Below are positions 1-64,000 of a DNA stretch of 64,000 nt, in pieces; the stretch's first letter is position 1; the number at the start of each line of letters is the position of its first letter. The stretch lies in the IMG/VR virus record IMGVR_UViG_2934156241_000001, positions 31,559 through 95,558 of that record. One strand, given 5' to 3'. The notes under the pieces are model-generated. The model was not told the DNA's origin, ran no database searches, and worked only from the letters and a program-made list of their open reading frames with translations. Origin of the DNA: a virus (Duplodnaviria > Caudoviricetes). The position numbers and the translations under genes are program-made.

Positions 1-1422
1 GGCGGACCCCACCTGTTCCGGGCCTGGGTCGAGCCCACCGCCATCACGGAGGACCCGCCCGCCCTCCCGTTCCACGGCCCCGACAACTGGGTCGGCCTGC
101 ACGCCCTGTGCGGCTACGACAACCACACCGCCCCCCTGGACTCCCCGGGCCTGGCCGCCGTCCATGAGCGTCGTCGTGGGGTGATGGGCAGCTGCCCCGG
201 CAGCCTGCGCCCGGTCCGCACCACCAGGGACCAGCTGACCAGCCGGCACACCGCCGCCCTGTCCTACACCGGCCCCAAGCCCTCCGCCCTGGCCTACTGG
301 TCGAAGCCCGGCGACGTCCTCCACGTGGACGGCCAGGACCTCACCGTCAAGGACTGCCACCCCGACGAGCGCCACCCCTCCCGCGTGCGTGTCCTCGTGA
401 CCGGAGGCACCGACCCGCTGACCTACACCGTCGAGGACACCGCCACGTTCCGGCGCCGCGTCCGCCGCCACAACGTGGAGTGCCAGGCGTGCGGGGTGTA
501 CGCACCCGTGGAGACCGACGAGGCAGTCGACGGCACCCCCACCGTGCGCCTGTGCGGCATGTGCGACCGCGAAGTCCTCGAGGCGCCGCCCGCCCCGATG
601 CTGATGCCCGACCAGGCCCGGGGCATCGCCACCCGGTCCCACCCCGGCGCCCACGACTTCCGCCACAGCCACGACGCCGCCCTCCGGTTCCTCGGCTACA
701 CCTTCCAGATCAGCGAAGACGCCCCGGCCCGCTACGGATGGATCACCCCCGCCGGTACGTGCTCCAGGGTCGGCGAGACCGCCCGGTCCAGCGCGCACCA
801 GCTCCTGCCCGTCATGGTGCTGGAGGACCAGCGGGCAGCCACCCGCGCCGCCGCCCGCGCAGAGCGGCCCGCCCCCTACGTCGCCGGAGACCGCATCGTG
901 TGCGCCGACGGGGTCACCCGCACCTTCCAGGCCATGGCCCCCCGGTTCGGCGGCGAACCGGCCCGTGTGATCGTGGAGGGCGGCGCGCAGTGGCTCGCCA
1001 CCGAGTGCCGTCCGGCCACCCCGGACGAGGAGCAGCAGCCGACCCGCCGCGTCGTGGAGGGCGTGGTCGTCCAGCCCGCCACGGCGGGCAGTGCACCGAA
1101 GCACGTCGACCACCCGGACATCACCGCCGCCCGCGCCGCGCTGCGCACCCTCCTGGCAGCCCGGCTCGGCGAGCGCACCGAGCTGGACGGCTCCGACCCG
1201 GACGTGCGCGGGTACGTGATCGAGCCGCGCGGCCAGGGTCGGGTGGCCGTGTACTGGGCCGAGGCCGGGCGCCTCGTGCGCCACGACGACGCCGAGTTCG
1301 GGGTGTCCCTGGACTGCTTGGAGTGGACGCTCCAGCGGGCCGGGTGGGAGACGGAGCGCATGACCCGCAGCGGCCTGTGCCTGTTCGCACACAACCCGGC
1401 CGCCCGCCCGACCGGCAACTGA
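1..1422 (+). CDS. Mosaic hypothetical protein, 5' end outside window (CxxC pairs; GYTF..GWIT.AG module)
   Basis: Frame is open from base 1 to TGA at 1420-1422; high GC3; shares a module with the next two ORFs. Confidence 0.75.
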   Translation, partial: GGPHLFRAWVEPTAITEDPPALPFHGPDNWVGLHALCGYDNHTAPLDSPGLAAVHERRRGVMGSCPGSLRPVRTTRDQLTSRHTAALSYTGPKPSALAYWSKPGDVLHVDGQDLTVKDCHPDERHPSRVRVLVTGGTDPLTYTVEDTATFRRRVRRHNVECQACGVYAPVETDEAVDGTPTVRLCGMCDREVLEAPPAPMLMPDQARGIATRSHPGAHDFRHSHDAALRFLGYTFQISEDAPARYGWITPAGTCSRVGETARSSAHQLLPVMVLEDQRAATRAAARAERPAPYVAGDRIVCADGVTRTFQAMAPRFGGEPARVIVEGGAQWLATECRPATPDEEQQPTRRVVEGVVVQPATAGSAPKHVDHPDITAARAALRTLLAARLGERTELDGSDPDVRGYVIEPRGQGRVAVYWAEAGRLVRHDDAEFGVSLDCLEWTLQRAGWETERMTRSGLCLFAHNPAARPTGN

Positions 1423-1486
1423 TCCCGGCCCACCTGGTCGCCCCGCGCCTCACGGTGAGGGCGGGGCGGCCGCGGACATCATGCCG

Positions 1487-1518
1487 CTTGACATTGCAAC
1501 GTGATGTTGCAACACTAT
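1487..1518 (+). promoter_or_regulatory. TTGCAA 13-bp-period promoter/operator, copy 1
   Basis: TTGACA 1488-1493; TTGCAA at 1494 and 1507; then CACTAT. Confidence 0.8.
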
Positions 1519-1567
1519 GCGTATTGGGACGGACGCACCGACCGCCCCCGAACCGCTGGAGGACACC

Positions 1568-2662
1568 ATGGAGATCGCCACCGAGGCGCTGGCCATCACC
1601 ACCCTGGTAGCCGGTGAGATGACCGCCCAGCAGGCCCGAGCCGCCGTCGCCGGTATGTACCCCCAGGCCTGCGCCTTCGACGCACAGCACGCACAGGACG
1701 GCACCGGCACCCTCCTGGGGTACACCTTCCAGGAGCGCCCCCACCCCACGGCCCGCGCCGGTTGGATCACCGCAGCCGGCACCGTGTCCAAGGGCCTGGA
1801 GGCCTACCACTCGGACGCCCGCGTGATCCTGTGCCTGGCCTTCGAAGAGGACCGCGCCACCACCCCGGCCCCGGCCGTCGAGGCCCTGGCCACGCCCGCC
1901 GACGTCACCCGCACCGACGACGTGAAGATCCGCCCGGACGGGCGCGGCAAGTGGAGCGTCGAGCGCGGCACGGACACCCTGGGGGTCATCTGGGACGAAG
2001 GCGCGATGGCCCGGGGCCGCTTCGCGACCTGGTCCCCCTTTGCTCAGACCCCCGGCAGCCTCGCCGGATTCTTCGACGACCCGGCCACGGCTGTCGACGC
2101 GATCGTGGACATGTGGCCCACCAGCCCGGAGGACATCGCCCGGGAGACCGGCGCCGACCTGGCCGAGGTCATCGAGCACGCGGACGCCCTGGTCGAGGAG
2201 TGGGTGGCCGAGGGGCGCCGCGTCTACCGTACGGCCGTCCGGGGCGCAGCGGCCAAGCTCACCAGCGAGGCGGCGGCGACCGTGCGAGTGCACATGGGCC
2301 TCCCGTCCGCCCGGTATGCCGTGCCCATCGGCGCCGACGAGCGGACATGGCCCCGGTTCCACCGCCACGACGCCGCCCTCCGGCACGCGGCCAGCTACGG
2401 CCTGACCGCCGGCGCCGTCCTGGACACAGCCCCGCAGTGGCGCACGCTCCAGGGGGTGGCCGCCCCGTTTCAGCTCTGGGGGCACGAGGACGCCAATGGA
2501 AAGTTCCACCCGTCCGACGACCTGACGGCGTGCGCCGGCCGACCGGTGGCTATCACCCTCACCTGGAACGGCAGCCGCTGGGGCCAGGACAGTGCCGGCC
2601 GGGAGATCCACCTCGGAGGCCCGGCCGTGAAGTACTGGGTCGCCCCCGGCCCGGTCGCCTGA
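1568..2662 (+). CDS. Mosaic hypothetical protein
   Basis: GGAGGA RBS before ATG 1568; LLGYTF..GWIT module and C-terminal WRTLxGVxAPF..YWV module. Confidence 0.8.
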   Translation: MEIATEALAITTLVAGEMTAQQARAAVAGMYPQACAFDAQHAQDGTGTLLGYTFQERPHPTARAGWITAAGTVSKGLEAYHSDARVILCLAFEEDRATTPAPAVEALATPADVTRTDDVKIRPDGRGKWSVERGTDTLGVIWDEGAMARGRFATWSPFAQTPGSLAGFFDDPATAVDAIVDMWPTSPEDIARETGADLAEVIEHADALVEEWVAEGRRVYRTAVRGAAAKLTSEAAATVRVHMGLPSARYAVPIGADERTWPRFHRHDAALRHAASYGLTAGAVLDTAPQWRTLQGVAAPFQLWGHEDANGKFHPSDDLTACAGRPVAITLTWNGSRWGQDSAGREIHLGGPAVKYWVAPGPVA

Positions 2663-2675
2663 CCTGCCCGCCCCA

Positions 2676-2709
2676 GACGCCCCGGCCCTCACGGGAGGCC
2701 CGGGGCGTC
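2676..2709 (+). terminator. GC-rich hairpin after cassette gene
   Basis: gacgccccggccctc-acgg-gaggcccggggcgtc inverted repeat just after the stop codon. Confidence 0.6.
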
Positions 2710-2767
2710 CCGCTGTCGCCGCGCGGTCCCCGGATGACCCGACCGGGTGAAGGTGGACCGCACCCCT

Positions 2768-2805
2768 CATTGCAACTTGACATTGCAAACTCATGTTGCA
2801 ACTAT
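2768..2805 (+). promoter_or_regulatory. TTGCAA 13-bp-period promoter/operator, copy 2
   Basis: TTGCAA at 2770, 2783, 2796; TTGACA 2777-2782, 17-bp spacer, AACTAT. Confidence 0.85.
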
Positions 2806-2854
2806 GGAGACATCAAGAGGGGCACGGAGCCCCCTGGACCGCACGGAGGAAGCC

Positions 2855-4243
2855 ATGAACAACACCACCGCCCAGACCGCCACCGTCGCCCTGGCCCAGG
2901 TCGGCGCCGGCCGCACCGTCCACTTCACCACCGACGCCACCGCCACCCTGTGCGAGCGCCCCGTGAGCCGCGTACTGGACGAGGACCAGGCCGCGAAGAA
3001 GAACAAGCCGTGCAAGCAGTGCGCCGTCGCCCTGGAGGCCGCCGCCACCGAGGAGACGCCGGCCGTCGAGGTCGAGGAGGACCAGGCCGAGAAGGAGGCG
3101 CGGCGCACAGTATCCGGGACGTACCTCCACGCCCAGGACTTCGAGCCGCAGCGCGACGAGGAAGGGCAGCTCCTCGGATACACGTTCGCCGTCCACTCCT
3201 CCACCTCGACCAACTACGGATGGGTGACCACCGCCGGCCACTTCGGTCAGGTACTGGAGCCCTACCGGTCCACCGTCGAGGAATTCCTGCCCGTCGTCGC
3301 CTGGCAGGACGAGCAGGTGGCACGCCGCGCCCCGAAGCTGGCGGAGGCCGCCATCGAGGAGGCGCCGGCCGTCGAGGTCGAGGAAGCCGCGGCCGCCGAA
3401 GAGGCCCCGGTCGAGGAGGCACCGACCGGCGCTGCAGAGGCCCCGGTCGCCGGACGGGTCGAGGTGACCGCGTACACCGCCGCCGTCGATCAGCTCTACC
3501 TCAACGGCCGGGACAACGAGGACCGCGCCCTGTACGTGGACGGCACCGACGTCCTGGAGACCCTCCCGACCCTGCGCCGGATGCCCCGCTGGAACGCGGC
3601 CGAGGAGCGGTTCACCGTCAATAAGGTGGCCCTGATCCTCGTCCGGGACGCCCAGGGTGACCGCGTGTGGGTGCGCGGTGAGGCCGACCCGATCCGCGTG
3701 GACGCCGCAGGTGCGCAGGTGGACGTGGACGCCCCCGCCGAGCCCGGACCGGTGGACATGACCGCCGTCCTGGCCGCGACCAAGCAGCTCCGCCGCCGCC
3801 GCGAGGTCCAGCGGGTCATCGACAACCGCGAGGCCGCCCGCGCCGCGAGTACCCCGACCCCGGTTGTCGAGGAGGCCCCGACCCCGGTGGTCGAGGAGGC
3901 CCCGACCCCGGTGGTCGAGGAGGCCCCGACCCCGGTGGTCGAGGAAGCCCCGGCCCCCGTGGTCGAGGAAGCCCCGGCCCCGGTGGTCGAGGCCCCCGAA
4001 GCCCCGGCCGCTGGTCCGGAGTGGCGCACGCTCAAGGGTGTGGAGGCGCCGTTCCTCCTGTACGGCGAGGACGCCGGAGATGCCTTTCACCCCGCCAACG
4101 ACCGCAAGCGCTGCACCGGGGAGCCTCTGACGATCACCCGCGTATGGATGAGCGCCGGCACCCGGTACGCGCAGGACGCGACCGGCCGGAAGACCCACCT
4201 GTGGGGAGCCGCTACCCGCTACTGGGTGAGCCCCGCAGCCTGA
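2855..4243 (+). CDS. Mosaic hypothetical protein with PVVEEAP(T/A) linker repeats
   Basis: GGAGGA RBS; H..C..CKQC N-terminal motif; shares both modules with 1568-2662. Confidence 0.85.
   Translation: MNNTTAQTATVALAQVGAGRTVHFTTDATATLCERPVSRVLDEDQAAKKNKPCKQCAVALEAAATEETPAVEVEEDQAEKEARRTVSGTYLHAQDFEPQRDEEGQLLGYTFAVHSSTSTNYGWVTTAGHFGQVLEPYRSTVEEFLPVVAWQDEQVARRAPKLAEAAIEEAPAVEVEEAAAAEEAPVEEAPTGAAEAPVAGRVEVTAYTAAVDQLYLNGRDNEDRALYVDGTDVLETLPTLRRMPRWNAAEERFTVNKVALILVRDAQGDRVWVRGEADPIRVDAAGAQVDVDAPAEPGPVDMTAVLAATKQLRRRREVQRVIDNREAARAASTPTPVVEEAPTPVVEEAPTPVVEEAPTPVVEEAPAPVVEEAPAPVVEAPEAPAAGPEWRTLKGVEAPFLLYGEDAGDAFHPANDRKRCTGEPLTITRVWMSAGTRYAQDATGRKTHLWGAATRYWVSPAA
3856..4010 (+). repeat. 24-bp in-frame tandem repeat (about 6 copies, PVVEEAPT/A)
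   Basis: ccggtggtcgaggaggccccgacc repeated. Confidence 0.9.
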
Positions 4244-4273
4244 CCGAAGCAGCCGCAGCGGCCCCGACCGCGA

Positions 4274-4307
4274 GCGATGCGCCGACCCGCACGGGCCGGC
4301 GCATCGC
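4274..4307 (+). terminator. Hairpin after cassette gene
   Basis: gcgatgcgccg...cggcgcatcgc inverted repeat. Confidence 0.6.
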
Positions 4308-4367
4308 TGCGTTCCGGGGCCCTCGTCCGCTGCATGACCCGCCCGGGTGAAGATTCCCCCGCCCTCG

Positions 4368-4407
4368 CATTGCAACTAGACAATGCAATGCGATGTTGCA
4401 ACACTAT
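4368..4407 (+). promoter_or_regulatory. TTGCAA 13-bp-period promoter/operator, copy 3
   Basis: TTGCAA 4370, ATGCAA 4383, TTGCAA 4396; TAGACA in the -35 position. Confidence 0.8.
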
Positions 4408-4454
4408 GCATATCGGGAAGGGCGAGGGGCCTGGACCAGACGGAGGGACACACC

Positions 4455-5198
4455 ATGGACGCCACCACCAAGACCGCGCAGCTGATGGCCCGCCTCGTCG
4501 AGGCCGAGACCACCCTCCGGAACACCCGACGCGAGGAGGCCCGCACCGAGCGCGCCGCCACCCGCGCCACCGCCCGCCTCCTGACCGCCCGCACCGACCT
4601 GGCCGCCGCCCGCCGGAACCTGCGCACCGCCGAGCGCACCGGCAAGAGCCTGGCCGTGGCAACCCGCCGCCTGGCCACCCGCACCGCCCGCGTCGAGAAC
4701 CTGACCACCGCCGCCCGCGAGGCCAAGGCCACCGCGACCGCCGCGCGCCGCGCCGCCCGCGCCGCCGCCCGCCGACTGGACACCCTCGGCCGCCGCGCCG
4801 CCCAGGCAGCCACCCGCACCGTCGCCACCATCGCCCACCGCCTCGGGGAGACCAGCCTCACCCCGGCCCCCGCCGCCGACCGCACCCTGGACGCCACCGA
4901 GCTCCCGGCCGTCGAGGAGATCGAAGCCCACGCCGAGCGCTTCACCGACCTGGACGCCGAGGCCAAGACCCTGGCCAAGTCGGCCGACGCCGAGAAGAAG
5001 TGGCTGCGAACCCTGCCCGTGGGGATCTACGGACGGGTCGTCATCACCCGCACCCCCGGCGGCAGCGTCCTGGACAGCGACCAGGTCGCCCTGGACTACG
5101 CCGCCATGGGTGGCCTGGTGCCCCCGCGCAAGGCCCGCCGCGACACCTTCAAGGTCGCCCTCCAGCCCGAGCTGGCCGCCCTCCCCGCCGCTGCCTGA
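4455..5198 (+). CDS. Hypothetical Arg/Ala-rich coiled-coil protein
   Basis: GGAGG RBS, ATG 4455, high GC3. Confidence 0.8.
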   Translation: MDATTKTAQLMARLVEAETTLRNTRREEARTERAATRATARLLTARTDLAAARRNLRTAERTGKSLAVATRRLATRTARVENLTTAAREAKATATAARRAARAAARRLDTLGRRAAQAATRTVATIAHRLGETSLTPAPAADRTLDATELPAVEEIEAHAERFTDLDAEAKTLAKSADAEKKWLRTLPVGIYGRVVITRTPGGSVLDSDQVALDYAAMGGLVPPRKARRDTFKVALQPELAALPAAA

Positions 5199-5266
5199 CC
5201 CACACCCGCCCGGCCGGGCAGCGGCGTACGCTGCCCGGCCCCTCGCCCCCGAAACGGACGCACGCC

Positions 5267-5817
5267 ATGTCGCTCCTTCCCCGCAGCATCCCGGTACCGG
5301 CCGCCGAGCAGATGGCCGCCACCCTCGCCGCCGTCGGCACCATGCTTGGCCCCTTCAAGGGGAGCAGCAGCATTACCCGCACCGTCGCCCACCAGGGAGC
5401 CGACTGGGAGCTGACCTACCTCGGCCCCATCGGGTGGCGCCTGACCGGCCCAGGCGTGGAGCACGGCATCGGTGTGGACGCCGAGGAGGCCGCCGCGCAC
5501 ATCACCACCCCGCCCGCCGGCCCGGCGCCCGCTCGCCGCGTCCACGTGCGCATCGGCACCCACCGCCGGGCCTACCACCCGGACAGCGCCTGCCCCGCAC
5601 TCAACGGCAAGCCGGAGACGTACCGGGGCCAGGAGGTCATGGACGAGAGCGAAGCCCTGGAATGCGGGCTCGCCCTGTGTGCCCAGTGCGACGCCGCCCT
5701 GACCGCCGCCCCCAGCGGTACGCGGGGGCGCCCGTACCGGCGCTCGTGCGCGCCGCCTGGACGACGCCCCTCGCGGACGGGTGGCGCCTGGGCGTACGCA
5801 GCGCCCTCGCCCTCTGA
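5267..5817 (+). pseudogene. Hypothetical protein (YH...C...LCxxC motif) with apparent 1-nt deletion in C run at 5709-5713
   Basis: Coding-like sequence continues in the -1 frame (QRYAGAPVPALVRAAW...) to a stop at 5817; may be a sequencing error. Confidence 0.5.
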
Positions 5818-5872
5818 CCCACCATCCACGGCCGGCGCACCCGCGACCGGCCGGACCCGAAAGGACACCCCC

Positions 5873-6046
5873 ATGGTTCCCGCCCTGTACGGCATCGTCG
5901 CCCGCCACGTCGCCACCGGTGAGCTGCTGCGCTGCGCCTCCGTGTTCGACCTTGAGGACCTGCCGGTGCTGTTGGAGGAGTTCGCCGACGCGTACCGCGA
6001 CAGCCCGGACGTGCTGATCGACCTGGACACCACCCCCACCTCCTGA
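5873..6046 (+). CDS. Small acidic hypothetical protein (57 aa)
   Basis: GAAAGGA RBS before ATG 5873. Confidence 0.6.
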   Translation: MVPALYGIVARHVATGELLRCASVFDLEDLPVLLEEFADAYRDSPDVLIDLDTTPTS

Positions 6047-6089
6047 CTGCTGCCCGACCGGGTCGCCCCCCACCCAATCCGACGCACCA

Positions 6090-6127
6090 CATTGCAACTT
6101 GACATTGCAATGTGACGTTGTAGCTAT
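6090..6127 (+). promoter_or_regulatory. TTGCAA 13-bp-period promoter/operator, copy 4
   Basis: TTGCAA 6092, 6105, TTGTAG 6118; TTGACA 6099-6104. Confidence 0.85.
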
Positions 6128-6182
6128 GGGGGTGTCGGTGAAGCACTGAAACCCCGCCTGACCAGCACCGAAGGAGCCCAAC

Positions 6183-8429
6183 GTGGCAACCGTCGAACCG
6201 CCTCGGACCCCCGCCGTCGCCATCGCCCGCGAGCTGCGCAGCCTCGGCCTTGGCCAGGGCGCCGGGAAGGACTTCCGGATCGAGGGCCACTACGTCAACG
6301 GCGAGCGCCGCTACACCCACGCGCTGCTGCTCAGCCGCCGCGCCCACGAGGTCATCGCCGCGAACGCCGACCTGATCGAGCAGCGCACCGAAGCAGGCCC
6401 GTTCCCCTTCCTCGTATCGCTCCGCGACCTCGACGGCCGCATGGTTGCCTCAGTCGCCAACGGTGGCCCCCGCTACCGCGATGCCCTGCCCGCCCCCGCC
6501 GCCGAAGAGGCCGCACCGATCGAGCCCCCCGCCGAGGAGGCCGAGCTGTGGGACGGAGTGGAGGGCATCGTCGCCGGCCCCGGCATCGTCCGCCCCGGCG
6601 TGCACGTCGAGTGCCTGCCCCAGCACCGGCCCGGCCCGCGCACCCGCTACGCCCACGGCGGCGTGATCCAGTCGGTCGGCCCGGTCAACGTCCGGTGGCG
6701 CCCGTACGGATACGACCGGGACATCTCCACCCCGCTGGAGCACATGCGCGTGGACGCCTGCGCACACCTCAACATGCGAAAAGACGTGAACCGGGCAGTC
6801 GTCGCCCTGAACGCGGGGCGACTGCCCAGGGACCCCGAGTGGGTCTACTGGAACCTCGCCCAGCACATCACCCATGCCGCGGCCCCGGCCGTCGAGGAGG
6901 CCGAGGAGGCCCCGGTCACGGCGCAGGCCCCGGCGCCCGCCGGCCCCGTGGTCGTCATCCCCTGCGGCGCGGCCAAGCTGCCCCACAACGCCCCCGCCCG
7001 CGAGCTCTACACCGGCAGCTATCACCGGGCCTGCGCCCGCGCCGCTGCCACCCTCGCCGGAGGCAGCGGGACGGTCCTGATCCTGTCCGCGCTGTACGGA
7101 CTCACCCCTCTGGACCGGGTGATCGCCCCGTACGACCTCCGGATGGGACAGGCCGGGAGCGTCACCGGCGACCAGCTCCGCGACCAGGCCCGCGCCCTCG
7201 GCGTGGACCGGGCCGAGGACGTCGTCATCCTGGCCGGTGCCACCTACACCGCCGCCGCCCGCGAGGTCTGGCCGGAGGCATCCACCCCGCTGGCCGGGCT
7301 GGGAGGCATGGGCTACCAGCTCCAGTGGCTGGCCACCCTCGCCGCCGGCGAAACCGCCACGCTCCCGCCTGCCGCCCCCGAGGGGACTGGAGGGACTGAT
7401 GACTCCCACGACAGGGGCCCTGTCCGGCAGGTCCCCGCCGAGCCGGTCGAGGACCACCGCGAGACCTACCGGCAGGAGCGGCAGGCCAGCGCGCTGCACT
7501 GGTCCACCCGCCACGCGGACGTCGTCACCCGGGCCGCAGCCGGACAGCTCGTCCGCGACGAGGACGGCACCGCCCGCCTCACCGGCGCCCACGGACGTCC
7601 CGGCCGCCGAGTCGCCGCCGCACTCCTGCCCCCGCTGGAGGACGCCGGGTTCCTCGCTGCAGTCCCGGCAGGGGACGGCACCGCCCGGATCGAGCTGACC
7701 GGCGACGGCCGCCGCGCCCTCCTCGTGTGGCAGCGCCACCAGCCGGAGCCCGTCGAGCGCCCGCGCAAGAGGGAGGGCCTGCCCCTGTCCCCGCTGCTCG
7801 GCGGGGATGAGGCCCGCCGCCGCGCTGAGGCATTCCACGCCGCCGAGCGGCAGCGCCGCGCCGACTGGCAGCTCTGGTACGCGGAGTTCGAGGAGCGCCG
7901 CGCGGACGAGGAGTGGCGGGACCGTCTGTGGGCCGCGTACGCCAGGGTCCGGGACATCCGTTACCGGCTCGGCCGCAAGGTGCCCGCCGGGTGGGCGCCG
8001 ACCGACGAGGAGGTATCCCGCCACCGGCTGGACCCGGAGGTCGTGGCAGCGCTGCGCGCCCAGCAGGGCCCGGCCGATGAGGGGTCGCCGGCTGTTGAGC
8101 CGCACCCCGCCGACGCTGACCGCCCCCACTCTCATCCTGACACCACATATTGCAACTTGACATTGCAATATGGCGATGCAAGTATCGAGGTGTCAGGAAG
8201 GGCGACCGGCCCGACCAGGAAGGGGTTTGACCATGAGCCGCACCATCCGCATTCGCAACACCGAGGACGCCGTGGTGGAGATCGCCGCCATGACGACGCG
8301 CGTCATCGCGGAGGCCGGGCACAAGGGTCACGACCTGGAGACGGTCGGCCGGATCATCACCTCGGACACCGTCCTGGACACCATCCGCACCGCATACAAC
8401 CGGCGCACCGCCGAGGGGGCCACCCCTAA
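6183..8429 (+). CDS. Multidomain protein with central DUF6884-like domain; last ~100 codons probably spurious read-through
   Basis: VVIPCGAAK..PARELYTG..ILSALYGL..IAPYD motif; AAGGAG RBS; frame runs through operator copy 5 and overlaps the next gene. Confidence 0.7.
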   Translation: MATVEPPRTPAVAIARELRSLGLGQGAGKDFRIEGHYVNGERRYTHALLLSRRAHEVIAANADLIEQRTEAGPFPFLVSLRDLDGRMVASVANGGPRYRDALPAPAAEEAAPIEPPAEEAELWDGVEGIVAGPGIVRPGVHVECLPQHRPGPRTRYAHGGVIQSVGPVNVRWRPYGYDRDISTPLEHMRVDACAHLNMRKDVNRAVVALNAGRLPRDPEWVYWNLAQHITHAAAPAVEEAEEAPVTAQAPAPAGPVVVIPCGAAKLPHNAPARELYTGSYHRACARAAATLAGGSGTVLILSALYGLTPLDRVIAPYDLRMGQAGSVTGDQLRDQARALGVDRAEDVVILAGATYTAAAREVWPEASTPLAGLGGMGYQLQWLATLAAGETATLPPAAPEGTGGTDDSHDRGPVRQVPAEPVEDHRETYRQERQASALHWSTRHADVVTRAAAGQLVRDEDGTARLTGAHGRPGRRVAAALLPPLEDAGFLAAVPAGDGTARIELTGDGRRALLVWQRHQPEPVERPRKREGLPLSPLLGGDEARRRAEAFHAAERQRRADWQLWYAEFEERRADEEWRDRLWAAYARVRDIRYRLGRKVPAGWAPTDEEVSRHRLDPEVVAALRAQQGPADEGSPAVEPHPADADRPHSHPDTTYCNLTLQYGDASIEVSGRATGPTRKGFDHEPHHPHSQHRGRRGGDRRHDDARHRGGRAQGSRPGDGRPDHHLGHRPGHHPHRIQPAHRRGGHP
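8149..8185 (+). promoter_or_regulatory. TTGCAA 13-bp-period promoter/operator, copy 5
   Basis: TTGCAA 8150, 8163, ATGCAA 8176; TTGACA 8157-8162. Confidence 0.85.
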
Positions 8430-8751
8430 GGACGCCGTGATCGCCGTCGGCACCCAGCTCATCGCCCACTACTGCAACTCCGCCGGCATCGAGCCCGCCG
8501 CCGAGGCCGAGCCCGCCGCCCCGGAGACGACCACCGCCGACCCGGCAGGCGTCCCGCACCGCACGCACGGCACGTGCGGCGCCACCTGGAAGCGGGTGCC
8601 CGTGAACCGCAACCGCCCGGACCTCGGCGACACCACCGAGTACGGCCACCCGAAGTGCGGCCAGCCCGCCACGGTGGACCGCTTTGTCAAGGCGGCCCAG
8701 GCCGACTACTTCCGCCCCGTCTACGCCTGCCCGGCCCACACCCGCAACTGA
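8233..8751 (+). CDS. Hypothetical protein with C-terminal Cys/His cluster
   Basis: GGAAGGGG RBS; ATG 8233. Confidence 0.75.
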   Translation: MSRTIRIRNTEDAVVEIAAMTTRVIAEAGHKGHDLETVGRIITSDTVLDTIRTAYNRRTAEGATPKDAVIAVGTQLIAHYCNSAGIEPAAEAEPAAPETTTADPAGVPHRTHGTCGATWKRVPVNRNRPDLGDTTEYGHPKCGQPATVDRFVKAAQADYFRPVYACPAHTRN

Positions 8752-8824
8752 CCAGCCGAAACCCCCTGACCAGCCCCGGCCGGGCGCACCAGCGCCCGGC
8801 CCCCGACGACCGGGAGACCCTCCG

Positions 8825-9235
8825 ATGCCGAGCAAGCCGAAGATGGACCACACCGAGCGCGCCGCCCGCGACCTCATCAACCTCAAGGTCCGCGAAGGCA
8901 TCATCGACCGCCGCAACGGCAACGAGATCATCCGGACCGGCCTGCCGTTCATCACGGTCATGCTCGCCCGCTGGAGGCGCGAAGGCACCTCCCCCCAGTG
9001 GATCACCGAGAAGTTCCAGACCAAGCTCGCGGAGGCCAAGCAGCAGGCCGCCGACGCCCCCGACAGCGCGTTCGCCCAGCAGCGCGCACGCCTGTCCGTA
9101 GTCGCCGCAGAGATGTACCTCGCGGCCTGGGCCGGAATGCAGGCCGACCTGGGCCAGTACCTCGCCGACCTCAAGACCGCCGACCAGGCCGCGGCAGTGG
9201 ACGCCGCGCCCCCGGCCATCGAGCCCGCCCCCTGA
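8825..9235 (+). CDS. Hypothetical protein
   Basis: GGGAG RBS; high GC3. Confidence 0.75.
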   Translation: MPSKPKMDHTERAARDLINLKVREGIIDRRNGNEIIRTGLPFITVMLARWRREGTSPQWITEKFQTKLAEAKQQAADAPDSAFAQQRARLSVVAAEMYLAAWAGMQADLGQYLADLKTADQAAAVDAAPPAIEPAP

Positions 9236-9267
9236 TGCCACCTCACCCCACCCAGGAGGACCCACCC

Positions 9268-9960
9268 GTGTTCCGCGAGACGATTACCCACGCCGGAGGC
9301 ACCACCGAAGGCACCGCCAGTGAAACCCACGCCGTGACGCTCCTCGTCCGCGCCGCCCGCCGGCAGTACGCCATGGAGGCCACCCCCGCCGGAGGTGCGC
9401 TCATCACCTGGACCCGCCACGTCTTCGGCCCCGGCGGAAACAGCCTCGTGCTCGTCGACCGCTCCATCCGGCTCGACCCCATGACGCCGGTCGGCAACCT
9501 CACCGACACCGTGCGGGAAGACCTGTCCCTGGTCGACGGCGACCCGCGCGCCCGGTATGACCTCGTCAAGGGGCGCCGCGTCATCACCGGCACCCTGTGG
9601 CAGGTCCCGCCGTTCCCCACGGCAGGCCTCCGCGCCCGGCGCCTGGTGGTCGAGGACCGGGGACGAGTCCGCCTCACGCTGACGGCCCGCCTGGGGCTCC
9701 TGGCCCACGCGCACCGCACGACCACCACGGCGCCCCGGGGCTGGTACCACCCCTCCGCGTACGAGAGCGCCGGACTCAACCGCCCCGGCCGCCGGGCCGG
9801 ACTCCTGCGCGACAGCACGAGCGCTGCCGTGTGCAGCTGCCTGGAGCTGTCCGCCGTGGGAGGCGACCGCGAGCACGCCCGGCGCCTGGCTCTGGATCAC
9901 CGGCGTGCGGTGACCGCCGAGTTCGTCGCCGACCGGCTCGCCGTGCCGGTGAACGCCTGA
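9268..9960 (+). CDS. Hypothetical protein
   Basis: AGGAGGA RBS before GTG 9268. Confidence 0.75.
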   Translation: MFRETITHAGGTTEGTASETHAVTLLVRAARRQYAMEATPAGGALITWTRHVFGPGGNSLVLVDRSIRLDPMTPVGNLTDTVREDLSLVDGDPRARYDLVKGRRVITGTLWQVPPFPTAGLRARRLVVEDRGRVRLTLTARLGLLAHAHRTTTTAPRGWYHPSAYESAGLNRPGRRAGLLRDSTSAAVCSCLELSAVGGDREHARRLALDHRRAVTAEFVADRLAVPVNA

Positions 9961-10013
9961 CCGGTAGGCGTCGCACCTGGTCACCGCCCCTCCCCACCGC
10001 CCACGCATACCCC

Positions 10014-10052
10014 ATGTTGCAACTTGACGTTGCAACATGGGAATGCAATTAT
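10014..10052 (+). promoter_or_regulatory. TTGCAA 13-bp-period promoter/operator, copy 6
   Basis: TTGCAA 10017, 10030, ATGCAA 10043; TTGACG -35. Confidence 0.85.
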
Positions 10053-10095
10053 GTGTGTGAGGGAGGGCGCCAAGCCAGCCCCGGAAGGGAACGCC

Positions 10096-10596
10096 ATGAC
10101 GAAGACCGCCGCCCGCGCCGCCGCCGCCCGCACCCGGGACCTGGCCGACATCATCAGCAGCCGCACCGCACTCCACCCCGCACGGGACGTACGCCTGCGG
10201 ATGATCGACTACCTGACCGCCGCGGCCGCCGCCTTCGAGGAGAGCGACGGCGCAGTCACCCCGTTCGGCGCCGCCGCCGCACTCCTCCAGTGCCAGGCGC
10301 TCGCCGACAACCACCCGGCCGCCGGGGTCGCGGAAGACGTCTTCTACTACGTCGCCGCCCCCGTGAGCCGCTGCAACCCCGAGGTGCCCGACCTCGCCCC
10401 CGTGAGCTCGGTCCTCGCCGGACAGGAGAGCCGCCTCCGCTCCCAGATCAGCCTGGCCGCCCACGACCTCGACCGAGAGGGCGACGCCACCAACCGCTAC
10501 GCAATCCTCGCCACCCTCGCGGACCTTCACTACCGCTTTGACCGCCTCGCGGAGACCGTGCAGGCCGACAACCTCCGCCCCACCCCAACCCGCTGA
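10096..10596 (+). CDS. Hypothetical protein
   Basis: GGAAGGGA RBS; high GC3. Confidence 0.75.
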   Translation: MTKTAARAAAARTRDLADIISSRTALHPARDVRLRMIDYLTAAAAAFEESDGAVTPFGAAAALLQCQALADNHPAAGVAEDVFYYVAAPVSRCNPEVPDLAPVSSVLAGQESRLRSQISLAAHDLDREGDATNRYAILATLADLHYRFDRLAETVQADNLRPTPTR

Positions 10597-10665
10597 CGCA
10601 CCCCCGGGCCGCCCCCACCGGGGCGGCCCCCACTCCACCTCACCAGCGCCACGACCGGCGCGGAG

Positions 10666-11019
10666 ATGACCGTGGGGCGCGGCTGCTGCAAGCGCGTCAC
10701 CGGCTGGCCCCTGAGCGCCGCCGAGGCCCGCCGCCTCCTCGACCAGGCCCAGCGCGAGGCCCGCGCTCTGGAGGCCTGGGGTGACAGGTGCCGCACGGCC
10801 CTGGCCGTGGGTCGGTTCCCCCGCGACCGCGCGCAGACCATCGGGAGCGCCCTCGTGTCGGACATGCTCGACGGCGCCCCGCAGCACCGCGTCGAGCGAC
10901 GCGCCGCCGAGCTGCCCGCCCTGGTTGGCGCCCTCGGCTGCGCCGGTGCCCCACTGGCCGACCTGGTGGCCGTCGGCGAAGTCCACCGGCGCCGCCGCCT
11001 CGGCATTCCCTGGGTCTGA
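10666..11019 (+). CDS. Hypothetical protein
   Basis: ORF filling the cassette; start uncertain. Confidence 0.5.
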   Translation: MTVGRGCCKRVTGWPLSAAEARRLLDQAQREARALEAWGDRCRTALAVGRFPRDRAQTIGSALVSDMLDGAPQHRVERRAAELPALVGALGCAGAPLADLVAVGEVHRRRRLGIPWV

Positions 11020-11048
11020 CCTGCCCGGCCGCCACCCAGCGCGACACG

Positions 11049-11107
11049 CCCATAGTTGCAACTCCACATTGCTACTTGACATTGCAATGTCGAGTTGCAA
11101 CTATGGG
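11049..11107 (+). promoter_or_regulatory. TTGCAA 13-bp-period promoter/operator, copy 7 (four boxes, near-perfect 59-bp palindrome)
   Basis: Boxes at 11056, 11069 (TTGCTA), 11082, 11095; outer 16-bp arms cccatagttgcaactc / gagttgcaactatggg are exact inverted repeats. Confidence 0.9.
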
Positions 11108-11156
11108 TTTCGGGAGGGGGTGCCAAAGCCCCCACCGCACGAGAACGGAGCAGCCC

Positions 11157-11891
11157 ATGCGCACCCACGCCACCGCCCAGCTCACCGGGGGACGGGACAA
11201 CCAGTGCGACGCCACCGCCGTCTACACCACCCCCAACGGCACCCGCGCATACGTGCTGCTGGACGGAATCGGCGACACCGAGCACGTCCGGGAGTGGACC
11301 CGGGCCGCGGCCCGCCGCCTCGCCCGCACCGCCGCCCGCCACGGGGACGCGGACAGCGGCCTCCGCGCCGTATACGCCGCCTACCAGGCCGAAGACCTGC
11401 GACAGGACGTCTACGCCCGGGACTACGCCCCGATGGCCGCCGCCGTGGTGGTCGTCACCGCCCCCGGTAAGCCGCTGTCCGTGGCCTGGGCCGGCGACTC
11501 CCGCGCGTACCTCCTCGTGGACGCCAAACTCCAGCGCCTCACCAACGACCACAACCTCCGCCGCGTCTACCCGCCGTGCGCGACGTACCCGGAAGGCGGC
11601 AACCGACACCGCATCACCGCATGCCTCGGGTCCTGGCAGACCGACGAGGACGCCATGGACTACGCGGGCCACCCCGCGATGGAGTCCACGACCGTCCCGG
11701 CCCGGAAGTGCCGGCTGCTGCTCGCCTCCGATGGCGCCTACGAGCCGATCCAGGACAACGGCGCCGACCTGCGGACCTACCTCCACGGCACCCCGGCCAA
11801 CGTCGCCCGGGACCTGGTGGAGACCGCCATCGCCTGGGCCGGGACCCGCCCGGACAACGCCACGGTGCTCATCGCCGACCTGACCGCCTGA
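11157..11891 (+). CDS. PP2C/PPM-family Ser/Thr protein phosphatase-like
   Basis: Motifs RDNQCD, LLDGIG, AWAGDSRAY, LTNDHN, LLLASDG, DNATV. Confidence 0.85.
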   Translation: MRTHATAQLTGGRDNQCDATAVYTTPNGTRAYVLLDGIGDTEHVREWTRAAARRLARTAARHGDADSGLRAVYAAYQAEDLRQDVYARDYAPMAAAVVVVTAPGKPLSVAWAGDSRAYLLVDAKLQRLTNDHNLRRVYPPCATYPEGGNRHRITACLGSWQTDEDAMDYAGHPAMESTTVPARKCRLLLASDGAYEPIQDNGADLRTYLHGTPANVARDLVETAIAWAGTRPDNATVLIADLTA

Positions 11892-11948
11892 TCCACCCGA
11901 CACGGGCCGCCCCACCCCGGGGCGGCCCCGGCCCCCAGGAGCACCGTC

Positions 11949-12449
11949 ATGACGCACTTCGCCGCCCCCGCCCTGCCCGAAGGCACCGTCCCCGTGGGCG
12001 CCCTGGTCACCTACCACGGCAGCTTGGCCGAGCTCCACGGACAGCGCTTCAAGGTCATCCCCTGCGGCTGGCACTGCGACCGCGACACCGACGACATGGA
12101 CGGCGCCTCGGACCCTTGCCGCCTCGACGCCCCGGAGCCCCGGTTCGGCCTGTACGACCCGACCACGGGCCAGCCCGTCATCGAACACGTCCGCGCCACG
12201 AGCATCACCCCGGTGACCACGACGTGGCCCTCCGACGCCGTCCCGTTCCGCATCGCCTCGTACTGGTACATGGCCAGCCACACCACCCGCGGCGGCAGCA
12301 GCCATGCCCGGGTCGTGCACTTCTACCGCGACGGCGACACCCGGGGCATCCCCAACGCGGAGACCTGGTGCCGCCTGCGCACCGGCCCCGTCAGCGACCT
12401 CATCCGCCACCTCGACGGCCAAGCCCGCGACCGCACGCGGACGCTCTGA
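11949..12449 (+). CDS. Hypothetical protein
   Basis: AGGAG RBS; ATG 11949. Confidence 0.7.
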   Translation: MTHFAAPALPEGTVPVGALVTYHGSLAELHGQRFKVIPCGWHCDRDTDDMDGASDPCRLDAPEPRFGLYDPTTGQPVIEHVRATSITPVTTTWPSDAVPFRIASYWYMASHTTRGGSSHARVVHFYRDGDTRGIPNAETWCRLRTGPVSDLIRHLDGQARDRTRTL

Positions 12450-12454
12450 CCCCT

Positions 12455-12499
12455 TGTCCGGACAGTGTCCGGGCCTGTCCGCCCCTCCTCGACGGACAC
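12455..12499. repeat. TGTCCGGACA/CGGACAC repeat cluster 1
   Basis: tgtccggacagtgtccgggcctgtccg...cggacac. Confidence 0.65.
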
Positions 12500-12550
12500 G
12501 CCCGGTCGCCTGCCCAGGCACCACCCACACCACGACGAAAGGCGCCACCC

Positions 12551-13483
12551 ATGGCACACATCGACATCACCCACTCCGCCCAGGAAGGCACCCTCGCGGA
12601 CGGCGGCGAGAAGGGCGACGGCACCGGCGGCATCCTGTACGCCCACGGCTTCCGCTGGTTCCGGTCCCTGCGCCAGTACGGCATCCGTAGCTCCCGAGAC
12701 CGGGCCCCGCGACTGATCCTCATGCACACCGTCGCCGAGCAGCTCCGCGCCAACGGGCACACCGCGACCGTCACCGTGGACGGCGAGGTCCGCGACAACG
12801 CCACGGTGCGCGCCGACCAGCACGAGCGCCTGGAGGACCGGCGCACTGCGCTGGAGGCCGAGGGCCAGAAGCTCGCCAAGGAGGCCGAGGTCCTGCGCCG
12901 CCGCTCCGACGAGATGGTCGAGCACCTCCCCCTCGGACAGCCGGTCATGCCCGGCCGACGCGGCCAGTCACACCGCAACCTCCTGAACCGCAGCATCGAC
13001 ACCTCAATCCGCTCGGCCCTCACCGCCCAGGAAGCCGACCGGATGCCCGACCGCATCGCAGGGTCCCGGCGGCAGGAGGCCCACCGCGAGCGGCTGGACG
13101 TCACCGCGCGCCGAGTCGACCGCCTGAACACTGAGCTGCGTTCCCTGGACCGCCGCATGGCCCGGCTGTCCCTGTACCCGGAGACCGGCTCAAGCCTCCT
13201 GCGCCAGCAGTACGAGGGGGAACGCGCCGTGCTCGTCGAGCGGATCGCCGGCGACCAGGCAGTCCTGGACCGGGCCGTGGAGGAGGGCCGGTTCGGCCGC
13301 TACTCCAAGGGCAACGTCCATAAGGGCGACCTGGTCAAGGTCCGGGGCCAGTGGCGCACCGTCGCCCGAGCCAACGCCAAGACCGTGTCCGTGACGACCG
13401 GCTACTCCTGGACCGACAAATACGGCTGGGAGGAAGTCGCCGAACTGCGCTGCTCCCACGTCGAGGACGACGACCAGAGCTGA
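12551..13483 (+). CDS. DUF3560-like protein
   Basis: ITHS..EGTL..G..KGDG..GFRW.RS N-terminus, PLGQPV core, KGDLVKVRGQW..V.RANAKTVSV C-terminus; GAAAGG RBS. Confidence 0.7.
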   Translation: MAHIDITHSAQEGTLADGGEKGDGTGGILYAHGFRWFRSLRQYGIRSSRDRAPRLILMHTVAEQLRANGHTATVTVDGEVRDNATVRADQHERLEDRRTALEAEGQKLAKEAEVLRRRSDEMVEHLPLGQPVMPGRRGQSHRNLLNRSIDTSIRSALTAQEADRMPDRIAGSRRQEAHRERLDVTARRVDRLNTELRSLDRRMARLSLYPETGSSLLRQQYEGERAVLVERIAGDQAVLDRAVEEGRFGRYSKGNVHKGDLVKVRGQWRTVARANAKTVSVTTGYSWTDKYGWEEVAELRCSHVEDDDQS

Positions 13484-13494
13484 CCGTCAGCTCG

Positions 13495-13686
13495 GGACGG
13501 ACGGTGTCCGGACACCACGCGGACACTGTCCGCCCCGGTGTCCGGACTCCCTCTCTCCCGAGCCCGGACCAGCCCGCCCGGACACCCCCTGTCCGGAGAG
13601 TGTCCGCCCTGTCCCACCTGCACCGATGCCCACCCCCGGACACCCAGGCTCACGCCTGTCCGGACACCCCCGGACACCCTGTCCGC
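13495..13686. repeat. TGTCCGGACA/CCGGACAC repeat cluster 2 (more than 10 half-sites)
   Basis: Intergenic array of GGACA and TGTCC in both orientations. Confidence 0.85.
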
Positions 13687-13706
13687 CACACACCGGAAGG
13701 CCCCTC

Positions 13707-14402
13707 GTGATCACCACCCTCCTACTCCTCGCCGCCGCGTTCGCCGTCCACTGGTGGTGGACGAGGAAGCCGAGCACCCGCCACGGTGCCGGCGCCTCGG
13801 CCGCCGCCCGAGCCCGCCAACTCCGTACGCCCCTCGTCCGCCTGGCCACCGCCCTGGGCATCGCCACCGACGCGGAGCGAGAGGCGCACAACTGGGAGAT
13901 CGGCGCCCGGGGCGAGCGCCGTGCCGCCGCGCGCCTCCAGCCCCTGACCGATGACGGCTGGTGGATCCGCTACGACCTCGCCCTCCCTCCCGGGGAAGGG
14001 TCGGCGAACGTGGACGGCCTGGCCATCAGCCCTGCCGGGCGGCCGTTCGTCCTCGACCCGAAAGTCATGGACGGCCGCTTCCCCGTCACCGTCCGCGCGG
14101 GCCGCGTCCGGCACGGCGACCTGGACGTCACCCGGCGCATCCGCAGTGCGGGCAAGCAGGCCGCGGCTGTGTCCCGGGCCCTCGGCGTGCCGGTCGTCGC
14201 CATCGTCGCCATCGAGGGGGCCCAGCTCCTCGGCCCTCACGGGCGACCGGCCACCGAACTGGCCCTCGGCTCCATCCGCATCGTGCCGGCGCACCGCCTG
14301 CCCACCGTCCTGCGGGCCACCGCGCACATCCCCGGGCAACGCCGAGCCGCCGCCCTGGTGGCCACCGCAGAGCGGGTCCTGCCCCCGTACCGGGGACGCT
14401 GA
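13707..14402 (+). CDS. Membrane-anchored NERD (PD-(D/E)xK-type) nuclease-related protein
   Basis: N-terminal TM helix; GARGE...YDL....ANVDGLAISP....VLDPK. Confidence 0.8.
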   Translation: MITTLLLLAAAFAVHWWWTRKPSTRHGAGASAAARARQLRTPLVRLATALGIATDAEREAHNWEIGARGERRAAARLQPLTDDGWWIRYDLALPPGEGSANVDGLAISPAGRPFVLDPKVMDGRFPVTVRAGRVRHGDLDVTRRIRSAGKQAAAVSRALGVPVVAIVAIEGAQLLGPHGRPATELALGSIRIVPAHRLPTVLRATAHIPGQRRAAALVATAERVLPPYRGR

Positions 14403-14409
14403 CACGCCC

Positions 14410-14436
14410 CATGTTGCAACATGAGTATGCAAGTAT
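14410..14436 (+). promoter_or_regulatory. TTGCAA 13-bp-period operator, copy 8 (two boxes, no TTGACA)
   Basis: catgTTGCAAcatg palindrome (box 14414), ATGCAA 14427, then GTAT. Confidence 0.7.
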
Positions 14437-14479
14437 GTGGGTGTTGGGACAGGGACACCACACCGGCAGGAGCAGCACC

Positions 14480-15052
14480 ATGGCGCACCGCGAGACCACC
14501 GTCACCGTGTACGGCACCACCCGCACCATCCGTACCGAGCAGACCGGCACCGTGCGCCAGATGGAGACCGCCCACACCAAGGCGGTGAAGGCAGCACTCC
14601 AGGAGCTGCACACCACCGGCAAGGACGCCGCGCTGTCCGCCGCGAAGAAGGCCGCCGCTGCCGCTGACCGCGCCTGCCGCGACCGCCTCACCCCCGCGAC
14701 CGCAGTCGCCGCCGAGAACGCTCGGAGCCGCATCAAGCGCATCAACAAGCGCCAGTGGACCGGCTACTCCTTCCCCAACCTCGACGCCATGCGTCGCCCC
14801 CACGCGCCCGTAAAGTTCGACCTGGACCCCGCCGACACCCTCTTCGCCGACTGCCACGAGTTCATCGACCCCGACGCCCCCACCGAGCAGCCCCCGGTCG
14901 TCGAAGAGCCCCGCCCCCTGATGGGCGCGAAGGCGTTCCTGGACACTCTCCTGGCCGCCCACCAGCCGCCGGCCCCGACAGGCCAGGAGCCGACCGAGGA
15001 CACGGACCTGGAGGAGTTCCTGAACGGCTTCTTCGCCCCTGTCGCCGGCTGA
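14480..15052 (+). CDS. Hypothetical protein
   Basis: AGGAG RBS; ATG 14480. Confidence 0.75.
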   Translation: MAHRETTVTVYGTTRTIRTEQTGTVRQMETAHTKAVKAALQELHTTGKDAALSAAKKAAAAADRACRDRLTPATAVAAENARSRIKRINKRQWTGYSFPNLDAMRRPHAPVKFDLDPADTLFADCHEFIDPDAPTEQPPVVEEPRPLMGAKAFLDTLLAAHQPPAPTGQEPTEDTDLEEFLNGFFAPVAG

Positions 15053-15150
15053 CCGCACCTGCCCCCCAGGGGACGGCCCACCAGCCGTCCCCACCCCGGA
15101 GCCACACCCGACCGCCTGACCCGACACGGCCGACGCCCCCCTCCCAGTGA

Positions 15151-15191
15151 AGGGCCCGCACCACCGCCTCGGCGGACCGGTGCGGGCCCCT
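15151..15191. terminator. Hairpin between convergent genes
   Basis: gggcccgcacc...ggtgcgggccc. Confidence 0.6.
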
Positions 15192-15262
15192 CACATATCC
15201 CCTGGACCCAGCACCCGCGAGAGGCTGCCAGCCCAGCCACGGGGAGCCTGCCCCCGCAGGCC

Positions 15263-15658
15263 TTAAAGCCGATAGGCGATCTGTTCGTCTCGCAATGACT
15301 TCAGCATGTCCCTCAGCTCATTTTTTCGTTCGAGCGAGGTGTCTGGGTCGGCGATCTCGCCGCGAATCGTGGCAACCGCTTTTGCGTTCTTGCTGCGAAT
15401 TTCGCGCTCCTCAAGTTTCGCGAACGTCCAGCTCGTGAGGATCGTGAAGGCGATGGCTGCCACAGGGGCCAGGTAGAGAAAGCAGTCCTGCCAGAGGCTT
15501 GCGTCGTCTATGTGGTCGGCGATCGCAACGAGGCCGATGCCGCCCCCGGCGCCCCCGAAGGAAGCGCTCATCTGATCGTGATTGAAGACCTGTCGGTGTT
15601 GAGCAGACAGCGCATTTCCTGTGGTCGAGTGCCCGATTCCCGTGGCTTGATTTGGCAC
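15263..15658 (-). CDS. Small membrane protein with two hydrophobic segments (lower GC)
   Basis: Hydrophobic segments then charged helical tail; composition unlike its neighbours. Confidence 0.6.
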   Translation of the reverse strand: MPNQATGIGHSTTGNALSAQHRQVFNHDQMSASFGGAGGGIGLVAIADHIDDASLWQDCFLYLAPVAAIAFTILTSWTFAKLEEREIRSKNAKAVATIRGEIADPDTSLERKNELRDMLKSLRDEQIAYRL

Positions 15659-15662
15659 CGGG

Positions 15663-16001
15663 TCACCTGTTCTTTTCGCCGTGCGAATTGCTCATCAAGT
15701 AGCGCTCGGCTTCACTCGGCTTTGATAGATCGAGCTTGAGTCGCCTATCTCCGATGGTCACCGTTGCCTGGCTCGGATGACGAGACCGGAGCCAGGCCAC
15801 GATGACGCGAAACGCTGCTTGGGCGGCCGCTACGCCGCCGAATGCGACTAGAAGGTCAAGGGCGTCCATTTCCCCCCCTGGTTGATCGATGCTGATCGTT
15901 CCGTGAGAGCCCACAGCGTGGTTGGGCCACGGCAACCCGCGCTCATCCTCCCGCACCGAATGTCTCGCCGTTCGGCGAACTCCAACAGTGGACCCGGCCA
16001 C
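15663..16001 (-). CDS. EACC1-like (effector-associated constant component) small membrane protein; start uncertain
   Basis: PGGEMDALDLLVAFGG...VIVAWLRSR..ATVTIGDRRLKL resembles the EACC1 pattern as recalled. Confidence 0.45.
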   Translation of the reverse strand: MAGSTVGVRRTARHSVREDERGLPWPNHAVGSHGTISIDQPGGEMDALDLLVAFGGVAAAQAAFRVIVAWLRSRHPSQATVTIGDRRLKLDLSKPSEAERYLMSNSHGEKNR

Positions 16002-16048
16002 CTGCGTCTATCCTTCTGCGCCCTCTCCGTCGACCAGGGGAAACAGAC

Positions 16049-16894
16049 ATGACTCAGGCCGCCTACCTGCGCACCGAGACGATCCCGCTCGCCCAACTCG
16101 CCCCGTTCCCCGGCAACGCCAAGAGGGGCGACGTCGGAACGATCCTCACGAGCCTCTGCCACAACGGCCAATACCGCTCCCTCGTCGTCCGGGAGGTCGA
16201 GCCCGGCCGGTACGTCACCCTGACCGGGAACCACACCACCCAGGCCATCGCCGCCCACGGCCCCGGCGACTGTGGCATGACCGTCAAGACCGGGGACGAG
16301 GAACGCCCCTGCGGGATCTGCGGCAACCAGCCCTGGGAGCCCGTCGCCCGGTGCGAGGTCGTCGACTGCGACGAGGAAGCCGCCCGCCGCATCAACCTCG
16401 TGGACAACCGCAGCGCGGACCTCGGGACGTACGACGAACAGGCACTCGCGGAACTGATCGGCGGCCTCGACGACGTCGCCGGCACCGGCTGGAGCGACAC
16501 GGACCTTGCGGACCTGCTGACCGCCATCGAGGAGGCCGCCGACGAGGAGGTGTTCGCCGAGGAGGAGGAGCGGGCCCCGTCCACTGCTCCGGCCGCCACC
16601 CCCGGCGCCCCGGACACCGCCACCGGCGGGGCGACTGCGGCCGGCGACCACACCCCCACACCGCCCCCGCCCCCGGGCCGCGTACAGATGACACTGACCT
16701 ACCCACCAGCTGACCGCGACGAGGCCGCGCGTCTCGTGTCCGCCGCCCGGGAGGTGTTCCCCGCCGACGGGGCACCGGAGATCATCCTCCGCGCGCTGCG
16801 CGCCCTCGCAGCCGTCCTGGACTCCCGGCACGCCCACGACGGCGTCGTCACCGTGTCCGCGCTGCTCAAGGCCGCCGGGGTCGAGCAGTCGTGA
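16049..16894 (+). CDS. ParB/Srx N-terminal-domain protein, paralog 1
   Basis: L.PFPGNAKRGDV..I..SL...GQYR.LVV...L.GNH...A; ARRINLVDNR. Confidence 0.8.
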   Translation: MTQAAYLRTETIPLAQLAPFPGNAKRGDVGTILTSLCHNGQYRSLVVREVEPGRYVTLTGNHTTQAIAAHGPGDCGMTVKTGDEERPCGICGNQPWEPVARCEVVDCDEEAARRINLVDNRSADLGTYDEQALAELIGGLDDVAGTGWSDTDLADLLTAIEEAADEEVFAEEEERAPSTAPAATPGAPDTATGGATAAGDHTPTPPPPPGRVQMTLTYPPADRDEAARLVSAAREVFPADGAPEIILRALRALAAVLDSRHAHDGVVTVSALLKAAGVEQS

Positions 16895-17276
16895 GCACCG
16901 TCCTGCTGGAGGCCCCCCAGGTCCGGCCCCGCCGACTGCGCCGCCCGGAACGCCTCCTCACCCAGAACAGCGAAGGCCGGGTTCCGGCGCCTGGTCGAGC
17001 CGGCGCCCCCCCAGGAACCTCCGGTGGGTGTTCTCGTACGGCGGGACGGAGGACCACCTCATCCGCCCCGGCGACCGCGTCGCCGACGTCTTCCCGGACG
17101 ACGCCGCGATCCGGTCAGCGGGCTATCACTCCCAGGACGCGAGCGACCTCCTGGCCGTCCTCGGCCCGGCCCCTGTCGGCATCCCCGCGAACAGCATCCC
17201 GCAGTTCCGGCGCCGCATGGCCGGACGATCCTTCAGGGAGTGGCAGGCCGAGAGGGACGCAAGGCGGCGCCGGTAG
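16891..17276 (+). pseudogene. Internally deleted GP88-like phage gene
   Basis: N-terminus ending LLTQNSE is joined out of frame near 16975 to FRRLVEPAPPRNLRWVFSYGG...VGIPAN C-terminus; the central region is missing. Confidence 0.6.
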
Positions 17277-17627
17277 ATCCGACGACGCGAGGTCGGAACA
17301 CCGGAGCCCGAACCGCTTTCGATTCGAAAGTGACGCAGGTCACAGGAGTCAATTTCGGGACGCGATCACTAGCCGGTACGCACCAACTCACAGGCAGGAA
17401 TCCCTGTCGCGAACGACATTGGGAACCCTCGCCTGCGTTCAGCCTTCGATTCTCCGGGTGGGACATAGGGTTTGCAGCCCTGTAGTACAGGTGCGTGCCC
17501 TCAACTCCTGGCAATGCAAGGTAGCTTGAACGACGGAGAGCCACCGCCGAACCTCCACCGGCTGGAGACCTTGAAGGTTGGGCGATGACTCCCGACAACT
17601 CGTCATTCCCTCAGGAGAAGGAGCAAC

Positions 17628-17783
17628 ATGCCCGAGACTACCGCGTCCCGATTCGGCGGCCCCGGCCCCGGCTGGCGCAGGGCGAAGAGACTCACGTGGC
17701 GCGCCGCTCTGGGCGCTTCGTATGCGGCCGGGGCGGGCATCGTGACGCTCGCGGTGAAGTGGGCGACCACCAGCCTCCTCTGA
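17628..17783 (+). CDS. 51-aa basic/hydrophobic peptide
   Basis: Strong AGGAGAAGGAG RBS; MPETTASRFGG...GIVTLAVKWATTSLL; own terminator. Confidence 0.6.
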   Translation: MPETTASRFGGPGPGWRRAKRLTWRAALGASYAAGAGIVTLAVKWATTSLL

Positions 17784-17799
17784 CCGCCCAGCACCCAAT

Positions 17800-17826
17800 A
17801 GGGCCCCGCCTCGGCGGGGCCCTTTC
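17800..17826 (+). terminator. Intrinsic terminator
   Basis: agggccccgcc-tc-ggcggggccct followed by tt. Confidence 0.75.
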
Positions 17827-17946
17827 GCGTTCCGGTGAGACGACTCCAGCGCCCCCGCTGTTCAAGAGTGAGGTTCGCCGCCGAATCGGATTCCCTGCTT
17901 CCGCTTATCCTCTTCCGCCGCCATCACGCGACGAGGGGATCAGGAC

Positions 17947-18687
17947 ATGCCACAGGCCACGTACGAGGGCACTGTCACCGTGCCGCTCGCCGACCTCCAG
18001 CCGTTCCCCGGCAACGCCAAACGGGGCGACGTCGGGACGCTCCTCGCGAGCCTGCGCCGCCACGGCCAATACCGCTCCCTCGTCGTCCAGCACGTCCACC
18101 CCCCGGCCCCGGAAATCAGCACGGACAGCGCCACCCACGTGGACGCCCCACGCCGCCGGCTCGTCGTCCTCGCGGGCAACCACACCGCCCAGGCCCTGAA
18201 CCTCCACGGCGCCGGCGACTGCGGCCAGCCCGTCCAGGACGACACCGGCACCCGCCCCTGCGGGGTATGCGGCAACAACCCCGCATGGGAGCTGACCGCC
18301 CGGTGCGAGCTGGTCATCTGCGACGAGGACACCGCCCGCCGCATCAACCTCGTGGACAACCGGTCCTCCGACCTGGGCTCATACGACGCGGACGCCCTGG
18401 CCGAGCTCCTGTCCTTCCTGGACAACGACTACGCCGGCAGCGGCTACCAAGAGGCCGACGTCACGCGCCTACTGGCCCCGCCCCCCTCCATGGAGGAGCT
18501 GGTCGACAGCTACCGCGACCCGGAGGACGAGGACATGTGGCCCGTCCTCCGCTTCACCGTGCCCCCCGAAGTCCGTGACCACTTCTACGACCTCACCGCC
18601 GACTGCCTGACCCCCGGCGACGACACCGCCCGCTTCCAGCACCTCCTGGACCGCGTGGCCCCCACACCCCTCGGTGACGCCGTCTAG
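17947..18687 (+). CDS. ParB/Srx N-terminal-domain protein, paralog 2
   Basis: Same motifs as paralog 1. Confidence 0.8.
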   Translation: MPQATYEGTVTVPLADLQPFPGNAKRGDVGTLLASLRRHGQYRSLVVQHVHPPAPEISTDSATHVDAPRRRLVVLAGNHTAQALNLHGAGDCGQPVQDDTGTRPCGVCGNNPAWELTARCELVICDEDTARRINLVDNRSSDLGSYDADALAELLSFLDNDYAGSGYQEADVTRLLAPPPSMEELVDSYRDPEDEDMWPVLRFTVPPEVRDHFYDLTADCLTPGDDTARFQHLLDRVAPTPLGDAV

Positions 18688-18733
18688 CGCCGCGTCCTCG
18701 AGTCCACCCACCACCAGCACGGGAGTGCCCCAC

Positions 18734-19426
18734 ATGACCGACCAGGCCACCTACGTCCGTACCGTTGGTGTCGCCCTCGATGAGCTGACCCCGTTCCCCG
18801 GAAACGCAAAGCGCGGCAACGTCGACACAATCCTCAACAGCCTCCGACGCAGCGGCCAATACCGGGGCCTCGTCGTGAGGGAGATCCCGGACGGACCGCT
18901 GATCGTCCTCGCCGGTAACCACACGATGCAGGCCATCGCAGCCCACGGCCCCGGCAACTGCGGCCAGACCGTCAAGACAGGCCGCAAGACCCGACCGTGC
19001 GGCCTGTGCCAGAACGACCCGTCATGGGAGACCGGCGCCCGCTGCGAGATCGTCCGGTGCGACGAAGACACCGCCCGCCGCATCAACATCGTGGACAACC
19101 GAGCATCCGACCTCGGCACGTACGACTACGAGGCACTGTCCGAACTCCTCGCGGGCCTGGACGACCTCGACGGCACCGGCTACACCCCGCGCGACGTCGA
19201 AGACATCACCGCGCTGCTCACCGCCCCGCCGGACGAGGTGCAGGAGCTCGCCGACCACCACGGCGAACCCAACGAAGACATCTTCCGCCCCAAGATCAGC
19301 ATGAGTGTGGACGCCGAGACGTTCGACCGGTGGCGCATCGCGCTGGACGCACACCCCGGCAATGACGATGAAGCCAAGCTGTCCGGCCTGCTGGACGAGG
19401 TCGAGCGCACCCGGGCCGCGGCATGA
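18734..19426 (+). CDS. ParB/Srx N-terminal-domain protein, paralog 3
   Basis: Same motifs; stop overlaps the next ATG (ATGA). Confidence 0.8.
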   Translation: MTDQATYVRTVGVALDELTPFPGNAKRGNVDTILNSLRRSGQYRGLVVREIPDGPLIVLAGNHTMQAIAAHGPGNCGQTVKTGRKTRPCGLCQNDPSWETGARCEIVRCDEDTARRINIVDNRASDLGTYDYEALSELLAGLDDLDGTGYTPRDVEDITALLTAPPDEVQELADHHGEPNEDIFRPKISMSVDAETFDRWRIALDAHPGNDDEAKLSGLLDEVERTRAAA

Positions 19427-20361
19427 CCGGCGCCCGCTTCACCGGCCTGGAACAGGACTTCAAGGCCCTGACCTCGTTCGCATTCTGGCGTCCCAAGCAC
19501 ATGGCCGACTTCGAGGCCAAGCTAGCCACACCAGTCAACATGATCTTCGGGGACTCCGGCGCCCACACCGCCCGCACCATGGGCCTCCACCTGACCCTGG
19601 AGGACTACGCCGCGTGGTGCCAGAAGTGGGACCGTCAACTCACCCTGTACGCGAACCTGGACGTCATCGGCGGCCCCGAGGCCACGTGGCGCAACCAGAA
19701 GGAACTGGAACTCGTCCACGGCCTGGAGCCGATCCCCGTGTTCCACACCGGAGACCCGTGGGAGTGGCTGGAGCGCTACCTGGACGAGGGCTATACGTAC
19801 ATCGCTCTCGGCAAGCTCCTCGGTAACCCGGTCAGCGAGGTGCTGCCGTGGATCGCGAAGGCCTTCCGCGTCGCCGGCGACCGCGCGGTCTTCCACGGCT
19901 TCGGCATGACCGTATGGCGCGCCCTGCGGGAGTTCCCGTTCTACAGCGTGGACTCCTCGACATGGGGGTCCGGCTTCCGCTTCGGCGTCGTCAAGCTCTT
20001 CGACTCGGACCGGGCCACCTTCGTCAACCTGATGATGCGTGACCGGCCAGCGCTGCTCCGGCACCGGGAGCTGGTCCGCGCCCACCACATCAACCCCATG
20101 AGCCTGGCGACCCGGGCCACCTACAACCGGACCGACGCCACCGTGCTCGCCGCCGTCGCGTGGCGCCGCGCCGAGGAATACCTCCGCGCCCGCCACGGCC
20201 CCATCACCATCCCCCCGGGCCCCCACAACCCCGTCACCCGGGGCGGACCCCGCACAGCCACCCCCGGCCTCCACCTGTACCTCGCGGAGGCCACCACCAC
20301 CAACCTCTACCGAGCCGCGGCCGGCGTCCAGTCCGCCCGGCAGGAAGCGAGCACCACATGA
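19423..20361 (+). CDS. dpdA: DpdA/TGT-like 7-deazaguanine DNA transglycosylase
   Basis: DSGAH, NLDVIG, IPVFH.G, IALG, HGFG.T, SVDSSTW motifs; adjacent to que/folE genes. Confidence 0.75.
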   Translation: MTGARFTGLEQDFKALTSFAFWRPKHMADFEAKLATPVNMIFGDSGAHTARTMGLHLTLEDYAAWCQKWDRQLTLYANLDVIGGPEATWRNQKELELVHGLEPIPVFHTGDPWEWLERYLDEGYTYIALGKLLGNPVSEVLPWIAKAFRVAGDRAVFHGFGMTVWRALREFPFYSVDSSTWGSGFRFGVVKLFDSDRATFVNLMMRDRPALLRHRELVRAHHINPMSLATRATYNRTDATVLAAVAWRRAEEYLRARHGPITIPPGPHNPVTRGGPRTATPGLHLYLAEATTTNLYRAAAGVQSARQEASTT

Positions 20362-20777
20362 CCACCAGCCCAGCGCCGGCCCTCCTGCGCACCGTCGAGG
20401 TCGGCCCCATCCCGATCTTCTTCACCAACGTCAACCGGCCCATGGGACTACGCGCCCACTCCCACACCGGGGCCGTCACCGTCGTCTACGACACGACCGG
20501 CCGCCATGGCTACCCCTCGTTCGCCGTCACCAACGCCGCCCTGGAACGGCACATCCATGAGCTGACCCGCACTGTGTTCAAGGACGCCACCAACGAGGAC
20601 ATCGCGGATCGCCTGTTCGCCCACCTCGACGGCTACGTGGCCCGGGAGTGGGAGGAGTGGGGCGGGGACTACCGGCTCCACGCCATCCACCTGGACGTCA
20701 TCGGCGTCCACGACGCGATCGGCCACGACAACTCCACCACCCGCTACACCGTCGCCCGCTCGCAGGGAGCCCACTGA
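20358..20777 (+). CDS. Divergent QueD-like T-fold protein (DpdL-like candidate)
   Basis: LRAHSHTGAVTV and ATNEDIA parallel the QueD HGH..V and PT.ENVA motifs; coupled to both neighbours. Confidence 0.55.
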   Translation: MTTSPAPALLRTVEVGPIPIFFTNVNRPMGLRAHSHTGAVTVVYDTTGRHGYPSFAVTNAALERHIHELTRTVFKDATNEDIADRLFAHLDGYVAREWEEWGGDYRLHAIHLDVIGVHDAIGHDNSTTRYTVARSQGAH

Positions 20778-21202
20778 TGCCGCACTCCGTCAGCGTGAAG
20801 CACAACTTTGAGACGGGGCACCGGCTCCCACACCTCCCCGGGAAGTGCCAGTCCCTCCACGGCCACTCATGGTGGATGGAGGCCACCGTCGAGGCCCCGG
20901 CCCTCGACAACGGGCTCGTCGTGGAGTTCGGCCCCTTCAAGAAGCAGCTCCGCCGCTGGATCGACGAGCACCTGGACCACGGGCTCATGCTCGGCCCGGA
21001 CGACGAGCTGCTGCCGCTGCTCTCCACGTACGGCAAGGTCCACCAGGTGCCGGGCTGGCCCACCGTCGAGAACGTCGCCGCCCTCATCGCCCGCGTCGCC
21101 CAGGACGCGCTGCAGGACCTTGTGCGCGCGCCCGGCGCCCGGGTCACTCAGGTCCACGTGTCCGAGACCCATGTCAACGCCGCCACCTGGACCGCCGCAT
21201 GA
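20777..21202 (+). CDS. queD: 6-carboxytetrahydropterin synthase
   Basis: FETGHRL...GKCQSLHGHSW, LDHG, PTVENVA, VSET. Confidence 0.93.
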   Translation: MPHSVSVKHNFETGHRLPHLPGKCQSLHGHSWWMEATVEAPALDNGLVVEFGPFKKQLRRWIDEHLDHGLMLGPDDELLPLLSTYGKVHQVPGWPTVENVAALIARVAQDALQDLVRAPGARVTQVHVSETHVNAATWTAA

Positions 21203-21924
21203 CCGACACCCAGGCCGCGGCCACCCCCTGGCTCCTCGTCGCGGAGTGCTTCGGACCAACGATTCAAGGCGAGGGCCCGTCCACCGGGCGCCGGGCCAGC
21301 TTCCTGCGCCTCGGCGCGTGCAACCTGTCGTGCAACTGGTGCGACTCCGGCGAGACATGGGACGCCTCCCGCTTCAACCTCCGCGAGACGCTGACCCGCC
21401 GCCCCGTAACGGAGCTGGTCGACCGCCTCCTCGAGGCGGCACCCGGCATCGTCGTCATCACGGGCGGGGAGCCGCTGCTCCACCAGAAACGCCCCGGCTG
21501 GATCACCCTCCTGGCCCGGCTGGAGGCCGCCGGGGTCGACATCGAGGTCGAGACGAACGGCACCCTGGCACCCACCCCGCACACCGCCGCGCACGTCACC
21601 CGCTTCAACGTGTCCCCGAAGCTCGCCCACGCCGGCGACCCGGAGGACAAGCGGATCCGCCCCCAGGCCCTGGCCACCCTCGTCGCGACAGGCCGGGCCG
21701 CGTTCAAGTTCGTCTGCCGCACGGAGGCCGACGTCGACCAGGTCGCAGCCCACGCCCACACCCACAACCTTCCCCCGGACACGGTGTGGGTCATGCCCGA
21801 AGGCACCAACACCACGGAGCTGGACACCCGGCTCCGCGTCATCGCAGACCCCGCCATCGCAGCGGGCTTCAACATCACAGGACGCCTCCACGTGAACGCG
21901 TGGGGCAACGAGAAGGGCCGATGA
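21199..21924 (+). CDS. queE: 7-carboxy-7-deazaguanine synthase (radical SAM)
   Basis: TIQGEG, CNLSCNWCDS, TGGEPLL, IEVETNGT, VSPK, RLH. Confidence 0.95.
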   Translation: MTDTQAAATPWLLVAECFGPTIQGEGPSTGRRASFLRLGACNLSCNWCDSGETWDASRFNLRETLTRRPVTELVDRLLEAAPGIVVITGGEPLLHQKRPGWITLLARLEAAGVDIEVETNGTLAPTPHTAAHVTRFNVSPKLAHAGDPEDKRIRPQALATLVATGRAAFKFVCRTEADVDQVAAHAHTHNLPPDTVWVMPEGTNTTELDTRLRVIADPAIAAGFNITGRLHVNAWGNEKGR

Positions 21925-22538
21925 CCATGACAACCGCCATGACCCCCGTACGCAACGCCCCGGCCGCCCGCCGCAAGACGGTCACCGCCTACCGCAACGG
22001 CGTACGCGCCTGGCTCACCGGCCGCGGCCTCGACCCCGACAGCCCCGCCCTCATCGACACCCCGGACCGCGTACTCCGCGCCCTGGAGGAAATGACCGCC
22101 GGCTACACCGAGGACCCCGCCGAACACCTCGCCCGCACCTTCCCCGTCGACCACGACGGCGGCCCCATCATGGTCACCGGCGTCCCCTTCACGTCCCTGT
22201 GCGAACACCACATGCTCCCCTTCACCGGACACGCAGACATCGCCTACCAGCCCCACCCCGGCGACCCCGTAGCCGGCCTGTCCAAGCTCCCGCGCGTCCT
22301 GGACGTCTACGCCCGACGCCTCCAGACACAGGAACAGCTCACCCAGCAGGTCACCGCCGCCCTCGACACCCACCTCCACCCCGTGGGCTCGGCCTGCGTC
22401 ATCCGCTCCGAACACGGCTGCCTGGCACACCGAGGCGCCCGCAAGCCCGGCTCCGTCATGGTCACCGCCTCCTACACCGGTGCCTTCCTCGACGACCGGG
22501 AAGCCCGCGCCGAGCTCCACCGCCTGATGACCGGCTGA
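21921..22538 (+). CDS. folE: GTP cyclohydrolase I
   Basis: DTPDRV, SLCEHHMLPF.G, GLSKL.R, RRLQTQE, H.C...RG. Confidence 0.95.
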   Translation: MTMTTAMTPVRNAPAARRKTVTAYRNGVRAWLTGRGLDPDSPALIDTPDRVLRALEEMTAGYTEDPAEHLARTFPVDHDGGPIMVTGVPFTSLCEHHMLPFTGHADIAYQPHPGDPVAGLSKLPRVLDVYARRLQTQEQLTQQVTAALDTHLHPVGSACVIRSEHGCLAHRGARKPGSVMVTASYTGAFLDDREARAELHRLMTG

Positions 22539-22621
22539 CGTGTCCCCGTGGGGCGAACGCGTCCCCATAAGCAACCTGTCCCCGAACCGCTGAAAACGTG
22601 CCCCCCGACAGGAGGCCACAC

Positions 22622-23041
22622 ATGCCCGCTTCCAAAGCCCAGCAGGCCGCCACCGCCGAGCGCCGCGCCAAGGCGATCACCATGCGTACGGCAGGGCTCG
22701 ACTGGCAGACCATCACCGAGCAACTCGGCTACCGCGACCGCAACACGGCGTGCAAGGACGTACGCCGCGCGCTGGAGGCCCGGCGAAAGGAGGAGGCCAA
22801 GGAGGCCGACGAGCTCAAGCAGATGACCGTGATCCGCTACGACCGCCTACAGACCGCCTTCTGGGCCAAAGCGGTCAAGGGCGATACCAAGGCTGCCGAG
22901 GTCGTGCTGAAGTGCCTGTCCGGCCGAGCCCGGATCGAGGGCACCGAGGCACCGGTCCGCGTGAACGTGGACGCGCAGCGACTGGGCGACGAGATCATGG
23001 CGCTCCTGGACGGCGCAGCCGACGACCCCGCAGCCTCGTGA
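22622..23041 (+). CDS. Putative terminase small subunit (HTH)
   Basis: ERRAKAI.MR.AG..W..I.EQLGY helix-turn-helix; position upstream of TerL; AGGAGG RBS. Confidence 0.7.
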   Translation: MPASKAQQAATAERRAKAITMRTAGLDWQTITEQLGYRDRNTACKDVRRALEARRKEEAKEADELKQMTVIRYDRLQTAFWAKAVKGDTKAAEVVLKCLSGRARIEGTEAPVRVNVDAQRLGDEIMALLDGAADDPAAS

Positions 23042-23178
23042 CCTGCCGTAACGACCGTGTACCAGAGGACCAGGGGCGAGATCCTGCCCCCTGGGGCGTC
23101 GATAACATTTCGGTCAAAGCCCCCGCGACGGGTGCCACCGTCGCGGGGTGCCAGACCCGGAGAGACGCGAGGTCCGAC

Positions 23179-23964
23179 ATGCCTGACCGTAGTTGCTCCA
23201 CCTCACGTTGCGGCAAGCCCAACGCCCCACACCGCGCCCGGCTCGGCTCCGGGTACTGGTGCATGTCCTGCCTCGACCACTGGCGACGCCACGACGAGGA
23301 CCCCGCACACCGGCAGGCCCTGCGCCCGGTCCTGGAGGCGTGCCCCGTGGTCGAGGACGGCGCCCCGTGTGGTCGCCCGGTCGTCGTGAAGCGCACCGGC
23401 TGGTGTGAGTCCCACCGCAAGGTCGCCTTGCGCAATGGCTCCCCGACCAGCCGCAAGAGGGCAGGCCGCGTTCGTCTGCTTGACCTCGTGCTCGGTGCCG
23501 CCCGGGCGGCGGACGAGGAGTGCATCATCCCGGCCGGGTGGGAGCAGCGCCCCATCGTCCGGCTCGAAGGCCAGCAGATGACTGCCGCCCGCGCCGTATG
23601 GACTCTCGCCCACGGCGACCCGGGCCAGGCGCACGTCCTGCATACGTGCAACGAGGGGGACGGCTCCCACGGGTGCATCAGCATCCGACACCCGTACCTC
23701 GGCGACAACGACCAGAACACCCGCGACCGCATGGACGCGGAGCGGCAGGCGCGCGGCGAGGGGCACGGCAGACACATCCTGACCGTTGCCCAGGTGCAGG
23801 ACATCCGAAGGCGGCACGTGCCCGGCACGGGCCCCTACAACCGGGGGAACACCCGGGACCTCGCCGGGGAATTCACGGTCGCCGAGTCCACCATTCGGGC
23901 CGCCGTCCGTGGCGACAACTGGGGATGGCTCCAGGGAGGAGCACCGGGTGGCGACGACAGATGA
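23179..23964 (+). CDS. HNH homing endonuclease-like protein
   Basis: Cys/His N-terminal fingers; VLHTC....C....H...GD...N..D; C-terminal HTH. Confidence 0.75.
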   Translation: MPDRSCSTSRCGKPNAPHRARLGSGYWCMSCLDHWRRHDEDPAHRQALRPVLEACPVVEDGAPCGRPVVVKRTGWCESHRKVALRNGSPTSRKRAGRVRLLDLVLGAARAADEECIIPAGWEQRPIVRLEGQQMTAARAVWTLAHGDPGQAHVLHTCNEGDGSHGCISIRHPYLGDNDQNTRDRMDAERQARGEGHGRHILTVAQVQDIRRRHVPGTGPYNRGNTRDLAGEFTVAESTIRAAVRGDNWGWLQGGAPGGDDR

Positions 23965-25582
23965 GATTGAGCGGCAGGTCCAGGCGCTGGTACGGGCGGG
24001 GGATGTCGCAGCCCTCCGCGCGCTGCGCGACCGGGTCAAGGCGCAGCGCTCCCGCGAGACCTCACGGCGTGCCTTGCGGTACATGCGGGACCCGGTGGGG
24101 TGGGCTCGTGACTGCCTCGACTGGAGCGACGGCCAGGGCCTGACCGCCTACCAGGACGACGTCCTGTCTTCCCTGCCAACCCGTAAGCGGGTAGCCGTAC
24201 GCGGCCCCCACGGGCTCGGCAAGACAGGCATGGCCGCGATCACTGTCCTGTGGTTCGCCACTACCCGCGAGGCCGCCGGCATCGACTGGAAGGTCATCAC
24301 CACGGCGTCCGCGTGGCGTCACCTCGCAGTGTTCCTCTTCCCCGAGATCCACAAGTGGGCCCGCCGGATCCGCTGGGACGTCCTCGGCCGAGACCCGTTC
24401 TCTGAGCGTACCGAGCTGCTCACTTTGAACCTCAAGCTCCACCACGGCGCGGCCTCCGCTGTTGCCTCGAACAAGGCCGAGTTGATCGAGGGCGCACACG
24501 CGGACAGCCTGTTGTACCTGATCGATGAGGCCAAGATCGTCCCGGACGCCACGTGGGACGCCATCGAGGGCGCGTTCTCCGGCGGTCGCATGGATGGCCT
24601 GCCGGAGGCTTTCGCGCTGGCCATTTCCACACCGGGGCCGACGACCGGCCGGTTCTACGACATCCACCGCCGCGCCCCAGGGCTGGAGGACTGGTACACC
24701 CGCCACGTCACCCTCCAGGAAGCCATTGACGCCGGCCGTATCAGCGAGGACTGGGCGCAGCAGCGCGCCCGGCAGTGGGGCAAGGACTCAGCCCTCTACG
24801 CGAACCGTGTGCTGGGGGAGTTCCGGGCCGCCGACGAGGACAGCGTCATCCCGCTCGCCTGGGTGGAGGCAGCCGTGGAACGGTGGCTTGCCTGGGACGC
24901 CGCTGGACGCCCCCCGGTGGAAGGGCGCCGCGTGCTGGGCGTGGACGTGGCACGGTCCGGCTCGGACTCCACCGTCCTGACCCACCGCACCGGCCTGTGC
25001 ATCGCGGAGCTCGTCGCCCACGACCGGGAAGACACCATGCAGACCACGGCCCGCGTCCAGGCCGCCGTGGGCGAGGACGGGGCTACCGGCATCGTGCCCG
25101 TGGTCGACAGCATCGGTGTCGGCGGCGGCGTCGTGGACCGCCTCCGCGAACTCCGCGTGCCCGTCCTGGCCTACACCGGGGCCGCGAAGACCAAGCGGAG
25201 GACTCGCGACCAGGAATGGGGCTTCACCAACGTGCGGTCGGCCGCGTACTGGAACGTGCGGGAACTTCTCGACCCCGCGTTCGCCCCGGAGCTGATGCTG
25301 CCGCCGGACGACCTGCTGCTCTCCGACCTGACGACACCAACGTGGGACGTGACCACCGGGGTACCGCCGAAGATCCAGGTGGAGCGGAAGGAGGACGTCG
25401 TCGCCCGCCTCGGCCGCTCCCCGGACCGGGGCGACTCCGTCGTCATGTCCCTGTGGGCCGAACACCTCGCCGCGTCCACGGTCCGCTCGCCGGCCTCCCG
25501 TACGGCAGGGGCCACAAGCGCGTCCGCAGCGCGGTACGGGCGCAGCATGGGCGCGAGTGCAGGGGGCGGTCGCACCCGGTGA
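23948..25582 (+). CDS. terL: Terminase large subunit
   Basis: Walker A GPHGLGKT, Walker B LIDEA, ISTP, nuclease GVDVA...D, SPDRGD. Confidence 0.93.
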   Translation: MATTDEIERQVQALVRAGDVAALRALRDRVKAQRSRETSRRALRYMRDPVGWARDCLDWSDGQGLTAYQDDVLSSLPTRKRVAVRGPHGLGKTGMAAITVLWFATTREAAGIDWKVITTASAWRHLAVFLFPEIHKWARRIRWDVLGRDPFSERTELLTLNLKLHHGAASAVASNKAELIEGAHADSLLYLIDEAKIVPDATWDAIEGAFSGGRMDGLPEAFALAISTPGPTTGRFYDIHRRAPGLEDWYTRHVTLQEAIDAGRISEDWAQQRARQWGKDSALYANRVLGEFRAADEDSVIPLAWVEAAVERWLAWDAAGRPPVEGRRVLGVDVARSGSDSTVLTHRTGLCIAELVAHDREDTMQTTARVQAAVGEDGATGIVPVVDSIGVGGGVVDRLRELRVPVLAYTGAAKTKRRTRDQEWGFTNVRSAAYWNVRELLDPAFAPELMLPPDDLLLSDLTTPTWDVTTGVPPKIQVERKEDVVARLGRSPDRGDSVVMSLWAEHLAASTVRSPASRTAGATSASAARYGRSMGASAGGGRTR

Positions 25583-25583
25583 T

Positions 25584-25626
25584 CACGAAACCCCCGCCGG
25601 ACAGCTACGGACGGCGGGGGTTCGTG
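25584..25626 (+). terminator. Hairpin after terminase
   Basis: cacgaaacccccgccg...cggcgggggttcgtg. Confidence 0.65.
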
Positions 25627-25892
25627 CAGGCAATTGCCTGGCCCACCATGAAGCTAGCAGCAGGATGGGGGGGCGCACGCAAACCGTGGCGCGCGCCTGG
25701 GAGGGGCCACCAGCGCCTCCGCAGCCCGGTACGGACGTAGCTTCGGTGGCGCCTCGACGTCCCGGCTGTGAGGCGGCGGGAGAGGGTATAGCCGCAGCTC
25801 AGAGGCCCTACGGAGCTAGAATGGATCTTGTTAAGGCCCCGGAGGTGCTCGAACACCCCCGGGGCGTGGCCGACGCTTGTAGGAGCGCCGAC

Positions 25893-26539
25893 ATGACCGA
25901 CCGTATCTGTTCACTGCCCGACTGCGGGAAGCGGCACGTGGCTCGTGGCTACTGCCGTGGTCACTACGAGAATTCGCGGAGGACAGGGAACCCCATCGCC
26001 GTGCGGGTCTACGTCAAGGGGGGCGCACGTGCTCGTTCCCTGACTGTGGCAGGCCGCACGACTGCCGCGACCTGTGCCGGGGGCACAACGCACAGAGGGA
26101 CGCGGGCAAGGTGCTCGCCCCGCTCGCCGCCTACTGGAAGGCCAGCGACCGCGACGACCAGGGCCGCAAGCGATGCCGTACGTGCGCGACCTGGCAGACC
26201 GTGGACCAGTTCAACCGGAGGTCCACGACCTCTGACGGTCTGGACACCATCTGTCTCCGCTGCTGCCGCGACAACAAGATGCGGGTCAACTACGGGATCA
26301 CGCTGGAGGCGTACCTCCGGATGCTGGAGGACCAGGGAGACGGCTGCGCGATCTGCGGCGGCACGAACCCGGGAGGCAAGGAGTTGGCGGTCGACCACGA
26401 CCACCGGTGCTGTCCTGGCCGTAAGTCCTGCGGCGCCTGCGTCCGGGGCCTGTTGTGCTCGTCGTGCAACCTCGCCATCGGGATGCTCGGAGAGGACCCC
26501 GTGCGCCTCGACGCTGCGGCGTCCTACCTGCGCCGCTAG
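25893..26539 (+). pseudogene. Endonuclease VII-family gene interrupted by a frameshift in a G6 run (26018-26023)
   Basis: AGGAG RBS; CSLPDC..H..RGYC.GH repeat resumes as CSFPDC..H..RDLC.GH in the -1 frame; YGIT..Y..ML..Q...CAIC..LAVDHDH..VRGLLC..CN. Confidence 0.75.
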
Positions 26540-26688
26540 GACTCCTCGGCCAGCAGCTCCGCCGGCACGAACGTCACACCCACGACGGGGAAGGCGGGGC
26601 CGGGGCCGTAGATCACGCCCTCCCGGCCCTCGTCGGTATCCAGCTCCACCAGCCGCAACACCTCGGCCGGGTCCTCGTGATCAGCCAT
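26536..26688 (-). CDS. 50-aa acidic peptide, paralog of 26732-26914
   Basis: MADHEDPAEVLRLVELDTDEGREGVIYGPGPAFPVVGVTFVPAELLAEES; TACCGT 6 nt before the ATG. Confidence 0.6.
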   Translation of the reverse strand: MADHEDPAEVLRLVELDTDEGREGVIYGPGPAFPVVGVTFVPAELLAEES

Positions 26689-26731
26689 GCATCCACGGTA
26701 GGGGCCGGCCCACCACCGTGCCCGGGGGTGC

Positions 26732-26914
26732 CTACGGGTGGGGGAAGTCGAGCCCCGCCGGGATGAGCATGACGCCCTCGGAGGCGAACCCGGGGCCGTC
26801 GCCGTAGAACAGCATCTCGGCCCCGCCCTCGGCGGTCTCCAACGTGACGTGCGCCGGCGTCGGACCGGGGCGCAGCGCGGCCAGCAACTCGGCGGCGATC
26901 TCTTCGCGGTTCAT
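26732..26914 (-). CDS. 60-aa acidic peptide
   Basis: VTLETAEGGAEMLFYGDGPGFASEGVMLIPA; TACCCT 6 nt before the ATG. Confidence 0.6.
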   Translation of the reverse strand: MNREEIAAELLAALRPGPTPAHVTLETAEGGAEMLFYGDGPGFASEGVMLIPAGLDFPHP

Positions 26915-27135
26915 CCCACGAGGGTAGGGCGCCGGTGGTCACAGGTTGTGTGACCCTGCGCCGTCCGGACACTGCATCGGCATCACCACCGGCACCCAGA
27001 CCCCGGACCCTACCCCCGGCCCATGATCTGAATTGCCCTGCTGACCTGGGCATTTGCCGTCCGGCGAGCACTCCCAGAGGTGGCCTATGATGCTCCGCCG
27101 AAACCGGAGGATGACATTCCGCACCTGGGGGCGCC

Positions 27136-27474
27136 TTGATCCAGCTCACCGAACTCGCACTGCTCGGCCTCGCCGGCTACCGGGCAACCCAGCTCGCAGT
27201 CCACGACACGATCCTCGACCCCGCCCGCGACCGCCTCCACGAATGGCACGAGGCCCGACCAACCTCCCGCAGCCGGGAGTTCGTCATCACGCTCATCTCG
27301 TGCGTGTACTGCATGGGGTGGTGGATCAGCGGGGCCATCCTCGCCACGTACCTGCTGGCCACCGACCAGTTCGACGGGACACCGCTCCTCGTCCACGGCA
27401 TCGAGTGGCTGGCCGTCGCCGGGGCCGCCGTCTTCACCAACCGCGTCGATGACACCCTCGGGCGCCTCGCGTGA
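27136..27474 (+). CDS. DUF1360-like membrane protein with CxxC
   Basis: LAGYRATQL...D.I....R..L; LISCVYCMGWW; three hydrophobic segments; coupled to portal. Confidence 0.7.
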   Translation: MIQLTELALLGLAGYRATQLAVHDTILDPARDRLHEWHEARPTSRSREFVITLISCVYCMGWWISGAILATYLLATDQFDGTPLLVHGIEWLAVAGAAVFTNRVDDTLGRLA

Positions 27475-29168
27475 CACGCAAGGAGCTCGTGGCCGCGGCA
27501 ACGCGGTACTCCGTGAGCACGACCAAGGGCGCCACCCAATCCGGGAGCCAGGGCGACCAGGCACGCGCCTGGAGCTTCTACCGCACCCCGGAGGTTCGTT
27601 CCTTCGCGAACTGGATCGGGAACGCGATGAGCGGCGCCCTGCTCTACGCCGGCCGGGCCACGGGCGGTACCGAGATCGAACGCGTCCCGGACGACCACCC
27701 AGCAGCGCAGATCGTCGCGGAGATCGCGGGAGGCCCCCAGGGACAGGCGCAGCTCCTGCGCGAGTACGGGCGGCACCTCGCCGTCGCGGGGGAGGGCTGG
27801 ACCGTCATCCAGCCCTCCGAGAACCGGGCCCCGGACTGGCACGTCGTGTCCGTACTGGAGATGAACCGCAAGGGCACCAACATGGTGGCCACGATCAACG
27901 GGGAGCCGGTCCCCATCCCGGCCACGGAACCCGGCGAGAGCACACCGGAGCTGGCCCCGATCGCGATCCGGGTATGGGACCCCAGCCCCGAGATCTACAT
28001 GAACGCGGACTCCCCAGTCCTCGGGGCCCTCACCGAGCTGGAAGAACTGCGCCTGCTCAGCGCCGCTGTCCGGGCCGTCACCCTGTCCCGCCTCACCGGG
28101 CGGGGCGTCCTCGTCGTCCCCAAGGGAACCCGGTTCCCCACCACCGGCGTCCAGGGCGATGCCGAGGACGACTTGATCGACGTGTTCCTCCAGGTCGCGG
28201 AGACCGCGATCCGCGAGCCGGACAGCGCCGCGGCCACCGTCCCGATCATCCTGGAGGTGCCGGCCGAGATGGTCGGCTCCATCCAGCGCCTGACCTTTGA
28301 GTCTGACTTCGACGAGCTCGCGATCAAGCTGCGCGAGGAGAACATCCGCCGCTTCGCGACCGCCGCAGACATCCCCGCCGAATTCCTCCTCGGCCTCGGC
28401 GACGTCAACCACTGGGGCGTGTGGGGTCTAACTCAGGAGGCCGTGCGCCTCGGGATCGAACCCCGCCTCCAGATCGTCGCCCACGCCTACAGCCGCTACT
28501 GGCTCCAGCCCCTCCTGGAAAGCCAGGGAGTAGCCGACGCAGCCGAGTTCGTCGTGGGAGCTGACACCTCTCCGCTGCGCGTTCGTACGAACCGATCCCA
28601 GACCGCGCTGGAGGTGTTCGACCGAGGCGCGATCAGCGGCCGGGCCCTGCGACGCGAAACCGGATTCGACGAGAGCGATGCCCCCACCCCCGAAGAGACC
28701 GCCAAGCGCGGACGCGAAGAGACGCCGAGCGGCGGAACGGAGACACTGCCCGTGGACGAGACGACCACCGACCCCGACACCCTCCCGGCCTCTGCAACCC
28801 CACCCCCGCCGAGCGCCGGCCTGGTCGCCGCCGCCGACGGCCTGATCTGGGCCGCCCTCTCCGCCGCCGGGGAGAAGCTGCGCCGCACCCCGGCCTGCCC
28901 CCGCTCCCAACGCGCCCAGGCCCGCGAGGTCCAGTCCGCCGAACTCCACACCCTCCTCCGGGTCGAGGCCGTCCAGGTCGAGCAGTGGCGCCTCCTGGAC
29001 GGCGCCTGGTCCCGTATCCCCGAGGTCGCCGGCCGCTACGGCATGGACCCGGAATGCCTGACAACCAGCCTGGACACCTACTGCCGGGAACTGATCGCCG
29101 CCGGCGTCGTCCACAGCTACGACGTCGTACCGGCCGCGATCAGCACCTGCACCGGGGTCGCGGCATGA
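27471..29168 (+). CDS. Portal protein
   Basis: Size and position; Q.RAW.FY..PEV, DSPV, SRL.G.G, AA.VPII, LLG.GD.NHW motifs of cluster-B-type portals. Confidence 0.85.
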   Translation: MTRKELVAAATRYSVSTTKGATQSGSQGDQARAWSFYRTPEVRSFANWIGNAMSGALLYAGRATGGTEIERVPDDHPAAQIVAEIAGGPQGQAQLLREYGRHLAVAGEGWTVIQPSENRAPDWHVVSVLEMNRKGTNMVATINGEPVPIPATEPGESTPELAPIAIRVWDPSPEIYMNADSPVLGALTELEELRLLSAAVRAVTLSRLTGRGVLVVPKGTRFPTTGVQGDAEDDLIDVFLQVAETAIREPDSAAATVPIILEVPAEMVGSIQRLTFESDFDELAIKLREENIRRFATAADIPAEFLLGLGDVNHWGVWGLTQEAVRLGIEPRLQIVAHAYSRYWLQPLLESQGVADAAEFVVGADTSPLRVRTNRSQTALEVFDRGAISGRALRRETGFDESDAPTPEETAKRGREETPSGGTETLPVDETTTDPDTLPASATPPPPSAGLVAAADGLIWAALSAAGEKLRRTPACPRSQRAQAREVQSAELHTLLRVEAVQVEQWRLLDGAWSRIPEVAGRYGMDPECLTTSLDTYCRELIAAGVVHSYDVVPAAISTCTGVAA

Positions 29169-29404
29169 CCGGCGAGGAGCAGCCACAGACCACCGCCCCA
29201 CCGGCCCGCAGCCTGCCCCTGCCCGTCCCCCTGGTCCCCGGGGCGGACTGGCGCGTCGAGTGGTGCACGGCGTGCAAAGCCTGGTCCCGGCTCACCGGCA
29301 GCATCGTGCTCCTCACCCCCGACGGGGTGTCCACCGTCGGCACCTGGGCCTGGTGCGAGATCTGCGACGACCCCACCGACCAGCCGGAGGCCCGCCGTGG
29401 GTAA
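29165..29404 (+). CDS. Small Zn-ribbon-like protein (CxxC x2)
   Basis: WCTAC...WCEIC; ATGA coupling. Confidence 0.7.
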   Translation: MTGEEQPQTTAPPARSLPLPVPLVPGADWRVEWCTACKAWSRLTGSIVLLTPDGVSTVGTWAWCEICDDPTDQPEARRG

Positions 29405-29756
29405 ACCCCTCGACCCGCGCATCGCGCCCATCGGACACAGCGTCTCCGCTCACCGGGCACACGGCTGGTGCTCCCACTGCCCAGACCACACTCCTGTCGG
29501 CGAGGTGATCGCCTGGCGGACCCGCGAGGCCAACCAGCAGGCCGCGAGACACGAGGCAGCGGTACACACGAGCCCCTGGGGTCTGGAGGCCAGCAGCGTG
29601 TCCGGCCTGCGCTGCCCGGCGTGCGGCCTCGACGACCTGACCGTCGTGACCGTCCACGTCGTCACCGACAACGGCCAGGAGGAGGCCGGCGGGTGGGCCG
29701 TCTGCGGGACCTGCCTGACCACCCCCTACCCACGATGGGAGGGCCCCCGTGGCTGA
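29397..29756 (+). CDS. Small Zn-ribbon-like protein (CxxC x3)
   Basis: WCSHC, CPAC, CGTC; GGAGG RBS. Confidence 0.7.
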   Translation: MGKPLDPRIAPIGHSVSAHRAHGWCSHCPDHTPVGEVIAWRTREANQQAARHEAAVHTSPWGLEASSVSGLRCPACGLDDLTVVTVHVVTDNGQEEAGGWAVCGTCLTTPYPRWEGPRG

Positions 29757-32700
29757 CGGACAGGACATCCTTGCCGTAGCCGAGGAAGACGTCGCCGCGG
29801 AGGTCGCAGGCATCCTCACCGAGGTGGCCACGGAGTACGCGGACTCCTTGGAGACGGCCACCGACCTGGTCGCGGCCCGGTTCTCCGTGGCCCGTATCGC
29901 GTCCATGTGGAGCGCCCTCGTGCCGCGCCTGGTGCGCCGCCTCCTGGGCGTGGGAGAGACCGCTGCCACCACGGCGGCCGACGACGTCGACCTGGAGCTG
30001 CCGGACGGCTGGAACGGCCTCCCCGACCGCTATGACGACGGCACGATCCCTCCGCAGCTCCGTGGCTACGTCCGGGACACCGAGCGCCTGCTCCACAGCG
30101 TCGGCGACCGCCTCGCCGCCGTGGCCATCCGTGAACTCGGGGCCGGTGTGGACGCGGGGGAAACCATCGACCAGCTGCGGGCCCGGCTCCTCGCCGTGTT
30201 CGCGCGCGAGGGGGCGCAGCTCGGGCAGGGCCGGCAGGAGCGCATCGCCCGCACGGAAGCCGTCCGCGCGTGGAACGCCGCCACCCTGGCCGCCGGCCAG
30301 GCCCTCACCGGCCCAGACCGCCCCCTGGTCAAACAGTGGCTCACCAGCCGGGACAGATTCGTACGGGACGCCCACGCGAAGGTTGACGGCCAGCTGCGCC
30401 TGCTCGACGAGCCGTTCACCGTCGCCGGGGTGTCCATGACCGCCCCCGGCGATCCGACAGCCCCGCCCGAACTGGTCATTCAGTGCCGCTGCACCCTGGC
30501 GCTTGCCCACGCGGAGCGGGCCGCAGCCTTCGAATCTCAGACGCCCGTCGGGCGGCAACTTAACGATCCAAGGAAGGAGCCGGGTATGGCTGACCTCGTG
30601 ACGGCCGCCGCTGACAGCACCCAGCACACCGGCGCGATGATCGCGCTCGTCCCGACCGAGCAGGACGCCGAGCGCCTGGCCATCGAGGGCGGCGAGACCG
30701 CCGGCGAACTGCACCTGACCCTCTTCTACCTCGGAGAGGGCGCCGACTGGTCCGAGGAGCAGCGCAACGACCTGATCAGCAGAGTCCAGGCACGCGCCGC
30801 CGACCTGCGCCCCTTCACCACCCAGGCATTCGGCGCCTCCCACTGGAACGCCGGCAGCGACAGCCCCTCATGGGTGTGGTCCGTCGGAGACGACCGAGAC
30901 CGCGACACGGACGCAACCACGCTGTCCGTCGCCCACTGGGAAGCCACCTACGCCCTGGAAGACGGCCACAACGACCCGGACCTCCCCACCCAACACACCC
31001 CCTGGGTGGCCCACGTATGTGCCGCGTACTCCGACGACCCTGCCCTTCTGCCGGAGCTGGAGGCGCGGCTCGGCCCCATCACCTTCGACCGGGTCCGCCT
31101 GGCGTTCGCCGGCGAGCACACGGACATCCCCCTCGGCCCCCAGGAGGAGCCCATGGAACCCGACGAGACCACCGCCGACGGCATGCCGACCCGCGCCTGG
31201 TCCACCCCCGACGACACCGCCCTCGCGTTCGAGAACGAAGAGACCGGCGACGGCAGGATCTTCGCGTCCGGCTCCCTGTACTGGGACAACGACCCGGCCC
31301 CGCTCCAGTACGCCGACGAAATGCTCATGGGCCACGAGGGCGCGGAACTCGCCGGCAGCATCGACGGGTTCGCCCGGGACGGCGACCGCATCACCGGTAA
31401 GGGCGTGCTCTACACCAGCCGCCCCGCCGGAGCCGACGCCGCGACGCTCCTCGAGGAAGGCGCACCCCTCGGCGTGTCCGTCGACCTGGACGACGTCGAC
31501 GTCGAATTCGTCGACCGCACCATCGGCGAGGACCAGGACGGGCCCGTGGTCCTGTCCGCGTCCCTGCCATCCGCGAGCGTCATGCGCCTGGCGGACGGGG
31601 CATGGATGATCAACGCCAGTGCCGTCGCGGAGTGGACGGCATCCGGCAGCGCCCTGTCCCGGACACGGCACTCCATGCAGCTCATCACCAGCCCCACCGG
31701 ACACGTGCCCGCCCAGGCCGTGCGCGCGGCGCTCGACAGCACCGGGCTGCTCACCGCAGCAGCCGGAGACCCGGACAACGTCGAGGGCGGCGTCGTCGTC
31801 CACTCCGAGAAGACCGGCGACTTCCTGCTCCGGATCACCAGGGGGCGGGTGCGCGGAGCGACGCTCGTCGCGATGCCGGCGTACAGCCGTGCCCGCATCG
31901 TCCTGGACCCCACCGACGAGGGGGTAGAGGAACGCGCCGCGGCCATGACCACGGTGGCCGCCCTGATCGCCGCGTCCCCAGGTGATGACCACTGGCGCGT
32001 CGTCAACTACGTGACCGCGTCCCCTGTCGCGGTCGGCGCCCGGGACGTGGCCGCCGCCCTGAAGATCTCGATGCAGGCAGCGCGCGGCCACCTGACCCGG
32101 GCAGCAGAGGCCGGCCCTCTCGTGCACCTCGGCCGCGGCCTGCACGTCGGCTCGACCCCCCGCCCGGAAGGGGACGAGGTGACAGCTGCAGCCCTCCCGG
32201 CGGACGACGAGGACCCGGCGCTCCAGGACCTCGTCGCGTCGGCCTGGACGGCGATGCAGGACCTGCCGCCAATGCCCGCCGGCTGGTTCAAGGAGCCCAC
32301 CGACGAGGAACTGCCCCCCGGCTCCGGCGGCGTGCACTACTCCAAGGGCCGCGTCTACGGGTGGGTCGTCCCGTCCGGAGAACCTCACGCCGGGATGCCT
32401 GGGAGGAACCTGACGATCGAGTCGCTGGGAGACGTCGACTTCACCCACTTCCTGCGGCAGCGCTTCCTGCTGGATGACGGCACGTACGTCAAGGCCGGCG
32501 CCTTCACGATGGGGGTGGGGCACCACAGGGACGGCGCGGAATGTGAGACGGCAGCCTGCCAGTTCGACAACAGTCGCACCGTCGGGGCGATCGTGGCTGT
32601 GGGCATGAACGAGGGCGGCATGTGGTTCTCCGGAGCCTCGGGCCCGTGGCTGTCGGAATGGGACGTCCGTACCTTCCTGACCTGCCAGGCCAGCTACCAC

Positions 32701-33162
32701 ATGAAGCAGGCAGCGGGCGGCAGGTGGCAACTGCGTGCGGTGCTGTCCGTACCCGTGCCAGGACACTCCTCGCCCCTGCTCGCCTCCGTGGTCGAGCGGT
32801 CGAACCTCGCACTCACCGCAGCAGCGGCCAGGGGGCAGCACCGCCCAGACACGCTGTCCGGACACCACCCGGACACGGCGGATATCTTGTCCGCCGCCGT
32901 GTCCGGACAGCGGACGTCCACTGCTGGTGACCTGCCCGGACACCGCCCGGACACCGCGTCCGGGGAGGTAGTGGAGGCCTTCGCCGCGCTGCTCACCAGC
33001 CCGGCTTTCCTTGACCGATTCACCAACGCTCTGGAGCGCCGGGAGACCGAGCGCGCCAAGGAGCACCGCGCGGAGGTCGAGCGGCTCATGGCAGCCGTCG
33101 CCCCCGCCCGCCATGAACTCGCCGCCAGCACGGCCGGCACCACCGAGAAAGGACACGCGTAA
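29749..33162 (+). CDS. MuF-like head morphogenesis / 2H phosphoesterase / capsid maturation protease fusion
   Basis: RIARTE..KQW...D..VR..H...DGQ...PGDP....IQCRC (MuF); LHLTL and AHVC (2H); ETGDGR..H..A..GVSVDLDD..GATLV..PAY (protease). Confidence 0.8.
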   Translation: MADGQDILAVAEEDVAAEVAGILTEVATEYADSLETATDLVAARFSVARIASMWSALVPRLVRRLLGVGETAATTAADDVDLELPDGWNGLPDRYDDGTIPPQLRGYVRDTERLLHSVGDRLAAVAIRELGAGVDAGETIDQLRARLLAVFAREGAQLGQGRQERIARTEAVRAWNAATLAAGQALTGPDRPLVKQWLTSRDRFVRDAHAKVDGQLRLLDEPFTVAGVSMTAPGDPTAPPELVIQCRCTLALAHAERAAAFESQTPVGRQLNDPRKEPGMADLVTAAADSTQHTGAMIALVPTEQDAERLAIEGGETAGELHLTLFYLGEGADWSEEQRNDLISRVQARAADLRPFTTQAFGASHWNAGSDSPSWVWSVGDDRDRDTDATTLSVAHWEATYALEDGHNDPDLPTQHTPWVAHVCAAYSDDPALLPELEARLGPITFDRVRLAFAGEHTDIPLGPQEEPMEPDETTADGMPTRAWSTPDDTALAFENEETGDGRIFASGSLYWDNDPAPLQYADEMLMGHEGAELAGSIDGFARDGDRITGKGVLYTSRPAGADAATLLEEGAPLGVSVDLDDVDVEFVDRTIGEDQDGPVVLSASLPSASVMRLADGAWMINASAVAEWTASGSALSRTRHSMQLITSPTGHVPAQAVRAALDSTGLLTAAAGDPDNVEGGVVVHSEKTGDFLLRITRGRVRGATLVAMPAYSRARIVLDPTDEGVEERAAAMTTVAALIAASPGDDHWRVVNYVTASPVAVGARDVAAALKISMQAARGHLTRAAEAGPLVHLGRGLHVGSTPRPEGDEVTAAALPADDEDPALQDLVASAWTAMQDLPPMPAGWFKEPTDEELPPGSGGVHYSKGRVYGWVVPSGEPHAGMPGRNLTIESLGDVDFTHFLRQRFLLDDGTYVKAGAFTMGVGHHRDGAECETAACQFDNSRTVGAIVAVGMNEGGMWFSGASGPWLSEWDVRTFLTCQASYHMKQAAGGRWQLRAVLSVPVPGHSSPLLASVVERSNLALTAAAARGQHRPDTLSGHHPDTADILSAAVSGQRTSTAGDLPGHRPDTASGEVVEAFAALLTSPAFLDRFTNALERRETERAKEHRAEVERLMAAVAPARHELAASTAGTTEKGHA
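32845..32963. repeat. TGTCCGGACA/CCGGACAC repeat cluster 3 (inside coding sequence)
   Basis: ctgtccggacaccacccggacac...gtgtccggaca...cccggacaccgcccggacacc. Confidence 0.8.
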
Positions 33163-33338
33163 TGGCCTGCGCCTGCAAGAACAATCGTCAGAAGTTCGCA
33201 GTCTTCGCCGATGGGGGGAAGGGGAAGAGGCTGTTCGGCCCGATTGCCTCCGAAGCCACGTGCCTCATCGCTGCCAAGCGGTACTCGGGCAGCAAGGTCA
33301 TGGAAGTGGACAAGTCCGGTCGGCCGATCGAGAAGTGA
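33162..33338 (+). CDS. Small basic protein (MACACK...)
   Basis: TAATG coupling and GAAAGGA RBS; 58 aa. Confidence 0.7.
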   Translation: MACACKNNRQKFAVFADGGKGKRLFGPIASEATCLIAAKRYSGSKVMEVDKSGRPIEK

Positions 33339-33425
33339 GGCCTGCTCGGGGGCGGGACGCGCCGCGAGCCCTCCCGCCCCCGGCCACGCGCGCCTGTCAC
33401 CAGCCCACCCCACCAGGTGTCGGGC

Positions 33426-33467
33426 TAAGATTCCCCGCAGCAGACGACTGATGGTTCTGGGCCTGGC
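33426..33467 (+). promoter_or_regulatory. Late-gene motif copy 1 (before capsid)
   Basis: TAAGAT 33426; gatggttctgggcctggc 33450-33467. Confidence 0.65.
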
Positions 33468-33497
33468 GTCTCCAAGAAGTTTTTGGAGATCCGGTCC

Positions 33498-35144
33498 ATG
33501 GACCCGTTCGAGCTCCCCGACGACATCACCGCCCTGAACGATGAGGAGCTGGCCCAGGCCCTCGACGGCGCGGTCAGCGCCTTCGACGCCGCATCCAACT
33601 CCAGCACCATCACGAACGATGACCTGGAGCGCCTGCGCTCGCTGGCCACGGGCGTCGACAACATCCGCCAGGAGCAGGCCTCCCGGCTCTCTGCCGCCGA
33701 AGCAGCCGCAGCGGAGATCGACACCCTTGCCGCGCAGGTTCGCGGCCTCCCGGCCGAGGACGCCAACGACCCGGCCGACGAAGGCACCGGCGAGCCCGAG
33801 GCGGCCGCGGCCGCCGAGCCGGCCGAACCTGCGCCTGTGGCGGAGGAGCCCGTCACCGCCGCCGCGTCCGGTGCTCGCCGCCCGGCCCTGGACCTGTCCG
33901 GTGTACGCCGGCGGGCGCCGCGCGTCCTGCCTCCGGACCTCAACCCGCGCCCGGAGCTCACCGCGTCCGTCGACGTCCCCGGCTACCAGCCGGGCCAGCC
34001 CCTGGACATGGCCGGTGTCACCGAGGGCATTATCCGCCGCGCCAACGCGCTGAAGACGGCCGGCGGCGGTGTGGGCCTGACCGCGTCCTACCGGCTGCCG
34101 TTCCAGAAGGAACTGATCGTCAACGACAGCTCCTCCGGTACGGAGGGCACCCGGGCCGTGGTCCTGGCCTCCGACCAGTCCCGCCTCAAGGGCGGCAACC
34201 TGGTTGCATCCGGCGGCTGGTGTGCCCCGTCCGAGACGGTCTACGACCTGACGAACATGTCCTGCCCGGAAATGCTGTGGGACCTCCCGGAGATCCAGCT
34301 CGCACGCGGCGGTCTCCGGTTCTTCCCGATGCCGTCCCTCGACGTCGGCGCGATGACGTTCGTCCACACCGAGGCCGACGACATCAGCGGCGCGGTCAAG
34401 CCGTGCTACGCGATCCCGTGCCCGGAGCCCGTCGAGGTGCGGTGTGACGCCGTCGGTGCCTGCCTCTCCTCCGGCATCCTGACCCAGCGGCATTTCCCGG
34501 AACTCGTCCTGCATTACCAGAACCTCGCGATGGTCGCGCACGAGATCCGCATCCGGCAGCAGCTGTTCGCCCAGGCACTCGCCGCGTCCACCCCCGTCAC
34601 CCTCGCTGGGACGTTCGGGGCGTTCTCCGCGATCTTCGCGGCCGTCGCCCTCCAGGCCGCGGACATGACGGAGCGCCTGTCCCTGTGTGCCGGCATCGAC
34701 ATCGAGGTCGTGTTCCCGTGGTGGGCGAAGGCCATGTTCCTCGCGGACATCGCCCGCCAGAACGGCGTGAGCTGCGCGGACATCAACGTCTCCTGCATCA
34801 CCAACGCGTTCGCCGAGATCGGCGTGTCCGTCCAGTGGGCGCGCGGCCTCAACCCGGCCGTCCCGGCCGAGATCGGCGGCGCCGACGCGGCCACCGCCTG
34901 GCCGTCCAACGTCCCGTTCCTGATCTACCCGACCGGCACGTTCGAGGCCGGACGCGGCGGAGAGATCAGCCTCGGCGTGATCCACGACTCCACCAAGTTC
35001 CAGACGAACGACTACACCGCCCTCTTCACGGAGGAGTGCGTCGCGCTGATCGCCCGGAACCACGAGGCCCGCATCGTCACCGTGCCGGTCTGCGCCGACG
35101 GCCGTACCGGCGAGCAGCTCGGCATCGACTGCCCGATCGCCTGA
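33498..35144 (+). CDS. Major capsid (hexamer-type) protein with acidic N-terminal scaffold region
   Basis: LVASGGWCAPSETVYDL, RGGLRF, LGVIHDS....NDY..F.EE. Confidence 0.88.
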   Translation: MDPFELPDDITALNDEELAQALDGAVSAFDAASNSSTITNDDLERLRSLATGVDNIRQEQASRLSAAEAAAAEIDTLAAQVRGLPAEDANDPADEGTGEPEAAAAAEPAEPAPVAEEPVTAAASGARRPALDLSGVRRRAPRVLPPDLNPRPELTASVDVPGYQPGQPLDMAGVTEGIIRRANALKTAGGGVGLTASYRLPFQKELIVNDSSSGTEGTRAVVLASDQSRLKGGNLVASGGWCAPSETVYDLTNMSCPEMLWDLPEIQLARGGLRFFPMPSLDVGAMTFVHTEADDISGAVKPCYAIPCPEPVEVRCDAVGACLSSGILTQRHFPELVLHYQNLAMVAHEIRIRQQLFAQALAASTPVTLAGTFGAFSAIFAAVALQAADMTERLSLCAGIDIEVVFPWWAKAMFLADIARQNGVSCADINVSCITNAFAEIGVSVQWARGLNPAVPAEIGGADAATAWPSNVPFLIYPTGTFEAGRGGEISLGVIHDSTKFQTNDYTALFTEECVALIARNHEARIVTVPVCADGRTGEQLGIDCPIA

Positions 35145-35160
35145 CCCGCCACCCCCACCA

Positions 35161-35199
35161 CCGTGCTGGGCCCGTGACCTGAACACGGGCCCAGCACGG
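35161..35199 (+). terminator. Hairpin after capsid gene
   Basis: ccgtgctgggcccgtg-acctgaa-cacgggcccagcacgg. Confidence 0.75.
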
Positions 35200-35298
35200 C
35201 CCGCTTGCGTACTGACTGGAGGTGGCCGATGCCCGCCCTACCTGATGTGTCCCCACGAGCGGCCCCCGGCCGCCACCCCGGCCAGGGGGTGAACTGAC

Positions 35299-36141
35299 GT
35301 GGCCACGATGCGCAGCGCGGTCGAAGCCATCCCGGGCACCCCGCTGCCTCACGGCATCCTCGGTGCCTCCTGCACCACCATCACCGACATCACAGAAGAC
35401 CGCATCCACGAACTGAACGGCGTGGAGTGGCTCGCGATGGGCTGCTGCCCCGTACAGGACTGGGTCGACCCCTGCACCCTGGACCCCGAGGAGTCCCCGG
35501 GCGCCCCGCAGCAGAAAGTGTTCTGCCGGCCGACGATCGAGCACGCCGCCCCGATCACCGTGTACGCCGGCGCTGAGTGCTCGGCCCTCGGCTGGTCCTA
35601 CGAGGAGGCCCGCGAACACGCAGAGGCCACCCTCGCCCTCGGGGAGCAGCAGGCACTGGAAGCCGCCTTCTGGCGCGACAAGCTCGCGATGCAGGCCGCC
35701 GACCTCACCCCGGCCGCCGGCCCCGTCAGCGTCGCCCAGGGCGTCGCCGCCCTGGAGGGCTGCCTCGCAGAGACGTACGGCGGTGTCGGAACCCTCCACG
35801 TCCCCGCCGGCGCCGCGGCCCTCCTCGGCTGCTGCAACGTCCTCCGAGAGGACCCGGAGACCGGCAACCTGCGCACCCTCGCCGGGAACTGCGCAGTCAT
35901 CGGCGCCGGATACAGCGCCCTCAACACCGGCCCCGGCAACGTCCCGGCCGACCCCGGCACCGCCTGGCTATACATCACCGGCCCCCTCGTGATCCGCCGA
36001 GGCCCCGCAGACACCGTCCCGACCCAGCCCGGCCCCTCCGTCAACTACCGGACCAACGACCGCAGAGTGCTCGTCGAACGGACCTACGTGGTCGGGACGA
36101 CCTGCACCGTCTGCGCCGTGAACGTCGAGGTGTGCGCGTGA
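35299..36141 (+). CDS. Minor capsid / pentamer-type capsid protein
   Basis: PITVYAG..CS, L.LGEQ.ALE.AFW, GVAALE, WLYITG.L.IRR, N....VERTY; follows the capsid gene. Confidence 0.7.
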   Translation: MATMRSAVEAIPGTPLPHGILGASCTTITDITEDRIHELNGVEWLAMGCCPVQDWVDPCTLDPEESPGAPQQKVFCRPTIEHAAPITVYAGAECSALGWSYEEAREHAEATLALGEQQALEAAFWRDKLAMQAADLTPAAGPVSVAQGVAALEGCLAETYGGVGTLHVPAGAAALLGCCNVLREDPETGNLRTLAGNCAVIGAGYSALNTGPGNVPADPGTAWLYITGPLVIRRGPADTVPTQPGPSVNYRTNDRRVLVERTYVVGTTCTVCAVNVEVCA

Positions 36142-36836
36142 ACGACATGATCGAGATCCAGCCCGCACCGGAGAAGCGACGCGCCTTCGCCCAGTGGGCC
36201 GTCGAGCAGGTGCCGAAGCTGCGCACCGTCAGCACCCACGCATTCACCGTCCCCGCCAACGCCTTCGCCGAGGCACCGGAGGACATTCTGATCGGGGCAC
36301 TGGTCGACGGGCGCCGGTACGTATCCCCTGTCGAGGACGCTGCCGCCGGCCGCCCCGCCCCGGGCGCCGACGGAGCGCGGCTGCTGGACTGCGGCCTGTG
36401 CTACGAGGAGGACGGGCAGGAAGTCCACCCGCACCCCCTGTGCCCGGAGACCACTGCACTCGACGGGCAGCAGGCAGACGCGGACGCCGCGGCCATGGTT
36501 GCAGCGACCTCCGACGAGACGATCGCGGCCGCTATGGGCGCTGTCCTGCTCGCGACCGACGTTGCGGCGTCCAACGCCGCCAAGGCAGACGGCGGCCTCG
36601 TCCTGGACCAGGACCTGCCAGATGTTCCGGAGGCCGACTACGGCCCGGACGCCGTACAGCCCCCGACTCCGGAGGGCAGCGAGCTGCCGGCACCGGACCC
36701 CACCGAGCCCCATGCCGAGGTGCCCGACGGCGTTTTCCCGTGTGGTCTCCCCGACTGCGACCGGGAATTCACGACCGAGCGGGGCCGGGACCTCCACCGC
36801 CGCGCCAAGCACCCGGAGGCCCCCGATGCCGGTTGA
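36138..36836 (+). CDS. Hypothetical protein with C-terminal C2H2-like finger
   Basis: GTGA coupling; FPC...C.REF...G...H...H. Confidence 0.7.
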   Translation: MNDMIEIQPAPEKRRAFAQWAVEQVPKLRTVSTHAFTVPANAFAEAPEDILIGALVDGRRYVSPVEDAAAGRPAPGADGARLLDCGLCYEEDGQEVHPHPLCPETTALDGQQADADAAAMVAATSDETIAAAMGAVLLATDVAASNAAKADGGLVLDQDLPDVPEADYGPDAVQPPTPEGSELPAPDPTEPHAEVPDGVFPCGLPDCDREFTTERGRDLHRRAKHPEAPDAG

Positions 36837-37746
36837 GCCGGTCCCCTGCGCACCGGGAGGCGGCGGAGGCGGCGACCCGAGCCCGTCCTGCTGCGCCCCG
36901 TCCATCACGTCGGTGCCGCTGTGCCAGGAGGACGGCACCCCGCTGCTCCTCGTCCTGCGCTCGGCCTGTGCCTGCGACAGCGCGGAGGCGACGGACCCGG
37001 AGGTCGCGGGCTGGATCGATCCAGCCACCGGCACCTACACCCCGGGGCCGGCCCCGGCCGGTGCCGGGCCCTGTCCGTCGAGCGACTGCGCGTCCGTCAC
37101 CGTGCTGCGCCTGTGCGACAGCACCCCGGACGGCGACTGCCTGCCGTTCCTGCGGCACCTCGTCCATGACTGCGACGGCACGGTCACCGCCTCCACCGAC
37201 ACCGCCACGGACGGCACCACGCCGTACACCGTGGTCGGGGAGCCCATCGACTGCGACGACTGCCCGTGCACGGACGCCATCAAGATCCTGCCGCTGTGCG
37301 ACTACCAACTCGACGGCACCAGCGTCCAGTTCCTGCGTCACCTGACGTATGAGTGCGCGACCGGCACCGTGACGGGGCAGGTCGACACCACCCTCGACGG
37401 CTCCACCCCGTACGCCCCGACCGGCGAGATCGAGGAGTGCGGGCAGTGCCGCCCTGCCCAGATGTGCCCGCAGCTCCTCGGCCTGTCAGGGCCGGAGACC
37501 TGGGCCATGCCCGAGGGCACCGAGTCCCTCGCCGTCACCGTGGCCTGCGGGCCAGTCACCGTCACGGACTGCGCAGGGAACGCAACTGTCATCGCGGAAT
37601 GCGGGACCGCGTTCTCCTGGGCTGCACCCCCGACCGGTACATGTGAACCGGCGGCTCTCTGCTCCCCCTTCACCGTGGATGTTCCCGAGGGTGCTGCGGT
37701 CTACATCAACTTCGTGAGCCCCTGCGCTATGGGAGACGTCTCGTGA
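36826..37746 (+). CDS. Cys-rich scaffold-repeat protein, short paralog of the 2672-aa protein
   Basis: LCD...FLRHL..DC.G.V....DT..DG.TPY repeats. Confidence 0.85.
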   Translation: MPVEPVPCAPGGGGGGDPSPSCCAPSITSVPLCQEDGTPLLLVLRSACACDSAEATDPEVAGWIDPATGTYTPGPAPAGAGPCPSSDCASVTVLRLCDSTPDGDCLPFLRHLVHDCDGTVTASTDTATDGTTPYTVVGEPIDCDDCPCTDAIKILPLCDYQLDGTSVQFLRHLTYECATGTVTGQVDTTLDGSTPYAPTGEIEECGQCRPAQMCPQLLGLSGPETWAMPEGTESLAVTVACGPVTVTDCAGNATVIAECGTAFSWAAPPTGTCEPAALCSPFTVDVPEGAAVYINFVSPCAMGDVS

Positions 37747-38624
37747 GCTGTGCCTGCTGCCCGCCCATCATCTTCAGTTCCGGTGGCACCACCCCGGGCG
37801 AGACGACCTGCGTGTCCGAGGACCCTGGGAACGCTCTGGCCACCGACGAGCAAGGCTGTCTCCTCGTCCCCACCGACCCGACCGGCCCGGTGCGCCCTGG
37901 GCCTGGTGGGCTCACGGTGTGCCTGTCTCAGGCGGCCGGCCAGACGGCCGTCCTCGACGACGACGGTTGTCTCCTCGTCCCCGAGCCCACACCGCTGACT
38001 GCCGACCCGGCGGCATGTAACTCGGCGCAGATCACGGATGACGGGCTGCTGGTCCCGAGGACGGACCTGGTGGGTGTCGTGGGTACCGCTCCCGCGGCGA
38101 CCGGCACTAACCGGTCGGTGGACATCGACGTGGTCGAGACCGCGGGCTGCCCGACCGTGTGGACCGTCGGCGCCCGCCTCACCCCAGCGTCCGGGTTCAA
38201 GAACGTTGAGCGCGGGTACGCCGACCTGCTGGCAGTCGCGGGCACGAAGGTCCCGATTCCCGAGTCCGACATCGTGCTCCCCGAGCCTGGGGTCTACCAC
38301 ATCGACTCCGACGTGCGTTTCGAGCTGGCCTGCGACCTGGACGCCGGAGCTGACGGGTACATCGTCGCGAACCTCAACGACGAGACGGCCGGCACCCTCC
38401 TGACGTCTTTCACGGAGATCGTGGCGATGCAGGCTCGCGGGCGGCGAGACCACAAGGGCGGCACCACACACCTCATGACCGAGTACGTGGTCACGACCGC
38501 CCCGCGCACGATCCGCCTGTACCTGGCGCTGTACCAGAGGAACGGCGCGATGACCCGGGCCGCTGCCGGGGGCACCGACAGCAACGGAGCTACCCGGATG
38601 CGCTGGCTCAAGATCCGCGACTAG
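37743..38624 (+). CDS. Cys-rich fibre-like protein with C-terminal beta-sandwich
   Basis: GN.L..D..GCLLVP repeats; LPEPGVYHIDS; GTGA coupling. Confidence 0.75.
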   Translation: MSCACCPPIIFSSGGTTPGETTCVSEDPGNALATDEQGCLLVPTDPTGPVRPGPGGLTVCLSQAAGQTAVLDDDGCLLVPEPTPLTADPAACNSAQITDDGLLVPRTDLVGVVGTAPAATGTNRSVDIDVVETAGCPTVWTVGARLTPASGFKNVERGYADLLAVAGTKVPIPESDIVLPEPGVYHIDSDVRFELACDLDAGADGYIVANLNDETAGTLLTSFTEIVAMQARGRRDHKGGTTHLMTEYVVTTAPRTIRLYLALYQRNGAMTRAAAGGTDSNGATRMRWLKIRD

Positions 38625-38676
38625 CCGCGCGCCGCATCTCTGCTCTCACCCTCAACGACGTGCCAACGATGGGAAC

Positions 38677-41600
38677 TTGATCATGCCGGTCGGCGGGAAC
38701 TTCTCTAGCTGCCAGTGCGGGCCCGACACCCAGGCGTGCGAGTCGCCAACGCAGCCTGTCGCCACGGTCGGTGTCTGTCTGGCTGACGGCACACCGATCG
38801 CCGTCACGGTCGTGCGCGACTGTGCGGGCACGGTCACGTCGGAGGGGTGGATCAACCTCACCACCGGCGCATGGTCGGCCGGTGCGCCCCCGGCCGGGAC
38901 GATCGCGTGCGGCGACTCCCGCAGCATCCAGGTCTCCGGCACCTTCTGCGACGTCGACCCCGACAGCGGGGACATCCTCGGCCTGGTCCTCATCGAGTAC
39001 TCCTACGCGGCCGACGGCTCGATCGCTGCGGTGCGCCTGGTCGACGCCGTCACCGGGGACACCTATGTCCCCGAGGGCGAGGTGACGACGTGCCCGGCCG
39101 GGGTGGAGCAGCCCGAGCGAGACATGGTCCAGCTTTGCGACCGCACGGACGATGAGCTCGGCACCGTCCAGGTCCAGGCATTCCTGCGGGACTACGCCCG
39201 TGATGAGAACGGCGCGATCGTCGGCCACAGCGACTACACGCTCGACGGTGAGCCGTACACCCCGACCGGCACCGTCGGTGTGTGCTCGCCGTTTGAGCCG
39301 TGCGCGTCTACGGTGACCGTGCTGCGCCTGTGCGACCTCAACCCCGACGTCGAGCCCGACGAGACCGGCCGCCGCTGCGCCGTCCCGTTCCTGCGGCACC
39401 TGGTCCACGACTGCACCGGCGCCCTCGTCGAGACTCGCGACACCGCCATGGACGGCACCACGCTCTACACGCCTGTGGAGGTCGTGGACTGTGGCAGCGG
39501 CGGTGTACCCGCCATGGTCGAGGTGCCGTGGGAGGTCGTTGACATCCAGCCCGACCCGGACTCTGACGAGGGCCTGGGGCTGCTTTTCTCCCTGTCGCCG
39601 ATCGACGACCCGGACATCGTCGGCAGGGTTCGCGTCACCACGAGCAGCGTCTACAACCCGGCTTCCTGCCCCGGGACGCCACCGCAGTACACCTACCGCA
39701 ACCCGACGACGTACCGGTACGAGCCGGACGAGGTGCTGCGCGAGCACGCGACGTACGTGCGGGTCGATGTCGTGGATTTCGATACGTTCGAGCCGATCAC
39801 CGGCCTCACCCCGCGCCCGGACCGGCTCGGCGGTACGGCGTACTGGGACGGCACGACTGTCCGGCCCACGGTCAGCGACGGCAGCGGCGAGCTCTATTAC
39901 GACGGCCCGCCGGAGGCGTGGCAGTTCCGGATCGGTAACACGGGCGGCGGGAACTCCTGCTCGGCGCTCAGCTTTGCCGCGGTGTCGCTGCGTCCCGAGG
40001 GGCGCTGTGCCGACTGCGACGGGACTTCCTCGTCCCCTGTGGCACTGCTTGACACCGAGCTGCTGCCCGTGTGCTTCTTCGACGAGAACGGCGATCTGCT
40101 CCAGCCCGTCCTCGCCGAGTACGCCTACGACACGGAGCGCAGCGAGCGGGTCGCGACGAGGTACGTGGACCTGACGACCGGTGAGCCGGTCGAGGTGCCG
40201 GACGGGGCGACGGTCGGTATCTGCCCGTCGGCTGACCGGTGTACGGACTCCTTCACGCAGATGCTGTGTGATGAGACGGTCGAGGTCAACTGGAGCCAGA
40301 CGTCCGTGGTCCCGGACCCGACGCAGCCCGCCGGCCGAGGGTTCATTTTCACTCTGTCCCCGACGGACGACCCGGACACCGTGGGCACCATTCGTGTCCT
40401 CATCGACCGGGCGAACGGCAGCTGCGGGGCGAACTACTGGCCGAACAACGCGACGTTCTCGTACGAGCTGGACGACGTCGCCCAAACCATGGAGACCCTG
40501 CGGGTCAACCTGGAGGACTTCGACGTCTCGGAGTCCATCACGATGCTCACCGGCGGGGCGCCAGAGCGGCTCGGCGGGAACGCGTACTCGGCGGCGGGCG
40601 GAGTGATCCGCAGCAATGTGAACAACGCCTACGGATACATGTTCTTCGATGCCCCGCCAGCGACGCTGTCCTACCGGTTCAACGGCAGCTGCATTGGCCT
40701 GAACTTCAACGCCGTGTCGAGGCGGACCGTCCAGTTCCTGCGGAAGATCACCACCGACTGTGAGACCGGCGAGGTCGTCGCGGTCACGGACGCCACCCTG
40801 GACGGGCAGCCGTACACGGTCGCCGGTGACATCGGGGAGTGCTCGGTAGGGACCGGGCAGTGCTGCCCCGACTCCGAGGTGCTGGCGCTCTGCGACACGG
40901 ACGCTGACGGCACCGTGACCGGCTTCCTGCGGCACCTCACCTACCCGCAGGGATCCGGCGTCCCGTCCGTCACGGACACGCTCCTGGATGGTGCTACCGA
41001 GTACGCGCCGACCGGGGACGTCGGCGCTTGCGCGCAGCCTGTCTCTCCGTGCCGGGACACGTCGAACACGCTGCTGTGTGACACCACGGGCACTGAGGCG
41101 GTCACGCTCCTGGACACCGCAGGGGTGCAGGGCGATGACGGGTGGACCATCACCGCCTACACCGACGCGGGATGCACCGCCGAGAACCAGCCCGACGGCA
41201 CGGTGCCGTTCCCCGCGGCCTGGGGCACCGGCCATGCCCCGGACGGTGGCCTCGGTACTCGGGCGGACCAGTACCTCGGCACCGTAGCGTGTACCCCTGT
41301 GCCGTGGAGCTGGGAGACGGCCCCCGTCCGGTGGGTGATGTCCAAGACGTTCCTGGTCGCCGAGGACAGCATGGCCGTCCTCCAGACGGCACAGTTCAAG
41401 GGCGACGGAGGGGCCCGTATCCGGGTCAACGGCCTCGACGCCGGGTTGTACGGGCAGTGGAACGTTCCCTCGTCGGGCGCCTCCTCACAGATCCCCGTCA
41501 TGGCCGGGGTGAACAGCATCGAGGTCGAGGCCCGGGACTACGGCGGCCCGAATTTCGTATCCGGCCGCATCGACCTCGTGACCACAGTCACGAACCAGTT

Positions 41601-44600
41601 CATGCGGCGCACGGTCCTGGACTGTGTGACCGGCGAGACGGTCAGCATCACCGACACCACCCTGGACGGGCAGCCGTACGAGGTGACCGGGCAGGTCGGC
41701 CAGTGCACGGACTCCGGGGGCGGAGCGTGCTGCGAGGCGCAGCCGCCGGTTCCGCGCGTCGACGTCGAAACGGACCTGCTGTGCCTCCTTGACGCCGGCG
41801 GGGGCGTCCTCGGTCAGGTGGTCGTCGAGCGGATCTACGACGACCAGACCGGGATCCGGATCGAGCAGCGTCTCACCGACCCGACGACCGGGGAGGAGGT
41901 CGAGCTGCCCGACGGGGCCACGCTCGGCGCCTGTCCGGCACCCGGCATGGTGGTGTGCGGCCTCGACCCGGATGACCCGGACGCCGGGATCGCCGGAACC
42001 ATCACGACCGGTATGGATGTCGACCCGAAGGCCATCTTCGTGGTGCAGCCGGACCCGATCGCGCAGCAGGTGAGCTTCGGGCTGGCGGCGTCGCTCGGCG
42101 GTGCCTCGACCGTCATCCCGTCGTGGACGCAGACGACGAACTGCGGCTCGTCCGGGCAGGCCAATGCCTGGCAGGCCGTGCGCCTGCCTGCGGTCCCGCG
42201 CCCCGCGTGCGACGACGGCACCGTCACCGTCACCGTCGCGTTCAGCCTGCGTAACGACGGGCCCGCCAGCACCATCGGTGGGTGGGTGGCCGCGCGCCTC
42301 GTGGGCGTGTCCGGTGGGGTCGAGACCGTCTACACGCTGGAACAGGGCGGCAACGCCCCAGCGGTCGGGGTGACGAAGCCGATCCTGCTGTCGGCGTCGC
42401 TCCCTGCCGCTGTCCTGGCTGCTGGCGAGCTGTACTGGGATATCCGGATCGAGACGCGGCAGAACGGTTGCAAGGCCTGGACTGTGTCCGACACGGTCGC
42501 CGACTACACGTTCGGGATCGAGGGGTGCGAGAACCCGCCCCAGTACGCGCAGCTCGTCAAGTTCTGCGAGCCGCTCACCGTGACGCCGCTGCCCAGTGCA
42601 CCGGAGCAGGACCTGGTGGTCCTGTGCGACACGGACCCGGACGGGGTGGTCGTTCAGTTCGTCCGCGATTATCTGAGGAACACCTCCGGCGGGGTGAGCG
42701 GATACTACGACTACGCCCTGGACGGGGCCGAGTACACGACCGTCGGTGTGGTCGGCGTGTGTGGCGACTCCAGCGAGCCCTGCCGTGACTCGTCCTCGAC
42801 AGTGCTCTGCGACACAACAGGCCAGGAGGCCCTGACCGTCTTCGACCCGACGAACCGGCCGGGATCGGATGGGTGGCAGGTCGTCAGCTACACGGGCGTC
42901 GACCCGGCGTACCCGGCTGAGGCCGCGCTGCCGTACGACGCCCCGCACCCTGCGGGGAGTCCGCTCATGGGTGCCCGGTCCGATCTCAGTGCCGGGGTCG
43001 GACCGGCCTGGACGGGATACGAAACGTCCCCGCACCGTTGGGTCCTGCGCAAGATTTTCGAGGCGCCGGAGGACGGCATTGCGGTTGTCTCCTCGGCAGG
43101 TTTCCGGGGCGACGGTGGCGCCCGGGTCCGGGTCAATGGGATCGACGCGGGGATGTACGGGCAGTGGAACCAGCCAGCGACGTCCGGCACCGCGCAGATC
43201 CCCGTGACGGCCGGACCGAACGTTGTGGAGATCGAGGTCCACGACGGGGCGGGTCCGAACTTCGTGCAGGGCCGCTTGGACATCGTGATGACGGCGACCG
43301 CCCAGTTCATGCGGCGAACCGTCGTCGACTGCGTGACCGGCGAGACCGTGGCCGTGGTGGACACCACGCTGGAGGGCGAGCCGTACGAGGTCACCGGCCT
43401 CGTCGGCCAGTGCGAGCCCGTCGCCGAGTGCTGCGAGCAGGCGCCCCCGGAGGAGCGGGTCGACGTCGAGACCGAGCTGCTGTGCATCCGCGACGAGGAC
43501 AGCGGCGACGTCCTCGGCCAGGTCGTCGTCGAGCGCGTCTACGACGACCAGTCCGGTGACCGCCTGGAGCAGCGGCTCACCGACCCCACCACCGGTGACC
43601 CGGTGGAGCTCCCGGCCGGAGCGGTCCTGGCCCGGTGCCCGTCCCCGGACCGCATCACCCGCCAGATCTGCGTGGTGGAGTCCGGGGCGACGGAGTTCCT
43701 GACCAACGCGGCGAACGCCACCAGCGGGCAGGACACCGACTGGCAGTGGTCGCCGGTCCTGGATGGCTCCTGGTACCCGATGTACCGGGTGGCCGCCAAC
43801 CCCGCGTGGACGGTCCAGGACACCGCCCCGAGCCAGGCGCATTGGGTGTCCCCGCATGCGAGCAAGAGCGTGTGCTCGCCGAACGTGGCGACCGCCCCGA
43901 ACGTGACGGGTACCTGGTACACCCGCGCGTCCTGGAACCTGCCGGCGAACGTCTCCCCGGACAGCATCCGGATCGCGGCCTCAGTCCTCAACGCGGACAA
44001 CGACGTCGTGCAGTGGAGGCTGAACGACGGCGCGTGGCAGCCCGTCGCGGGAGGCGGACTCACCCCACCGGCCTGGACGATCACGCCGAGCGCCGTACCC
44101 GGCGGCCGGGCTGGTCAGAACGAGATCGTCGTCCAGATCACCGAGACGCAGCCCGCTGTGACCTGCCCGTCGCCGAACCAGGCCGGAATGATCCTGCACG
44201 TCGCGGCCACGTATGACTACGAGCCGCGTGTCTGGACGCAGGTGATCGAGGACGGCCGGGTCTACTACCTCGACGAGACCGGCACCCGACGGGACACCAT
44301 CCCGGACGGCCAGCGCGTCGTGTCCTGCGGGGGCAGCGGCGGCGAGTGCTGCCCCACGGAGGAGTGCCGCAACACCACCACAGTCCTGCTGTGCGATTTG
44401 GCGGATAGTCCGGCGCTGGAGCCGGCCGCAGTCACTGTGCGGGCAGCCGCTCCTCCAGCCGCGGCCATGACGGCGCAGTACCCCAATCACCGGTGGCAAG
44501 ACGCCGACCCGATGGCCGTCCAGACCGTTGTTGACGGCGAGGCAGGGGCCTGGGGGAACACGGACGGGCTCGATAACTCGTCCCGGCCGGACTGGTTCGT

Positions 44601-46695
44601 GTGGGGCGGATTTGGCTTCGCTCTGGCCGAGGCACCGCAGTGCGGCACCTGGGACGACGCGGGTGACGTAGTGATGACCATGCGCGTCAAGGTCATCAAC
44701 GATGGGCCGCGCCAGGGCATTGACGCGGACGGCGTTTTCGTATTGTTCAACGGCACGACGTGGATCGGTGCCAAGAGCGTTCAGAACTCCCTCCCCGTAG
44801 GCGCATCGAGCACGCTGACGCTCGACCCGTTCACCGTGGCGGTAGCCGACCTGCCGAACGTGGTGGCGGTGCTCGCCCTGGAGCTCAAGCAGGGCACGAA
44901 CGAGAAGACGTGGACCGTCCGGGAGTTCACCTACTCCCTGACCCCGGTTCCTGGCAGCGGCACAGCGGTGCCCGAGTGCGAAACACAGTTCCTGCGGACC
45001 CTGGTGACGGACTGCGTCACTGGCGAGGTCGTCAGCACGTCGGACACCACCCTGGACGGGGAGCCGTACGAAGTCCAGGGCGACGTCGCCCAGTGCACCA
45101 CGGCCGGAGGCTCAACGCCGCCGGCCGACGAGCCGCGGACCGACACCGAGGTGCTCCACCTGTGCGACGTCCAAGAGGACGGCACGGTGGCCGGCGAGTT
45201 CCTGCGCCGGCTGACGTTCGACGGGGTCGGGCAGCCGCTCCAGACCGCGGACACACTGCTGGACGGGGCGACGCCGTACCTGGTGACCGGGACCGCAGCA
45301 CAGTGCCCCGCCGCAGCGGTGGGGTCGGACGTTGAGCTGCTGCCGATGTGCGTCATCGACAACGCCACCGGCGGCACCATTCAGCGGATTCTTGCCGAGG
45401 TCCGGTACGACGAGGAGACCGGGGAGCGGGCCGGCGTCAGCTATGTCGACCCGCAGACGTGGGGGCCGGTGGCGCTGCCCGGCGGCACGCACATCGGTCT
45501 GTGCCCGGAGGCGCAGGGGCCGGAGCCGACACCGGACTGCCGCACGGCGAGCACGGTCGAGCTGTGCGATCTCGCGGTCACGGAGTCCGTCACGGTGTTG
45601 GACCCGACGAGCGTCCTGGGGCCGGACGGCTGGCAGGTTGCGAGCTTCACCGGGGCGCAGCCTGGCTACGGCCCGGAGCAGCCGGTCCCGTACGACGCCT
45701 ACCACCGCATCAACGGGGCCGGTGTCGGACAGCTCAGCAGCCGGAGCGACTTCACGATGGGCCCCACCAACGGGCCGTGGCCCGGGTACGACAACGCGCC
45801 GATGGTGTGGGTGCTGTCCAAGACGTTCACCCTGACCGTTGGCGGCACGGCCAAGGTGGTGGTCGACGGCTTCAAGGGCGACCACGGCGCCCGGGTCAGG
45901 GTCAACGGGGACGATCTCGGGCTGTACGCCCAGTGCAACACCCCTGTCGATAGCGGCGTGTTCGAGGTTCCGGTGTCTGCCGGGGCGAACACGATCGTGA
46001 TCGAGGACCACGACGTCAGCAACGTCAGCTATGTGCAGGGGCGCATCACCGTCACGGTGTCCGGGCAGACCCGCTTCCTGAGGCACTACGTCCTGGACTG
46101 CGCGAACGGCGAGGTGTTGTCGTTCACGGACACCACCGTGGACGGTGCTCCGTACACCGTGGCGGGCGAGATCGGCCAGTGCACGGTTCCGGTCGACGAC
46201 CAGGACGGAGGGGCGTCCGGTACGCCGTGCATGGCGCAGCACGTGATCGAGCAGTGCCGCTACGACGACACCGACGGGGACGGCGTCGGCGACGTCACCT
46301 ATCGCGAGCTGATCGGCGTGAGCTGCGACGGCGCCGTGACGAGCCTCGGTACGTACACGGAGGATCTGGCCGAGCCGTACACCCCGGTCGCTCCGGTAGC
46401 CGACGGCCCGGTGGAGGGTGCGCCACCCGCCCACGGCGTGCAGGCCCACCGCATCATGCTCGCCGCGGGGTCGAGCTGGGACGCCGGCACGGTGCCGCTG
46501 CTCCAGGCCGTCACGGTTGTCGCCCATGGCACCGGGCAGGTCACCACCGCGGACGGCACGACCGGCCTGGCTGCCGGCGAGTCCATCGGCTGGTCCGTCG
46601 CGCGGGACAGCGACGCCGCCCTGACCGGCCCGCTGGTCGTGACCGCCGCCGACGGCCCGGTGGCCGTGGCCTGGACCCAGAGCGTCGCGCTGTGA
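38677..46695 (+). CDS. Giant (2672 aa) Cys-rich acidic modular protein, probable head/neck appendage
   Basis: 8-kb ORF with high GC3; many LCD..FLR..DC.TG..DTTLDG.PY repeats with inserted ~160-aa domains. Confidence 0.9.
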   Translation: MIMPVGGNFSSCQCGPDTQACESPTQPVATVGVCLADGTPIAVTVVRDCAGTVTSEGWINLTTGAWSAGAPPAGTIACGDSRSIQVSGTFCDVDPDSGDILGLVLIEYSYAADGSIAAVRLVDAVTGDTYVPEGEVTTCPAGVEQPERDMVQLCDRTDDELGTVQVQAFLRDYARDENGAIVGHSDYTLDGEPYTPTGTVGVCSPFEPCASTVTVLRLCDLNPDVEPDETGRRCAVPFLRHLVHDCTGALVETRDTAMDGTTLYTPVEVVDCGSGGVPAMVEVPWEVVDIQPDPDSDEGLGLLFSLSPIDDPDIVGRVRVTTSSVYNPASCPGTPPQYTYRNPTTYRYEPDEVLREHATYVRVDVVDFDTFEPITGLTPRPDRLGGTAYWDGTTVRPTVSDGSGELYYDGPPEAWQFRIGNTGGGNSCSALSFAAVSLRPEGRCADCDGTSSSPVALLDTELLPVCFFDENGDLLQPVLAEYAYDTERSERVATRYVDLTTGEPVEVPDGATVGICPSADRCTDSFTQMLCDETVEVNWSQTSVVPDPTQPAGRGFIFTLSPTDDPDTVGTIRVLIDRANGSCGANYWPNNATFSYELDDVAQTMETLRVNLEDFDVSESITMLTGGAPERLGGNAYSAAGGVIRSNVNNAYGYMFFDAPPATLSYRFNGSCIGLNFNAVSRRTVQFLRKITTDCETGEVVAVTDATLDGQPYTVAGDIGECSVGTGQCCPDSEVLALCDTDADGTVTGFLRHLTYPQGSGVPSVTDTLLDGATEYAPTGDVGACAQPVSPCRDTSNTLLCDTTGTEAVTLLDTAGVQGDDGWTITAYTDAGCTAENQPDGTVPFPAAWGTGHAPDGGLGTRADQYLGTVACTPVPWSWETAPVRWVMSKTFLVAEDSMAVLQTAQFKGDGGARIRVNGLDAGLYGQWNVPSSGASSQIPVMAGVNSIEVEARDYGGPNFVSGRIDLVTTVTNQFMRRTVLDCVTGETVSITDTTLDGQPYEVTGQVGQCTDSGGGACCEAQPPVPRVDVETDLLCLLDAGGGVLGQVVVERIYDDQTGIRIEQRLTDPTTGEEVELPDGATLGACPAPGMVVCGLDPDDPDAGIAGTITTGMDVDPKAIFVVQPDPIAQQVSFGLAASLGGASTVIPSWTQTTNCGSSGQANAWQAVRLPAVPRPACDDGTVTVTVAFSLRNDGPASTIGGWVAARLVGVSGGVETVYTLEQGGNAPAVGVTKPILLSASLPAAVLAAGELYWDIRIETRQNGCKAWTVSDTVADYTFGIEGCENPPQYAQLVKFCEPLTVTPLPSAPEQDLVVLCDTDPDGVVVQFVRDYLRNTSGGVSGYYDYALDGAEYTTVGVVGVCGDSSEPCRDSSSTVLCDTTGQEALTVFDPTNRPGSDGWQVVSYTGVDPAYPAEAALPYDAPHPAGSPLMGARSDLSAGVGPAWTGYETSPHRWVLRKIFEAPEDGIAVVSSAGFRGDGGARVRVNGIDAGMYGQWNQPATSGTAQIPVTAGPNVVEIEVHDGAGPNFVQGRLDIVMTATAQFMRRTVVDCVTGETVAVVDTTLEGEPYEVTGLVGQCEPVAECCEQAPPEERVDVETELLCIRDEDSGDVLGQVVVERVYDDQSGDRLEQRLTDPTTGDPVELPAGAVLARCPSPDRITRQICVVESGATEFLTNAANATSGQDTDWQWSPVLDGSWYPMYRVAANPAWTVQDTAPSQAHWVSPHASKSVCSPNVATAPNVTGTWYTRASWNLPANVSPDSIRIAASVLNADNDVVQWRLNDGAWQPVAGGGLTPPAWTITPSAVPGGRAGQNEIVVQITETQPAVTCPSPNQAGMILHVAATYDYEPRVWTQVIEDGRVYYLDETGTRRDTIPDGQRVVSCGGSGGECCPTEECRNTTTVLLCDLADSPALEPAAVTVRAAAPPAAAMTAQYPNHRWQDADPMAVQTVVDGEAGAWGNTDGLDNSSRPDWFVWGGFGFALAEAPQCGTWDDAGDVVMTMRVKVINDGPRQGIDADGVFVLFNGTTWIGAKSVQNSLPVGASSTLTLDPFTVAVADLPNVVAVLALELKQGTNEKTWTVREFTYSLTPVPGSGTAVPECETQFLRTLVTDCVTGEVVSTSDTTLDGEPYEVQGDVAQCTTAGGSTPPADEPRTDTEVLHLCDVQEDGTVAGEFLRRLTFDGVGQPLQTADTLLDGATPYLVTGTAAQCPAAAVGSDVELLPMCVIDNATGGTIQRILAEVRYDEETGERAGVSYVDPQTWGPVALPGGTHIGLCPEAQGPEPTPDCRTASTVELCDLAVTESVTVLDPTSVLGPDGWQVASFTGAQPGYGPEQPVPYDAYHRINGAGVGQLSSRSDFTMGPTNGPWPGYDNAPMVWVLSKTFTLTVGGTAKVVVDGFKGDHGARVRVNGDDLGLYAQCNTPVDSGVFEVPVSAGANTIVIEDHDVSNVSYVQGRITVTVSGQTRFLRHYVLDCANGEVLSFTDTTVDGAPYTVAGEIGQCTVPVDDQDGGASGTPCMAQHVIEQCRYDDTDGDGVGDVTYRELIGVSCDGAVTSLGTYTEDLAEPYTPVAPVADGPVEGAPPAHGVQAHRIMLAAGSSWDAGTVPLLQAVTVVAHGTGQVTTADGTTGLAAGESIGWSVARDSDAALTGPLVVTAADGPVAVAWTQSVAL

Positions 46696-47060
46696 GCGGC
46701 ACCAGCGGAGTCATCGCCATCCCCGGCCCGTCCGGCTCTCCCGGCCTGCCAGGCGCGCCGGGAGAGCCAGGCCCGCCCGGCGGGCCGGGCATCCGGGTGG
46801 CCCGCACGAGCGTCGTCACTGACGGCGGCGGCCAGGCGGTCATCACCTGGTCCCCGCCCTTCGCCGCGCCCCCGGTGGTCACCCTCGCGGTGCAGGCCGG
46901 TGGCGGACTCCGGTCCGCCCGCATCACCTCCAACACGGCGGCCGCCACGACAGTCCAGGCCGACGGTGCTGCCGTCGTCGAGCTGCTCGGGATCTCCCTG
47001 CTGGCCGCCGCCCTACCGGCGGCCGGCGTCACCGTCCACGTCCATGCCACCGAGCCGTAA
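46692..47060 (+). CDS. Short collagen-like fibre protein
   Basis: GPSGSPGLPGAPGEPGPPGGPG then ITWSPPFAAPPVV; paralog of 59586-60065. Confidence 0.8.
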   Translation: MSGTSGVIAIPGPSGSPGLPGAPGEPGPPGGPGIRVARTSVVTDGGGQAVITWSPPFAAPPVVTLAVQAGGGLRSARITSNTAAATTVQADGAAVVELLGISLLAAALPAAGVTVHVHATEP

Positions 47061-47073
47061 GAGAGGCTGCACC

Positions 47074-48132
47074 ATGGGGAAGTGCTGCGAAGCGCGCCGT
47101 TGCACCTGCACGATCGTCGCCGGACCCGGCATCACCATCGACGGGTCCGGCTCAACCACCGACCCGACCGTCATCAGCAGCGAGGCCGGACAACCGACCG
47201 AGCTCGGCGTGACCGACTCGGCCACCGTCGACCTCACCCTCACCGGCGGCGGAGGCACGCCCTACAACCTGACCGCCGCCGTGATCCTGGACCCGGCACC
47301 GCCCGGCGGAGGGGACCAGCTCCTCCAGTCCGGGCCGGATGGGCTGTACCTGGAGTGCGAGCAGGTACGCGGGTGCATCTCGGCCGGCGACGGCGCCGCG
47401 TACGACCCGGCTACCGGGGTGGTCGAGGCGCGCCCGTCGACCGACGCGGGCAACGCGCTCTCTATCGGGACGGACGGCGGTCTCCTCGTCCCACCCGGGG
47501 GCGCTGCCGAGCCGCTGGGGGTCGGCTGTGGGCTCCAGGGCGAGGGCACCGCAGACGCGCCACTGGCGGCGTTCCCGATCGCGGGAGAGCAACCCTGGGC
47601 AGATGACTGGGACTGCGACGCGGCGGCGAACTCGACGCTGAAGTGCGACCCCGGCACAGGTGCGCTGTGGACGCCGCCCGAGCACACCTCTGCGTCGGTC
47701 ACGATCCAGCAGAACCACCCTCTGGGCACGCCGACACTGGGGCCCACCGGCGGGTTCGTCATCGTGGATAACTCCGCCTGGGCAGAGGGGCGCTATGCCG
47801 CCGATTCCCTGTCCACCTGCCGTGGGTTGTCTTTCAGTACCCAGTTCACCGGGCACCTCGAAGCGACGTGGACGGCCGGCAGCGTATTCGACATCGCTTA
47901 CGTAGTGCAGATCAATGGCGGGGCCCTGGCCGCGCGGCTCATGCACAGCAGACTCCAGGCCGGGGGCGTGGCGGGTCATGAGCGGTGGACTTTCGCGACG
48001 GCTCAGGCGGTCGTGCTGCCCCCGCACACCGGCTACTCGGTGCGCGTGTACCCAGCTATCAACGTGGTTTCCGGGAGCGTGACGCTGGCCCAGTGGATCA
48101 CCGACACCCACCTCTTCGCCATCACTACCTGA
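47074..48132 (+). CDS. Cys-rich fibre-like structural protein
   Basis: MGKCC; AGPGITIDGSGS..DP.VIS; GNAL.IG.DGGLLVP motif shared with 37743-38624. Confidence 0.8.
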   Translation: MGKCCEARRCTCTIVAGPGITIDGSGSTTDPTVISSEAGQPTELGVTDSATVDLTLTGGGGTPYNLTAAVILDPAPPGGGDQLLQSGPDGLYLECEQVRGCISAGDGAAYDPATGVVEARPSTDAGNALSIGTDGGLLVPPGGAAEPLGVGCGLQGEGTADAPLAAFPIAGEQPWADDWDCDAAANSTLKCDPGTGALWTPPEHTSASVTIQQNHPLGTPTLGPTGGFVIVDNSAWAEGRYAADSLSTCRGLSFSTQFTGHLEATWTAGSVFDIAYVVQINGGALAARLMHSRLQAGGVAGHERWTFATAQAVVLPPHTGYSVRVYPAINVVSGSVTLAQWITDTHLFAITT

Positions 48133-48142
48133 GGAGCCTGAT

Positions 48143-48292
48143 ATGCGCTACTTCCTGAACGAAAACGGTGGCTGGCTGTCCGCCAGCGGCGACGTCGCGG
48201 CGTTCGGCGGCGTGCCGGACGGGTACCGAGAGGTCACCGAGGAGGAGTTCAACACGGCGGCCGGGACGATCACTGTGACCCTGCCGAAGTAG
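48143..48292 (+). CDS. 49-aa protein, possible fibre chaperone
   Basis: GAGGAG RBS; PDGYREVTEEEF. Confidence 0.65.
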   Translation: MRYFLNENGGWLSASGDVAAFGGVPDGYREVTEEEFNTAAGTITVTLPK

Positions 48293-48423
48293 GAATCCCG
48301 GCGGGGAGCGGCCCACCACCTGGATAGCGCGGCGTCGTCAGCACCTCCCGTCGGCGCCGCGTCTTGGCCGTGGGTACCTGCTGGCGCCCGTATCGAGCCC
48401 GGGAAACGCTGGGACTCCGCGGC

Positions 48424-48459
48424 TATGCTGTGGATGTAGCCGCTGGTTCTGGGCCGGGC
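48424..48459 (+). promoter_or_regulatory. Late-gene motif copy 2 (before major tail protein)
   Basis: TATGCT 48424; gctggttctgggccgggc 48442-48459. Confidence 0.75.
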
Positions 48460-48484
48460 CGACCAACCGTCGTTGGAGGTCTCA

Positions 48485-49189
48485 GTGTCCGCCCCCCTTA
48501 TCGCCAATGCGAGCACGTTCCGGGTGACCCGTGTGGACGGCTGCGGCCGTCCCGTCTGTGGTCCCGATAACGCCTACGTCAGCGACTGTTTCGCCTCCCT
48601 CGCGATGAACGCGAACATTGAGGACGGCGAAGACATCACCTTCAAGGCGGCGAACGGCCGCCAGTGCGGCTACAAGAAGGGCTGCCCGACCCTCAACGGG
48701 TACGACATCGAGCTCACCTTTTTCCAGGCCTCGCCCGAGCTGATCGAGCTCATGACCGGGGCCCCGGTGTTCTACGACCACGCCGGCAAGCCCATCGGCT
48801 GGGACGACTGCTCAATCGCGTGCCGCGCCGGCTTCGCGATGGAGCTGTGGGCCGACATCCTCGGCGAGGACGTGTGCCCGGAGGAAGACACTGGCGACGG
48901 CGTGTGGCAGTACTTCATCATGCCGTGGGTCACCAACGGGATGGTCGGCGACCTCGAACTCGCCAACGAGGCCGTGAATTTCACGCTGACCGGCTCCACT
49001 CGGGCCGGCGGTAAATGGGGTGTCGGCCCGTACGACGTCATGGCCCAGGACGCGGCCGGCACCCCCGGACCGATGCTCACCCCGCTCGGCCCGACCTGCC
49101 ACCGCCGCCCGTTCACCACGACCATCGCCCCGCCGGAGCCGTCGACCGACTACCTGCCGGTCGAGGGTGCACTCTGCGAGGTGTCCTGA
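48485..49189 (+). CDS. Major tail (tube) protein
   Basis: RVTRVDGCGRP, EDGE.I....ANG..C, FAMELW, WG.GPY.V, TT.APP; GGAGG RBS. Confidence 0.82.
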   Translation: MSAPLIANASTFRVTRVDGCGRPVCGPDNAYVSDCFASLAMNANIEDGEDITFKAANGRQCGYKKGCPTLNGYDIELTFFQASPELIELMTGAPVFYDHAGKPIGWDDCSIACRAGFAMELWADILGEDVCPEEDTGDGVWQYFIMPWVTNGMVGDLELANEAVNFTLTGSTRAGGKWGVGPYDVMAQDAAGTPGPMLTPLGPTCHRRPFTTTIAPPEPSTDYLPVEGALCEVS

Positions 49190-49192
49190 CCC

Positions 49193-49903
49193 ATGGGTGT
49201 CCCCGACATCGTGTACGTCGTGAAGCCGGGCGAGCATAATCCGCAGCTGCGGTTCAGCCTCAGGTCGTTGGCGAACCTGCCGCACCGGCGGGTGTGGCTG
49301 GCTGGGCACTGCCCGGCGTGGGTCAGCGATGTCGGGGTCATCCCCACCGTCCAGCAGGGCACCAAGTACGTGAACAGCACCGCGAACTTGCGCGCCGCGG
49401 CCGAGCACCCGGACGTGGCCGAGGACTTCCTGCTGCTGAACGATGACTTCTTCATCGTTCAGCCGGTGGGCGTCATGCCCGTGCTGCACCGTGGGCCCGT
49501 CGACGAGGCCGAGGTCTACTACGCGACCAGAGCGCGCGGCCACTACCTGCGCGGGCTACGCGAGACCCGCCAGCTCCTTGCCGAGCTCGGCCACCCCGTG
49601 CCTCTGTCCTACGAGCTTCACCTCCCCATGCCGATGACCAAGTCCCGGGTCCTGGAGGCCCTCGACATCGGCCGCCACCTCGACGTCCTCCACAAGCGCA
49701 GTTTGTACGGGAACCTGTTCGAGCTCGGCGGCCGGCAGGTCACCGACCCGAAGATCCTCACCCGCGGCCCCCAGTTCCCCCGCAACGTCCCGTTCCTTTC
49801 GACGATGCCCGACACGTTCAACCACGGGCAGGTAGGTGCGTTCATCCGCGCCCGGTTCCCGAAGGCGTCCCCGTACGAGACCCGGACAGGACGGAGCCGA
49901 TGA
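49193..49903 (+). CDS. Stealth-CR2-like sugar-phosphate/glycosyl transferase
   Basis: DIVY, LRFSLRSL, P.WV, F.L.NDDFF, YELH.P. Confidence 0.6.
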   Translation: MGVPDIVYVVKPGEHNPQLRFSLRSLANLPHRRVWLAGHCPAWVSDVGVIPTVQQGTKYVNSTANLRAAAEHPDVAEDFLLLNDDFFIVQPVGVMPVLHRGPVDEAEVYYATRARGHYLRGLRETRQLLAELGHPVPLSYELHLPMPMTKSRVLEALDIGRHLDVLHKRSLYGNLFELGGRQVTDPKILTRGPQFPRNVPFLSTMPDTFNHGQVGAFIRARFPKASPYETRTGRSR

Positions 49904-50700
49904 AGCCCGACGTGTGCGAGGCCTGGCCGGTCGAGCTGTGTTGCGACACGGAGAGCGTCGACCAGGCCGTCATCGACCGGTGGTCGCTCGTCGCCTCCCA
50001 GATCCTTTTCCGCCTGTCCGGCCGGCGGTGGGGGCCGTCCTGCCCGGTGACCGTACGGCCCTGCCGGCGTTCCTGCCTGGACACGGCCCCAGTGTCCTTC
50101 CAGGCCGGCGTCGGCACGGGGCCGTGGGTGCCGTACATCGGCGCGGACGGGGAATGGCGCAACGGGGCGGTGTGCGGCTGCGCGTCGTCCTGCTCGTGTA
50201 CCGAGCTGTGCGAGGTCCGTCTCGTCGGCCCGGTGCACGACGTCGTCGAGGTCCTGGTCGACGGGGAGGTCCTGGTCCCTGAGGCCTACCGCGTCGACTC
50301 CGCGAACCAGCTGGTGCGCACCGACGGCGAGTGCTGGCCGGCCTGCCAGGACATGGCCGCACCGTGCGGGGCCCCGGGCACCGTGTGCGTCACCTACCGC
50401 ACAGGGCTGCCGCTGGATGAGTCAGCGATCGCCGCAGTGTCCGAGCTGACGTGCCACCTCCTGCGGGGATGCAACCCCGGCGGAGGGTGCGGGTGCCGGG
50501 CCACCCCGAACGTCACCAGGGTCCAGCGGCAGGGCGTGCAGCTGGATATGGCCGACCCGACGCTGGTCTACTCCGAGGGACGCACCGGCCTCCCTCTGGC
50601 CGATGCCTGGCTGGCAGCGGTCAACCCCTACGGGCAGCCCAGCGCATCCCGCGTCGACAGCCCGGACTACAAGAGGCCGAGGTACGCACAATGGCCCTGA
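49900..50700 (+). CDS. Head-to-tail adaptor (Cys-rich)
   Basis: L.RLSGR.W, TVRPC, LVRTDG.CWP.CQD, V.RQGV, TGL..AD.WL..VNP. Confidence 0.75.
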   Translation: MKPDVCEAWPVELCCDTESVDQAVIDRWSLVASQILFRLSGRRWGPSCPVTVRPCRRSCLDTAPVSFQAGVGTGPWVPYIGADGEWRNGAVCGCASSCSCTELCEVRLVGPVHDVVEVLVDGEVLVPEAYRVDSANQLVRTDGECWPACQDMAAPCGAPGTVCVTYRTGLPLDESAIAAVSELTCHLLRGCNPGGGCGCRATPNVTRVQRQGVQLDMADPTLVYSEGRTGLPLADAWLAAVNPYGQPSASRVDSPDYKRPRYAQWP

Positions 50701-51278
50701 GCCCCCTCGCGATTCACGACCTCGCAGAGGCCGTCCTCGCCTGCGTGTGCGTCGCCCTGGACGAGACAGCCGCCGATGTCGAGGGACAGCCCGGCTGTCC
50801 CTGCCGCACCTGCGTAGTCCCCGGCACTCCTGCGTGGGATGACTGCGTGGACCCGTGCAGTGGCGACGACGGAGCTGGGGGCCAGCTCACGGTCAACTAC
50901 GCCCGCATCTACGGCACTTCCCGATTCCCGCAGGAGGACCTGGAGGTACGCGGCCTGCGCGGCTGCCAGCCCGCTGCGACGACTGCAGCGGAGATGGTCA
51001 TCACGCTGTTGCGCTGCGCCCCCACGGTCAACGAGAACGGATGCCCGCCCACGTGCGAGGAGCTGTCCGCGGCCGCCCGGGTCACCCACGTGGACGCGGC
51101 CACCGTCTACAACGCCTTGATGTGCTGCCTGCCCAAGACCGCCGGCCGCCGCGGCCGCCGTTTCGTGATGGGGCAGCAGAAGGTCATCGGCCCACAGGGC
51201 GGATGCGTCGGCATCGAGCAGCGCGTCATCGTCGCCCTGCCGGGCTGCGCCCCCTGCCCGGAGGACGACTCGTCATGA
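50691..51278 (+). CDS. Tail terminator-like neck protein (Cys-rich)
   Basis: Position; WD.C, LRCAP, GPQGGCVG. Confidence 0.65.
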   Translation: MALSPLAIHDLAEAVLACVCVALDETAADVEGQPGCPCRTCVVPGTPAWDDCVDPCSGDDGAGGQLTVNYARIYGTSRFPQEDLEVRGLRGCQPAATTAAEMVITLLRCAPTVNENGCPPTCEELSAAARVTHVDAATVYNALMCCLPKTAGRRGRRFVMGQQKVIGPQGGCVGIEQRVIVALPGCAPCPEDDSS

Positions 51279-51652
51279 GCGTGGAGGTCACGATCGACGC
51301 GACCCAGCTGGAGCGGGCTCTGCGCCGGCCGGGCGGGCTCGGCGAGCGCATCCTGAGGCGGAGGGCACGCCCTGTTGCGGCGCGGGCTCGGCAGCTGGCG
51401 CCGGGCAGCATGGGCGACGGCATCACGATGCGCGTCGAGGGGACCGGGCGGGGGATGCAGGCCATCATCGAGTCCACGCACCCCGCGAGCGCCTACGTGG
51501 TCAGGGGTACTCGTCCTCACGCCATCCGGGCTCGGCGGGGGAAGGCTCTGAGGTTCACGGTGGGCGGGCGGACTTTGTTCCGGAAGGCCGTGTGGCACCC
51601 GGGGACGAAGGCCAACGACTTCCTGGCCAAGGCGGTACGAGAGGCCCTGTAA
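51275..51652 (+). CDS. HK97 gp10-like tail completion protein
   Basis: AYV..GTRPH.I....KALRF.....F.K.V.HPGT..N.FL. Confidence 0.75.
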   Translation: MSVEVTIDATQLERALRRPGGLGERILRRRARPVAARARQLAPGSMGDGITMRVEGTGRGMQAIIESTHPASAYVVRGTRPHAIRARRGKALRFTVGGRTLFRKAVWHPGTKANDFLAKAVREAL

Positions 51653-51662
51653 CCGTGCGGGA

Positions 51663-51697
51663 TACGATGCTTCCACGTTGCTGGTTTTGGGCCGGAC
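51663..51697 (+). promoter_or_regulatory. Late-gene motif copy 3 (before tail chaperone)
   Basis: TACGAT 51663; gctggttttgggccggac 51680-51697. Confidence 0.7.
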
Positions 51698-51724
51698 GTC
51701 TGCGGCTGAACCTGGAGCGCTGAC

Positions 51725-52150
51725 GTGGCTACGAAGAAATTTGCCCTCAACACGGACCCGCACGTTGCCGAGATTGGCGAGGATCTCACCCTCAAGTTCC
51801 GCCCCGAGGTGATGGGCGACGAGTTCCTCGACGTCTACGAGGTCCTTCAGGAGCATCTCAAGGCCGTGGAGAAGGACGACGCGACCGTAGATGAGCTGCG
51901 CGCGTCGAACGCGGCGATCCGCAAGTTCATGTCGGATCTGATGCTCCCGGAGTCCGCTGCCGAGTTCGAGAAGGTGCAGCTGCCTGCTCGGGTCCTCGGT
52001 GAGCTGATGGATTGGCTCATGGGGGTCTACGGGGGCGGAGAGCGCCCTCCTACGTCGTCCACCGGCTCTGCCACAGCATCGCCGCCTCGTGGGACTCGTG
52101 GGACGGCCACCTCGCGCTCCAAGGCATCGACCCGCGCTCGTGGACGCTGA
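51725..52150 (+). CDS. Tail assembly chaperone (G)
   Basis: Position before tape measure; WL..VYG...RP.T..S.rich tail. Confidence 0.75.
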   Translation: MATKKFALNTDPHVAEIGEDLTLKFRPEVMGDEFLDVYEVLQEHLKAVEKDDATVDELRASNAAIRKFMSDLMLPESAAEFEKVQLPARVLGELMDWLMGVYGGGERPPTSSTGSATASPPRGTRGTATSRSKASTRARGR

Positions 52151-52374
52151 CGCGCCTGCTGAACGCGGCTGAGGTCGCGATGGCGGAGTCGGCCGAAGAC
52201 GATGCCGCGAGGGCCCGGCTCCGTGCCGAGCTGTACGCGCCGCCGGCCGGGCTACAGAAGGCTCGGCGCCGCGACATGGCCAGGCCGCTGGCCATGACTG
52301 CCGCCGAATCAGCTGCGCTCGCCGCCCGCCTTGAGGCCGAAGACGCTCAGTTCTCTCGTTCCACCGCTCGCTAA
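52045..52374 (+). CDS. Tail assembly chaperone extension (T), probably reached by -1 frameshift
   Basis: Overlapping -1 frame PSYVVHRL...W..WDG...GIDP...LYAPP with no convincing start of its own. Confidence 0.65.
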   Translation, partial: PSYVVHRLCHSIAASWDSWDGHLALQGIDPRSWTLTRLLNAAEVAMAESAEDDAARARLRAELYAPPAGLQKARRRDMARPLAMTAAESAALAARLEAEDAQFSRSTAR

Positions 52375-52389
52375 GCCCGAGCGTCTGCT

Positions 52390-52407
52390 GCTGGTTCTGG
52401 GCCGGGC
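52390..52407 (+). promoter_or_regulatory. Late-gene motif copy 4 (before tape measure)
   Basis: gctggttctgggccgggc, identical to copy 2. Confidence 0.7.
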
Positions 52408-52432
52408 AACCCCGCCATCGTGAGGTTGCTCT

Positions 52433-55400
52433 GTGGACACGTCAGCTCGAATCCGCATTGAGCTGGATGACGCCGGTGTGGCCCAGCAGTCGCGCGTGCT
52501 GGGGCAGCGAATCGCGAAGGCCATCGAGCCGGCTACCCGCAAGATCACTCAGGACATTCAGCAGGCCATCAGTAAGGCCCGGCCGAAGGTCGCGGTCGCT
52601 GGAGACCTGAAGCAGTTCCAGCAGGCGCTGCGCGCGGCGACGGGGAAGTTGAAGCCCGTCAAGGTCCCCGTGACGGCCAATCTGTCGCAGTTCCAGAAGG
52701 AACTGCGGTCCGCTGGCACGAGGTTGAAGGCCATCAAGGTGCCGGTCGGGGCGAACCTGACCCAGCTCCAGCGAGAACTGCGCTCGTCCGCGTCGCAGCT
52801 GAAGACGATCAAAGTCCCGGTCGGGGCGAACCTGACGCAGTTCCAGCGGGAGCTGCGCACTGCCGCGTCCCAGCTCAGGCCGATCAAGGTGCCGGTCGGG
52901 GCGAACCTGGCGCAGTTCCAGCGGGAGCTGCGCACTGCCGCGTCCCAGCTCAGGCCGATCAAGGTGCCGGTGACGGCGGACCTGCGGCAGCTCCAGCAGG
53001 GCCTGAGGGCGGCCAATACCCCGATTCGGGTGCCGGTGACGGCAGACATGCGGCAGTTCCAGCAGGGGCTGCGTACGGCCGGCTCGCAGGTGCGTCCGAC
53101 GCGTGTGCCGGTGACGGCGAACACGTCCGGATTCCGGAGCGGGATCGCGGGCCTCGCGAACAGCGTGCTGCCGATCAACGTGCCGGTGCGAGCGGACACG
53201 TCCGGATTCCAGAAGGCCGTCCTCGCGGCCGGCGCCGCAGTCGTCGCCATGCTCGGCGGGACCGTCGGCCTGTCGGCGAACTTCGAGGCCGGAATGAACG
53301 CCGTCAAGGCGGTCACACAGGCCACGACAAAAGAGTTCAAATCGCTCGAGGATCAGGCGCGCTACCTCGGAGCAACAACTAAATACACGGCTACGCAGGC
53401 AGCCGAGGGAATGAAATTCCTCGGAATGACCGGCTACAAGACGAAGGAAATCCTCGCTGCAATGCCGTCCACGCTGGACCTGGCGGCAGCAGCAAACATG
53501 GACCTCGGCCGGGCCGCAGACATCGTCAGCAACATCATGACGGGCTACGGCAAGAAGGCAACGGAAGTCGTCGGCATTAATGACATGCTGGTGAAGACAT
53601 TCATCAGCTCGAACGTCGACGTCGAAATGCTCGGCCAGTCCTTCAAATACGTCGGTGGCACCGCCAAGGCCATGGGCCTCAAAATCACTGACACGGCGGC
53701 CATCCTCGGTGCTCTCGGTGACTCGGGCCTTCAAGCGGCCATGGGAGGCACCGGCCTGCGTCGAGTTCTGACGAAATTGCAGAACCCGACGAAGGCGGCA
53801 TCCGAGGTATTCGAGAAATACGGGGTCAAGCTGACCACCGCCTCGGGGGAGATGCGGCCAGCGATCGACCTCATCCGCGAGCTGGCATTGGCGGGACTCC
53901 AGGGCGGCGACGCGATCAAAGCGTTCGGGGACCGCGGTGGACCCGCCATGACGGCCATCACCGGCCAGCTGCCGAAGATCGACAAACTGCGCGCTTCCCT
54001 CCAAGACGTCGACGGAGTCGCCCATAGGGTCGCGGCGACGATGATGGAAGGCGCCAAGGGCGGGTTCCTCATCTTCAAGTCGGCCGTCGAGGGGTTGGCC
54101 ATCTCGATCGGCAAGGCCGGTCTTTTGGCGGCAGTTACACGTGTCACTACGGCGGCCAGCGGCATGGTCGACGGCCTGAACCGGGCTGCGCAGAGCTCTC
54201 TTCCTGCGGTGTTCCAGTCAATCGGAGCATCCATCAAGAACGCATTTAGCTCCGTCTCCAATACCGGGATTTTCGACGGGTTGAAAGCCGCCCTATCCGG
54301 GCTTTGGGAAGTAACAAAGGGGCTCATGCCCGCACTCTCCGGATTTGCGGCGATCATGGGGCCCACGCTCGTCGGAGTGCTCTACGCCGCAGCCGCAGCG
54401 CTGCAACTCCTCGCGGGTGCGCTGAGACCACTCGGTAAGTTCCTTCAGGATAATGCGACTGCTGTCGCTACATTCGGTGCAGTGCTGGCCGGGATGATGA
54501 TCGGCGCCAAGATCGTAGGAATGTTCATGGCGCTGAGTGGTGTCCTCACCACGGTGCGCACGCTGATCGTTGGTGTGCGCGGAGCCATGATGCTCCTCAA
54601 TTTGGCGATGTATTCCAACCCCATTGGATTGGTCGTTATCGCGATTGCCGGTCTCATTGCCGGCCTGGTGTATCTGTACAACAATGTCGAGCCCGTGCGG
54701 CGAGTTATCGATGGCCTTTTCAGCTCCATCGCGGGATTCGTGATGGGTGTCGGGGCATGGTTCGGCAAATTGCCTGGGCTGATCGGTAGCGGGCTGTCGG
54801 CTGTCGGCGACTTCTTCTCAGGAATGTTCGACTCGGCGTCAAGCGCCGTCAGCAGCGGTATGTCCTCCGTGGGCCAGTTCTTCTCGAACGGGTTCGAGAC
54901 GGCGAAGCAGGCCGTGTCTGCCGGGATCGATGCCACGGTCCAGTTCTTCGTCGCCTTGCCAGGCCGGATCGGCAACATCCTGGCGGCGCTCCCCGGTGTG
55001 CTGTACGAGGCGTTCACATCGGCCGTCGCCGGCCTGGCGATTGTGATCATCACGGCGCTCGCGCTGGTCTATGCGCTGTTCTTCCGGGTGCCGACGATCA
55101 TCTCGAACGCGCTGGTGAGTCTCGGGGCGTACCTCGTCGACGCGTTCCTCAGAGGGCTCAGCGTCACGTCTTCTCTCGTGACCGGGTGGCTGACGGCGAC
55201 GGTCGCTTTCTTCCAGGCGCTGCCAGGGCGGCTCGGGAGTGCGCTGGTGAGTCTGGGCTCCGCGATCTCCAGCGCCTTCACCGCCGCGGCGACGGCCACC
55301 ACAGCAGCGGTGTCGTCGTTCGCTACCGGCACGGTGGCGTTCTTTGTGGCGCTGCCGGGCCGCATCGGTAGCGGGCTGTCGAGTCTGGGCTCGATGATCG

Positions 55401-57136
55401 GCGGGGCATTTTCACGGGCGGCAGCCTCGGCGAAGGCCACGGTGGTGTCTTTCGTTACCGCCGTCGTGGCGTTCCATGCGGCGCTGCCGGGCCGCATCGG
55501 TGGGGCGCTGTCGAGTGTGGGATCGAAGATCGCGGCCGCTTTCAGTAGCGCGACAAGGTCCGCGCGGTCTGCCGTGAGTTCGCTGATCGGGAACATCGTC
55601 AGCCTGTTCTCGACGCTGCCCGGCCGGATCGTCGCGTCGCTCGGGGACATCGGGTCGAAGATCATCGGGAAGATCAAGTCCGGGCTTCCTTCGTCCGTAC
55701 GGGGCCTCCTGCCGTTCGCGAATGGCGGGATCGTCAACGGCCCGACAGCCGCGCTGATCGGTGAGGCCGGGCCCGAAGTCGTGATCCCCCTGACCCGGCC
55801 GGCACGGGCTCGGCAGCTCGCTGCCCAGTCCGGGCTACTCGACATCCTCGGCACTGCCAAGCCCTCCCAGACCGCGCGAGCCGGGCGAGGCAACTTCGTC
55901 TCGTTGGACTCCGGCGACGGGCGCGACCTCATCCGAGGAATGATCAACGGCATCCTGGCGATGGCGGGCCCTCTCGTCTCGGCGACCACCATGGTCATGC
56001 GCCAGGCGGTCGACGCTGCCAGAAACACCCTGGGCATCCATTCCCCGTCCACCGTGCTCGCTGCGATCGGACGGGACACCGGGCGAGGATTCATCATCGG
56101 TCTGACCGGCACAGCCGCGCAGATCAAGCAGACGACGGAGCGGATCGCGAAGTCGATCACCGCCGCGTTCAAGGGCCGCAACACCAAGATTGATGACCGG
56201 CTGGTCGCGATGGTGCAGACCGGGAACACGAAGCTGACGACGCTCGCCGCCCAGCGTGACGCCCTGGTGAAGCGGATCGCTGACGCGCAGAAGTTCGCGG
56301 CCGACACGACGAAGGCGGCACTCCAGGCGTTCTCCCTGTCCAGCCTTGTGCAGGGGCAGGAGGGGTTCAACGCGAGCACGATCACGGCCGGCCTCACGGG
56401 CGCGGTGAAGCAGGTGAAGGCGTTCACGGCCCAGGTCAACGCCCTCGCGAAACGCGGGTTGCGTAAGGACATCGTGTCCCAGCTGATCGGTCTCGGACCG
56501 GAGCAGGGGGCGGCCCTCGCGACAGCTCTGTCCAGGGCGAGCAAGGGCCAGTTGAAAAAGATCAACACGTTGCAGGGGCAACTGGCGAAGAGCGCCGGCA
56601 CGCTCGGGACCACCAGTTCAGACCTGCTCTACGACGCCGGCAAGCGGGCCGGGGACGGGCTCCTCGCCGGGCTCAAGGACCAGAAGAAGAAGATCGAGCA
56701 ACTGATGCTCGACATCGCCAAGGGGATGCAGTCCGCCATCCGTGCGGAGCTGAAAATCCACTCGCCGTCCGTGGCGATGAGGTGGATCGGTGACATGGCC
56801 GGGGCAGGCCTGGAGCTCGGACTCGTCGGCCGGATCGGCGCGCTCGCCGCAGCCGCGAGGTCGGCGGCCCAGTCCATGGTTGGCGCGGTTTCGTCCCAGC
56901 TCGGCGGTATGCCGGACCTGTCAGCCGGGTTCGGGAGCGCCGTGGAGGTCGGCGGCCCACGGGTGCCGCTCACCCGGATGCAGCGACTTCGACAGGCCCG
57001 TGCCGACGGGGCCACTCCGGGCAGTGCGGCGGTCGCGCGAACTGTCACCAATCACTTCACGATCAATGAGACAGGAGACGGCCACGTGACCGCACACCGA
57101 GTGGTCAACCGCATGGCGCTGGCGGTGGGGTTCTGA
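52433..57136 (+). CDS. Tape measure protein (TP901-type core)
   Basis: F...M..VKAV, LGATT.YTA.QAA, L.LAAA..MDL..AADI, FANGGIV.GPT.ALIGEAGPE, IHSPS. Confidence 0.95.
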   Translation: MDTSARIRIELDDAGVAQQSRVLGQRIAKAIEPATRKITQDIQQAISKARPKVAVAGDLKQFQQALRAATGKLKPVKVPVTANLSQFQKELRSAGTRLKAIKVPVGANLTQLQRELRSSASQLKTIKVPVGANLTQFQRELRTAASQLRPIKVPVGANLAQFQRELRTAASQLRPIKVPVTADLRQLQQGLRAANTPIRVPVTADMRQFQQGLRTAGSQVRPTRVPVTANTSGFRSGIAGLANSVLPINVPVRADTSGFQKAVLAAGAAVVAMLGGTVGLSANFEAGMNAVKAVTQATTKEFKSLEDQARYLGATTKYTATQAAEGMKFLGMTGYKTKEILAAMPSTLDLAAAANMDLGRAADIVSNIMTGYGKKATEVVGINDMLVKTFISSNVDVEMLGQSFKYVGGTAKAMGLKITDTAAILGALGDSGLQAAMGGTGLRRVLTKLQNPTKAASEVFEKYGVKLTTASGEMRPAIDLIRELALAGLQGGDAIKAFGDRGGPAMTAITGQLPKIDKLRASLQDVDGVAHRVAATMMEGAKGGFLIFKSAVEGLAISIGKAGLLAAVTRVTTAASGMVDGLNRAAQSSLPAVFQSIGASIKNAFSSVSNTGIFDGLKAALSGLWEVTKGLMPALSGFAAIMGPTLVGVLYAAAAALQLLAGALRPLGKFLQDNATAVATFGAVLAGMMIGAKIVGMFMALSGVLTTVRTLIVGVRGAMMLLNLAMYSNPIGLVVIAIAGLIAGLVYLYNNVEPVRRVIDGLFSSIAGFVMGVGAWFGKLPGLIGSGLSAVGDFFSGMFDSASSAVSSGMSSVGQFFSNGFETAKQAVSAGIDATVQFFVALPGRIGNILAALPGVLYEAFTSAVAGLAIVIITALALVYALFFRVPTIISNALVSLGAYLVDAFLRGLSVTSSLVTGWLTATVAFFQALPGRLGSALVSLGSAISSAFTAAATATTAAVSSFATGTVAFFVALPGRIGSGLSSLGSMIGGAFSRAAASAKATVVSFVTAVVAFHAALPGRIGGALSSVGSKIAAAFSSATRSARSAVSSLIGNIVSLFSTLPGRIVASLGDIGSKIIGKIKSGLPSSVRGLLPFANGGIVNGPTAALIGEAGPEVVIPLTRPARARQLAAQSGLLDILGTAKPSQTARAGRGNFVSLDSGDGRDLIRGMINGILAMAGPLVSATTMVMRQAVDAARNTLGIHSPSTVLAAIGRDTGRGFIIGLTGTAAQIKQTTERIAKSITAAFKGRNTKIDDRLVAMVQTGNTKLTTLAAQRDALVKRIADAQKFAADTTKAALQAFSLSSLVQGQEGFNASTITAGLTGAVKQVKAFTAQVNALAKRGLRKDIVSQLIGLGPEQGAALATALSRASKGQLKKINTLQGQLAKSAGTLGTTSSDLLYDAGKRAGDGLLAGLKDQKKKIEQLMLDIAKGMQSAIRAELKIHSPSVAMRWIGDMAGAGLELGLVGRIGALAAAARSAAQSMVGAVSSQLGGMPDLSAGFGSAVEVGGPRVPLTRMQRLRQARADGATPGSAAVARTVTNHFTINETGDGHVTAHRVVNRMALAVGF
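52650..53215 (+). repeat. 75-bp (25-aa) tandem repeats in tape measure N-terminus
   Basis: IKVPVGANLTQFQRELRTAASQLRP unit, about 7-8 degenerate copies. Confidence 0.85.
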
Positions 57137-58569
57137 TGCTGGAGCACTACCTCGTCCTCGGGGACACAGAGATCGCCAACTCCGCTCGCCTGGACGCGTA
57201 TCTGGAGTCAGTGGGCAGCCCGCTGGACAGCGGCGGCGCGTGTGGCTGCGAAACCTTCGATGCTGTTCTCGTCGGGGACGAGCCCTACACGACGCCGGAG
57301 GAGGACGGGGCTCCCTGGTACGACCCCGCAGTCCCGGAGTCCGCGGACTTCGCCGGCCTGATGGTGCTGTCCGTGGACGGGGCTGATGAAAACCCGATGC
57401 AGCGGTCGGTGAGTCAGTCCGCGGCTGGCAGCGCCGCCTTCGGGCCGGCCCGGGTCCAGCCGCGCACCATCACGGTGACCGCCGTGCTGCTCGGCGCGAC
57501 GTGCTGCGCCGTGGACTACGGGCTCCGGTGGCTGGCCCAGGCCCTCGCCGGGAGTACGGCCCCCGGCTGTGGCGGGGACGGGCTGACGTTGTACAACTGC
57601 TGCCCCGACGAGTTTGAAGACCCCGCCCCGTTTGCGGCGGCGCACCGGCGGACGATGCGCCGGGTCGCGCTGGTCGACGGGCCTCGCGTCATCGCTCGCG
57701 CCGGAACGGGCTGCGCCGGACGGGGCGGCTGCTCGACCGGCGCGGACATCCTCACCGTCGAATTCGTGCTCACGGCGGCCACCCCTTGGGCCTGGGGGGA
57801 CCCGGTGCCGGTCCTGGACGTGGAAGTTCCGACGGACGACGGAACGGAGTGCATCACGTGGTGTGTGCATCGCAGCATCGACGACCCGTACGACCCGGTG
57901 TGTGTGGAGGCCGGGGACAGTTGCCCGCCCGGCGCGGTGGCCGTCGAGCTGACGGACGCGGTGTGTGATCTGCCGTGGCCGGACCGGGAGTCGCTGGGGC
58001 TGGTGTGCGATAGAACGTGCCGGCTCAAGGTGTGCCCGGACATGGACGCGCTGTGTGGTGACCCGGGTTGCAGCATCCCGACCCCGCCGGTAGCGCCGCC
58101 CCCGCAGACGTGTTTCTGCAGCGCCCTCGCGGTCAACTCGGCGATGTACGAGCTCTACCTCAACGACCGGCCGGGCCGGTTCGGGGCGGTACCGGTCATC
58201 ACCGTGGAGGCCGGGAACAAGGTGCTGCGCCACCTCACCATCACCTTCTTCGAGCGCCGCATGGAGCACGACGGCATGTCCTGTGAGGAGGTCGCCGAGA
58301 TGGAACGCTGCGCCCCGCACAGCGTGTTCGAGGTGGCATACGTCCCGGTGGGCGGCACGCTCGTCCTGGACGGCCAGGTCGAGCGTGCCTCCGTCGAGTG
58401 CGCAGGCTCCTGCGAGAGCAGCCCTGATGCCTATGGAGCCAGCGGTGGGCCGCTCCAGTTCCCGCTGCTGACCCGGTCCTCCTACTGCGTCCTCGTGGAA
58501 GCGGACGCCATCGCCGTGCCGGCCGACGACGCCCGGATCACCATCGCCTTGTCCGGACGGGAGTACTGA
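57136..58569 (+). CDS. Distal tail-like minor tail protein (Cys-rich)
   Basis: Directly after tape measure (TGATG); APWYDP..PES..F.G, EF.LTA..PW, LVLDG. Confidence 0.75.
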   Translation: MLEHYLVLGDTEIANSARLDAYLESVGSPLDSGGACGCETFDAVLVGDEPYTTPEEDGAPWYDPAVPESADFAGLMVLSVDGADENPMQRSVSQSAAGSAAFGPARVQPRTITVTAVLLGATCCAVDYGLRWLAQALAGSTAPGCGGDGLTLYNCCPDEFEDPAPFAAAHRRTMRRVALVDGPRVIARAGTGCAGRGGCSTGADILTVEFVLTAATPWAWGDPVPVLDVEVPTDDGTECITWCVHRSIDDPYDPVCVEAGDSCPPGAVAVELTDAVCDLPWPDRESLGLVCDRTCRLKVCPDMDALCGDPGCSIPTPPVAPPPQTCFCSALAVNSAMYELYLNDRPGRFGAVPVITVEAGNKVLRHLTITFFERRMEHDGMSCEEVAEMERCAPHSVFEVAYVPVGGTLVLDGQVERASVECAGSCESSPDAYGASGGPLQFPLLTRSSYCVLVEADAIAVPADDARITIALSGREY

Positions 58570-58570
58570 C

Positions 58571-59584
58571 ATGCCAGTCGGCTACGGATCACACACCGCG
58601 CGCATCATCGACCGTGATGGTGCCGTGGTTGCCAATGCCAGCGTGCTGCTGGAAGTCGAGTGGAACCGGGTGCTGGACGACATCTCGACCGCGCGGATTC
58701 TCGTTCAGCCCGATGGGGACTGCTGCGGTCAGATGGCCCGAGTCCGGGCATGGCGGCACAAGCTGATGATCTACCGCAACGCGTCCCCATGCTGGGAGGG
58801 GCCGATCGTCTCACCGGAATGGCGCACGGACGGGACAGTCGAGATCCAGGCCATGGACGTTCTCGCGTGGCTGGACCGCCGAGTTCCACATCAGAGCATC
58901 CGCTTCACGGGGGAGGAGTTGGCGAGCGTCGCCGGTTGGCTGATCGAGGACGGGTTCCTGCCGGATGACCCGGGCCACACTGTCGAGGTGATCGGCCCGA
59001 CCCGAGTCAGGGGGGACCGGCAGTACGTGAAGGATGTCGGACAGACCGGTGACCATCTGCGTGACCTCGCAGCGACAGGGCTCGACTTCACCGCAGTGGG
59101 GTCTCGGATTCTGCTCCTGCCGGAGGACCACTGCGGCCGTGTCGGCTCGCTGAGCGACACGGATTTCCCGGACGGCCTGGTGATCGTCGAGGACGGGCAC
59201 GCGCTCGCCACACGGTGGGTGGTGCATGGCTCGGAGGGCGTGGCGGGAGAAGCGGGCGGTGTGGACCCGTACTACGGGCTGCTGGAACAGTACGTCGAGG
59301 AGACATCGATCCTGGACGAGACGTCCGCGACGATGGCCGCCCAGTCCAAGCTTCGTGCTTCTTTGCCCGCCCCCGTGTTCATCGACTCCCAGGAGACGAC
59401 GCTCGCGCCGGAGGCCGCAGTCGATGTGCCGTCGCTCGTGCCGGGGTGGTGCGTGGACGTGACGACCACAGCGACATGCCGGAACATCTCCCAGTCGCTC
59501 AAGATCCTCGGCGTCAAGGTGACCGAGGACGGGGACGGCGAGCAGGTCAAGGTGCAGCTCACCCCGGCCGGACTTGGGGGCTGA
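58571..59584 (+). CDS. Minor tail / baseplate hub protein
   Basis: W.RVLDDIS.A, L.IYR....WEGPI, D.LAWLDRR, YYGLLE, LVPG. Confidence 0.75.
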   Translation: MPVGYGSHTARIIDRDGAVVANASVLLEVEWNRVLDDISTARILVQPDGDCCGQMARVRAWRHKLMIYRNASPCWEGPIVSPEWRTDGTVEIQAMDVLAWLDRRVPHQSIRFTGEELASVAGWLIEDGFLPDDPGHTVEVIGPTRVRGDRQYVKDVGQTGDHLRDLAATGLDFTAVGSRILLLPEDHCGRVGSLSDTDFPDGLVIVEDGHALATRWVVHGSEGVAGEAGGVDPYYGLLEQYVEETSILDETSATMAAQSKLRASLPAPVFIDSQETTLAPEAAVDVPSLVPGWCVDVTTTATCRNISQSLKILGVKVTEDGDGEQVKVQLTPAGLGG

Positions 59585-59585
59585 G

Positions 59586-60065
59586 GTGGCGCTGAGAGGG
59601 TCCTCGACGCGGCGGTCGACCGCCAGCCCTCTGACGAGTGTGCTGCGCGATCTGGACCGCCGCACACGGTCGGCGCAGTACACGCCGGGGCGCGCCGGTC
59701 CCTCCGGTCCCCCCGGGCCGCCCGGCAAAGAGGGGCCGATGGGCCTGCCGGGCTCGGCCGGTGCGCCGGGCCTGCTGGCTGCGGTGCTGGTGCGGACGGG
59801 GGCGGACGGGCGGGCGACCTGGACGTACACGGCGCCCTTCGCCGCAGCGCCCGTCCTGGGGGCACTCGTTCACGACTCCGCTCCGGACGGGGCAACAACG
59901 CTCACCGTGGTACTGGAGACGGTGACTGCGACACAGGCGACGGTGCGAGTGTGGCGGACCCGGGCCCTGCTGGGGCTGGGCCTGCTGCCCGCCGTGCCGG
60001 CCGGTGCCGGTATCGCCGTCCACCTCACGGCTACGCCTCTCACGTCTGTCCAGCTACCCTCGTGA
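59586..60065 (+). CDS. Collagen-like minor tail protein
   Basis: GPSGPPGPPGKEGPMGLPG; WTY.APFAAAPV. Confidence 0.75.
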   Translation: MALRGSSTRRSTASPLTSVLRDLDRRTRSAQYTPGRAGPSGPPGPPGKEGPMGLPGSAGAPGLLAAVLVRTGADGRATWTYTAPFAAAPVLGALVHDSAPDGATTLTVVLETVTATQATVRVWRTRALLGLGLLPAVPAGAGIAVHLTATPLTSVQLPS

Positions 60066-60087
60066 CGCCGCTGGTTGTGGGCCGGGC
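60055..60087 (+). promoter_or_regulatory. Late-gene motif copy 5
   Basis: TACCCT 60055; gctggttgtgggccgggc 60070-60087. Confidence 0.7.
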
Positions 60088-60113
60088 ACATCTTCCTCCG
60101 AGGGGAGTGAGTC

Positions 60114-60836
60114 GTGGCGAGCGTCTGCGCCTGTGGTGAGTACTTCGTCGTGAACGAAGAGGGCGAACTGTGCCTAACGCCAGGCACGATGGGACTCCGG
60201 CGCATGCTGACGTTCAGCACGCCCGGCACCTATCAGTTTCAGAAAGCGGATTACCCCTGGCTGTCCCGTGTCCGGGCCCAGGCGCAGGGCGGTGGGGGCG
60301 GGGGCGGCGGCGCTGACTCCGAGCCGAATGAGGCGATTTTCCGCCCCGGGGGTGCTGGTGGCGGCTGGTCGGCGTCGATCCTGAACGTGTCCCTGCTGGG
60401 CGCGGTGGAGACGATCGTGGTCGGTGCCGGAGGGGCCGGCGGGTCAGGGAACCTGCCTGGCGTCGCGGGCGGAACCAGTTCGTTCGGTGGGCTTGTGGTG
60501 GGCAGGGGCGGTGACGGCGGGACCGCGAGCATGACCTCCGGTACCGGCATGACTACCACCTCCGGGATCGCCGGCCCATTCGGCGGGTCGGGACAGATGG
60601 CCATGGGAGGGGGGCCCGGGGAGGGCGCGATCCGTCTGAGTGGTACGTCCGGCCGTGCGGGTATGGGCGGGGCCTCCCACCTCGGGCACGGCGGGTACGG
60701 GCGCGCCACCCATGGTCCGGGCACCTCGGCCCGTGGGTGGGGCGGTGGCGCCGGCGGTGCCGTGAGCATCGGTGGAGAGGCACAGCCCGGGTCCGACGGC
60801 GGGTTCGGCATCGTCATCATCGAGCTGTACGGCTGA
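60114..60836 (+). CDS. Glycine-rich tail fibre protein
   Basis: F..PGTY.F, GGGGGGG, VGAGG.GG, GGTSSFG, G.GG.GIVIIE. Confidence 0.85.
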   Translation: MASVCACGEYFVVNEEGELCLTPGTMGLRRMLTFSTPGTYQFQKADYPWLSRVRAQAQGGGGGGGGADSEPNEAIFRPGGAGGGWSASILNVSLLGAVETIVVGAGGAGGSGNLPGVAGGTSSFGGLVVGRGGDGGTASMTSGTGMTTTSGIAGPFGGSGQMAMGGGPGEGAIRLSGTSGRAGMGGASHLGHGGYGRATHGPGTSARGWGGGAGGAVSIGGEAQPGSDGGFGIVIIELYG

Positions 60837-60837
60837 C

Positions 60838-60969
60838 CTGTCCGGACACCCGCGCGGACACTGCCCGGATAGTGTCCGCGCAGGTCAGCCCCCATGTCCC
60901 TGGGGTTGGCCAGGCACGTGTCCGGCGGTGCCCGGACAGAGCCCGGACATGTGTCCGGCCGTGTCCGGA
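60838..60969. repeat. TGTCCGGACA/CCGGACA repeat cluster 4
   Basis: Intergenic array around a central gcaggtcag. Confidence 0.8.
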
Positions 60970-60979
60970 GGCGCTGTTC

Positions 60980-61012
60980 TAAACTCGGATCGCTGCTGGT
61001 TGTGGGCCGGGC
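60980..61012 (+). promoter_or_regulatory. Late-gene motif copy 6 (before lysis cassette)
   Basis: TAAACT 60980; gctggttgtgggccgggc 60995-61012. Confidence 0.7.
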
Positions 61013-61035
61013 ATCCTCCGACATGGAGATGTCCT

Positions 61036-61317
61036 ATGAGTACAACGCTCAGCCCGGTCCCCACCGTGGGCCGTACCGTTCATTACGTCAGCCTCGGGAC
61101 GCCCGTCCGTCCGGACGGCTCGCAGCAGTTTCCCGCAGTCTGCCGTGCTGCGATCGTCACCGAGGTCGATCCGGCCGAGCAAGGGCGTGTCGGGCTCGTC
61201 GTCCTCAATCCGAGCGGCCAGTTCTTCCATCCGCTGAGTGCGGGCGGCTGTGAGCACGTGGCGGTCGGGGAGCAGCGAGCGGCCGGCGGCACGTGGCACT
61301 GGCCGGAGCGTGTGTGA
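61036..61317 (+). CDS. Conserved small actinophage protein
   Basis: PTVGRTVHY..RAAIVTEV..V.L.VLNP.G.FF..GTWHWPERV; GGAG RBS. Confidence 0.75.
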   Translation: MSTTLSPVPTVGRTVHYVSLGTPVRPDGSQQFPAVCRAAIVTEVDPAEQGRVGLVVLNPSGQFFHPLSAGGCEHVAVGEQRAAGGTWHWPERV

Positions 61318-62354
61318 TGGCCGTCCCGCTCACAGCCGATCAGTTGCTCGCTGCGCTGCGCGCCGAGGGCCTGACCGTCGTGCAGGTCGGTGACTGGCGT
61401 ACCCACAACCGCAACCAGAAAGGCCCCTGGGGGCCCGTGCACGGATCGATCGTCCATCACACGGTGACGTCCGGGGCTGCGTCCACGGTCACGATCGTCC
61501 GCGACGGATACGCGGCCCTGCCCGGCCCGTTGTGCCACGGGATGATCGCCAAGGACGGGTGGGTGCACCTGGTCGGGTACGGCCGCACCAACCACGCCGG
61601 CGGTGGCTGCCCGGACGTGTTGGGTCAGGTGATCGCGGAGTCCTACGGCACCCGTCCCAGCCTTCCTACCCGTGGCAACTCCGATGGCACAGACGGCAAT
61701 CGGCACTTCTACGGGTGGGAGTGCGAGAACCTCGGCGACGGACAGGACCCGTGGCCGGATCAGCAGTACGCCGCGATCGTGCGTGTCCAGGCCGCCGTCA
61801 TTCGCGCTCACCGCGCGAAGGGTGACGAGTGGGGCCTGGATGCCAAGTCGACGCTCGGCCACTTGGAGTGGTCGAGCGACAAGGTCGATCCGATCGGATT
61901 CACCATGCCCACTCTGCGCGCCGACGTCGCGGAGCGGTTGAGGCACCCCGCGAGCTGGGACCCGACAGAAGAGGACGACATGCCTACACGCTCCAACCCA
62001 GTAGTGAAGAAGACGCTGGAGAGGCCCGGCGGCGAGTGGCTGCCGGTGCCGCTGGACGGCGCCCTCGTGACCGGAGCCGCGCACTACTCCGCCACGGTGA
62101 CGGTGCGTCTGGCCGGTGTTGCGGCCGGGGCGACAGTGCAGCTGCGGTACTACGAGACCGAGGGCGGCAAGCGCACCAAGACCGGTCAGATCGTAGAGCG
62201 TCTGGGCACGGACGGGGACACCTTCGTGGACATCAGCAACGGGGGCGGGCACTGCGACGAGGGAGCGGTCCTGGGCGTCGAGTACGCGATTTTCGGCGAC
62301 GAGGGAACTCACGACCTGGTGTCCGGCCAGGCCCAGCTCCTCTACTGGAAGTGA
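61317..62354 (+). CDS. Endolysin, N-acetylmuramoyl-L-alanine amidase (Amidase_2)
   Basis: IVHHT, LPGPLCH, GR.NHAG, GN..FYG.ECEN, GH.EW...K.DP. Confidence 0.92.
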   Translation: MAVPLTADQLLAALRAEGLTVVQVGDWRTHNRNQKGPWGPVHGSIVHHTVTSGAASTVTIVRDGYAALPGPLCHGMIAKDGWVHLVGYGRTNHAGGGCPDVLGQVIAESYGTRPSLPTRGNSDGTDGNRHFYGWECENLGDGQDPWPDQQYAAIVRVQAAVIRAHRAKGDEWGLDAKSTLGHLEWSSDKVDPIGFTMPTLRADVAERLRHPASWDPTEEDDMPTRSNPVVKKTLERPGGEWLPVPLDGALVTGAAHYSATVTVRLAGVAAGATVQLRYYETEGGKRTKTGQIVERLGTDGDTFVDISNGGGHCDEGAVLGVEYAIFGDEGTHDLVSGQAQLLYWK

Positions 62355-62361
62355 CGAACTG

Positions 62362-62601
62362 ATGCTGACGACTGCTGCATTCTGGCGTGCCACGGCCGAG
62401 CGATCCGTACGGACAGCTGCCCAGACCCTGCTGGCCACGCTCGGCCTGGACCACGTCGGTGTCCTGGACGTCGACTGGGGACAGGGCATGTCGCTGGCCG
62501 GTAGCGCGGCGCTCCTGGCCGTGCTCACTGCCCTTGCGGCGTCCGGCGGGTCCGGCGGCCCGGGGATCACGGAGGCCGTTCGGGACAGGGAGGGCACGTG
62601 A
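62362..62601 (+). CDS. Holin (r1t-like)
   Basis: FWRATAERSVRTAAQTLLA...VDW...LLAVLT.LA. Confidence 0.88.
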   Translation: MLTTAAFWRATAERSVRTAAQTLLATLGLDHVGVLDVDWGQGMSLAGSAALLAVLTALAASGGSGGPGITEAVRDREGT

Positions 62602-62963
62602 GCGACAGCACCGGGGTCTGGGCCGTGGACACGATCGTGGTCTGGGCGGCTGCCGTCGCGGCCGTCGCCGCGGCCCTCGCCCTGCTGTGGGCCGTGGTTC
62701 GCGGTATCCGTCGCATCGTGGCGGCGGTGGACACAATCGCGGAGGACTGGCAGGGCGTCCCGGCGCGGCCCGGGGTGCCGGCGCGGCCCGGGGTGATGGA
62801 GCGGTTGGACGGAATCGAGGGGCGTGCTGGCGAGATCGAGCGGCGGGTCGGTGGGATCGAGCACGAGTTGCACCCCAACAGCGGGGCCTCGTTGAGGGAT
62901 GCGATCGACCGGGTGGACCGGCGGACGTCGTGGCTGCACGACGACCGAGATCAATCGGAGTGA
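62598..62963 (+). CDS. Lysis-cassette membrane protein
   Basis: N-terminal TM; DW.G.PARPGV..RPGV.ERL; HEL.PN.G.SLRDA. Confidence 0.8.
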   Translation: MSDSTGVWAVDTIVVWAAAVAAVAAALALLWAVVRGIRRIVAAVDTIAEDWQGVPARPGVPARPGVMERLDGIEGRAGEIERRVGGIEHELHPNSGASLRDAIDRVDRRTSWLHDDRDQSE

Positions 62964-63045
62964 TTGCAGGTTGCTCGCTGGCGGGATCAGGGAGAATACC
63001 CAGCATGCCCGTTACCATCTTCACAAAATCTACATGCGGGGGATC

Positions 63046-63543
63046 ATGCGAAGAGTGGCTTCGGCTGTCGGCGCGATAGGGATGGCCGTATCACTGACTG
63101 CATGCGGTGGGACAGAGCCCAAGGCCGTGGATGAGCCCGCAGTGCCAGCCGCAGAGATGCAATCGGTTAAGAAGGTCGAGGGCAATGCGGACATACCGAA
63201 CTGGGTAACCAGCCGTACGTTCCCCACCCTCACGTACGTGAAGTACAGCGAGTACCGCAAGGCGACGGGGGATGATCTTCGCGGCGCGTTGGAGCACTTC
63301 GGAGGCAGTAGCCCCAGTGCTGCGGACGCCGTGGAGTACTGGGAAGAGCAAGGGGTCTCATCCGCCAAGGAAGCGTACTTTGCGGCTGACGTGTCGGAGG
63401 GGGACCTCAAGCAGCTGTGTACGTTCGCTCTCGGCCGGCTCCCCAAGCGCAGCGTCGTGGTGATCCGAGATGCCAACACGGGCACAGAGGCCAGCGCCAA
63501 CACGAGGATGGGCGAGGGGGATGAGCCGGGCAGCTGTGCGTAG
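63046..63543 (+). CDS. Lipoprotein (lower GC)
   Basis: MRRVASAVGAIGMAVS-LTAC lipobox. Confidence 0.75.
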   Translation: MRRVASAVGAIGMAVSLTACGGTEPKAVDEPAVPAAEMQSVKKVEGNADIPNWVTSRTFPTLTYVKYSEYRKATGDDLRGALEHFGGSSPSAADAVEYWEEQGVSSAKEAYFAADVSEGDLKQLCTFALGRLPKRSVVVIRDANTGTEASANTRMGEGDEPGSCA

Positions 63544-63593
63544 GTGTGCAGCGTACGGCCCAGCCGAGCTGCCAGACCGCCCGGAGCGATCGG

Positions 63594-63720
63594 CACTGTC
63601 CGGACACGGTGTCCGGGCAGTGCCGCGCCCCTGTCTGAGCGCCACGGAATGGATGGGGTGTGACCAGCGCGGACACGTATCCGGACAGTGTCCGGATACG
63701 TCGGGTGAGGGTGTCCGGGC
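63594..63720. repeat. TGTCCGGACA/CGGACAC repeat cluster 5
   Basis: ctgtccggacacggtgtccggg...cggacacgtatccggacagtgtccggatac...gtgtccggg. Confidence 0.8.
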
Positions 63721-63764
63721 GCCGGGCTCTGGCATGCTGGTCGGCCCGATTACCGGAGGTCTTC

Positions 63765-63995
63765 ATGACGACACCAGACCTCGACCGCGAGCTCGCGGCG
63801 GTGGTCGCCCAACTGCCGCAGCCGTCCCTGAACGACGTGCTGCGCGCCAGAGGTGAGGCTGCTGCAGCACTTCATCGGCCAGGACATCGGCGAGGCGCTG
63901 ACGGCCTAGGTCCTGTCTGGGATTCGGATCATGAGTGCGGTGTGATGCTGCGGATCCAGAGCATCGCGCCGCAGAGGTGGAGTCCGGCTTCGTAG
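63765..63995 (+). CDS. Small hypothetical protein
   Basis: GGAGG RBS before ATG 63765. Confidence 0.45.
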   Translation: MTTPDLDRELAAVVAQLPQPSLNDVLRARGEAAAALHRPGHRRGADGLGPVWDSDHECGVMLRIQSIAPQRWSPAS

Positions 63996-64000
63996 CTCTG

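Follow-up and report, generated by a model that had tools for sequence, protein, structure and literature searches.

Results

Gene content and organization of the array

The window analysed here, a stretch of 64,000 nucleotides, is part of a 95.6-kb provirus record that is kin to the temperate Streptomyces phage TurkishDelight. It carries an array of genes and gene groups headed by AT-rich islands (Table 1). Most array proteins had no family in Pfam, PHROGs or PADLOC. In a near-identity search the array region had no match among plasmids, and among phages it matched only TurkishDelight, over 400 bp of the phosphatase gene; literature searches for the TTGCAA-box motif and for TurkishDelight found nothing. 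The record also encodes a CI/Cro-like pair, with a homolog of TurkishDelight's annotated immunity repressor at record 2068–2523. Further helix-turn-helix proteins and a WhiB homolog, likewise encoded in the record, are possible binders of the boxes described below.

Table 1. Islands, genes and hairpins of the array and of the preceding sequence. Positions are those of the window unless marked as record positions; boxes are given by their starts where single positions stand; −35 and −10 elements are predicted.
Feature	Position	Strand	Description
Additional island upstream of the window	record 12181		
Candidate regulator gene	record 29912–30403	−	163 aa; divergent, about 65 bp from the first array island
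First array island (second additional island)	record 30470–30501		Putative promoter-operator of the 824-aa gene; before the window
First array gene, C-terminal part	1–1422	+	824 aa whole, start at record 30506; paralog of the next two genes
Island 1	1488–1516	+	−35 TTGACA 1488–1493; boxes 1494–1499, 1507–1512; −10 AACACT 1511–1516
Gene, 364 aa	1568–2662	+	No family; paralog of neighbours; GC hairpin after, about 2676–2709
Island 2	2770–2805	+	Boxes 2770, 2783, 2796; −35 TTGACA 2777–2782; −10 AACTAT 2800–2805
Gene, 462 aa	2855–4243	+	No family; paralog; hairpin after, about 4249–4333
Island 3	4370–4405	+	Boxes 4370 TTGCAA, 4383 ATGCAA, 4396 TTGCAA; −35 TAGACA 4377–4382; −10 AACACT 4400–4405
Unit 3	4455–6046	+	Genes 4455–5198, 5267–6046, no family; hairpin between, 5212–5240
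Island 4	6092–6127	+	Boxes 6092, 6105, degenerate 6118 (TTGTAG); −35 TTGACA 6099–6104; −10 AGCTAT 6122–6127
DUF6884-domain gene	6183–8429	+	ORF open to 8429; coding signal stops near 8050–8100, so the true end is uncertain
Island 5	8150–8185	+	Boxes 8150, 8163, 8176 (ATGCAA); −35 TTGACA 8157–8162; −10 AAGTAT 8180–8185
Unit 5	8233–9960	+	Genes 8233–8751, 8825–9235, 9268–9960, no family; hairpin 8778–8801
Island 6	10017–10052	+	Boxes 10017, 10030, 10043 (ATGCAA); −35 TTGACG 10024–10029; −10 AATTAT 10047–10052
Unit 6	10096–11019	+	Genes 10096–10596, 10666–11019, no family; hairpin 10606–10629
Island 7	11056–11104	+	Four boxes 11056, 11069 (TTGCTA), 11082, 11095; −35 TTGACA 11076–11081; −10 AACTAT 11099–11104
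Unit 7	11157–14402	+	PP2C-like phosphatase 11157–11891; gene 11949–12449; DUF3560 protein 12551–13483; NERD-domain protein 13707–14402
Island 8	14414–14436	+	Boxes 14414 TTGCAA, 14427 ATGCAA; no −35; TG-extended −10 AAGTAT 14431–14436
Last array gene, 190 aa	14480–15052	+	No family; then two strong hairpins, 15069–15092 and 15147–15194
Exact TTGCAA starts in the islands	1494/1507, 2770/2783/2796, 4370/4396, 6092/6105, 8150/8163, 10017/10030, 11056/11082/11095, 14414		

The initial annotation had described the array as self-contained accessory cassettes, each with promoter, gene and terminator. Each unit does appear to have a promoter of its own, but the units contain one to four genes, and among the folded segments, those before islands 1–4, 6 and 7, strong GC hairpins precede islands 1, 2 and 3 and not islands 4, 6 and 7. 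Equally strong hairpins occur inside multi-gene units, after 5198, 8751, 10596 and 11891. The term accessory cassettes overstates the case, because most of the array genes are conserved in relatives and keep their synteny there, a few swaps aside. Gene order is mostly kept as far out as TurkishDelight; the NERD and DUF6884 genes and the order of the first paralogs are examples of changes or relocations.

TTGCAA boxes recur at an exact period of 13 bp

The window contains 18 copies of the hexamer TTGCAA, where 100 shuffles gave 2.27 ± 1.44 and never more than 6, and 17 of the 18 fall inside the eight islands, the single outlier lying at 42468. All eight islands reported earlier are present at their given coordinates. 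The exact period claimed for the boxes was confirmed: when one mismatch was permitted the window contained 70 TTGCAA-type hexamers, 14 pairs of which start 13 bp apart and 6 pairs 26 bp apart, with at most one pair at every other spacing from 6 to 39. The regulon of eight members, in contrast, is correct for the window only and is an artefact of its limits, because the full record has ten islands. An unbiased scan of the record for AT-rich 40-mers returned 23 islands, exactly ten of which, the same ten, contain boxes. Comparison supports a predicted regulon of at least ten promoters plus that of the regulator described below, taking in a replication-initiator-like gene.

Boxes are superimposed on predicted host-type promoters

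Each island most likely contains a strong host promoter of the HrdB type, made up of TTGACA and a TG-extended AAnnnT −10 at a spacing of 17 bp. On this sequence-based assignment, the two to four palindromic boxes of an island lie directly upstream of the −35 (box A), directly downstream of it (box B) and over the −10 (box C), with centres near −39.5, −26.5 and −13.5. As the initial annotation stated, a TTGACA-like −35 occupies the space ahead of the second-last box in seven of the eight islands in the window (with the variants TAGACA in island 3 and TTGACG in island 6), and the islands stand shortly before start codons, the distance from last box to start being 47–59 nt. Island 8, without a −35, has the layout of the candidate regulator's own promoter.

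In 40 distinct islands from seven closely related prophages, the conserved positions cluster in the boxes and promoter elements instead of extending along the island. All three boxes show strong conservation, and T20, G21 and T28 are invariant. The last box overlaps the AAnnnT −10 at a 17-bp spacer, the final T being invariant in 40/40 islands. Box C takes in the extended −10 TG along with bases 1 and 2 of the −10, so its conservation could be partly promoter function. Both gaps between boxes fit CnTnAnG, and the repeating unit is therefore TTGCAA-CnTnAnG, with the −35 hexamer as one of these gaps. The earlier view of housekeeping-type promoters lying under phased boxes that act like the operator of one element-encoded regulator is backed by comparison, and the islands most likely serve as combined promoters and operators in a temperate Streptomyces phage of the TurkishDelight type. 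A generic promoter and terminator scan, with criteria unsuited to Streptomyces, recovered one island and no relevant terminators, and RNAalifold found no consensus structure in 45 leader sequences.

A divergent tandem protein is the candidate regulator

The initial annotation had noted that the repressor is not in the window, and a candidate gene was indeed located 1,155–1,646 nt ahead of base 1, facing away from the first island in its own record, in TurkishDelight and in all loci encoding the tandem form. Its 163-aa product consists of two tandem copies, 60% identical, of a long helix (roughly 40 residues) and an adjoining helix-turn-helix; the AlphaFold2 model (pLDDT 90.2) contains twice a long helix plus two short helices. 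TurkishDelight gp102 is a homolog (49% identical), annotated by another group as 'helix-turn-helix DNA binding domain protein'. From this annotation and the predicted helix-turn-helix we infer that the 163-aa protein binds DNA, and it is probably the missing regulator.

The searches gave the protein no Pfam family and no relative of solved structure. Pfam gave only noise at E ≤ 10, PHROGs places it in phrog_34713 ('unknown function'), a sequence profile search of the PDB returned nothing meaningful, and a fold search found no PDB match with E < 1 and one viral model (TM 0.78). Among 50,697 phage records, tblastn matched TurkishDelight only. A CI/Cro-type (HTH_3/XRE) identity was rejected, as Pfam detected no recognisable HTH_3/XRE domain; a protein-atlas lead to 'HTH cro/C1-type' scored 0.84, under the reliability line.

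Boxes accompany the candidate regulator gene

An exact TTGCAA was present within 200 nt upstream of the regulator gene in 18 of 19 homologous loci (39 boxes), compared with three across some 208 kb of sequence on its far side. Seven of the loci, Jiangella included, encode single-domain forms; they have almost no other genes in common with this prophage and yet keep the boxes, which in some single-domain loci stand at the 13-bp period. The regulator's own promoter carries TTGCAA-N7-TGGCAc overlapping a TGn-CAnAsT −10 that stops 6 nt short of the ATG, an arrangement conserved across clades, and is apparently leaderless. Protein and boxes also vary together. Where the recognition helix reads DRNWVGE instead of DRNHVGR, one 18-bp palindrome, TTGACTTTGCAAAGTCAA, replaces three boxes, and in L028 the hexamers TTACAA/TTGTAA are found in the array and also near the regulator gene.

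Paired sites are confined to prophages in the hosts of relatives

A motif equally common in host intergenic DNA would have counted against the initial interpretation, and this was not observed. In three whole host genomes of related prophages (10.1, 7.2 and 9.0 Mb), every paired site lies inside the prophage. At least three separate paired sites were found in only 2 of 201 Streptomyces genomes, the two with a close tandem regulator. Isolated host sites occur in 21 genomes, and all three of those examined consist of 3–4 TTGCAA boxes, 13–14 bp apart, before an HTH_20/ArsR gene. Since the same hexamer in a similar phase precedes a host ArsR-family gene, the motif is not unique to the regulator family.

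Discussion

We consider it probable that the phased boxes are the operator of the divergent 163-aa phage protein, which would use them to shut host-type promoters. The protein would act on the TTGCAA boxes as a single-chain pseudo-dimer; its single-domain relatives are presumably dimeric. Positioned over the −35, the spacer and the −10, it could keep RNA polymerase off ten promoters heading the right-arm early genes and the replication-initiator-like gene, and it may act on its own promoter as well. Because a separate CI/Cro pair exists, the TTGCAA circuit would be a second one, running apart from the CI/Cro-like switch. A more specific picture can be offered only tentatively, and we hold it rather doubtful: two-headed helix-turn-helix repressors of a new fold would sit side by side on the phased boxes, about a quarter turn apart, coating the core promoter, and would form a second, CI-independent layer that keeps ten strong host-type promoters and the replication-initiator gene silent during lysogeny and frees all of them at once. 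The spiral of dimers and the joint firing on entry proposed in the initial annotation are likewise conjectural.

The opposite sign of control has some points in its favour. The tandem protein might bind the boxes as an activator or anti-silencer that turns the array on: box A, near −39.5, occupies a class II activator position, a box occupies the region of the poor −35 at the regulator's own promoter, and an anti-silencer could relieve Lsr2 silencing, AT-rich islands in Streptomyces being typical Lsr2 targets. We regard this as unlikely. The array promoters combine a near-consensus −35 with a 17-bp spacer and a TG-extended −10, so activation should be unneeded; the placement of box B within the spacer and of box C across the −10 is typical of occlusion; and the regulator gene points away from the lytic genes, as genes of lysogeny-expressed repressors do. 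The tandem protein could also be unrelated to the boxes, which would then be strength or recognition elements for host RNA polymerase or an associated factor such as the phage WhiB homolog encoded in the record. The fixed register of the boxes with the −35 and −10, and the contribution of box C to the extended −10 TG, are compatible with such a role. It is nevertheless improbable, given the in-phase extra boxes far upstream of the −35 (island 7; record 12155), dyad patterns that reach past what a promoter needs, and the recurrence of boxes both at the promoter of the regulator gene and next to single-domain homologs whose contexts are unrelated.

A host protein is a very unlikely binder. The motif had not been recognised as a known actinobacterial operator, which holds in part: the Streptomyces Nur-box consensus, given in PMC3919588 as tTGCaa-N5-ttGCAA, shares the hexamer but has N5 where the boxes here have N7, and the repeats before host ArsR genes are similar. 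Nur, a Fur-family protein, was rejected on spacing, as no pair in the window lies 11 bp apart and the phased pairs stand at 13 or 26. For an ArsR-family regulator there is the HTH_20/ArsR gene adjoining each of the three isolated host sites examined; against both stand the lack of paired sites outside the prophage in the three prophage-carrying hosts and, for ArsR, the scarcity of such loci, seen in a minority of the 201 Streptomyces genomes. That the repeats serve mainly as recombination junctions for swapping promoter-gene cassettes among phages, with no dedicated regulator, is extremely improbable. The first three cassettes are paralogs and a few order changes and relocations do separate the relatives, but gene order is mostly kept even against TurkishDelight, conservation sits in the boxes and promoter elements, and boxes at the regulator promoter would be left unexplained; an integron-like or recombination-site reading of the islands was rejected on synteny.

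Repression by the tandem protein would most likely follow a known scheme of phage control with unfamiliar components, the main one being a previously uncharacterised two-headed protein. Two traits of multi-operator phage repressors are present: one short site recurs at ten promoters of 95.6 kb and is rare elsewhere, and the sites appear to overlap core promoter elements. In phiC31, the repressor (gene c) reportedly acts with conserved inverted repeats (CIRs) in early intergenic regions, in work by Ingham, Wilson and Smith from the 1990s. The likeness extends to a temperate Streptomyces phage, one repressor, and many near-identical operators next to early promoters as well as at the promoter of the repressor gene. 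The regulator here is, however, unrelated, its tblastn matches among the phage records being confined to TurkishDelight; the CIR is one 17-bp inverted repeat, not a 6-bp palindrome at a 13-bp period inside a host-type promoter; and a separate CI/Cro-like pair accompanies the regulator. The lambda operators OR1–3 and OL1–3 are 17-bp sites with 23–24 bp between centres, at two loci. They share with the islands two to four adjoining sites over −35 and −10 and a divergent autoregulated repressor promoter, and differ in that the period here is 13 bp and the loci number ten or more. Phage P1 C1 is similar as one repressor with many dispersed operators, and the second immunity regions of P22 and P1 are closer in logic, since the regulator here stands beside CI/Cro homologs.

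The stoperators of cluster A mycobacteriophages are asymmetric 13-bp sites, which also block elongation and keep one orientation within transcription units, whereas the sites here are palindromic, in phased arrays and at promoters only. The cluster A repressors (L5 gp71, TipsytheTRex) resemble the 163-aa protein in that one polypeptide has two domains for reading DNA, predicted ones in the case of the 163-aa protein, and their many sites are likewise dispersed through the phage genome (PMC9283540). The Nur box again has the same hexamer, repeated, over a Streptomyces promoter, though at a period of 11 and in a host Fur-family regulon (PMC3919588) in place of the period of 13 in a prophage seen here.

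These results point to a regulator-operator pair that can be tested in temperate Streptomyces phages and prophages of about 95 kb, a group with one isolated member whose regulation is unpublished. If confirmed, they would add an uncharacterised DNA-binding family (phrog_34713, with no Pfam entry) in natural single-domain and fused forms, useful for tracing how dimeric repressors became single chains. The promoters would be compact, strong and possibly repressible, which may suit them to Streptomyces engineering. Finally, keeping many independent host-type promoters silent may take a second repressor in addition to CI in such phages.

Phased TTGCAA boxes at ten promoter islands

The hexamer TTGCAA is strongly over-represented in the window (18 exact copies observed against 2.27 ± 1.44 expected), and 17 of the 18 lie inside the eight AT-rich islands listed in the initial annotation. 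Among the 70 hexamers of the window within one mismatch of TTGCAA, 14 pairs are spaced by 13 bp and 6 pairs by 26 bp, with no other spacing between 6 and 39 bp represented by more than one pair. The eight islands are therefore real. A regulon of eight members had been proposed; all eight are found in the window, but the full record, a 95,558-bp IMG/VR provirus of which the window covers bases 31559–95558, contains ten islands. A motif-blind scan of the record for AT-rich islands (40-mers with GC ≤ 0.45) returned 23, of which exactly ten hold boxes, the same ten as in the motif-found set.

When the ten islands are aligned by their final box, nine follow the layout [TTGCAA] C TTGACA [TTGCAA] N7 [WTGCAA] (boxes in brackets). 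The third box shares its final AA with an AAnnnT hexamer, placed 17 bp after TTGACA. For comparison, 40 distinct islands were collected from seven closely related prophages, the sole selection being a TTGACA-like hexamer followed by a TTGCAA-like one. All 40 carry the third-box T and G, at the position of the 'TGn' of an extended −10, and the terminal T of AAnnnT; the upstream box is strongly conserved. In these islands both 7-bp gaps follow the pattern CnTnAnG, and the gap that reads C+TTGAC+G is at the same time the −35. This gives TTGCAA-CnTnAnG as the repeating unit, which has a dyad in each box centre and in each gap centre. If transcription starts ∼7 nt after the −10, the box centres would lie near −39.5, −26.5 and −13.5. 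The start codon lies 47–59 nt downstream of the last box, and the ribosome sites are of GGAG type.

A short GC hairpin is found in the island leaders, and also in related loci, at a fixed place ∼10–30 nt after the −10 (for example, window 2819–2833, 8200–8212 and 11117–11134). Perfect hairpins of at least 4 bp occur at this place in 32 of 56 distinct leaders, against 9.5 ± 2.9 in shuffles, and are built from 16 different stem sequences; RNAalifold found no consensus structure of the leaders. The hairpin may be a 5′ mRNA-stabilising stem.

Coordinates of the features described (window or record positions)
Feature	Location	Strand	Remark
Island 7	window 11056		fourth box, one period further upstream
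Island 8	window 14414		two boxes only, without −35
Extra island	record 12181–12212		outside the window; additional box two periods upstream
Extra island	record 30470–30501		outside the window
Candidate regulator gene, 163 aa	record 29912–30403	opposite	1,155–1,646 nt before window base 1
gp54 homolog	record 2068–2523	minus	TurkishDelight match
Cro homolog	record 2688–2903		TurkishDelight match
Second-motif clusters	window 12455–12474, 13505–13666, 32855–32953, 60839–60970, 63597–63720
ArsR/HTH_20-type box blocks	L039 1488–1519; L040 2262–2307; L041 1473–1519		loci in other Streptomyces genomes

The element and the genes of the array

Streptomyces phage TurkishDelight (93.6 kb) has a portal protein 62% identical to the one encoded by the present element, and its annotation includes a tyrosine integrase, an immunity repressor (gp54) and Cro (gp55). 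Besides homologs of the last two, at its left end, the record encodes TurkishDelight homologs of an exonuclease (YqaJ), WhiB, two ParB-like proteins and the terminase. It ends 1.6 kb past an amidase (endolysin-like) gene. No integrase homolog is present, and one prophage end is therefore probably missing, although completeness is estimated at 100.

The island-headed genes belong to the right arm, flanked on one side by early replication genes and on the other by genes for DNA modification and packaging. The extra island at record 12181 heads a 538-aa protein with an N-terminus matching the PHROG families 'DNA binding protein' and 'replication initiation protein'. Among the array proteins, family assignments are limited to DUF6884, PP2C-like phosphatase, DUF3560 and NERD, most having none; the first three array genes are paralogs.

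Strong GC hairpins were found before islands 1–3 and after the last array gene, with others inside units; folding, which took in islands 1–4, 6 and 7, gave none before islands 4, 6 and 7. The proposal that several upstream genes end in a hairpin is thus right only in part. Self-contained accessory cassettes had originally been suggested. Units comprise one to four genes, and most array genes keep a similar order, with a few swaps and relocations, in nine related loci and TurkishDelight. Judged by gene order, the array resembles a conserved block of early genes rather than a set of accessory cassettes in free exchange.

Several open reading frames (ORFs) deserve individual mention. The ORF at window 6183–8429 has no in-frame stop before island 5 and overruns the start of the next gene, and its coding signal stops near 8050–8100. 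Two separate TurkishDelight genes match it, gp117 (in its C-terminal part) and gp112, so it is either a fusion or an ORF whose true end is uncertain. Its DUF6884 product also matches the candidate defence family PDC-M57A and, weakly, DpdC. Within the ORF at 5267–6046, a GAAAGGA sequence resembling a ribosome site and an ATG in frame at 5873 lie downstream of an other-frame stop at 5815–5817; the ORF may represent two genes or a frameshift. Directly after the array, a lower-GC insert (15263–16001, minus strand) carries two small ORFs, one matching EACC1 (Effector Associated Constant Component 1); PADLOC gave no match for the insert. Further on, genes for 6-pyruvoyl-tetrahydropterin synthase, a radical SAM enzyme and GTP cyclohydrolase I (20777–22538) suggest 7-deazaguanine DNA modification.

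A second dispersed motif, the 10-bp palindrome TGTCCGGACA with its near-copies, clusters in intergenic stretches. With one mismatch allowed, matches to GTCCGGACA number 74, against 35.5 ± 6.7 expected, and similar GGACAC-rich stretches occur in TurkishDelight intergenic regions; the motif may be the site of another regulator.

A candidate regulator encoded beside the first island

The gene divergent from the first island of the array encodes a protein 49% identical to TurkishDelight gp102, annotated as 'helix-turn-helix DNA binding domain protein'; gp102 is likewise divergent and precedes gp103. The two halves of the candidate share 60% identity over 70 residues. The AlphaFold2 model (input alignment of 43 homologs; pLDDT 90.2) shows a ∼40-residue helix followed by two short helices, twice over. 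The protein has no Pfam family and belongs to PHROG 34713 (unknown function); neither fold comparison (best E 1.2) nor a sequence profile matched it to a solved structure. In a large protein collection, 139 relatives were found, nearly all from Streptomyces, in tandem (∼163 aa) and single-domain (∼90–100 aa) forms; among 50,697 phage records, the only homolog is in TurkishDelight.

Upstream of its ATG, the candidate regulator has a promoter of its own, in which TTGCAA-N7-TGGCAc overlaps a TGn-CAnAsT −10. As this −10 ends 6 nt before the ATG and no ribosome site is found upstream of it, the regulator mRNA is probably leaderless. All clades preserve this arrangement, whose two-box layout is that of island 8.

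Boxes accompany the protein across loci

In 18 of 19 loci, the 200 nt upstream of the homolog gene contain an exact TTGCAA (39 boxes), whereas the far side of these genes has only 3 boxes in ∼208 kb. The seven single-domain loci keep the boxes, though they share essentially no other gene with the present prophage, and in a Jiangella locus three to four boxes follow the 13-bp period. Loci with the recognition-helix motif DRNHVGR carry three TTGCAA boxes, while those with DRNWVGE (TurkishDelight and comparison loci L020 and L027) have only the middle box, extended to the 18-bp palindrome TTGACTTTGCAAAGTCAA. L028, the only locus without an exact box, has TTACAA/TTGTAA in its array and near its regulator. 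Protein and site thus appear to change together, which is suggestive rather than proof, since the covariation follows phylogeny.

In each of three whole host genomes of related prophages (10.1, 7.2 and 9.0 Mb), TTGCAA-N7-KTGCAA is confined to the prophage, and a reversed-pattern control gave zero sites; the paired motif is not equally common in the DNA of these hosts. Across 201 sampled Streptomyces genomes, six encode the regulator and 23 have at least one exact paired site; at least three separate sites occur in only two, both encoding a close tandem regulator. The other 21 have one site or two adjacent ones, and the three inspected each hold a block of 3–4 TTGCAA boxes, 13–14 bp apart, directly before an ArsR/HTH_20-family gene. 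Given this position, the hexamer and a similar phase seem also to be used in some strains by an unrelated host regulator, the blocks looking like its autoregulatory site. The Streptomyces Nur box, as given in PMC3919588, has the same hexamer at N5; no box pair in the window has this spacing.

Discussion

As every element of a strong housekeeping promoter is present, the island promoters should need no activator to fire. The spacer and the −10, both covered by boxes, are positions where repressors act, and the regulator gene, facing away from the lytic genes and bearing its own box, resembles those of autoregulated lysogeny repressors. Complete promoters, box placement and the orientation and own box of the regulator make it likely that the system is a repressor regulon of at least ten promoters with negative autoregulation, a second circuit beside CI/Cro.

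With boxes that are palindromic and recur every 13 bp, the protein could sit in three ways: centred over a box, reading T.A.gTTGCAAc.T.A; centred over a gap, reading GCAAC-N5-GTTGC, its heads separated by 10 bp; or with each box taken by a single head, the heads then being 13 bp apart. Of these, the box-centred mode is favoured by the 18-bp palindrome found in the TurkishDelight clade. Since neighbouring proteins would be rotated by ∼86 degrees in all three, the 'spiral' of the initial annotation is a geometrically fair suggestion.

One regulator with many site copies, at early promoters and at its own gene, is a familiar design, shared by phiC31 and P1. Cluster A mycobacteriophages also have it (PMC9283540). 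No published account of the motif, TurkishDelight or related descriptions was found in the literature, supplementary files aside. What is new is the protein family, with its single-chain duplicated form, the 13-bp-phased hexamer array tightly interleaved with promoter elements and the probable role as a second circuit beside CI/Cro.
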